A DNA stretch of 46,314 bases from Reclinomonas americana ATCC 50394. Lineage: Eukaryota. Numbering within the stretch: the stretch's first letter is position 1; each line of letters starts with the position of its first letter. Both the position numbers and the translations under genes were made by a program. The notes under the pieces were generated by a model, which saw nothing but the letters and a program-made list of their open reading frames with translations, was not told where the DNA came from and did no database searches. Shown piece after piece: positions 1 through 46,314 of this stretch. The stretch is taken from NCBI GenBank assembly GCA_048213135.1, contig PS015186.1, positions 128,591-174,904 on the forward strand, given 5' to 3'.

Positions 1-2
1 TG

Positions 3-1380
<1,378 letters not shown>

Positions 1381-1410
1381 CCTTCCCCTCATCCCTCCGT
1401 CTCCTCACAG

Positions 1411-4180
1411 CGCCCTTCTCGAACTGGAGATCACCCGCCCTCTCTCCGTGGAATACATGCAGCACGTGCTGGACTCGTTTCCCGCAGCCATTGCCGTGCG
1501 CATCGCCGACGGAGTGCTCATGGATCCCGTGGTCGCGCACGAGCACGATCGCGGAGTCGAGGACTTTGTCGCCGAGCGTCACGAGCTGCTGGCTGAGGTG
1601 CTGGCGGCGGTGACGGAGCAGCGACCGCGCTTGCGCTTCTTGTCGTTGAGTGGCGTGTGTGCGCCCGAGGCCGTGGTTGGGCTGAGCGATGGAATGGCCA
1701 TGCATGAGTGTTTGCGTGACTTGGTGCTCACGGGTGAGCAACACAAGAATTTGAGTCTTTTCCCCCTCCTCCTCTCAATGTCTCTCTCCCATTACGCAGG
1801 CTTATCGCTCGCTCCCTGCGACACCGCCGCCCTCTTCGACGCGCTCTGCACCAACGCCTCGCTGCTGACGCTGGACATCTCGCACAACCCCTCGATGTGG
1901 AATTTCGAGGCTGGCAGAGCAGCAGAGGTGGCGCTGCGCGACAACAAGTGTCTTCGTGTGTTGAATTTGTGTGGTGCGTGAATGATCGTTGCTTGTGATT
2001 CTTGTACTTTCTCTTGCTTCCCTCCTCCTGCTTCCTTCCTCGATGTTTTTGTTTCTTCTTCATTCCATGCGTCCCTCTTCCTTTATCCGTTTTCCGCTTC
2101 ACTTTTCTTCTCTTCCCTCTTGTCCTCCCCCTCCCCTCCCCCTTCTCTTCCCCCTTCTCTTGCCCCTGTCTTTTCTCTCTCATCTCACTCTCCTCTCTTC
2201 CGCTTTCAATTTCACTCCTCTCATTTCCCTCCCTCCCCCATGTCTTCCCCCNNNNNNNNNNNNNNNNNNNNNNNNNNNNNNNNNNNNNNNNNNNNNNNNN
2301 NNNNNNNNNNCCCATCTCTCCCCTTCTATTCTCTCCACATGTCTTCCCCCACCCCTTTCCCCTTCTCTTCCCTCGCTCTTCCCCCTCACCTCTCCCTCTC
2401 TTCCCCCTCTCTTCCCCCCTATCCTCTCCCTCTCACCTTCTCCTTTCCCCCCTTTCCCTTCCCCACTCTCCCTCTCTTCTCCTTCCACCTTGCACAGACA
2501 CCGGCCTGACTGCCCCATGCGCCGCTCGCCTCCTGCTGGGCCTGCACAACAACCGCTTCCTGCGCGAGCTGGTGCTCGACGCCAACGACCTCCGTGAGCA
2601 CTTGCCGGGCGGTGTGCCATACGCCTACACCATTCACATGCAGTCCGAGTTTTGCACGCAGCTAATGCGCTGCCTCTCGTTGAATCGCGACCTCCGCGTA
2701 CTACGCATGAATGGTGCGTCGGCTGCGAAGCTATCTACTTCTTCTGCGGTTCCTGAGAGAAACGCACGCAGCATGCTACCTGGACGACAACATTGTGCTG
2801 GCCCTGGGTCGTGGTCTCGAATCGAACCCGGTCGTCACGCACCTCAGTATCGTCGGCTTCACGTGTGCGGGTCCACTGGCTCCGAATGCCTTGAGCTCGG
2901 CACTCGCGCAGTCGACAATGGCCATCGAGGTGCTCGACATGTCGCAGAGTAGAATGGAGTCGGCGGGCATCGCTGCAGTGGCGCGCGCCCTCGCCGACAA
3001 CCGCAGCGTGCGGGAACTGAATCTCGGAGGTGAGCAGGTTGTTGGGTGACACTCTCGGCTGTTCTGTCTCGCTCGCTCTCTCTCTCCATTGGTCCTTCCT
3101 CCTGTTCATTCTGCCCTGTTCCCTCCGCCCTGTTCCTTCTCCTGTTCCTTCCATTTTTCTTTCTCCTTCATCTTCCCCCTTCTCCTCCCCCCTTCTCCTC
3201 CCCCCTGTTCCCTCCGCCCTATTCCTTGCCCCTGTTGCTTCCATTTTTTCTCCTTCATCTTCCCCCTTCTCTTCCCCCCTGTTTCATCTGCCCGGTTCCT
3301 TCCGCCCTGTTTCTTCCATTTTTCTTTCGTCTTCATCTTCCCCCTTCCTCTCACCCTTTCCCTTCAGCTCCCTTCCTCCTTTCCCTTCTCCCTTTCCCTT
3401 CTCCCTTTCCCTTCTCCCTTTCCCTTCTCCCTTTCCCTTCCACCTTCCCTCTCACCCTTTCCTTGTCCTCTCTCTCCCTTTCCCCTTTCCCCTCACTCTT
3501 TCCCTTCTGCTTCCCTCGCCCTTCCCCTTCTCCTCCCCTTCCCCTTCCCCTTCCTTCTCCCCCTGTCCCCTTTCCCCCTTTCCCCTCTGCGCAGGCCTTT
3601 CCATCACCGACAAGTGCTCCGCCGACGCCCTGGCGCACATGCTGACCCACAATCGATCGATCACCTCACTCGTTCTCTCCCACGCCAACCTGCGCGGCCG
3701 GGAGGCCGTGGAAATCCTCACCGCCCTCGGCCGCAACCGCCATCTCGTCACTGTCGACCTTTCCTTCAACCGGCTCGGCGGCAACGCGCTGGTGAACGAC
3801 GCGCTGGTCGGCGCACTCACTGTCAATCGCCATTTGCGACGACTCGATCTCTCGCACAGTGCGTTTGGTCTCACCGATTTGGCCACGGTGTTGGAGGTGT
3901 TTGCGCAGCGCCGCAATCGCACGCTGCTCGAATTGGTGTTGGAGGGTGCGTCTCTTTTTGTGCACGATGCGTCCTATTTTTTCTCAGAGATTGCGCGCGC
4001 ACAGATAACATGCTGGACGAGACCATTACGGTGCCGCTGCAAGAGTACATGGCACGCAATCGACGTCGACAGCGCCGCAAGATACAGCACAAGGCAGCAC
4101 GATTGCAACGGGAGGAGCTTGCCCGTTTGCGAGCCATGGAGTCCGACGAAGACGATGGCAGTGGTGACGAAGACGACTGA
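1411..4180 (+). CDS. RNI-like (ribonuclease inhibitor/NLRC3-type) leucine-rich repeat protein, 5'-partial. Exons 1411-1733, 1800-1973, 2498-2713, 2772-3029, 3595-3945, 4005-4180
   Basis: Repeated motifs such as NASLLTLDISHN, NRFLRELVLDAN, NRSVRELNLG, NRHLVTVDLSFN and NRHLRRLDLSHS. All five GT-AG introns are phase 1 and join in frame. The C-terminus is charged/acidic and the stop is at 4178-4180. Upstream exons lie in or beyond the gap. Confidence 0.85.
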
Positions 4181-4363
4181 CGAGGGGCACCCTTGATGAA
4201 AGACGGTGGTCGATCGAGAGAAAGCGCGCAAAGCGCTGCTGTCGACGAGGCAGTGCTGTCGGTGGTACGTGCACACACCGAACTCTAGCTTCTCACGCCT
4301 TGTGTGGTCGCGCAAGTGAAGCGATTGCCACTTACCGACACGTGATTGATATTGACTTGTGAT

Positions 4364-5996
4364 TCATTGCACTCGCTCTACCGCCCGCTCCACTCGCTGC
4401 CCCAGCTCGCCCGGTATCCTCCACCGACTGTCGAGTCCGGCGCGCTGCTGCGTCTGCGCGATTAACCTCGCCGCCGCGTCATCGTCGAATGTCACTGTCG
4501 CACCATACGAGAGCGAGGAGAAGTAATCGCCGCCCCACGTGTTGCGGTCGTGCTGCATGTACGTGTACAGCGCAGGCGCGTCGATCGCCAGCACCGTGTT
4601 CTCCGCGACGAGCTGCGCCACCGCGGCCGCGTCCTCGCCGCGATCCAGTGACGGGTACACAGGCATGCTCGAGCGCAAGCACAGCAGCGAGTTCTCCCAG
4701 TAGCGATACATCGGTAAGGCAACCGACGCCGACACGTGAGGCCGCACCAGCTGCAGGCGACGCAACACGCAGGCCAACACAGGCTGGAAACCGTACTTGT
4801 GCTCCTCCACCAGCCCGCGCACACTGAGCAACGCCGACAGCTGCACGTGGATGCGATCACGGTCGTACACGTCGTCGTCGTCCCACACCATCACGTAATC
4901 GCCCGAGGCCTCGCGCACCGACAAGTTGCGCATGTCGCCGAGCTTGCGCGCAGTCGCCTCGTCTGCAACCACCACACGCATGCTGGCGTGCTGATCGCCG
5001 CCAGCCACTGCCGCTGCCAGCACGCGCTGGAGGCCCGGCGCACTGGCCTCCGAGGCCACAATCAGCAACTCCCGCGCCTCGTACGTCTGCTGCATGAACA
5101 GGTAGATTGCACGCGCCGCAAGCGACAGCCGCTCAGGGCGTGAGGAGATCATGAGACATGAGACAGTCGGCATCACTCCATCCGCATCCCGCAGCACACT
5201 CGCGATTGGCGTCACAAAGCCGGCCATTGCCGCCCGACTGGTGTTCTGTGCCGGCACCGACAGCATGTACGGGATATTACTGGTGGCTGTCACGATGCAC
5301 ACACAAACACAGAGTAAGCACCGATACGTGAGCAGCGGACTAGCTACAACACAGCAACACGCGCACACCATGTCCGTCATCGACCAGCTGCAAACGGATC
5401 CGGAGAAACAATAATGAGTGCTCATCCTAATCATCATCGATATATATCAAGCGCATCTCACTCACCCACTCTTGAAAGCTCTCCTCCAGTGACGGGCACA
5501 ACTCGTTTGCTCGTTGCTGCTCTTCAGTGGAGGCCAGTGCCCACACACCGCGTTCACTCTCCAAGTTGTCCTTATTCTCACGCACAGTGGTATCCTCTGC
5601 AGATGTACTGGTGCACCTGAAGAGCAGCATGCTGCCGGTGTCCTTGTCGACGTTGCACCACAGTCGACCACACACGCGCACACTGGAGGGGAAGGAGAGG
5701 TCGGGGCACCAACAACGTCGTCTCTGTGCGTGCAAGTTGTGCGCGCGAAAAATGAGCATATTCACCGAGAGAAGAGAGGAGGAAGGTGCGCACCTCTTCG
5801 CCTGCGGAGGTGAACGCGTGGTACTTGTCTGTGTGCAAGTGTGTGTGTGAGAGAGAGCAGAGAACAAGAGTGCGCGCGCGAAAGAGTGTTTGCATCAGTC
5901 ACCATTGAAGCTAAGCACATCATGGATGCAGTGCGTGACAAGCAGCACCACTGTGATGAGGAGCAGGATGCGCGGGTTCTTCACAGTCCTCCGCAT
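4364..5996 (-). CDS. Type II membrane glycosyltransferase, family 2 (GT-A fold), ~442 aa. Exons 5996-5903, 5828-5794, 5723-5466, 5387-5369, 5286-4364
   Basis: N-terminus MRRTVKNPRILLLITVVLLVTHC is a short basic tail plus a TM segment. Catalytic motifs: PTVSCLMIS, QQTYEARELLIV, LGDMRNLSVREASGDYVMVWDDDD (DxD), RGED, LYTYMQHDRNTW. The exons join in phase (1329 nt). The 5' exons are less certain than the last exon. Confidence 0.8.
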
Positions 5997-7343
5997 GTGC
6001 ACACACGCGCACACTCTCGATTATCAGTTTGTCACGTTCGCAGCGGGTCCGTCATTTGTATTGTCCTCCCCCAATCGCGTCTTCGGACGTCTCGCACTCG
6101 CGTGCATCGTAACACAAGCATCACCTCTGATAGTCCTTGGTTGGAGACGGAGGAAAGAATGGAGAGAGGGAGAGATCGTTTCCTCACACAGAGATCGTGC
6201 AGTTTTTTTGTTTTGCCGATGTTGGGGTGTTCCGGATATGAAATGCAGGTCTTGGTTTGGTGTGCGCCGAAGCGCAAGGGCGTGGATAGACATGATGCAT
6301 TGCCGGACTTGAGCTGCTGTGGACACCAAAGACAAGAAGTGCATCGCCGTCGACAAGTGCATTTGCATTCGAATTCCGCAAACAGTTGTCTGGCGGCGCG
6401 CTGAGACCAACGCTCGTGCACTGACTACGCCTGCAGCAAATGGAAGAGGATGACGACGACAGCAGCAAAGCGATGCGCGAGACACCAGACGCGGAGACGC
6501 GCGGCATGTCACCGACACAACGTTGCGTCTGCGTGTTCCAATCTCAGTTGCGTTGAGGCAGCGCGCTTCTTCACAGTCGCACATATACGCCTGCGTCCAT
6601 CACCCTCTCCTTCTCACCGGAGCCATTCTCCACATCTCCAAATACAAACGCCCTCTTGCTCCACTCCCCTCCGCCTCACACAATCTCTGTTACCTTCTCC
6701 AATCACAATCATTGCCAACGTCCCTCTCCCTCGCACCCCATCCTCCCTTCTCTGCTCACCAATCGCCGCCTTTTTTGCAGCACTCTGCCTCACGCAAGAG
6801 CCGCTCTTAGCCTGGCGCTCCTCTTCATATTATCCTTGCCAACTACTCCCTTTTCCATACTCATCTTCACACAGGCGCCGCCACTCTCCTCCGCCTGATA
6901 AAATCCTGCCCGCCTTCTCCTCGCACCCCCTCCTCCCCTCTCTGCTCACCAAGCGCCACTTTCTTGCAGCACCCTGTCTCACTCTTCGCGTCACATCCCT
7001 TTCCTTCCTATTCTCTTCACGCAAGTGCCGTCCTCTTGCATCAACACTTCCCTCGGCCAAACAGAATCCTGACTGACTTCACTTCCCTTTACACCTCGTT
7101 CTCAGCGCCACCTTCTTGCATCACTCCGCCTCACTCTTGCCAACTTCCCCTTTCCTCACATTTCTCTTCACCTCGCATCCTGCACAACTTCCCCTCCATC
7201 TCCCTTCTCTCTTCCCCCTTCCCTCCGTCCTTCTCCGCAACATTACCATTTACGACAACGCATTCTCTCGCTCACTCTTCTCCTTTCGTCTGGTGATGGA
7301 AAGCGCCTGGGGCACCTCCCGAGGAGAGAGAGAGTGTGTCTCC

Positions 7344-9379
7344 TCAAATCCACGGCGTCCAGCCCTCGTACATGACGCTCAGGTTGTCGAGGCTGATGGC
7401 CTTTTGCGTAATCTGCCGCACTTGCTCGGCCACCGTCAGTTGTCGCGACGACGTCGGACGACCCTCCAGCTTGGCACGAATCCGCTGCACCGCCTCAGCC
7501 GCGTACACATTGCGCGACTGACGCGCGCGCGATGACACTGTGTGGCCGCAGACGTTGTGTGAGCACACACCTTCCACACACCATTCTGTGTTTCTCACCA
7601 CCGCACCTGGTGTTCGTGCCGCGCTAAACTGCCGCTGCACATGCCCGTGCTGCCTTGGGCGACTCGACTCGCCTCCTTCACCCACCATCTCCTCCGCGGC
7701 CGCCGCCGCAGCTTGCAGCTCCAGGTCGAATCCGGCGACATCCCTCTGCGCCAGACCCTCCTCATCGACCGCCACCAACGCTCTGCACCACCACGATGTG
7801 AGCAGCAGCAGCAGCATAGAGCAACAACATCACACGCGTACGCAACACATGGCCCTCCTCGCCGGCCTCCTCCAGAATCAGCGCCTCCTCTTCACCCAAC
7901 AGCTCGTAGTCCTCGCCCAGTGCACCAATAGCGGCCCCAGACGCGCCCAATGCAGCGTCGCCAGCACGCATCAGCAGCACCAGTTGCACATACAGCTGCT
8001 CCGCGCTGCGACTGAGTTTGGCACTCTCTCGCACCGAGCGCAGTGTGCGCGAATCGTCGTCGGAAAAGTTGTTGCCGATGCCCGTTTTCAGCAAATCCGC
8101 CAGACGCCCGACCTCCTCCAGCAGCTGCTCCATGGTGTCGTGCACGACCTTGGACAGGCGATGCAGCTGCGCGTGCTGGTCGGATCGACTCGTGCTCTTG
8201 TGCAACTGCACCAGTGGCTCCTTGAGCTTGTGGAACACGTCGCGCAGGAGCGGCTGATCGGCACTGAGTTGCGCGGCGCAAGGTCGTAGCAAGTCCACAA
8301 ACTCAGAAAACTGCATGGCGAAGGACTCGTGTCAGTGTCTCCAACACCACAGGATGTGCATGGAAGTGAAGGAATGAACCTTAGCATTGAGGGCCAAAAA
8401 GTTGCGCTCCGCCGCCCGCTGACTGGCCACGCTGTGCTGCACCTCGACTCTCGTCGACTCCAACCGCCGTTGCAGCATGTCGTGCATTTCCGAGTACCGA
8501 GCCGTCTCCTTTCTGCGAGAGGCGAAGAAAAGGGGGTCAGCGCGTGTCACACACGGACGCGCCAGCAATGTCGACGCAACTGGTTCTGCAGGCAGTCGAA
8601 TCGCCACGACAGGAACTGCTGTGCAACACCCATCCACTGCTTCTGCACCGCCACACTCTGCTCAGTCGGCAGTCGCACCGATTCCCACTCCACCAGCGTG
8701 CCACAGACATCCAGCAGCAGCTTGTCCTGTGTTTGCAGAGAAACCAAGAAATTCTCAGCAATTCTGATCTTTCCTGTCTCGCCACTCTCTCTCTTTTCCT
8801 TTCTCTCTCTCCCTCTCCCTCTCCCTCTCTCCCCCCACAACTCACATTTTGCATCAGCGCAGTAAACACGTGACTTCTTGCAGCTGTGGCCTGCGAGGCA
8901 CCCATCGCCATTGCCGGCTGTGCCCAGTTGACGGCGTGCAGGAGCTGCTGCTCGGTCCGGCCATACTCGGCCTCACACTGCTGCACCATCGGCTGCAGCG
9001 CGGCCAGACGCATGCACATATTCCGCAAATCCTCCAGGCACTGTCGGCGGTGACTGACTGCCGTCACATCCAGCGGTGACGGGAGCAACCAGTCCATCAG
9101 CATGCGACTCGTCTGCAACTCATGAACCGTGTGCGTGAGGTACTTGATGCGGCCCTCCAGCATTTGTGCGCGGTCCTTGGCGTACTCGCCGCTGCGGGAG
9201 GCGAAGGGGTGAAGAGGTGAAGGGGTGGAGGGGAAGGAGTGAGAGAGGGGAAGGGGAAGAGGTTGAGAGAGGCGATAGAATAATAGAAGCGCAAACTGAG
9301 ACTGACATAGTGGCGGCGAGCGCGACAGCGATTGGGAGGTGCGTACTGTGACAGAAGGGGCAGGATTGCGACCGAGAGA

Positions 9380-9423
<44 letters not shown>

Positions 9424-9874
9424 AGAGGACGACACAAGAAGAGAGAGAGAGAGCGCATANNNNNNNNNNNNNNNNNNNNNNNNNNNNNNNNNNNNNNNNN
9501 NNNNNNNNNNNNNNNNNNNNNNNNNNNNNNNNNNNNNNNNNNNNNNNNNNNNNNNNNNNNNNNNNNNNNNNNNNNNNNNNNNNNNNNNNNNNNNNNNNNN
9601 NNNNNNNNNNNNNNNNNNNNNNNNNNNNNNNNNNNNNNNNNNNNNNNNNNNNNNNNNNNNNNNNNNNNNNNNNNNNNNNNNNNNNNNNNNNNNNNNNNNN
9701 NNNNNNNNNNNNNNNNNNNNNNNNNNNNNNNNNNNNNNNNNNNNNNNNNNNNNNNNNNNNNNNNNNNNNNNNNNNNNNNNACAGACAGACACAGGCAGAA
9801 ATGAAAAACAAAGAGACCACAGAGAGGCACACATACATACACACACGCACACATACACACCAACACACACCAAT

Positions 9875-9909
<35 letters not shown>

Positions 9910-12900
9910 CAACTACATGCACACTTACCTCAAGTACACACTCGAGAACGAATCCATCGCTGCGCATGTGGTCTCCGATGGCTCCATCGACGGTAGCACA
10001 TGCGAATCTACATGAAAGCCATGAGCAAAAAATGCCGAACTCATCACTCCCGCTGCGTTTCTCCCTTTTGTCACAGTTCCACCTTTCCATCTTTCCACTC
10101 TTCCCACCCTTCCCACCCTTCTCCCCCCTTTTCCCCCTTCTCCCCCCTTCCCCCCTTCCCCCTTCCCCCCTTCTCCCCCCTTCCCCCTCCTCACCAGCAA
10201 CGTGCGCCACCAACTCCGCCGGCGGCACACACACGCGCTCGACAAACGTCTCCACCACCGGTCGCACACCCACGTCCAGCAGCAACACAATGTGTTTCAG
10301 CAGCGACTGCCGTGCGGCCTCGTGAATGAGATGCACCGGTAGTGCTTCGAGAGCAGCCGGTCGTGCCGAATCGCCGCCAGCCTCCTCGCGCTCCGCATTG
10401 CCACGCCATTGCACATACAGACGCAACAGGGCCACCACAGTGTCGACGCGCGACACAAACAGCTGCAGCTTGATTTCCCCGGCCTCGTCCGCCGGAGCGT
10501 CGTCGCCATCGCCGGCCTCATCATCGCCGTCGTCGTGGCTGGCACGCGCGTGCCCACTGCGTCGCAGCAGCGTGTCGGGCAGACTGCCAGTGGCCTCCAG
10601 CGGCTGATCGATGAGCTCGTCCAAGTCCAGATCAAGGTCCATGTCCTCCTGAAAGCACACATGAGGTTCGAGACGACATTGTCGGGGCAAGGACGAAAAC
10701 AACGCCAAACATCTTCGTCATCCATCGCCTGCCGATCGCTTCGCTTGCCGCCTGCCTGCGCGCGCGACTCGTGGTCGCCTTCCTCTGCCTCCTCTGTTCC
10801 ATCCATGAGCGTGCGCAGGCCGAGGATACTGCTCTCGGCCTCCGACAGCATGCGGTCGAATGCGGAGAGGACAAGCGACATGTGAGACTGCTGCTGCTGC
10901 TGCTGCATGTGCGGCAGATCCATATACAGCTGCTGCTCGTCATCATCCATGGCCGCAGGTCGCGACTGCTGCGGCTGCAACAGTGCATTGTACTGGCGAC
11001 GAACTTCACCACTCTACGACAAAGTGAGGACTCGCTGTCACCTATCCAATCATCACAGTCGCACGCAACTTGCTCGTCTGCCTGCAACAACCGCTGGCAC
11101 GCCAACATGGACTCCAACAACGTCTCCGCCTCGTGCCTGCTTTGCGAGACGGTGCGCACAAACTGCTGGTGCAGCATGGACGAAAACGCCGACAGGCACA
11201 AACACGCGCCGCGCAGTCCGTTGATCAGATCCATGCCAAACTGCTCCATTTGCTCGCCAGCCGCCTGCCACTCGATGGTACCGTCGTCGTCAACGACTGC
11301 CGCCGCCCCACCACCACCACCACCTCTGCTCCAGCTTTGTCGCGTGGACTGCCGTGCGGCGAGAGAAACAGTCAGCAGGAAAAGGAATAGGAGTACGTGT
11401 CTGACGAGGAATATCGCACCTGAATCGAGCCAGCTGGCAAATGCCGCAGCAACACACCGAGTGCCGATACATCCACCGAGAGCGCCAACAGCGGGTCGTA
11501 TATGTTGGAGGGAATCGACAGGTCCATTGACCAGCCTGGTGGACTGTAAGAATACAGAGAGCGAGGACATTTCTTTTCTTCTCGGCACACTCACCAGCAT
11601 CAAATCCGGCATTCAGCCGATCCAGAGCCTCTCGAACACGACCCTCGGTCCACTGATAGGCCTCCAGCACCAATCGCACATCGCCAGCCGCCCCGACGCG
11701 ACTCATCATCTCACGCGTGCGTGTGAGAGAGCTCTCGTCCCAGGCCGGGAGTTGAGCGAGTTCTCCGGAGCGCAGCTGCAGCTCGCCAACAACATTGTCG
11801 AGTTCGTGAAGCAGCGGCGTATAGTCGGTTCGGGTGATTGGCGGTATTACCGCCAGCACTCGAGCACTATCACCCCCCAAATGAGCCGATATGAGCACGT
11901 GAGAGGCAGAGACACCACAAGAGAAAACAACGACGCACCGCAGCGGTTCAATGGCCTCCGGCGACGCCACCTGCAACACCGAGGAGAGGAGCTCCGCCCA
12001 GCGCACGTACGGTGACGTCTCCAAGTAATTTGGAATGTACTTGAGCAGCAGGTCACGCAGTGCGTGCAGCTGCTGACAGATGGCCTTGACAATGTCCGAT
12101 CGCTGCGGGAGAAAAAGGAGTAAGAGAGGGAAGGGAGAGGAGAACAGTAAAGGAGAAAGGAGAAGAGCGAGGAGGGAACGGTGCACTCGTCAGCGACACT
12201 CATTAACAGGAGAGACAGGGGAAGAGCAGCAGCACTCACTTGCGTCATCAACATCATCAGCTGGTGTTCGAGATTCATCACCGCCGGATCAGTGTTGGTG
12301 GCCTGCACCAATCCCAGGAGAGTGCCGGGCATTGGTGCAAACAGATTGGTCACGAAGCCCTCGAACGCAGGACCCTGCATGGAGAGCGAGTGAACAAAAG
12401 GAGGAAGCCGCAGTAGCAATCACAATTACTCGCTCACCAGCACTAGCATGAGCTTGCCAAGTCGATCGTCACGCCACACCACACAGTCACGGTGAATGGT
12501 GGCCAGTTGCTGACCGACGGGCTGGAGAGTGCTGAGCTCGGCGGATGCATTGCGCAGCTCCACCAAGTGCGCTTCCACCTGACATCAAAGTGAGCCACTG
12601 CTGCCTGCGACCGACAGCGGCAGGTTGCTCACCATTCTCAACTGTCCCTCCACCATCTCCTGATCTGCGGCCAGCTTGCGCCCACGCTCTGCCATGGCCG
12701 CCAGACGTCGCGACTCCTGCTGGAACGCCTCCACCACAGCCGCCGGCTCGCCTGTTGCGTCCGACAGCTGCGCGAGACAGCGAGCGATCGAGGTGGCCAC
12801 ACGCTGGCACGATGCCGCAGACTCCTTGGCCGCCATGAGGAAGCGAGTCAGGGCGGCGTGGATCTCGGCCATCTCCCGCGGCTTCATGTCGAAGCGACTC

Positions 12901-15900
12901 GAGAGCCACTCGGCCAGTGGATCGTACACAAGCGAAGTGAGCAGCGCCAGCACCGTCTCCTTGTGGCTGTGCCACGCCGGAGAGTAAGAAAAGAGCGGTG
13001 GAGCTGGACGAAAACAACTTGTCCAATACGCAACTCATGCAAGAGATCCAACGTGTGCTCGGCCGCCGTGCGGAACACGCCATCGAGACCGCCGGGACCA
13101 AGAGCATGCTGCATGATGGGAGTCATGCGGAACGGTACCACCTCGGGCACGCGGAGTGACTCGCCGCGCTCGAAGCAAATGTCTGCTTGGAGTGAGCGAA
13201 GCGGAAGAAGACAAGACTGGAAGCATCATCACATACAGCGCAACTAAAGTCCACATGAATCACGTCGCCAGTGGCCGTGTCGATGAGAATGTTGTCCAAG
13301 TGGCGGTCTCCGAGACCGACCAAGTAGCCGACGACCGACAAGACTCCCGTCGAGAAACGGAACGACGTAGACTTGCGCCACCACTCGTCGTAGGAGCGGC
13401 TCGAGCACCACAGTTCGCGCGATAGCAGGTCCCGTTGAATGTCGGCAGACAGCTCACGCATGACGGCCTTGAGCACGTCCAATGGCCACTCCTGCACGCG
13501 AAAGTGAAAAGAGAAGAGTCAATAAAAGAAAACGGGTTCTCAAACGATGCGACCGACGCACTGATCGCGGCGCCGACTTGTGCACACCGACAGCCGCCAG
13601 TGCCGGGTAGAGTTTCGAGAAGAACACCTCGGCGGGCCGGAAATGCGACTGATGCGCAGCAGCGCCAGCACCAGGCGCCAGAGCACCACTCGCACTCGCA
13701 TCCTCGGCGGCACTGGCGGCCGACAACATGAACGTGGGCGGCGCATCGAAGCGCGTGTGCCTCCGACGCCACCACTCCTTCACAATCTGGAAGAGCGGCC
13801 GAGTGGAGGAGAGCCACTCGATGAGACCAGCGTTGCTGCCGAGCGGCACGACGGAAAAGGTGCGCAGCCGCCCGACCACCGACGGTGGTGGCGACAGTGT
13901 CGGCTGCGCCCACTGCAAGCGCACAGACTTGGAGCGCAGGAGCAGCATGGAGGCGTGCTCGACCACTTGGAGAACGCGAAAGTCGAGATGGAGATCTTCG
14001 CGACCCTTGAGCAGGAACAGGTGGGAGCGGCCGTCGGAGCCGACAATGGTGACTTGCTTCGGGCGCGTCTTGGTCGCCAGCACGCGCATCGACTCGCCAA
14101 AGCAGTGCATCCTCACTCCCGCAGCGACGGCCGCCGTCGTCGGCACAAACAGACACAAGTCGGTGGTGGCGGCCAATCGCGGACTGACGGCTGCCAACTC
14201 GAGGGAGCTGTGCTTGCACACCCGCTGTAGTGCCACCAGCAGACTGCCAAAGTGCGACCACGGTTCCACCCACACACGCACGCCATCGCCCGTCGGCTTC
14301 ACCGCAATCGTGTGCGTCAGGCGCCAGCCGTGCTGCAGGTGGTGGAGTGCGTGGCGGAAGCCGCGCATGTATTCGAAGCGGAAGCGGCGACCACGCGGGC
14401 TCTCGTCCTCCAGTGACTCCAGTTCGTTGGCCGACTGCTGCAGGACCTCCAGGAGGGGTCGCAGGTGGCGAGAGTAGCGCTCGCGGAAGGCGGAGGTGGA
14501 GAGGGGGGAGGTGATCCATTCTGCGTGGGAGGGGGAAGGCAAAGGGGGGTTGAGGGGAAGGGAAGAGGGGAAGGCAAAGGGGGAAGGGGAAGAGGGGAAG
14601 GAGAATGAGGGGGAGGCGAGGGGGAAAGAGGAGAAATAGAGGAAGGGTTGTGATGACAGCGGAGAAGGGATGTGGACAGCGGAAATGAGCAGATTGGGGA
14701 TGAAATGTAGCGATAAATGGGAAAGAGGATGCGACAAGTGAGAGACGCTGAATTCGTTCAAGAACTGTGAATTTCTCCGCACCTTCGGCCAACGATGTCA
14801 GCAGGCGCAACACACCGCCCTGCGTATTCACCAGCAACGAGAGCAGGTGCTCCTCTGGCAGCACCGCAATACGAATGAGCTCGCGCATCATTATGGACGC
14901 GTGGTCCCACACGCCACCATGTGCGCGCTGAAGAGCGGCCGCCAGTCGATGCAACAAGTCGACGCGAGTTGCAGACTGTTGAGAGGCAGGCAACGCCGAT
15001 GACAGTGATGCGGCGGGTGCCGTGGGCGACGAACTGCCCGCCGAGATCAAGTCGCTGACACACAGCTGCGTGGTCTCTTGCGGGTGCTCGTCGACGCAGC
15101 GAAGGAGCAGGTGGAGTGCCGACTCGCGCACCACCGCCTCTGGGTGGTTCAGGCTGCTGAACAGCTGTGGCAGCAGGCGGCGCAAGATGTTCGAGGGGCA
15201 GCGGCGCGCCAGCAGGTCGGAGACCGAGGAACACCACAGTGCACTGTCGCTGGTTGCCAATTGCCACAGCAGATGCGGGATGTCGAACAGAAGCGAGTCC
15301 TGTGGTGAGAGGAAGTGAGGGGAAGCGGGAAAGGGGAAAAGGGAGGGGAAGGGGGAAGAAGAGGGGAGAGGGAAGGGGAATAGGAGGGGAAGGGGAAGGG
15401 AAGGGGAAGGAGGAGGTGAAGGGGGAGGGAAGGGGAGGGGAAGGAGGAGGGGAAGGAGGAGGGGAAGGAGGAGGGGAAGGAGGAGGGGAAGGAGGAGGGG
15501 AAGGAGGAGGGGAAGGAGGAGGGGAAGGAGGAGGGGAAGGAGGAGGGGAAGGGGAAGGGGAAGGGGAAGGGGAAGGGGAAGAGGGAGGAGGGGAAGGGGG
15601 AGGGCAAGGGGAAGGGAAAGGAGGAGGGGAAGGGGGAGAGTGAGAGAGTGAGAAGGTGAGCGACAGAGTGAAAGAAGGAGCGAAAGAGTGAGAGAAACAG
15701 TGAACTAGTGAGAGAGTAAACGCGAGTGAAAGAGTGAGTGAGTGAGTGAGAGAGTGAGGGAAGGGTAATGAGAACAGAAGCACACAGAGAGAGATGGAGA
15801 GGGAACAAAGGTGAGAACAGAAAACTCATGGACAACAGCACAAGCACCGCCATGAGAGATGGGTGAAGGCAGAAAGAGGCAAGAACAACGGTAGAACACA

Positions 15901-18187
15901 GGAGAAAAAGTGAGAGTGACTTCACCAACAAGATTCGAGGAACAAAGGGAGAAACAGAGCACATAATGAGAACGGCATCACAGTATGAATGCATGAGAGG
16001 AAGAGGTGATCGCGACAAGAAGGCGTGTCGTCGTGCATGTCACTGCATGTCCACAACAAAGCTGTGAACGGCAGGACAAAGATGCTGCTTTGCAGATCAC
16101 TCTTCCGCCCTCTTTCCCTTGTCTACGCACAGCCACTCACCTCACTCGACATTTGCAGGAGTGACGAGAATGCGTCCACGGCCCCTCGCAACCACGAGTG
16201 CGCATTGATAAAGGCGCGCTCGAAATCGGCCACACAGCGCACCACATGCGTCACCAAGCGAGCATCCACAGGCTGCACGCCAAGCACGCTGCTCTGTCGC
16301 TGGAACACGGAGCGAACAGCGGTCTCCCATCGAGCTGTGCGTTCAGCGCCGTCATCGTCGGCGTCGACGCGCAGACCCCGCAAGAGATTCCACATAAGGT
16401 CGAGCAGATCTTGGTCACTGAGCGACTCGGGCAGCAGCTCGCGCAGGTCGTCCAGCAGTCGTGTCTCCGCGTCCGTGAGACTCGCCACAGAGGTGCCGAA
16501 CGAGAGCGGCGCCTGTGCGAGCGTCGCCTGCTCCAAACAAAAGTGACCGAGAGCACGCAGAGTCTTGGCGCGCTGCGTCGAGAGACCCCGACTGCTGGCC
16601 TCGTTGTTGGCCAAGTGGAACCAGGCGACGGCGGGCGCCTCCGATGGCACGCCATGCACTTGGGCCAGCGCGGCGAGGACATCCTGCCGCGCCGGCTGAT
16701 CACCCGCGGCAAAGCACGCCACCCGATAGAGAGCCTGCGTGTGCAAGCGCACAATGTCGTACGAGGCCTGCGGAGCGTCGGCCGCCAGACGGAGTGCGTG
16801 CAAGCACTGCGCGGCGCCACTTGCATGCTCGTGATGCAGGCACAGCCGCAAGCGGAGGTACGCCAAGGATGCATGCAACAGGCCCGCATCCTCCGACTCT
16901 CGCTGCTGCTCCATGACGCCCGATAGTGCGGACAGGCGATCGAACAGCTCCAGCGTGCCGTGTCGGCGCACAACGCGAAAAGCATGCACCAGATCGGGCG
17001 TGAATTGGGTGCGTGCAAGGCGCCCGCGCATCAGCGCCGATTCGAGAGCACCTGGCACCACGGACGACGTGCGCACAGCGGGCAGCTGCGGCGTGTCCTC
17101 TTGCTGCAAGAGAAGAAACTCGGTGATTGACAGAAGTGCCTGGGCGTGAGGCACGGCCAGTTGCACCGAGGAGAGTGCGCGCTCCCACTGATGCATGTCG
17201 GCGGCAGGACGGAGGCCGGAGGCGCTGGGCGACGATACAGCCAGCAGTCGATCGAGTGCGGAGCGACGGACGCGCTGCTCGGCCACCTCGGCGAGCGACA
17301 CGGTGCCGAGAAGGAGCAGGGAGGTGGGGCCCGCTGCGGCGCCGCCCTCGATGCCGAGGTCCATGGGCTCACCGGCAGCAGCAGCTCCACTGTGCGCGTC
17401 GGTGGAGAGCAGAGAGTCGTCGTATCGAGCGAGCTCTTGCACGGCGGCATGTGCTTGCGACAGGAATACGTCGTCGGCCAGCTGTGGGGGTAGGGTGAAG
17501 AGGGAGAGAAGGCGGCGGACAGGAAAGGAGAAATGAGAGAGAGGAAGGGCAAAGGGATGAAGAAACTAAGGCACACATCTCCCATTCTCACCTCTCGCGC
17601 TGCCAGCTGCGACCACTCGCGGAACGGCATCCAGTCGGCGAGAACAGGGAGACAATGCAGGCAGAGCAGGCGATCGACGAGGCGGCGCAGCGCACTGACG
17701 TTCCACGTGAGCGACGTGGAGGCACGGCGCGCGCTCACAAGAGAGCGGCAGGCTTCGTCGATGCGACCGCGTGTGAGCAGTGAGAGACCGCGGAGGGCGG
17801 GAAGGACCTGGTGTTTGGCGAGTGAGTGGAAGAGAGGAGAGAAAGAATGCATTATAAAATACGTACCACCAGCGACCAATCTTGCAGTTGTTGCGCAGCC
17901 GTGCGGACAGATTCCGAGCCATTGACTCCGGTGGTGAGCGAGTTGCTCTTGGAGCGGCAAAGCGAGCGAGTCATCTGCGAAAGAATGCAAGAGGAGAAGA
18001 ATAGAAGAAAAAGGAGGAGAAGGAGAAGGAGGATGAAAAGAAGAAGAAGAAGAAGAATGAGAAGAATAAGTACAAAAAGAAGAAGAAGGAGGAGGAGGAA
18101 AAGAAGAAGAAGAAGAACAAAAACAAGAACAAGAACGGAACAACAACAACAACAACAAGAAAAACAGCAAGAACAGCAAGAACAACG

Positions 18188-18251
<64 letters not shown>

Positions 18252-18911
18252 CGGCAAGAGAACGAGGAGTACGAGGGGCAACGAAGAACAATAGAAAAGA
18301 AGCAATGAGTGCAACCGGCATCAAGCAATTTTCGTAAGCACACACACCGAAATGAGACCGTCGATGGAGGATGACTCGTGCAGGGTAAACATTGCAAACG
18401 CCGTGTGCAATAGCGACGCGCCCATTTCGGCGAGTGTCTCACCGAGGGAGTCGGGCACGGCGCGCAGAACCTGAAAAAGGAGTAAAGACGTGAGAAGCAA
18501 AGGACTGGGGGAGATGCGGATCAGGAGAGGGAAGGTCAAAAGAGCAAGAACAATGCAAGCGAATGAAAGGCAGAGACACAATAGCGACCGAGAGAGCGAG
18601 AGAGAGAGAGAGACGTGAAACATTCAGCAGTAGACACTAGAGAAGAATTGAAACAGAGAGCAACTACGGTGACAGCGAGTATGCGAGACGACAGAGAGAA
18701 GCAAAAAGTGTGAAATAGAGATGAAGAGAGGTTCAGCTGAAGGCACGTGCACCAACATGGAAGCAGAGAGCACCAACGATGACAGCGAATACTCGAGACG
18801 AAAGAGAGATGCGAAAGCGAAAGCGAAAGCAAGAGAGAGGAAGCAAGGAAAAGGAGAGGGAATTTGAAGTGAGATAGACAATGCATGCAAATCAGAAACG
18901 AAAATACAACA

Positions 18912-18945
<34 letters not shown>

Positions 18946-21900
18946 AAACAACAGAGACAGACTAAATGAACAGTAAAGGCAAGGAACCAAAGCAGAAGAG
19001 AAGAAGCAGCGAGAAAATCGAAAGACTTGCAAGACCTCCGCTCGCATTTTCCTGTTTCACGCACCTGCCCCTTGAGATCCGACAGCCAGGCGACACCATG
19101 TCGAATTGCGGCTGCGTAGTGACCGCTGGAGAGCGCCAGCGTCGTGCATGGCGCACGCAGCAACGCCATCATGTCCTCCCACACGGCACGATTGGTGACG
19201 TAGAACTTGATAATGTCGTCGCCGGCTGGTTTCAAGTACACGGAGCCCTCCGAGGCTGCGAATACAAAGAAGGGGTGTTTGTGAGAGACCGCCAAATGAC
19301 AACAAACAAGGCACGATCACAACATGGAAACCATTGTACATCAGCTTCTCCAAGTGATCGAGAAACTCGAGGAGGAGGAGCACGCGGCGCGTGGAGCCGT
19401 CGCGCACCACGACAAAGTAGTCGCCGCCGGGTTCTGCGGCGGAGCGGTGGTGCCGCACGTTGAGGCTCTTGACGGCCTCTGACAGGCGATTGAAGGATTG
19501 GGTGGCGTTGCCGAAGGCGCTTTTCAGCTTGTTGCGGACAAAGTATTGCGCCATGGCCACGGGGTCCACGTCGGGGCAGGGGAGGTCTGTACAAAGGAAA
19601 GGGGGGAAGGGGGGGAGAGGGGAAAAGGGAGAGGGGAGAGGGCAAGGGAAGAGAGAAATGAGATGAAAGAAGGAGAAGAGGAGACGACACAAATGAGAGA
19701 GCAATGAGCAGAAAGACAGAGAAGCGAGAAGGGCAGCGAATGGTAGATTTCTCGTCGATGAAACAGCGTGGAGGAAGCGATTACGAAATACAGATTGCAA
19801 CAACCGGCAAACTTGTGACAGTGCTTGCATGCGTGACAGAAAGGGAAACGCTGCAGGCATCATGGATTCCACGACAAATTGTGCACGGAATACAACAAAT
19901 AAGAAGAGACAGCAAGGACAAACAAAGAAACTGTGATCCTCTCTCCCCTCCGCCTCCTCCTCTTCCTCCTCCTCCTCCTCTCTTCCTCAACACGCACCAC
20001 CATCACTCAGGGCCGACACAAACTGCGTGAGCATGCTTGCCGCTGGCGAGGTAGACTGCACATGACATCCACTCGTGAGTCTCTTTCCACCTCGAAGGAG
20101 CAAATCGTGAGTAACGCAGCCAACCTTGCGATCTGCGTCAGTAGGGGCCCGACCGGCCAGTTCCTGCAGCTCAACATGTGGAACAAGGGAGGCGATCCGT
20201 GAGGCCATGACTTGCGGAAACTCCCCCGACGGCAGCCTGCATACAGCCATCAACATCAGTAATCCTTCACAACACACTGCACCACATATACACGCAACTT
20301 GCGGAAGGCAGTCTGCACCAACTGTTGCACAAGAGCCGTTGGCAGCGAATCCACCACATCCAACACAGCAGCCAGGTACTGCACGGCATGAGCATGTGCG
20401 CGCTCGTTCTCGAGCCCTGTCCGCAAGTGCGGGTGTTAGACTTATCACGTGCCTCCCTGCTACAAATCTACCGCGCACACCTTTCTCAATCACAGTCACG
20501 CCGACATGTTCTGCTGTCAGCGGCCGCGGCAACACATCCAACAACACAGAAAGTGGCTGATGCAGCACAGCGGCAGTGCACGAGCCGGCAAAGGAGAGGG
20601 CGGCAAGGAAGACACGCGATCGCTGCATGGGTGTCAGCCTGCTCAAGAAGTCAGGAGCAGAAATACGGGGTCCGACGCCTTGACAACACACACCATTCCA
20701 GTGAAACGACCTTGGCAGCCTCCATCATGAGCAGTGACAGCGACTCGGGCAGCAGAGGCTGCTGATCGGAGAACACCACCGAGAAGAGCACAGTGCGCAA
20801 CTGCGAGGCCCACGCGCGACACTCACCCGCCAGATTTCTGCACCGGCTCATTGAGTCGGCGAGACGACGTGCCTGCCTGCGAACAGGGACGCAACATTTT
20901 CGGTGTGGAGGGTGACGCTTGGCCGGGCACATACACGGACTCCTTGACGCCGCCCATGTCGCCCGTGTCGCCGCGATCATCACTCGGCGCACTCACCAGT
21001 CCCACCAGCGCCTCGCCCAGCAACTTGAGCACTTGCACTGCACGCGCCGGTTGTCGCGTGCACATGGACTGACCAAACACACCGACGCCCTTCGAGGCTG
21101 ACTGCTCCTCTCCACCGTCCTCCGCTTCCGCGGCCGCCGCCACCCACGGTAGTGGAACGTGGCCGCACACTTCTGCCAGAAGCGACAGGGCATTGCGCAG
21201 CTGCGGGACAGCATCGGCGTGCGTGGTCGCCGCAAACACCTCCACGAGGAAGAAGCGCACAATCTGCTCGAACGAAGAGAGACGCTGCTTGGGATGGCGG
21301 AAGCGCACCAGGTGCGTCAAGCACTGGCGAATGAGTGACACGGGTGAGAGGAGCGGGAGGCCCGGAGTGCCTGGCGCGCGAGAGGGTGAGAGAGGAGTCG
21401 AGAATGAAGGGAAGGGGGACAGCGCACTTTGCAGCAGCGTCATGTCGCCCTCCGCATCCAGCAGTCGCATGCAGTACGGCAACAAGCGCAGCAGGACGGA
21501 GACGCGAACCGGCTGCAATGCGCTCGCACGCAGCAGGGCCAGCAGGTACTGGAGGAGGAGGAGGGAAAGTGAGAGCGCGCATGGAGAAGGAGAGAGAGAG
21601 AGAGAGAGTGTCACGCACAAATTCGAGAAACTCGAGGCCACGGACGGCCAGCGGGGTCGCCAACTCGGGCGATAATTGGATGGCGATGTGGCGGAGAATG
21701 TCGGCGGCGCAGCGGTGTGCGGCGTCAGGGTAGGCGGCGAGGCAGTCGCGGAGGCAGAGATTCACTGCGTGGGAGGGGAAGGGCGAGGCAAGGGGGAGGA
21801 AGGGGGGAGGAAGGGGGGAGGAAGGGGGAAGGGAGAGAGAGGCAAACGGAGGGAATGTGAGTGAATGATGGACACTGCACGGACATGAGCGAGAGAGCAA

Positions 21901-22093
21901 GGTGAACGAGCGTGAGATAGTGAGCGATGAACATCAAGTGTCTGACAGAGGAAGTGAAGAGCACAGAGAGCAAATGAGTGAACATCACAGAGAGAAAGAA
22001 GGAAAGAGAGCAGAAGGTTAGACTGCACGAATGAGCGACGAAGACAAATCGTCTGGCTGCGAAGGTAAAGAGCGCATGAGCGACAAAGAGAGG

Positions 22094-22124
<31 letters not shown>

Positions 22125-24116
22125 CAAGGGTAGGCGAGCAGAAGATTAGACTGCACGAGTGAGCGACGAACACCGAATTCATGAGCGCAGGAAGTTTATC
22201 AGCAACAAAGTACCGTGAGATCGAGAGAGAGAGAGAGATTAAATGCAAGGATGAGAGATGGACTAGGAGACAAACTGACCAGCTAGAGTACGAGCGATGA
22301 ACAAAGTGTGCGTGCATGAGCTAGCACGTAGCAGAGAGTGCGAGAATGAGCGAGCACAAACAAAGGTCTCTCAATGGGCAATCGAGGATGACTGAATAAG
22401 TTGTGGTGACAAAGCGATCGAAGAAAAGTAGGAAGGTGTTGTTGAGTGACGGACTGTGTGAGCTACATGGAGGTGCAACAGAATACGGGTATCATTTTCT
22501 TCCACGTCTCTCTCTCCCCTCTCCTCTCTCCCCTCGGTACTCACCTGTCGGGCGAACCAAGTGCGGCGACTTTTTCAATCCCGCGCAGTATTCCTCCACG
22601 TGCGCCATGAGGCGAGAAAGCAGGCGTTCACCACCGACATGATGGACGTGTCGCCCGAGACCGCGAAACACGGCGCCAAACACACTAGTAACGATATGCT
22701 CGATTGGCAGATTGCACGACTGCCGAAAAAGAGTGAGACACGCACGTACCGTATCATGGCGCTGATCTTTTTGCGATTCTTCTCCGACTTGCGATCCTTG
22801 ACCAGTTGGCTGATGTCGACGAGGAAGCGATCGAGCAGCGTCTGACCAAACGGACTCATCATCGCCACCCAGCAGTCGTTGAATTTGGCCAGTGAATCTG
22901 CGTGCGCGCATGAGTGACTGACATCTTGAATATCTCTTCCTCATCCCCGACTCACCACACAAGCGCGTGAGGTACGCCTCCGCCGCCGGATCCAGCGCCC
23001 ATCCCAACAGCATGTCGACCACATCCTCAAAGGAGCGCATGAATGTGTCGCGAAAGGCCGGATGTGTGCCGACGAGCTCCAGGAAGCCGAGAATGCTGAC
23101 GAGCAGGCCGTGGTTGCGCGGGTCTTGCAGCAGCTCCAGGCAGAGTTTCACAAAGCGCGGGATGTGCAGACGAACGTGCTCTCGTTGGCCTTGTTGGATG
23201 TACTGCGCGGGTAGTGAAGTGAGAGGGGAGAAGGGGAAGGAGGGGAGAGAAGGGCGTTGTACGCACAGAATGAAGCACGCTAAAGAGTTTCTTTCGCTTG
23301 ACTTGCGAGTGGGCGCTGAAGAGTTGGTAGACCCAGTGCAGTAAGTCGCCGGCGGAGCCTGTGGTGGGGAGGGGGTAAAGGGGACAGGGAAGAAAAGTAA
23401 GAACCTCGCTTGCTCTGATTTCTTTTCTTCTTCTATTTCTTCCCTACAACCCACCCTTCAATCCACACAATATCGCCGTCAGTGCATTCTCCGCTGCCGC
23501 CGTGCGTCGCGACGAGCTCAGCGCCTGATCCAGCACGTGCAGCACGCGCGGAGTCAGATCCAACACATCCTGCTCCGAGGCCACACTCAGCAGCTCTTGC
23601 ACGCATTCGTCCCATCGCGGAGCTGCAGAGGTCGATGTGGCAGACGAGGCAGTGGCGGCTGAAGCAGCAGCAGCAGTAGTGGAGGAGGAAGAGGAAGACG
23701 AGCGAGTGGATTTCTGTGTGAAGGAGAAGGAGATATTAGAGGTGAGTGGAAGGCCAAGTGAGAGAGAAGAAGGAAAGCATGAATGAGAAATGAGTGAGAG
23801 AGAGAGAGGCAAGGAGGAAGAACAGGAGAAGGGCATGTGAGCAGAGGAGTGAGCGAGCAGAAAAGTGAGTGAGTGAGTGAGTGAGGCGAGGGCGTGGGAG
23901 AGGGAGAGGAAGAGAGAAAGTGAGAGTGAGTGAGTGAGAGAGTGAGTGAGTGAGTGAGTCAGAGTGAGTGTGAATGAGCAATAGTGAGTGAGGGAGTGAG
24001 TGAGGGAGTGAGGGAGTGAGGAAGTGAGTGAGAGAGAGAGAGTGACTGATAAGAGAGAAAGGCGAAGAATGAGAATCACAGACAGAATGCATTGATACAG
24101 TATAGAATGCAGAGTG

Positions 24117-24177
<61 letters not shown>

Positions 24178-24469
24178 GAGTAGTAGTACGTAGTAAGTAA
24201 GTAAGAAGAGAGAGAGAGAGAGAGACGAGAGATAGTAGTAAGTAGTAGTAGTAGTGTGTGTGTACGTACGTACGTACGTACGTAGTACGTAGGTAGGAAG
24301 GAAGGAAGGAAGGAAGGAAGGAAGGAAGNNNNNNNNNNNNNNNNNNNNNNNNNNNNNNNNNNNNNNNNNNNNNNNNNAAGGGAAACGGGAAAAGGGAAAG
24401 GTAAAGGTAAAGGTAAAGTAACGAACGAACGAACGAAGTAGTAGTACGTAGTAGTAAGTAGTAAGTAGT

Positions 24470-24544
<75 letters not shown>

Positions 24545-24756
24545 CGACGATTAAGGCGACTTTGAAAATGAAGAATGAGAGAGAAGGAGAGACCGAGAAT
24601 GCATTAAGAGAGTGTATGTGCGTGTGCATCCAGTGACTGTGAGAGAGAGAGAGAGAGCAATGTAGAGTGTGAGAGTGAGAGTGACATAACTGTGCTGATT
24701 GCATGTGAGTGAACGAGCTCGACGAAATGCTCCACTGCTGCATGTTTGCGGTCCAT
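7344..24756 (-). CDS. SMG1: Serine/threonine kinase SMG1 (PIKK family, nonsense-mediated decay), many exons. Start exon 24756-24691 is tentative
   Basis: N-terminal FEDVVDMLLGWALDP (~23000-23040). FVRNKLKSAFGNATQSF and LEKLMYNA (~19250-19545). Kinase motifs KTRPK..GSDG..LLKGREDLHLD (~13980-14075), GLGDRHLDNILID, and spliced [25 protein letters not shown] (~13120-13325). A long insertion precedes the FATC end RNVYAAEAVQRIRAKLEGR...LDNLSVMYEGWTPWI* (7344-7520), the SMG1-type arrangement. Confidence 0.92.
15340..15640. repeat. Intronic purine tract with (GGGGAAGGAGGA)n 12-mers
   Basis: Directly visible inside an SMG1 intron. Confidence 0.9.
17990..18300. repeat. Intronic (GAA/GGA)n and (CAA)n microsatellite
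   Basis: Directly visible inside an SMG1 intron. Confidence 0.9.
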
Positions 24757-25129
24757 TCTCTCTCTCTCTCTTTCTCGCTCTTGTGCTATGGGAGGAGAGC
24801 GAGTGGCCCTCTCCTCCTCGTCGGCCTTTTTGTTGATTGCAAGGACAGTGGAGGACGAACGTTTGTCTCTGCATTCTTCCGTACACGTGCGCGAAATGGC
24901 GAGAGGGTGTGCTGGTGGCAGGAGGAGGAGAGAACGATAACGATATTATGGTTTGCATTTCTTTGCATCGGTATCTGGCTGCGACGTTGCTTCCATGCAC
25001 GTCGCGAGCTCCGAGACAACGCAGCTGACCATGTCGCGCACCACCACCGATATCAGCCCCACCAACAACATGACACGCTCTCTTTTGTTCAACCACGCTA
25101 TCAACGACGACACCACGTGCACCACTGTT

Positions 25130-25321
25130 TTTGCTTCACGGATCTGGACCCGTACCCGGCTTTGCTTGTTTGCCTGGCTTATGGCCTTTTCCCCGAATTC
25201 GATGTGCCGTGTACGATCGCAGAAAACGCTATGCGTCAATGCAAGTGCGTCAAATCCACTGGTAAACCACGCTTATGCGGTGAAGATCGCAGTTCTCGAC
25301 TTGTTCGAATCTCCGAGAGCG

Positions 25322-25398
<77 letters not shown>

Positions 25399-25750
25399 CA
25401 ACGTAAACANNNNNNNNNNNNNNNNNNNNNNNNNNNNNNNNNNNNNNNNNNNNNNNNNNNNNNNNNNNNNNNNNNNNNNNNNNNNNNNNNNNNNNNNNNN
25501 NNNNNNNNNNNNNNNNNNNNNNNNNNNNNNNNNNNNNNNNNNNNNNNNNNNNNNNNNNNNNNNNNNNNNNNNNNNNNNNNNNNNNNNNNNNNNNNNNNNN
25601 NNNNNNNNNNNNNNNNNNNNNNNNNNNNNNNNNNNNNNAGAAAACACGTCCGCTACCTCAAGACTAGTCAGTGTTGTCGGTTTTGATATGGTTGGACTTG
25701 GTCATCAAGACAGCTGTTGCTTTGTTGGCGGAATGAACTGTTGTTGCTCA
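25130..25750. repeat. Dispersed ~300 bp non-coding repeat, copy 1 (interrupted by (CA)n and a gap)
   Basis: gtttgcctggcttatggcctt...gccgtgtacgatcgcagaaaacgctatgcgtc...caagtgcgtcaaatccactggt...gcggtgaagatcgcagttctcg...ctccgagagcgaacacac...acttggtcatca is shared with 32385-32685. Confidence 0.85.
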
Positions 25751-25916
25751 CCGGTGGCCGCACACTGTCCCCCCCCCCCCCTTCCCCCTCGCTCTTCTTT
25801 CATTCTGATGCGGCCACATCAGTCTGTTTCCTTTCCCGATTATGTAAAGGCCACAAAATTGTAAAGCCCCGTTTGTCGTCAGTGCTCGCGATATCCACGC
25901 ACCAATCAAACATATC

Positions 25917-27512
25917 ATGCACGCCAAGCTCACCACCATTTCACTGCTCGTCGCGCTTGTCGCCCTCATCCTCGTCTGCTGCAGCTCCGCTCTCCATGTC
26001 GACGCTCGCCGCATGACGCGCGATGAGGTGGTGCAAGTCGTCCGGGATCTCGACTGTGCGTGATTGTCTTCTTCCTCCCTGCTGTATCCAATCAATTTTC
26101 CATTTCGTCCTCATCGTGTGACCATTGCCAGCGCTCGGCTTCTTTGAGACGGATGATGACGATGGAGCAGTGATTACGACGTTGCCTTCGTTCAACGTGG
26201 CCGCCAACAAGAACGAAAATTACTACTCGTCGACTGTCACGGCCGACATTGACGACCCGACTCACGAGGGCCCGAATACGGTGGTGAGTGGTGAAAAAAT
26301 GCTGAAGTGGGCACACACAGTGTGTGGTGTGTTGGTATTTAGGCGACATTTCGAGCAGAACAATCACTTTGTTTGTTCCCCACCCTCCCTTCCCCTTCTT
26401 GTTGCCTTTCTTCTGGTTCTCCAGTCACACATGCCGTTCCTCTTATTTTCCCCCACCCTCCCTTGCTCTTCTTCCATCTTCTGGTTGTTCACACTCTCTG
26501 TCTTTCTTCTCGCGATCGTATGCTCCAGTCACACATGCCTTTCCTCTTATTATTCCCCACCCTCCCTTGCCCTTCCATTTTCTGCTTGTTCACACGTGCA
26601 CTCTCTGTCTTTCCTCTCTTGTGCTCCAGTCACCCATGCCATTCCCCGCTCTCCCTTCCCCTTCTTCCATTTTCTGGTTGTTCACACTCTGTCTTTCTTC
26701 TCGTATGCTCCAGTCACACATGCCGTTCCCCACCCTCCCCTCCCCCTCTTCCATGTTCTGGTTGTTCACATTCTGTCGTTCTTCTCGTATGCTCCAGTCA
26801 CACACATGCCATTCCCCGCTCTCCCTTCCCCCTCTTCCATTTTCTGGTTGTTCACATTCTGTCGTTCTTCTCGTACTCCTCCAGTCACATGCCGTTCCCC
26901 ACCCTCCCCTCCCTTCTTCCGTTTTCTGCTTGTTCACATTCTGTCTTGCTTCTCGTATGAACCAGTCACACATGCCGTTCCTCTTATTATCCTTTCCCTC
27001 CTTTCGGTTTCTGCGTGTTGGCACAGTCTCTGTCTTTCTTCTCGTTCTCCTCCAGTCACACACACACACACACACATGCCGTTCCTCTTATTATGTGGTC
27101 GTGTTCCCCGCCCTTCCCTTCCCCTTCTTTGCAGGGCTATCAATCGTGGAAGATCCAAGTCCGCCGCTTGAAGTCATCTCCGAATCAGATAGATATTCAG
27201 TGGTTCGTGCCGGAAAAAGCGTCTACTTATTTCGCGTGTCTCATGACGTGTGTGTCGTCGCGTGCATGCAGGGGTACCGCACCCGACTCCGGTTTCAGTG
27301 TTCGTCGAATCACCATCAAGAAGGCAGACTTCCTCAACTGGCGCTCCATTTGGGACGATCTGAATGCTGACAACAAAGGCGTGATCAATTTTGAATTCCC
27401 GAGTGGCAATGCCACGTTGCGTTTGCGTTTATATTCGTGCCGCCACGAGTCGCAGGGTGCAGTGGGCCTGACTGTTTTCGTGCAGCGAGCAAGCGAAGCT
27501 GAAGAACATTGA
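25917..27512 (+). CDS. Secreted protein of unknown function, 199 aa. Exons 25917-26055, 26132-26283, 27135-27202, 27272-27512
   Basis: Signal peptide MHAKLTTISLLVALVALILVCCSSALHVDA. Donors are GTGCGT, GTGAGT and GTTCGT with CAG acceptors. The exons sum to 600 nt in one frame. The third intron (69 nt) is in frame and could be retained. Confidence 0.7.
26380..27125 (+). repeat. Intronic minisatellite, ~80-120 bp degenerate units
   Basis: Recurring ctccagtcacacatgcc...ccctcccttccc...ttctggttgttcacactctgtc..tcttctcgtatg, about 8-9 copies, inside intron 2 of the secreted-protein gene. Confidence 0.85.
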
Positions 27513-28097
27513 CTACAGCGGGTTGAAAGCCCGAATTCGCGAGGCCATGGCGTTTGTGCCGTCTGCTTGACCGGGCAATGCCGAGGGCAGCAATGGCTGG
27601 ATGGAATGAAGGTCCATAACGATTCATACTAAACTCCACCACTGCACGAGAGGGAGAGGGAGAGAGGGAGAGGGAGATGCCAGTATGATAGATGCCCGAG
27701 CAATGCATGTGTGATATGCACATGATCACCACTGCATGAAAGAGAGAGAGGGAGAGAGAGGGAAGAGAGGGAGAATGAGGGAGAGAGGGAGAGGAAGATG
27801 CGCGTCGAGACAGGCGCGCATGCAGTCGGCGCAAACAGCGGAAGCAGGAGGTGGTGCGCGACAGGCCAGGCACAAACCGTGTGCATCAGACACTCGACTG
27901 GTTCGAACAGACCTGCAGCTGCCCTCAAGACAGGTGTTTTGTGCTGATGTTTTGAACTCCTTCCGGTCTCTCGACCTACTCTTCGAACTGCACCGTCGAC
28001 CTGCACCCTCCCAGTGCTTCTCTCTCCTCTCCTCCATCTGTTCCCCCTCCCCGCGCACCTCATCACTCCATAACTTTACCACGTATCTCACACACAC

Positions 28098-31000
28098 TCA
28101 CTTTCCCGCTGCTCGCGCCCGCGTCGGTGACCTCGACTGCGCAGAGCCGCCTCGCGTCGCCGATTGCGGCCTGCTTCCTCCCCGTGCCTTGGGCGTGGTG
28201 CTGGCCGCCGTTGCCGCCTTGGGTGTGGTGGGCGTGGCCGGCTTGTACGCCTTGCGCTTCGTCGGCTTGTCGACCAACACCGGCTCGCACTTCACAACCA
28301 CCCGCGTTGTCGGCGAGGGAATTGGTCCGATCGCATCCGTCTCTCCCTCGTCGCCTCCAGCTGCTGTCGCCGCCGCCGATGCCACCGGCAGTGGTGGAAC
28401 GGCCACCGGCTCTGCATCCTCCTTCTGCTTCTGCTTCTTCTCGTGCTGCTGCTGTTGCTGCTGCTTGGCCTCCGCTCTCCGCTTCTTCACCATCAACAAC
28501 ACCTCCTCGTAGGTGCTCTTGGGTGGCGCGGCGGCTGGATCGTGGCGGCCCTTGCGCTGCTGCTGCTGCTGCTGAACGCCGTCGGGGGTTCGGCGTCCGC
28601 GGTCCGACGGAGCCGCCCGCACGGCATCTGGTCGCGAAAACACCCCGTGACCGGGCTTGCACTTGAAATACTGGCGACCGTCGACGGCGCCGTCGTTCTT
28701 GCCCTCGGCCGTCTCCAACTCGATGCCGACCCACACACCCGACGCAAAATCGGTCTCGCCCACAAAGCGCACACGACCAAACAACTCCTTGTTGCCGACG
28801 GCCACTCGCTCACCGACGCGCGGCACACGAGCCGATGGGTACGGCGACGTCGCACCGCCCTGTCGGCGAGCCGCCGAGGCCGCACTGCCAGTTCCACTGT
28901 TCTCCGACGTGGTGCCGTCGCGGTGGCGCGAAGCGGAGCGGGTGCGCTGGTCGTCGGCGTCGTCGGTACTGCGGCCGCGAGAGCGCGGCCGTGATCGACT
29001 GGAGGAGCGTGGCTCCCACGGCTTGGGTGTGGTCGCCAGCTGTGGGGTGCGCGGCGGCGAGCCGGTGATGATGGTGGCGTTGGCGGGAATGAGGGTGGTA
29101 ATCTCCTCCTCCTCCTCCTCCTCTTCCTCCTGCCCCGCCACCGCCGTCTCCGCGGCTGCAGTCGCGCGGTCGGGGGTCGTGCTGCGCGTGCGTTGCGATG
29201 CCCGCAACGGCGACGCCACCACGGTCTTGTGGTACGCGGAGCGTGTGGTGGACAGTGGTGAATCGAGTGCCGACTGCGAAGGCGGGGAGCGCGAGCGGTT
29301 GCCCTTTTGCTGCTGGTGCGAGCGGAGTGGGTCGAAGCGGCGAACGGCGCGATTGATGAGGCTGTATTTTCTGGCGTGTGTCCACTCGGCGCACTGGCGG
29401 AGGAGTTGTTCCTGAAGGAGGGGAGAATAAGGGGAAGGGGAATAAGGGGAAGGGGGAAAGTGGAAAGGGGGAAAAGGGGAAGGGGAAGGGGAAGGGGAAG
29501 TGAGCGAGGAATAAATGGGACTGAGGGACAAGGAGTACAGCGAGAGAGACATGGAGCACAGCGAGAGAGACATGGAGCACAGCGAGAGAGACATGGAGCA
29601 CAGCGAGAGAGACATGGAGCACAGCGAGAGAGACATGGAGCACAGCGAGAGAGACATGGAGCACAGCGAGAGAGACGTGGAGCACAGCGAGAGAGACGTG
29701 GAGCACAGCGAGAGAGACGTGGAGCACAGCGAGAGAGACGGAGCACGGCGAGAAGAAGGGGCATTGCGAGAGCGCAGGGAGCACAGTGAGAGACGGGAGC
29801 AACGTAAGAGACACAGAGCACAGCGAGAGCATGTAGCACAAAAAGAGACGCCCTTTGACAGAAAATCCATGCACAAACCATCTCTCGCACATGCTGCGCA
29901 AGTTCTCGGTCGGAATCTGTGCTCTTGGCGTCGTCGTCTTGATCTGTCGCATCCGCGCCACCGTATCCAATCGAGAAGGCGTGTGTCAGGGGCATGCGAT
30001 CGACGTCGTCTGCGTAGCGCAACAGAAGCACATTCAGACAATGACGAGAGCTTTGGATTCGTGAATGCCTTTGACATACAAACCTTCTCTCCTCGACGCA
30101 TCACCATGCATAAAACTCTGGCGCTCCGACTCTGTGACAGATCCGTCAGTCAACACGCATTCCACTCACTACCTCGCCTCAACAACGACGCACCTCGCGC
30201 CGCCGCTGCCTTCAAAGCCAAACCCTCCACGTCGACGCCACGCGGTCCGTCTGATCGGTCGACAAAACGACGCACCGATGCCAAGCGCAGCTCAATGACG
30301 GCCAGTTTGGAGATGGCGTTCTTCATCTTGCGCTTCTCCTCGGCCACACTCAACTCCAGCCACCCGACTTGCTCGGTGGCGCGGGCCCACGTGTACAAGT
30401 TCATGGCCGCGGGGCATTGGCGCTTGATGGTCTGCGCACAGAGTGAGAAAATGATGATTCGAAAGGAGCGATTGATCACCAAAGTCGTCATCACCGTCAC
30501 ATCCAGTCCGTCTTGATTAAAGAACGCCGAGACCGCGTTGAGGTCTCGCTCGGTGAGAGTGAGCGCGTCAAACTCCTCCAGCTGCGGCCACAGCGAGTCG
30601 AGATCGCTAAGAGAGTGCTTGATGTCGTCGTCGGAGATTGAGGGGCGACGGAGCAGCGAAAAGACGGCGTACATGAGCACAGTGAGGCAGTGCGGGAGGT
30701 CGGCGGTGTCGCTGCGCGAGGCCAGAGTGCGGAGATCGAGCATGTCGTCGTAGGAGAGGCAGTCGGCATCCTGCGGAAACGGGGATGAGGAAAGAGAGGG
30801 ATGGGGTGTTGAGGAAAGCAGTGATCGCTCAATACCTGCTTTGCCTCGGCCAGCGCTTGCGAGTGTGCCTGGAGTGAGCGATCGGCCACGCGGCGTTCGG
30901 CTTCTGCGCGGGCACGAAGGTGTTCCAGTTCGTCGGCAATGTGGCGAACGCGATCGGCGGGCTGTGGAGGGCGAAGGAGAAGGGGAAGTGAGCGGGAAGG

Positions 31001-31605
31001 GAGGGGGAAGGGAGGGGAAGGAGTGGCGGAGGTGAGTGGGAGAAGGAGTGGGGGAGTGGGAAGGGGAATGAGGGAGGGAGAAGGGAGTGAGTGGGGGAAG
31101 GAGGGCGGCGAGAGAGTCGAAGGGATATCGCTACAAATCGCTGCCTCCTTTGCCTGATCGCTTCCTCGTCACTCTCTCCCGGATAAACGATAAGGTGACG
31201 GATAAGGAGAGCAACGGCGAAGGATATGGCGAAGGAGGCGGAGGATAAGGCCTTGCCTTTGAACGCCTGAGTCGTTCTCTCTCAATCTCTCATGCATCTC
31301 TTCTCTCTCCATCATTCATTACTTCTGCTCTCCTCGACTCTCCCTGCTCTCTCCTCTGCTGCCCTCTCTCTCTCCTCTCCTCTCTCTCTCTCTTCCTTCC
31401 TCTCTCTCTCTTCCTCCTCTCTCTCTCTCTCTCTCCCACTAACCATCTTCTCAAACTCTCGCGGATGAATCGACATGAGCTCCTCATCAGACAGACTCTG
31501 CTCCTGTTGTTGTTGTTGCTGCTGAACAATGCGCTCGAGAGAGACATTGGCGACGGCTGCGTTGGAGCCGACGATTCCCGACGAGTAAACCCGACGCGGA
31601 AGCAT
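28098..31605 (-). CDS. CAP-Gly domain protein with an N-terminal dynein-stalk/MTBD-like domain. Exons approx. 31605-31444, 30961-30836, 30770-30495, 30431-30173, 30131-30084, 30009-29879, 29411-28098; the 3' end may continue
   Basis: CAP-Gly VGERVAV..GRVRFVGETDFASGVWVGIELETAEGKNDGAVDGRQYFKCKPGHGVF (~28620-28825) with an intact GKNDG. The upstream exons join in phase; the 41-nt intron 30132-30172 is the weakest junction. The tail is rich in Ser/Pro/Arg/Lys. Confidence 0.8.
29533..29746. repeat. Intronic 21-bp tandem repeat (GGAGCACAGCGAGAGAGACAT), ~10 copies
   Basis: Directly visible; lies in the intron between 29412 and 29878. Confidence 0.95.
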
Positions 31606-32384
31606 TCTCTCTGAGAGCGACAGTGTGTGCGAGAGAGTGTGTGTGTGTGTGTGTGTGTGAGTTGAGCGTGTGCTGTGTGGGAAGAGTGAGGGAGAGAGTC
31701 ACCTCACAAGCACAAACACGACAAACAAGAAATCTTGCGCGGCTCTCAATCGTGTCCGAAAACTCGGATACTGGATCGACAAAACCATGCATCGACACTA
31801 CACGACAACAACAACAACAACAGCAGCTTTACTAATCCAAACAGCATGATGATCACCCTCTTGAGTGAGCACCAGAAACTCAGACATCACGGAAAAAGCG
31901 AGAAAAAATCGAGATGGCTAATGCTGGCGTTTCTGCAAGAGAAACCACGGTTCATGACAAGCATGATCACGGGCATGGACCTTGACTGTAGCCAGAGGAG
32001 CTTCTGTGCGTATGAGCTTGAGCTCGGAATTCGCAGCGAACAGTTGAATTTAAAGAAAAAAACAGTGACCTGCAGAATGATCACCACCGTAGAGTACCGA
32101 CCAGGTATACCTAGGTGGCTTGCTCTCCGAAGAGAGGAAGCCAACAGAAGCGAACCGAAAGGAGAGGACACAATCGTTAGGGTGTCCTCGACTGAGTGTT
32201 CGCAACTCTCCTCTCACGTATTGGAGCAGCTTCCGCGCGCGCTGCGGTACGAACGCGGCACGGCCGCGAACAGCAACAACTATACAGCTGCAACAACAAC
32301 AACAAATTCATTTACTAACAAACAAGCAACAGCTGCATGATGATCATTATCTCGAAAGCACGGCTTCCTTTTTGCCACCACTCT

Positions 32385-32685
32385 TTTCTTGCATCTCGGA
32401 CCCGCACCGGCTTTGCTTGGTTTGCCTGGCTTATGGCCTTTCCCGAATTCGATGGGCCGTGTACGATCGCAGAAAACGCTATGCGTCTATTCAAGTGCGT
32501 CAAATCCACTGGTCAACCGCGCTGACGCGGTGAAGATCGCAGTTCTCGGCTTGTTCGGAGCTCCGAGAGCGAACACACCAACTCAGGAGAAAACCTGCTG
32601 CTGCCTCGATATTTTGAACATGGGTGAACTTGGTCATCAGGACCAGCTTTTGCTTGTTTGTTGGTGAATGAATTGTTGTTGCTTG
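32385..32685. repeat. Dispersed ~300 bp non-coding repeat, copy 2
   Basis: Direct-orientation match to 25130-25750, without the CA expansion. Confidence 0.85.
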
Positions 32686-33086
32686 TTTCAATTGTTGTTG
32701 TTGTGGTCGTCATGCCTGCAAGCCACTTGGATTCTTTCCACTCGAGAAACGATGCGCACGTGCTCAATCATGTTCACTTCGCAGTCGTGGAGAGAGAGAG
32801 AGANNNNNNNNNNNNNNNNNNNNNNNNNNNNNNNNNNNNNNNNNNNNNNNNNNNNNNNNNNNNNNNNNNNNNNNNNNNNNNNNNNNNNNNNNNNNNNNNN
32901 NNNNNNNNNNNNNNNNNNNNNNNNNNNNNNNNNNNNNNNNNNNNNNNNNNNNNNNNNNNNNNNNNNNNNNNNNNNNNNNNNNNNNNNNNNNNNNNNNNNN
33001 NNNNNNNNNNNNNNNNNNNNNNNNNNNNNNNNNNNNNNNNNNNNNNNNNNNNNNNNNNNNNNNNNNNNNNNNNNNNNNNNNNNNNN

Positions 33087-33089
<3 letters not shown>

Positions 33090-33130
<41 letters not shown>

Positions 33131-36100
33131 ACGCCCTTGAACTGGAAGTGGATGAAAAAAAAGGAGAGTAACGTGGACAGAGTGGGAAGAGCGCGAGAAC
33201 CAAGCATGGACGCCTGCGAATTCTCCTCTCGCCACAAAAGATCAGCACGAAAACAGATACAGCAAATCCGCAGTAGCCGCAACCTTGGTGCCGGCAGTGT
33301 TGGAGGCCATCGAAGTCCACGCGCGACTGGAGTCACGAGCGGTCCACGTCACACCAGAGTCGGTGGAGGTGTAGATCTGACCGCCGTTCACAGCAGCCAC
33401 CAGCTTGACGCCGTCACCACTGGACGTCACGGCCGACCAACCGCGATTTGAATCACGCGGCGTCCACGTCACACCCGAGTCGGAGGAGGTGTAGATCTGG
33501 CCGCCTTGCACAAAAGTCACCAGCTTGGTACCGTCACTGCTGGAGGCCACTCCACGCCAGTTGCGGCTAGAATCACGTGGCGTCCACGTCACGCCAGAGT
33601 CTGTGGAGGTGTAGATCTGGCCACTTGGTACGGCAGCCACCAGCTTGGTGCCGTCACTGCTGGAGGCCACTGCCCACCAGCCACGACTGGAATCACGTGG
33701 CGTCCACGTCACGCCCGAGTTGGTGGAGGTGTAGATCTGGCCACCAGGAACCGCAGCCACCAATTTGGTGCCATCGCTGCTGGAGGCCACCGATCGCCAG
33801 TCACGACTGGAATCACGCGGCGTCCACGTCACGCCCGAATCAGCAGAGGTGTAGATCTGGCCGCTGAACACACCAGCCACCAGCTTGGTGCCGTCACTGC
33901 TCGAGGTCACTGATAGCCAGTTGCGACTGATCTCACGAGCCACCCACGTCACGCCAAAGTCAGCGGTGGTGTACATTTGACCACCGACCACAGCCAGCAG
34001 CTTCGATCCGTCACTGTTGGAGGTCACTTTTTGCCAGCTCGCGGTCGCCTGCACTCCCTGGGACAACGCAGTCCACGTCGCGCCAGAGTCAGCGGAGATG
34101 TAGATCTGACCTATAGCCACCATAGCCACCAGTTTGGTGCCGTCACTGCTGGAGGTCACCGCACTCCACTGGCGAGTGGAATCACGAGGCGTCCACGTCA
34201 CACCCGAGTCGGTGGATGTGTAGAGCTGGCCTGAACTCACAGCCGCCACTGGAGGTCACTGAAATCCAGACGCGACTGGAATCACGAGGCGTCCACGTAA
34301 CACCGGAGTCGGTGGAGGTGTAGATCTGACCGAGTTGCGCCACAGCCATAAGCTTGGTGCCGTCACTGCTTGAGGCCACCGAGTACCAGTTACGACTAGA
34401 ATCACGAGGCGTCCACGTTACACCAGAGTCGGTGGAGGTGTAGATCCGACCGCTAACCACGGCCGCCACCAGCTTGGCGCCGTCGCTGCTGGAGGCCACG
34501 GAGGTCCAGTTGCGACTGGAATCGCGAGCAGTCCATGTCACACCAGAGTCGGTGGAGGTGTAAAGCTGGCCACCCTGGAACGCCGCCACCAGCTTGCTGC
34601 CGTCACTGCTGGAGGCCACAGAATACCAATTGCGACTGGAGTCACGAGCTGTCCACGACACGCCCGAGTCAGCAGAGGTGTAAATCTGATCATTTTGCGT
34701 CACTGCCACGAGCTTCGTGCCGTCACTGCTAGAGGCAACCCCACGCCACTGGCGATTGGAATCACGAGCGATCCATGTCACGCCCGAGTTCGTCGAAGTG
34801 AAGATCTGACCATTACTCACAACAGCCACTAGCTTGGTGCCGTCACTGCTGGAGGCCACTGAAAACCAGTTGCCAGCGAATCCAAGAGTACTGCTGACCG
34901 TGCAGGCCGAGCTGGCGCACGCGGATCCTGTGCATGACCACAAGTCAGCATTCACGAACCGCAAATATCATAAACACCCATAACTCACCAGTCCATGGAC
35001 TTGTACAGAGACATGTGCCATTAGCGTTACAGGTTCCGTTGCCAGAGCACGTGGCAGTGGGGCTGCAGTTGCAGCTGGCATTGGTGTAGTCGCCAGTGCA
35101 CAGACACGTGCCATCAGTCTTGCACGTTCCGTTGCCAGAGCAGGTGATGCTTGGACTGCAGTTGCAGTTGGCATTGGTGTAGTCACCCATGCACAGACAC
35201 GTGCCGTCAGATTTGCACGTTCCGTGACCGGAGCATGAGACAGAGGGACTGCAGTTGCAGCTGGCGTTGACGTAGTCGCCCGTGCACTGGCACGTGCCGT
35301 CTGGGTTGCATGTTCCGTGACTGGAGCAGGTGGTGGCCGCCACACAGTTTGAAGTCACAATACTACTACACCCCGCACCGGTGAAATCAGCGCTGCACTG
35401 GCATGTACCGTCAGTCTTGCACGTGCCGTTGCCCGAGCACGTCGTGTCGGCCACGCAGTTCACGTTGCACGACGCCCCGTAATTGTCAGCGTCACACTGG
35501 CACGAACCGTCAGTCTTGCACGTTCCGTGACTGGAGCAGGTGATGGAGGGACTGCAGTTGCAATCGCTGTTGGTGTAGTCGCCCGAGCACGTGCATGACC
35601 CGTCGTTGTTCAGCGTGCCGTGGCCCGAGCACGGAGCGCACGTGCTGACATCCAGCGTGTAGATCTGACCCTCGTACACACCCGCCACCACCTTGGTGCC
35701 GTCGGCGTTGGAGGCCACAGCAAACCAGTTGCGACTCGAGTCGCGCGCCGACCACGACACACCCGAGTCGCTCGACGTGTAGATCTTGTCGTGGCCGACC
35801 ACAGCCACCAGCTTCGTACCGTCGCTGCTCGAGGCCACCGATCGCCACAACCGCGCCGACTCGCGTGCCGTCCACGTCGCACCGGAATCAATGGAGGTGT
35901 AGATCTGGCCACCGTGAGTGACGGCCACCAGCTTTGTACCGTCGCTGCTGGAGGCCACACCGACCCACGGTCGACTGGAGTCGCGGGCCGTCCATGTCGC
36001 GCCGGAATCGGTGGAGGTGTAAATCTGGCCACCGTTCACCGCCGCCACCAACTTGGCGCCGTCGCCACTGGAGGCCACGGCAACCCACTGACGATGAGAG

Positions 36101-38484
36101 TCCCGCGGCGTCCACGTCGCACCAGAGTCGGTGGACGTGTAGATCGAGTCACCCACGGCCGCAGCCACCAGCTTGGTGCCATCGTCACTGGAGGCCACCG
36201 CCGACCACGCTTGCACTGTAGCGCGTGGCGTCCACGACGCGCCTGAATCGGTGGAGGTGTAGATCTGACCGCCACAGTACACGCAGGCCGCCAACTTGGT
36301 GCCGTCGCTGCTGGAGGCCACGCTGACCCAGTATCGGTTCGTATCGCGCGGCGTCCAAGTCGCACCCGAGTCGGTGGAGGTGTAGATACGGCCGAATTCG
36401 ACCACGGCCGCCAGCTTGGTGCCGTCGGCGTTGGAGGCGACCGACCACCAAATGCGTTTCGACTCATGGGGAACAGCCGTGTCGTCGGTATCCATGGGTA
36501 GTGCGTGCTCCCGGCGACTGCGATGTGCGTCGTGGTGTGCTGTTTTGTGGCGCAAGTGGCGAGTTGACCACCTGCAATGGCTATCAGTGGCCATGACCAG
36601 TCAGACAACTTGGAGTATGAAAAGACACAATGCTTGCTCATCGCCACAAACAACGCAACTGCCATTGACTTGCGAGACGTGGACGGGGACATGCACCGAT
36701 GCCGCAGTGGGCATGGCCATGGTAACCACCAGCACCAGCAGCACCATCAAGGCGACAGACACACTTGTCCATGACATCGGTATCTTGACTGCCTTCAATC
36801 TCATTGTTGAGTGTTTCTTGCGCCAGGTACTGTAGAAACACACGAGCACAAGCAGGCGAGTGAGAAACAAACAACGCGCAAAACCGAGGGACGCGTTGTC
36901 ATGGAGATGACGCGCGGGAGACATGTACAACACTCAAGAACTGTGCCCCCTTCTCGACGGAATTCAGAAGGAGGATGAAGTGCACAGGGAGGGAAAGAGG
37001 GAGAGCGAGAGAGAGAGAAGGGGACAGGGAGGGAAAGGGAGAGGTACAACGACAACAAGAAGGACAACGAGAAAAAAGGGAACAAGAAGAAGAAGAAGAA
37101 GTAGGAGGCGGAAGAGGCAGCGCATGAGCAAGAGTGAGCGTGTCTCTCTGCATGTGCTCCATACAGCACGTGTGCAGTTGTAAACAGCGCGCGAAAGTGG
37201 TGGAATGTTGCGTATGTTCGAGATCGATGAGCAGCGTTGTTTGATATTGTTGTGCTCCTCACCGATAATGCAGAACAGACTCGTGTGCTCTGAGTGGCGG
37301 AGAAGAACAGAAGAAATGAGGTGGCAAGCGAGTTGTGAGTGCGCACACGCGAGAGGTGAAGAAATGAAAAGACGAAGCTCACCAAAAGGCACCCCGCACA
37401 CGCTCCGCCCACCATCCTTTGACACGGGGTCGCGGCCACCAATATGAAGGAGGACGGCTCTGGCCCACGCAGGCATCACCTCCAGACGACGCCACAGTTG
37501 CCGATATCGCTGCGAAACAAAATGATGGTTATTTCACACTTCCGAGAAGACCACTGCAACTGCAACGCCCAAAAGCCAGTCCCTCACCGGGAGCGAAAAA
37601 GTAACGGCATGTTGACATCACCCAGGAATGCTCAGTGCTCTGTGGAGCAAACAAGGTGACATGAGACTGCTCTTGGCGTTCAGGTTCATCTCACTCACAC
37701 GCCAAAATGTTGATCTTGCGCTGCGCAGTGGGCGAATCTGCATTCGCCTCCTCGTACCTGTCATGTTAACCTCGAAGCAGAGGTCTGTGCAGAGACTCAT
37801 CAGTGAAACAAAAACATCGCATCAATACAACAACTACTGATCACCAAAAATATTCAAAAACACAACCCAAGATGACCAAAAAGAACCCCGTCAACCCTTT
37901 TCTTCACACTCACCTTCCTCGAATGACTAAGCGCTGCGCCCGCGTGGTGGCCAGGAGTCAAAGATCCACATCGCGTGGCAAGCGTTGGGTGAATTCATGA
38001 AAGTCACATAAATGATGAATCTATCGCATTGGCAAGTGGAACGTGAGGCAGGGTGTATCGCTTGTTGCAGGCTGTGGGAGTCAGATGTTGCCCGCAGCAG
38101 AGTCACAAACAAGCACAAAAAGAAAGTTGCAAAGAAGATGAGTGCCCACAAGAACCCAGCGGACAATGACCAAAGAGTACACAACACCGTGAGGCAGCGG
38201 CGTGGATCAAGGCCCTCGTGGCTCAAGAGGCTCCCTGAGTGCGACGCTGCGTGTGATGGAAGCCATGCAACAGACGGCAGCGGCGGGTGTGAGTCTGTCC
38301 GTGGTCAAACAGCCACGCAAGCGCAGAGCAAGCAGAGCCACATCCGGTTATTGAAGCCCGACGACGCTGTGCACCGCCTTGAGTCACAAAACAACAAGTA
38401 TGTCTGAGACAGCAGCTTGTTAGCTCGCTCCACACACACCTTCTCAGTGACGAACATACAGCAGAACAAAGGGAAGCGATGCAT

Positions 38485-38547
<63 letters not shown>

Positions 38548-39227
38548 ACTACGTAACGTACGTACGTACGTACGTACGAACGAACGTAACGAACGGAACG
38601 AACGGTAACGAACGAACGAACGAACGACGAACGACGACGACGACGACGAGAGAGAGNNNNNNNNNNNNNNNNNNNNNNNNNNNNNNNNNNNNNNNNNNNN
38701 NNNNNNNNNNNNNNNNNNNNNNNNNNNNNNNNNNNNNNNNNNNNNNNNNNNNNNNNNNNNNNNNNNNNNNNNNNNNNNNNNNNNNNNNNNNNNNNNNNNN
38801 NNNNNNNNNNNNNNNNNNNNNNNNNNNNNNNNNNNNNNNNNNNNNNNNNNNNNNNNNNNNNNNNNNNNNNNNNNNNNNNNNNNNNNNNNNNNNNNNNNNN
38901 NNNNNNNNNNNNNNNNNNNNNNNNNNNNNNNNNNNNNNNNNNNNNNNNNNNNNNNNNNNNNNNNNNNNNNNNNNNNNNNNNNNNNNNNNNNNNNNNNNNN
39001 NNNNNNNNNNNNNNNNNNNNNNNNNNNNNNNNNNNNNNNNNNNNNNNNNNNNNNNNNNNNNNNNNNNNNNNNNNNNNNNNNNNNNNNNNNNNNNNNNNNN
39101 NNNNNNNNNNNNNNNNNNNNNNNNNNTTAGTTACGTCGTCGTCCTCCACCACACCTACCTTACCTACTACGTACGGAACCGAACAACTAACGACGACGAA
39201 CGAAACGGAAAAGGGAAACGGACGTAG

Positions 39228-39277
<50 letters not shown>

Positions 39278-39470
39278 CTCTCACACATACACCTCATTAA
39301 CCGATGCTCTCTCAGTCTCGCACACGCAACCAATCTTCGCCAGTGCGCAGCCTCTCTGTGGTGAGGGACACGGCGGATGTGCAGCACTGCAAGTGAGCCT
39401 CACACTGCGGTGATGAATGTGTGAAGAGAGTGTGATCTTTGAGTCCTTCTCCCCCCTGCTCTCTCTCTTC
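33090..39470. repeat. Tandem segmental duplication, unit 1
   Basis: Collinear with ~40020-45670 across the 3' flank, the gene and about 2.5 kb of 5' flank (e.g. 39285-39450 matches 45475-45645). Confidence 0.9.
33242..36804 (-). pseudogene. Copy A of the Asp-box beta-propeller/EGF-repeat secreted protein; frameshifted (probable pseudogene or truncated allele)
   Basis: Same architecture as 40162-43681, with an intron at 34928-34988. About 20 nt (the SDGTKL segment) is missing at ~34249, giving a frameshift and a stop at 34182-34184. There is also an extra 71 nt at 36481-36551 relative to copy B. Confidence 0.7.
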
Positions 39471-39644
39471 CCTCCCAGTCGCACACCTTCTCATCTTCCG
39501 CACTCGCCAATCCCCGACGATAGAGGCGAGCATTGCGCCTCGCAGGTGCAACTACATAACCTCTCAGGCCTCCACCTGACCAGCAGATACACGAGAGTGG
39601 GATAGGAAGGCCAAGGCCTCTTTGGTTTGCACCTCGGCGCTCGC

Positions 39645-39682
<38 letters not shown>

Positions 39683-40019
39683 AACAAGATTAGAGAGCTC
39701 GACGTTGATGTCGAGGTCGGCTGCACTGCGCCAAGAACTACTTTTGCCTTCTCCGACAGCATCATCATGGTTGCACGGTGGTGACAAGCACTTTGGCAGA
39801 GTCCTGCAATGCGATTACTATCGACGTCAAACTTCGCAATGAGATGACTTCCTTGGCGGTGCTGTGCAGCCGCACCTTGCTTGCTCCACGCCGCGAGGCT
39901 GTCAGCTTTGCACAAGAGTTTGGTCAGCGTGCGCAGGTCCTGTGGAGTGCAAATGCCTGGTCGAGAGTCGCATGTGCTCGATCATGTACATTATGCAGTC
40001 CACAGCAAGTAATGTCGCG

Positions 40020-43000
40020 CAGAGAGAGGGAGAGAGGGAGAGAGAGAAAGAAAGAGAGCACACATGCGCAGACGGTCGATGAAGCACGAAGAGAAAAAGG
40101 AGAGAAAAAACAGCGCGAGATCCAAACACAAACGCCTGCGCGTTCTCTCGCCGCAAGAAGATCAACACGAAAACAGATACAGCTTATCTGCAGTAGCCGC
40201 GACCTTGGTGCCGTCACTGTTGGAGGCCACCGAATTCCAGTTGCGATTAGAATCGCGAGCCGTCCACGTCACGCCAGAGTCCGTGGAGGCGTAGATCTGA
40301 CCACCGTTGATCACCGCCACCAGCTTGATGCCGTCACCACTGGATGTCACGACCGACCAGCCGCGATTCGAGTCACGAGCTGTCCAAGTCACGCCAGAAT
40401 CGGTGGAGGTGTATAGCTGACCAGAGAACACTGCTGCCACCAGTTTGGTGCCGTCACTGCTGGAGGCCACTGAGTACCAGTTACGAGAGGAATCGCGAGC
40501 AGTCCACGTCGCGCCAGAGTCAGTGGAGGTGTAGGCCTTTCCACCCTGAACAACAGCCGCCAAGTTAACGCCGTCGCTGCTGGAGGCCACCGACACCCAC
40601 CCACGACTGGAATCACGGGCAGTCCACGTCACGCCAGAGTCAGTGGAGGTGTAGATCAGACCATTGTTCACCGCAGCCACGAGCTTGGTGCCGTCTCCGC
40701 TGGAGGCCACTGACCACCAATTGCGATTGGAGTTGCGAGCCGTCCACGTCACGCCCGAGTCAGCCGAGGTGTAGATCTGACCGTTGGTCACCGCAGCCAC
40801 CAACTTTGAACCGTCACTGTTGGAGGCCACTGATTTCCACTGACGACCGATATCACGAGCCACCCAAGTCACGCCAAAGTCAGTAGTCGTGAACATCTGG
40901 CCACTGACCACAGCCAGTAGCTTCGACCCGTCACTGTTGGAGGTCACTAGCTGCCAGTTTGCGGTCGCCTGCACTCCCTGGGACACTCCTGTCCACGTCA
41001 CACCAGAGTCAGCGGAGGTGTAGATCTGATCTATAGCCGCCACAGCCACCAACTTGGTGCCGTCACTGCTGGAGGCCACCCTACGCCATCCACGATTGGA
41101 ATCACGAGGAGACCACGTCACACCAGAGTCCGTGGAGGTATATACCTGGCCTCCAGTCACAACAGCCACCAACTTGGTGCCGTCACTGCTGGAGGTCACG
41201 GAGTACCAGTTGCGATTGGAATCATGGGCGGTCCACGTCACGCCAGAGTCGGTGGAGGTGTAGATCTGGCCACCCAAAACACCAGCCACCAGCTTGGTGC
41301 CGTCGCTGCTGGAGGCCACACACTCCCAGCTTCGAGTGGAATCACGAGGTGTCCACGTAACACCAGAGTCGGCAGAGGTGTAGATCTTCTCGGTACCTGC
41401 AGCGGCCACCAACTTGGTGCCGTCACTACTCGAGGCAATTGACAGCCAGAGGCGATTGGAATCACGCGCCGTCCACGTCAACCCAGAGTCCGTGGAGGTG
41501 TACAGCTGACCGCCTTGTGCACCTGCCACCAGCTTGGTACCGTCACTGCTGGAGGCCACAGCCCCCCAGCCGCGAACAGACTCCTGAGCCGTCCACGTCA
41601 CGCCAGAGTCGGTGGACGTGAGAATCTGGCTAGGGAACGCCACAGCCACCAGCTTGGTACCGTCACTGCTGGAGCCCACCCCACGCCACGCGCGGTTGTT
41701 TTCGCGAGCTGTCCACGTCGCACCAGAGTCGGTGGAGGTGTAAAGTTTTCCATTGTCCGCTCCAGTCACCAACTTGGTGCCGTCGCTGTTGGAGGCCACC
41801 GGGTACCAACTGGCAGCGAATCCTACAGTAGAATTGCCCGTGCAGCCCGCACTGGCGCACGCGGATCCTGTCCACGATGGCAAGTCAGTATTCACGCTGA
41901 GCAATAATGAAGGACAAGCATCACTCTCACTCACCAGTCCATGGACTTGTGCACTGGCATGTCCCATCTGTCTTGCACGTTCCATTGCGAGAGCAGGTGA
42001 TGCTGGGACTGCAGTTGCAGTTGGCATTGGTATAGTCGCCCGTGCACTGGCACGTTCCATCGGTCTTGCACGTTCCATGGCTGGAGCAGGTGATGCTGGG
42101 ACTGCAGTTGCAGCTGCTATTCGTGTAGTCGCCCGTACACTGGCAAGCGCCGTCAGTCTTGCACGTTCCGTGACCGGAGCATGAGACAGAGGGACTGCAG
42201 TTGCAGCTGGCGTTGACGTAGTCGCCGCTGCACTGGCATGTACCGTCTGGGTTGCAAGTTCCGTGACTGGAGCAGGTGGTGGCCGCCACACAGTTTGAAG
42301 TCACAATACTACTACACCCCGCACCGGTGAAACCAGCACTGCACTGGCATGTACCGTCAGTCTTGCACGTGCCGTTGCCCGAGCACGTCGTTGCCGCCAC
42401 ACAGTTCACATTGCACGACGCCCCGTAATTGTCAGCGTCACACTGGCACGAACCGTCAGTCTTGCACGTTCCGTGACTGGAGCAGGTGACAGACGGACTG
42501 CAGTTGCAATCGCCGTTGGTGTAGTCGCCCGTACACGTGCATGAACCATCGTTGTTCAGCATGCCGTGGCCCGAGCACGGAGCGCACGTGCTGACATCCA
42601 GCGTGTAGATCTGACCCTCGTACACACCCGCCACCACCTTCGTGCCGGAGACGTCGGAGGCTACCGCAAACCAGTTCCGATTCGAGTCGCGCGCCGACCA
42701 CGTCACACCCGAGTCACTCGACGTGTAGATCTTGTCGTGACCGACCACAGCCACCAGCTTCGTACCGTCGCTGCTCGAGGCCACCGATCGCCACAACCGC
42801 GCCGACTCGCGTGCCGTCCACGTCGCACCGGAATCAATGGAGGTGTAGATCTGGCCACCGTGAGTGACGGCCACCAGCTTTGTACCGTCGCTGCTGGAGG
42901 CCACACCGACCCACGGTCGATTGGAGTCGCGTGCCGTCCACGTCGCGCCCGAGTCGGTGGAGGTGTAAATCTGGCCACCGTTCACCGCCGCCACCGACTT

Positions 43001-45442
43001 GGCGCCGTCGCCGCTGGAGGCCACGGCAACCCACTGACGATGAGAGTCCCGCGGCGTCCACGTCGCACCAGAGTCGGTGGACGTGTAGATCGAGTCACCC
43101 ACGGCCGCAGCCACCAGCTTGGTGCCATCGTCACTGGAGGCCACCGCCGACCACGCTTGCACTGTAGCGCGTGGCGTCCACGACGCGCCTGAATCGGTGG
43201 AGGTGTAGATCTGACCGCCACAGTACACGCACGCCACCAGCTTGGTGCCGTCGCTGCTGGAGGCCACGCTGACCCAATACCGGTTCGTGTCGCGCGGCGT
43301 CCACGTTGCGCCCGAGTCGGTGGAGGTGTAGATGCGACCGAACTCGACCACGGCCGCCAGCTTGCTGCCGTCGGCGTTGGAGGCCACCGACCACCAGATG
43401 CGCTTCGACTCGTGGGGAATGGCGGTGCAAGTAGTGAGTTGGTTGCCTGCGATGGCTATCAGTGGCCATGACCAGCCAGGTAAGATTGCGTTCGAAAAGA
43501 CACTGATTGCTTGCTCATCGCCACAAGCAACGCAACTGCCATTGACTTGCGAGACGTGGACGGGGACAGGCACCGAAGCCGCAGTGAGCATGGCCGTGGT
43601 CACCACCAGCACCAGCAGCACCATCATGGCGACTGGCACGCTGGTCCATGACACAGGTATCTTGACTGCCTTCGAGCTCATAGTTGACTGTTTTTTTGCG
43701 CCAGGTGCTGCAGAAACACACGAGCACAAAGCAGGCGAGTGAGAAACAAAAGAAGCGCGCTGAAAACGCGGGAGGGAAACCCGTTGTGCTATCATGCAGA
43801 CGACGCGCGCAGCGTGCGTTCGCGAGAGACATGATACATGTACAACTCAAAAGTTTGTGCCCCCTTCTCGATTGAAATCAGAAGGAGGAAAGAGCAGAGG
43901 GAGGGAAAGAGGGAGAGAGAGAGAGAGAAGGGCCGGGAGAGGGGAAGGGACAGGTGCAAGAACAAGGACAACAAGTAAGAGAACGAGAAGAAAGGGAACA
44001 AGAAGAAGAAGAAGAAGTAGGAGGCGGAAGAGGCAGCGCATGAGCAAGAGTGAGCGTGTCTCTCTGCATGTGCACATACAGCACGTGCGCAGTTGCAAAC
44101 AGCGCGCGAAAGTGGTGGAATGTTGCGTGTGTTCGAGATCGATGAGCAGCGTTGTGTGATATTGTTGTGCTCCTCACCGATAATGCAGAACAGACTCGTG
44201 TGAACTGAGTGGCGAAGAAGAACAGAAGAAATGAGGTGGCAAGCGAGTTGTGAGTGCGCACACGCGAGAGGTGAAGAAATGAAAAGACGAAGCTCACCAA
44301 AAGGCACCCCGCACACGCTCCACCCATCCTTTGACACGGGGTCGCGGCCAGCGACATGAATTAGGACGGCTCTGGTCCACGCAGGCATCACCTCCAGACG
44401 ACGCCACAGTTGCCGATATCGCTGCGAAACAAAATGATGGTTATTTCACACTTCCGAGAAGACCACTGCAACTGCAACGCCCAAAAGCCAGTCCCTCACC
44501 GGGAGCGAAAAAGTAACGGCATGTTGACATCACCCAGGAATGCTCAGTGCTCTGTGGAGCAAACAAGGTGACATGAGACTGCTATCTTGGCGTTCAGATT
44601 CATGCCACTCACACGCCAAAATGTTGATCTTGCACTACGCAGTGGGCGAATCTGCATTCGCCTCCTCGTACCTGTCATGTTAACCTCGAAGCAGAGGTCT
44701 GTGCAGAGACTCATCAGTGAAACAAAAACATCGCATCAATACAACAACTACTGATCACCAAAATATTCAAAAACACAACCCAAGATGACCAAAAAGAACC
44801 CCGTCAACCCTTTTCTTCACACTCACCTTCCTCGAATGACAAAGCACCACACCAGTGTGATGACCAGGAGTCAAAGATCCACATCGCGTGGCAAGGGCAG
44901 CAGAGTGACAGTCCTCAGAAACGCTGAATCTATCATGACTTGGCCAGTGGAAAGCCGGGCATCTCGCTTGTTGCAGGCTGTGAGAGACAGAAGTTGCCTG
45001 CAGCCTTCTCACAAAAAAGCATGGAAACATAAGTTGCAAAGAAGATGAATGCCCAGAACAACCCTATCAACGATGACCGAAAAAGAAACACTCAACTCAC
45101 CTCCCCGAAACAGCAGCTTGGCGTGGTGGCCAGGTGTCATGGGCGTTGTCGCTCAAGAGGCTCGCTGACTGCGACGCTGCGTGTGATGGAAGCGATGCAA
45201 AAGGCGCCAGCAACGGAAGTGAGCCTGTCCGTGTTCAACAGCCACGCCTCCTCGCAAGCGCAGAGCAAGCAGGTCCGGATCCACATCCGGTGATAGTAGA
45301 GCCCGACGACGCTCGGATAATCTGCGCACCACCTTGAGTGACAAAAGCAAGAAGCATGCCGGAGACAGCAGCTTGATAGCTCGAGCTACACACTCATAAC
45401 TTCTCAGTGAAGAACATAACAACAGCAGAACAAACGATGCAT

Positions 45443-45479
<37 letters not shown>

Positions 45480-45670
45480 CTCGTTCACCGATGCTCCCTC
45501 AGTGTCTCACACACGCAACCAATCGTCGCCAGTGCGCAGCCTCTCTGCGTGGTGAGGGACACTGCGGATGTGCAGCGCCAAGAGAGCCTCCATTCATACT
45601 CACACTGCAGTGATGAATGCGAAGAGCGTAATCCTTGAGTCCCTCTCTCACTCTCTCACTCTCTCTCTCT
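40020..45670. repeat. Tandem segmental duplication, unit 2
   Basis: Direct-orientation paralogue of unit 1. The block 43995-44895 is nearly identical to 37080-37985. Confidence 0.9.
40162..43681 (-). CDS. Copy B: secreted protein of ~1120 aa. Signal/anchor + 7 Asp-box (BNR) repeats + 7 EGF-like repeats + 14 Asp-box repeats. Exons 43681-43537, 43446-41935, 41867-40162
   Basis: Hydrophobic N-terminus VAMMVLLVLVVTTAMLTAAS. 40-aa repeats R-x-W-x-x-VASSSDGTKLVA-x4-GQIYTSTDSGVTWT contain the Asp-box SxDxGxTW. Tenascin-like EGF units CSxHGTCKTDGTCQCxGDYTNxxC. Intron GTGAGT..CAG at 41868-41934 restores the frame. The first intron (43447-43536) is inferred. Confidence 0.88.
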
Positions 45671-46136
45671 CTCTCCGTGAACTCACTCTCTCTCTCTCTC
45701 TNNNNNNNNNNNNNNNNNNNNNNNNNNTGATGTCGCGCACGCGCTTGCAAGAATCACATGCATGCAAGTCGCCTCTTGCATCCATTTCAATTTCCGATAT
45801 CGGTATCAATCGTTTTGTCGACCGTTTGCAAGCAAGCGCCACCGGTCAATCCTCGGTCCTGTTCGCCCATCGCGCAGACGCCCCCTTCCTCCTTCACTTT
45901 TCCGCGTTTGCTCATCTGCACACACTTTTTGGCGCCAAATAATTTTACCGGCGAAACGCCACTCCGCCAAAACCGGCAATGATGGTGTGACTCATGCGGA
46001 AAACGCTCACTTGCTCCCCCTTCCGCGACAGAGCACAACCACACGCACAGCTGCTCTTTCACACTTGCACGCAGCAGCAGTGTGCACGTATCATCACTAG
46101 ATCTCCCCTACCTCTCTCTCTACTCGCGCGCGTGAG

Positions 46137-46314
46137 ATGTTGGAGCAGCGAGAGCCATCCCCGCCTCTGCTCCCTCCCCCGCCCTCGCCCAACTGGCGCC
46201 GCCGTGCCTCCTCCCTGCGCATCGTCGCCTCCTCGCCGTCCTCATCTCCACCTTCTGCGTCACCTGTTCCCGTGCAAGCCGATTCACCGCCGCCATGTCG
46301 GATTGCGATGTCGC
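46137..46314 (+). CDS. Possible start of the next gene (Pro/Ser-rich, open to the window end)
   Basis: ATG at 46137 is followed by a GC-rich open frame MLEQREPSPPLLPPPPSPNWRRRASSLR... No recognisable domain. Confidence 0.3.
   Translation, partial: MLEQREPSPPLLPPPPSPNWRRRASSLRIVASSPSSSPPSASPVPVQADSPPPCRIAMS

Follow-up and report, generated by a model that had tools for sequence, protein, structure and literature searches.

The stalk of dynein is much longer than 40-45 residues per strand and, to our knowledge, the natural dynein microtubule-binding domain (MTBD) occurs solely at its end, on a motor of ~4500 residues. Other microtubule-binding proteins carry CAP-Gly domains. Dynactin p150Glued has an N-terminal CAP-Gly and basic region, dynactin-specific coiled coils and a Pfam Dynactin domain. 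CLIP-170 and its relatives combine one or more N-terminal CAP-Gly domains with an extended coiled coil in the middle and, at the C-terminus, zinc knuckles and a terminal EEY/F. The dynein MTBD has been described as six short helices (H1-H6) between CC1 and CC2, the strands of an antiparallel coiled coil, and as binding at the tubulin intradimer interface on a microtubule surface that is electronegative (PMC6629372). In the same account, engineered fusions of seryl-tRNA synthetase with an MTBD, which have no motor, decorate microtubules (PMC6629372). In p150 the CAP-Gly domain is followed by a basic region (PMC5831668), and KIF13B is described as a kinesin-3 with a C-terminal CAP-Gly domain (PMC10404244).

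Here, we describe a locus of Reclinomonas americana in which a dynein-tip-like domain and a CAP-Gly domain appear to be encoded in one product, which is probably a real and unusual domain architecture. The window, that is, the whole stretch of DNA that was analysed, spans 46,314 nucleotides. The literature searched contained no protein with a motor-less dynein MTBD and none joining an MTBD to a CAP-Gly domain, in keeping with the remark in the original prediction that no described protein is known to have this architecture.

Gene model and genomic context

Six GT-AG exons on the minus strand, from 31605 to 28098, join in frame to give a 755-aa product with the following layout:

31444..31605, minus strand: exon 1, aa 1-54; short acidic N-terminus and a poly-Q stretch
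30836..30961, minus strand: exon 2, aa 55-96; proposed CC1 of the mini-stalk, a heptad-like helix without Pro or Gly
30495..30770, minus strand: exon 3, aa 97-188; opening portion of the globule resembling the dynein MTBD (its predicted helices correspond to H1-H5)
30432..30494, minus strand: intron 3, 63 nt, GTGATG...GCGCAG; non-coding though in frame and stop-free
30173..30431, minus strand: exon 4, aa 189-274; final MTBD-like helix, in which the conserved Trp lies, leading into the heptad-like helix proposed as CC2 and then a Gly/Pro break
29879..30009, minus strand: exon 5, aa 275-318; acidic linker, 131 nt
28817..29411, minus strand: first part of exon 6, aa 319-516; Ser/Thr/Pro/Arg-rich linker, probably disordered, with a poly-Glu run
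28620..28816, minus strand: CAP-Gly domain, aa 517-582; GKNDG motif, PF01302
28098..28619, minus strand: C-terminal tail and stop, aa 583-755; basic, Lys/Arg/Gln/Pro/Thr-rich

The joined exons comprise 2268 nt with a single stop, at the end only. All ten splice sites of the gene are canonical, and introns 1-5 (482, 65, 63, 163 and 467 nt) all have the form GT...CAG. The start ATG lies at 31605-31603, with an in-frame stop 31 codons 5' of it, and the donor of exon 1 (GTTAGT) follows directly after 31444. Exon 2 measures 126 nt, is in phase 0 and lies between a CAG acceptor and a GTATTG donor. The GTAGTG donor of exon 4 follows 30173, and an alternative donor of the same phase follows 30194. A Met occurs at model aa 280 in exon 5, which lies between a CGCAG acceptor and a GTTTGT donor. 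The 131 nt of exon 5 compensate for the 259 nt of exon 4 (259 + 131 = 390 nt), so the in-frame join requires this exon. The whole of exon 6 runs from 29411 to 28098 and closes with the stop TGA at 28100-28098.

GC3 is 0.63-0.80 in exons versus 0.39-0.67 in introns. Exons 3 and 4 and the CAP-Gly exon reach 0.80, 0.78 and 0.78, above every intron. Overall GC in the 63-nt intron (30494-30432) is 0.46 versus 0.61-0.63 in the flanking exons.

Exons 3, 4 and 6 lie in one genomic frame whose sole break is a TGA at 30152-30150. The earlier statement that the frame continues to a GKNDG CAP-Gly domain and a basic tail is thus literally true, and the protein sequence quoted with it agrees, exon by exon, with the translation of the spliced exons. 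In the CAP-Gly exon the domain occupies exon residues 199-264, and Met first occurs at exon residue 307; as no Met precedes the domain, upstream exons are needed. On frame and splice logic alone, we infer that both modules reside in one chain. A single-exon reading, the 683-aa ORF 28098-30149, was rejected: its upstream half, with a GC3 of 0.39, is composed of a tandem repeat (21 nt x 15) together with CT-rich simple sequence.

The gene sits within an uninterrupted stretch bounded by runs of N at 25410-25638 and 32804-33086. Its flanking genes are of BNR/sortilin type (33242-36600) and SMG1-like (18624-19986), and the upstream intergenic region covers ~1.6 kb (31606-33241). The original prediction had remarked that there is no AAA ring, which holds for the window: the Walker-A/P-loop pattern G..G.GK[ST] is absent from all six frames, and a Pfam scan of 19 neighbouring ORFs returned no dynein or AAA family. 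Nor does the window contain a second copy of the MTBD-like domain. Without a P-loop or AAA domain in the window, and bounded by unrelated genes, the gene does not encode a dynein heavy chain.

Resemblance to the dynein stalk tip

A profile of exons 3 and 4, in which the columns of the 63-nt intron were treated as inserts (profile A1), was compared by hmmsearch with 177,635 PDB sequences. The single match at E<=10 was 8glv_Co (E 1.9e-4, 24.5 bits), the flagellar dynein-1-beta heavy chain of the Chlamydomonas inner arm I1. The alignment forms one stretch, pairing profile positions 34-170 with chain residues 3191-3320, and reaches approximately model aa 239 (window position 30279). It starts 71% of the way along the 4513-aa chain, which is about where the stalk tip sits in dynein heavy chains. 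About 41 identities, counted by eye on the match line, include the motifs LRRP, LSD and L.EFD and, in the last helix, the Trp, and identity to this best-matching dynein is ~30%. The PDB contains many dynein chains, of which this was the only one matched, so shared Ala-rich composition may supply part of the score.

When the 63-nt intron is retained, the dynein match falls into two fragments (12.8 bits, E 0.73 by PDB phmmer); when it is treated as an insertion, these two weak fragments merge into the one stretch of 24.5 bits. From the EFD motif to the conserved Trp, both proteins span 42 residues by hand count, a figure that includes one junction Thr lost by the profile where exons 3 and 4 meet. 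The proposal that removing the 63 nt yields the spacing expected of the family is borne out by this count and by the change in E from 0.73 to 1.9e-4. Neither exon 3 nor exon 4, searched singly, found a dynein in the PDB. Two Tic22 rows from the PDB phmmer search with the intron retained (E 0.44 and 0.53) aligned across intron-derived residues and were discarded.

In the ESM-Atlas, all 30 of 30 feature matches fell in clusters carrying PF12777; the highest score was 0.93, and 185, 187 and 177 of 256 features were shared. When the PF12777 clusters were skipped, no usable named match was returned. The recognition value was 1381, versus a usual 2300 for known families, and the tool itself rates such evidence as weak. 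The Pfam 'MT' match proposed as a check on the dynein reading did not appear: at E<=10, PF12777 matched neither the 326-aa read-through ORF, nor the 199-aa translation of exon 3, intron and exon 4, nor exon 3, nor exon 4. These queries either retain the intron or split the exons, and where the intron is retained it interrupts the most conserved helix. The reading of this region as a dynein tip is upheld as to sequence homology (A1 at E 1.9e-4; 30/30 in the Atlas) and fails as to a match with the Pfam family. Sequence comparison supports the view that exons 3-4 are homologous to the stalk tip of dynein.

The surroundings of the domain would fit a hairpin. It is flanked at ~aa 53-100 and again at ~aa 201-248 by heptad-like stretches of similar length, free of Pro and Gly. 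In 28-residue windows, the exon 2 region (aa 57-93) has a crude heptad score of 0.5-0.7 and zero Pro or Gly, and the score reaches 0.68-0.78 at aa 201-221. The proposed CC2 (~aa 205-246) has a pI of 10.4. Single-sequence AlphaFold2 models, one for the 199-aa piece and one for exon 3, are both poor, with pLDDT of 49.3 and 59.3; the exon 3 product is predicted, at low confidence, to form four helices (residues 7-19, 22-40, 47-66 and 74-86). The number and order of the predicted helices, although drawn from models of low pLDDT, and the heptad flanks are compatible with the MTBD fold. Foldseek with the two poor models gave 0/441 and 0/327 matches at E<=0.001, with no dynein among the matches listed. 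Among its matches were formin FH2 and MIT three-helix bundles; every one had E>0.2 and came from a low-pLDDT model, and none is interpretable.

The tip-like domain is strongly acidic, with a pI of 4.2 and 9 Lys and Arg versus 21 Asp and Glu. In the alignment with 8glv_Co, two Lys at the start of H1 are paired with Tyr-Asp here, and a Lys-Arg pair precedes the last helix. Given that the microtubule surface is electronegative, an acidic tip speaks against dynein-like docking.

The CAP-Gly domain, the tail and the search for relatives

As for the second module, PF01302 matches exon 6 over its full profile (1-65 of 65) with E 2.2e-24 and 85.6 bits versus a cut-off of 26.5, and CAP_GLY is the only Pfam family found in this exon at E<=10, with no dynactin- or CLIP-specific family. 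A PDB phmmer search returned 35 sequences at E<=0.001, of which KIF13B (2cow_A) was the best at E 1.5e-20, and dynactin p150 chains matched at ~1e-19. In the alignments with KIF13B and p150, GKNDG is matched, as are the aromatic and Gly positions beside it. The tail has a pI of 10.5, with 33 Lys and Arg versus 16 Asp and Glu, 45 Ser, Thr and Pro, and one Cys; its C-terminal end is basic and not EEY/F. The GKNDG CAP-Gly domain and basic tail of the original prediction are thus real.

Relatives of the whole protein were not encountered in the sets searched. A phmmer search with the 199-aa piece against 1.84 billion representatives gave one match only, to a bacterial-type repeat protein of 2916 aa; the match was broken into 8 stretches, lay partly over intron-derived residues and was judged spurious. 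No homologue scored among 3035 longer candidate proteins, 7999 candidates for exon 6 or, at E<=10, 485 candidates of near length. When metagenomes were scanned with the MTBD-like and the CAP-Gly piece, 271 and 594 pattern stretches emerged, respectively, none of which tblastn confirmed, and the protein and metagenome searches found no orthologue of the 755-aa architecture.

A working model and its alternatives

On balance, we lean towards one gene (31605-28098, minus strand) encoding a 755-aa non-motor microtubule-associated protein in which a dynein-type mini-stalk is combined with a CAP-Gly domain and a basic tail. The N-terminal third would fold as a hairpin: a CC1 of ~45 residues, a small helical globule homologous to the MTBD and a returning CC2 of ~40 residues. 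Such a mini-stalk would represent a dynein stalk tip severed from the AAA+ ring, most likely captured when a gene for an axonemal dynein heavy chain was duplicated in part. A long and presumably disordered Ser/Pro/Arg-rich linker would join the hairpin to the CAP-Gly domain, which leads into the basic tail. Attachment to microtubules would occur mainly via these last two elements, the CAP-Gly domain binding the EEY/F ends of tyrosinated alpha-tubulin or EB proteins and the tail binding acidic tubulin tails. The dynein-derived tip may act as an accessory second head, held ~5-6 nm out on the hairpin. Because this head is strongly acidic, an altered or weak lattice affinity, or docking to a basic partner, is likelier than dynein-like occupancy of the dynein site; one candidate partner is the tail of the protein itself. 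The original prediction had suggested a microtubule cross-linker, a plus-end tether or a competitor for the dynein site as possible roles. A more ambitious version, in which the exapted, free-standing mini-stalk docks at the tubulin intradimer site while flexibly linked over a long distance to the CAP-Gly domain and basic tail, and the protein serves as a static two-headed cross-linker or brake competing with dyneins, appears rather unlikely.

The exons could also belong to two adjacent genes, one for a ~281-aa mini-stalk protein (exons 1-4, up to the TGA at 30152-30150) and one for a CAP-Gly protein beginning at the exon 5 Met (aa 280). Read-through beyond 30173 indeed meets a stop after 7 codons, an in-frame Met is available inside exon 5, and the 163-nt spacer (30172-30010; GC 0.50), which shows no codon periodicity, would fit an intergenic gap as well as an intron. 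We nevertheless consider this arrangement unlikely, in view of a gap of only ~155 nt between that stop and the exon 5 Met, versus ~1.6 kb in the upstream intergenic region, and of a spacer that bears a GT donor and a CAG acceptor as in the other four introns. The 131 nt of exon 5 bring the sequence exactly back into frame after the 259 nt of exon 4, and there is at least one further in-frame route, from a phase-0 GTGCGT donor after 30276 directly to exon 6.

Doubt may instead fall on the dynein-like domain itself. Exons 3-4 might code for a helical domain that is specific to the lineage and has no relation to dynein, leaving a plain CAP-Gly protein with a coiled-coil N-terminus. The missing PF12777 match, the mere 24.5 bits of the sole PDB dynein match, the low Atlas recognition value (1381), the unconfirmed fold (pLDDT 49.3 and 59.3, no dynein by Foldseek) and an acidic charge unlike that of the aligned dynein stretch all lend themselves to this view. 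Chance resemblance is nonetheless quite improbable, since the dynein family was named ahead of any search and two methods differing in kind returned nothing else: the only E<=10 match of HMMER among 177,635 sequences falls at the stalk-tip position, and the language-model features gave PF12777 in 30/30 cases and nothing after its exclusion. Removal of the intron improves the match as homology predicts, and the helices on either side, alike in length, suit a stalk hairpin. If homology is accepted, the domain could still be a decaying relic, a dynein heavy-chain fragment duplicated beside or into a CAP-Gly gene and, free of selection, no longer a functional domain. The absence of orthologues from the searches and the strong divergence (~30% identity to the best dynein, with basic residues lost) would suit a relic. 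At such divergence, however, a relic should contain stops or frameshifts. Every exon is open, all ten splice sites are canonical, the GC3 of exons 3 and 4 (0.80 and 0.78) is as high as that of the CAP-Gly exon (0.78) and above all introns, and the hydrophobic-core motifs shared with dynein are retained, making decay highly improbable.

If the favoured single-gene model is true, a natural motor-less MTBD would reveal how this domain behaves when freed from ATP-driven control of registry and would offer a ready-made probe of the dynein binding site. It would also illustrate how exon capture can build a new microtubule-associated protein from two different microtubule-binding systems. Should docking at the intradimer site be true, the MTBD would prove to be a portable module in evolution, beyond engineered fusions. 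If the acidic tip has instead lost microtubule binding, a conserved fold would have been repurposed, which is less striking and still new for the MTBD fold.

Comparison with known systems

The features found place the gene product in neither the CLIP family nor dynactin p150Glued nor the dynein heavy chains. With the stalk tip of a dynein heavy chain (8glv, Co) it has in common ~130 collinear residues that take in the helical globule and the first part of CC2, heptad-like helices that flank the globule, and Atlas matches that point to PF12777 throughout. Unlike a dynein, the product has no AAA+ ring, linker or tail and comprises 755 aa instead of ~4500, its coiled coil runs for only ~40-45 residues per strand, six residues are inserted after the first helix relative to 8glv_Co, and the domain is net acidic and unmatched by the Pfam PF12777 model.

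As in the N-terminus of p150Glued, the CAP-Gly domain is directly followed by a basic Ser/Thr/Pro-rich stretch. Unlike p150Glued, the protein carries this module towards its C-terminus, exon 6 has no dynactin Pfam family, and the coiled coil would be arranged in a dynein-like hairpin and not as p150 CC1. CLIP-170 and the CLIPs differ in that only one CAP-Gly domain is present here, at aa 517-582 of 755, and the tail is basic, with one Cys and without EEY/F. KIF13B provides the closest CAP-Gly match (2cow_A) and likewise places this domain C-terminal to another microtubule-binding module, which in KIF13B is an active kinesin motor and here would be a motor-less dynein-type tip. Like the artificial seryl-tRNA-synthetase-MTBD fusions, the proposed mini-stalk would present a motor-less dynein MTBD on a short antiparallel coiled coil; those fusions use native, non-acidic MTBDs and have their registry fixed by the fusion partner, whereas the ends of the hairpin here would be free.

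Gene model

The DNA of the window is eukaryotic in character, with GC-rich exons, short GT-AG introns and CT/GA simple repeats. On its minus strand, six exons can be joined into 2268 nt encoding 755 amino acids, with one stop, at the end, and GT...CAG at each junction.

Exons of the splice-site model
31605-31444, minus strand, exon 1
30961-30836, minus strand, exon 2
30770-30495, minus strand, exon 3
30431-30173, minus strand, exon 4
30009-29879, minus strand, exon 5
29411-28098, minus strand, exon 6

An in-frame stop lies 31 codons 5' of the start codon, and GC3 is 0.63-0.80 in the exons versus 0.39-0.67 in the introns. The gene (31605-28098) is free of N-runs, the closest being 25410-25638 and 32804-33086. 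The sequence quoted in the original prediction is the translation of these spliced exons, and the observation as such is confirmed.

Exon 4 carries two further GTGCGT donors, one after 30276 in phase 0, which could join exon 6 in frame without exon 5, and one after 30194 that keeps the phase of the donor used in the model; isoforms from these sites are possible. Read along the coding strand, intron 1 (30962-31443, 482 nt) is nearly all simple sequence, first GA-rich and then CT-rich, with several TRF arrays, and simple repeats of this style occupy introns and flanks throughout the region. Intron 5 holds a 21-nt unit repeated about 15 times (29523-29829, 87% matches). This repeat is stop-free in the exon 6 frame, so that a 683-aa ORF (28098-30149) is misleading: it extends from the CAP-Gly exon across the intron, and its upper limit is the stop closing the exon 3-4 frame.

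A dynein stalk-tip-like domain, probably joined to CAP-Gly

The CAP-Gly half of the protein is ordinary and secure. Exon 6 encodes a full-length domain (PF01302, E 2.2e-24, 85.6 bits against a Pfam cut-off of 26.5) with the GKNDG motif, matching 35 PDB sequences at E<=0.001; the solved structures closest to it come from KIF13B (1.5e-20), dynactin p150Glued (about 1e-19) and the CLIPs. The tail that follows is rich in Lys, Arg, Pro and Thr and is basic (pI 10.5), as had been claimed.

The assignment of exons 3 and 4 to the dynein microtubule-binding domain (MTBD) required closer handling of a 63-nt intron, 30494-30432, located directly ahead of the most conserved helix. Pfam, phmmer, word-seeded and single-exon queries either kept this intron in or were cut at it. 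With intron-retaining or exon-split translations, the Pfam stalk family PF12777, the check named beforehand, gave no match at E<=10. With queries likewise retaining or cut at the intron, phmmer against 1.84 billion representative proteins returned no dynein and word-seeded homologue searches found nothing, and neither yielded an orthologue; the sole phmmer match, a repeat protein, was judged spurious. PDB searches with exon 3 alone or exon 4 alone likewise gave no dynein. With the intron retained, PDB phmmer placed a flagellar inner-arm dynein-1-beta heavy chain (8glv_Co) third of 3 rows at E 0.73, in two collinear fragments (query 14-83 with chain 3193-3260; query 117-164 with chain 3273-3320). 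Once 21 residues are taken out, the gap between the fragments equals that in 8glv_Co, bearing out the expectation that intron removal restores the spacing.

A profile of exons 3 and 4 was built by aligning overlapping window references, with the 21 intron columns placed in insert states; about 28 of its 204 positions are non-coding read-through 5' of exon 3, and one junction Thr is missing. Among 177,635 distinct PDB sequences it matched a single one at E<=10, again 8glv_Co, now in one stretch (profile 34-170, chain 3191-3320; E 1.9e-4, 24.5 bits). The match starts 71% along the 4513-residue chain, the position of the stalk tip in dynein heavy chains. A hand count on the alignment gives about 41 identities, and the two share LRRP where the second helix ends, central LSD and L.EFD motifs, and an Ala-Ala...Trp..Ala.Glu..Gly pattern in the last helix. 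The ESM Atlas feature search, a method of a different kind, placed 30 of 30 matches in clusters carrying PF12777 (185, 187 and 177 of 256 features shared); its top score of 0.93 is weak evidence by itself, as the recognition value of 1381 is low, and with PF12777 clusters left out it gave no usable named match. Because the family was named beforehand and two unlike methods give PF12777 or dynein alone, exons 3 and 4 are, on sequence grounds, very probably homologous to the dynein stalk tip.

AlphaFold2 models made without an alignment were too poor to judge the fold (pLDDT 49.3 for a 199-aa piece, 59.3 for exon 3); Foldseek on them gave nothing at E<=0.001, and the matches listed included no dynein. 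Helix count and order in these low-confidence models are compatible with H1-H6. A crude heptad scan found heptad-like helices lacking Pro and Gly at about residues 53-100 and 201-248, two strands alike in length, which fits the requirement of an antiparallel hairpin.

Whether the two domains share one chain depends on the junction between exons 4 and 5. Read through, the exon 4 donor leads to a stop after 7 codons, and exon 5 contains an internal Met, as might be expected of two adjacent genes. Against such a division, the CAP-Gly exon has no Met ahead of its domain, the 131 nt of exon 5 make up precisely for the frame shift left by the 259-nt exon 4, and the intervening 163-nt spacer is bounded by splice sites resembling those of the other introns. 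Two genes thus appear unlikely, and we infer a single chain.

Genomic neighborhood

The claim that no AAA ring is present holds within the window: the G..G.GK[ST] motif is absent from all six frames of the 46 kb, which also contain no second copy of the tip-like domain. About 1.6 kb of low-GC sequence separates the start codon from the upstream gene (33242-36600, minus strand), a BNR/sortilin and teneurin-EGF protein. This region and 40162-43846 (minus), each a gene or part of one, encode BNR/Asp-box and Sortilin-Vps10 repeats with teneurin-type EGF domains behind them, and have the appearance of tandem paralogues for a repeat protein that is secreted or on the cell surface. Downstream, two minus-strand ORFs at 18624-19986 resemble successive stretches of the SMG1 kinase family, each scoring under the PF15785 gathering threshold (E 1.4e-5 and 1.4e-3), and hint at a long SMG1-like gene of several exons beyond 28098. 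Farther out lie ORFs with a family-2 glycosyltransferase domain (4364-5446, minus, E 8.7e-7) and leucine-rich repeats (3021-4196, plus, E 3.8e-7). Eight N-runs totaling 1917 bases (590-1069, 2252-2310, 9460-9780, 24329-24377, 25410-25638, 32804-33086, 38657-39126 and 45702-45727) mark a draft assembly; that at 32804-33086, flanked by GA/CT simple repeats, falls within the putative promoter region.

Charge and possible function

The tip-like domain is strongly acidic (pI 4.2, with 9 Lys+Arg versus 21 Asp+Glu), whereas the aligned 8glv_Co stretch, by hand count on the alignment, is roughly balanced to slightly basic. The Lys-Lys opening the first dynein helix corresponds to Tyr-Asp, and the proposed second coiled-coil strand (CC2) has a pI of 10.4. 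Excerpts of one study place the MTBD binding site at the tubulin intradimer interface and describe the microtubule surface as electronegative (PMC6629372). The secure microtubule-binding parts are CAP-Gly and the basic tail. The protein would most likely be a non-motor microtubule-associated protein anchored through these parts, with a dynein-like head that either has altered or weak lattice affinity or docks on something basic, perhaps the tail or CC2 of the same chain. An acidic tip facing an electronegative surface favors such a head. That it still occupies the dynein site, the stronger idea of the original prediction, seems rather doubtful. The interpretation is partly supported, as to stalk-tip homology, while the domain's charge undercuts the function proposed for it.

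Relation to known systems

In the portions of full-text literature searched, neither a motor-less dynein MTBD nor an MTBD combined with CAP-Gly was found, in keeping with the claim that no such protein is described; a proteome annotation may exist. Mentions of PF12777 there were in genomics papers, and an 'MTBD-like' region of TTLL11 was taken, from the excerpts available, as unrelated to the dynein MTBD. This is probably a genuine and unusual domain combination, known from a single locus. Lacking an AAA ring, the protein does not belong to the dynein heavy chains; it differs from CLIP and from p150 in domain order and in missing the parts specific to each. It shares with the p150Glued N-terminus the order of CAP-Gly followed by a basic segment. 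By analogy, the closest in working would be the engineered seryl-tRNA-synthetase-MTBD fusions, as excerpted from PMC6629372, together with a p150-like CAP-Gly/basic module.
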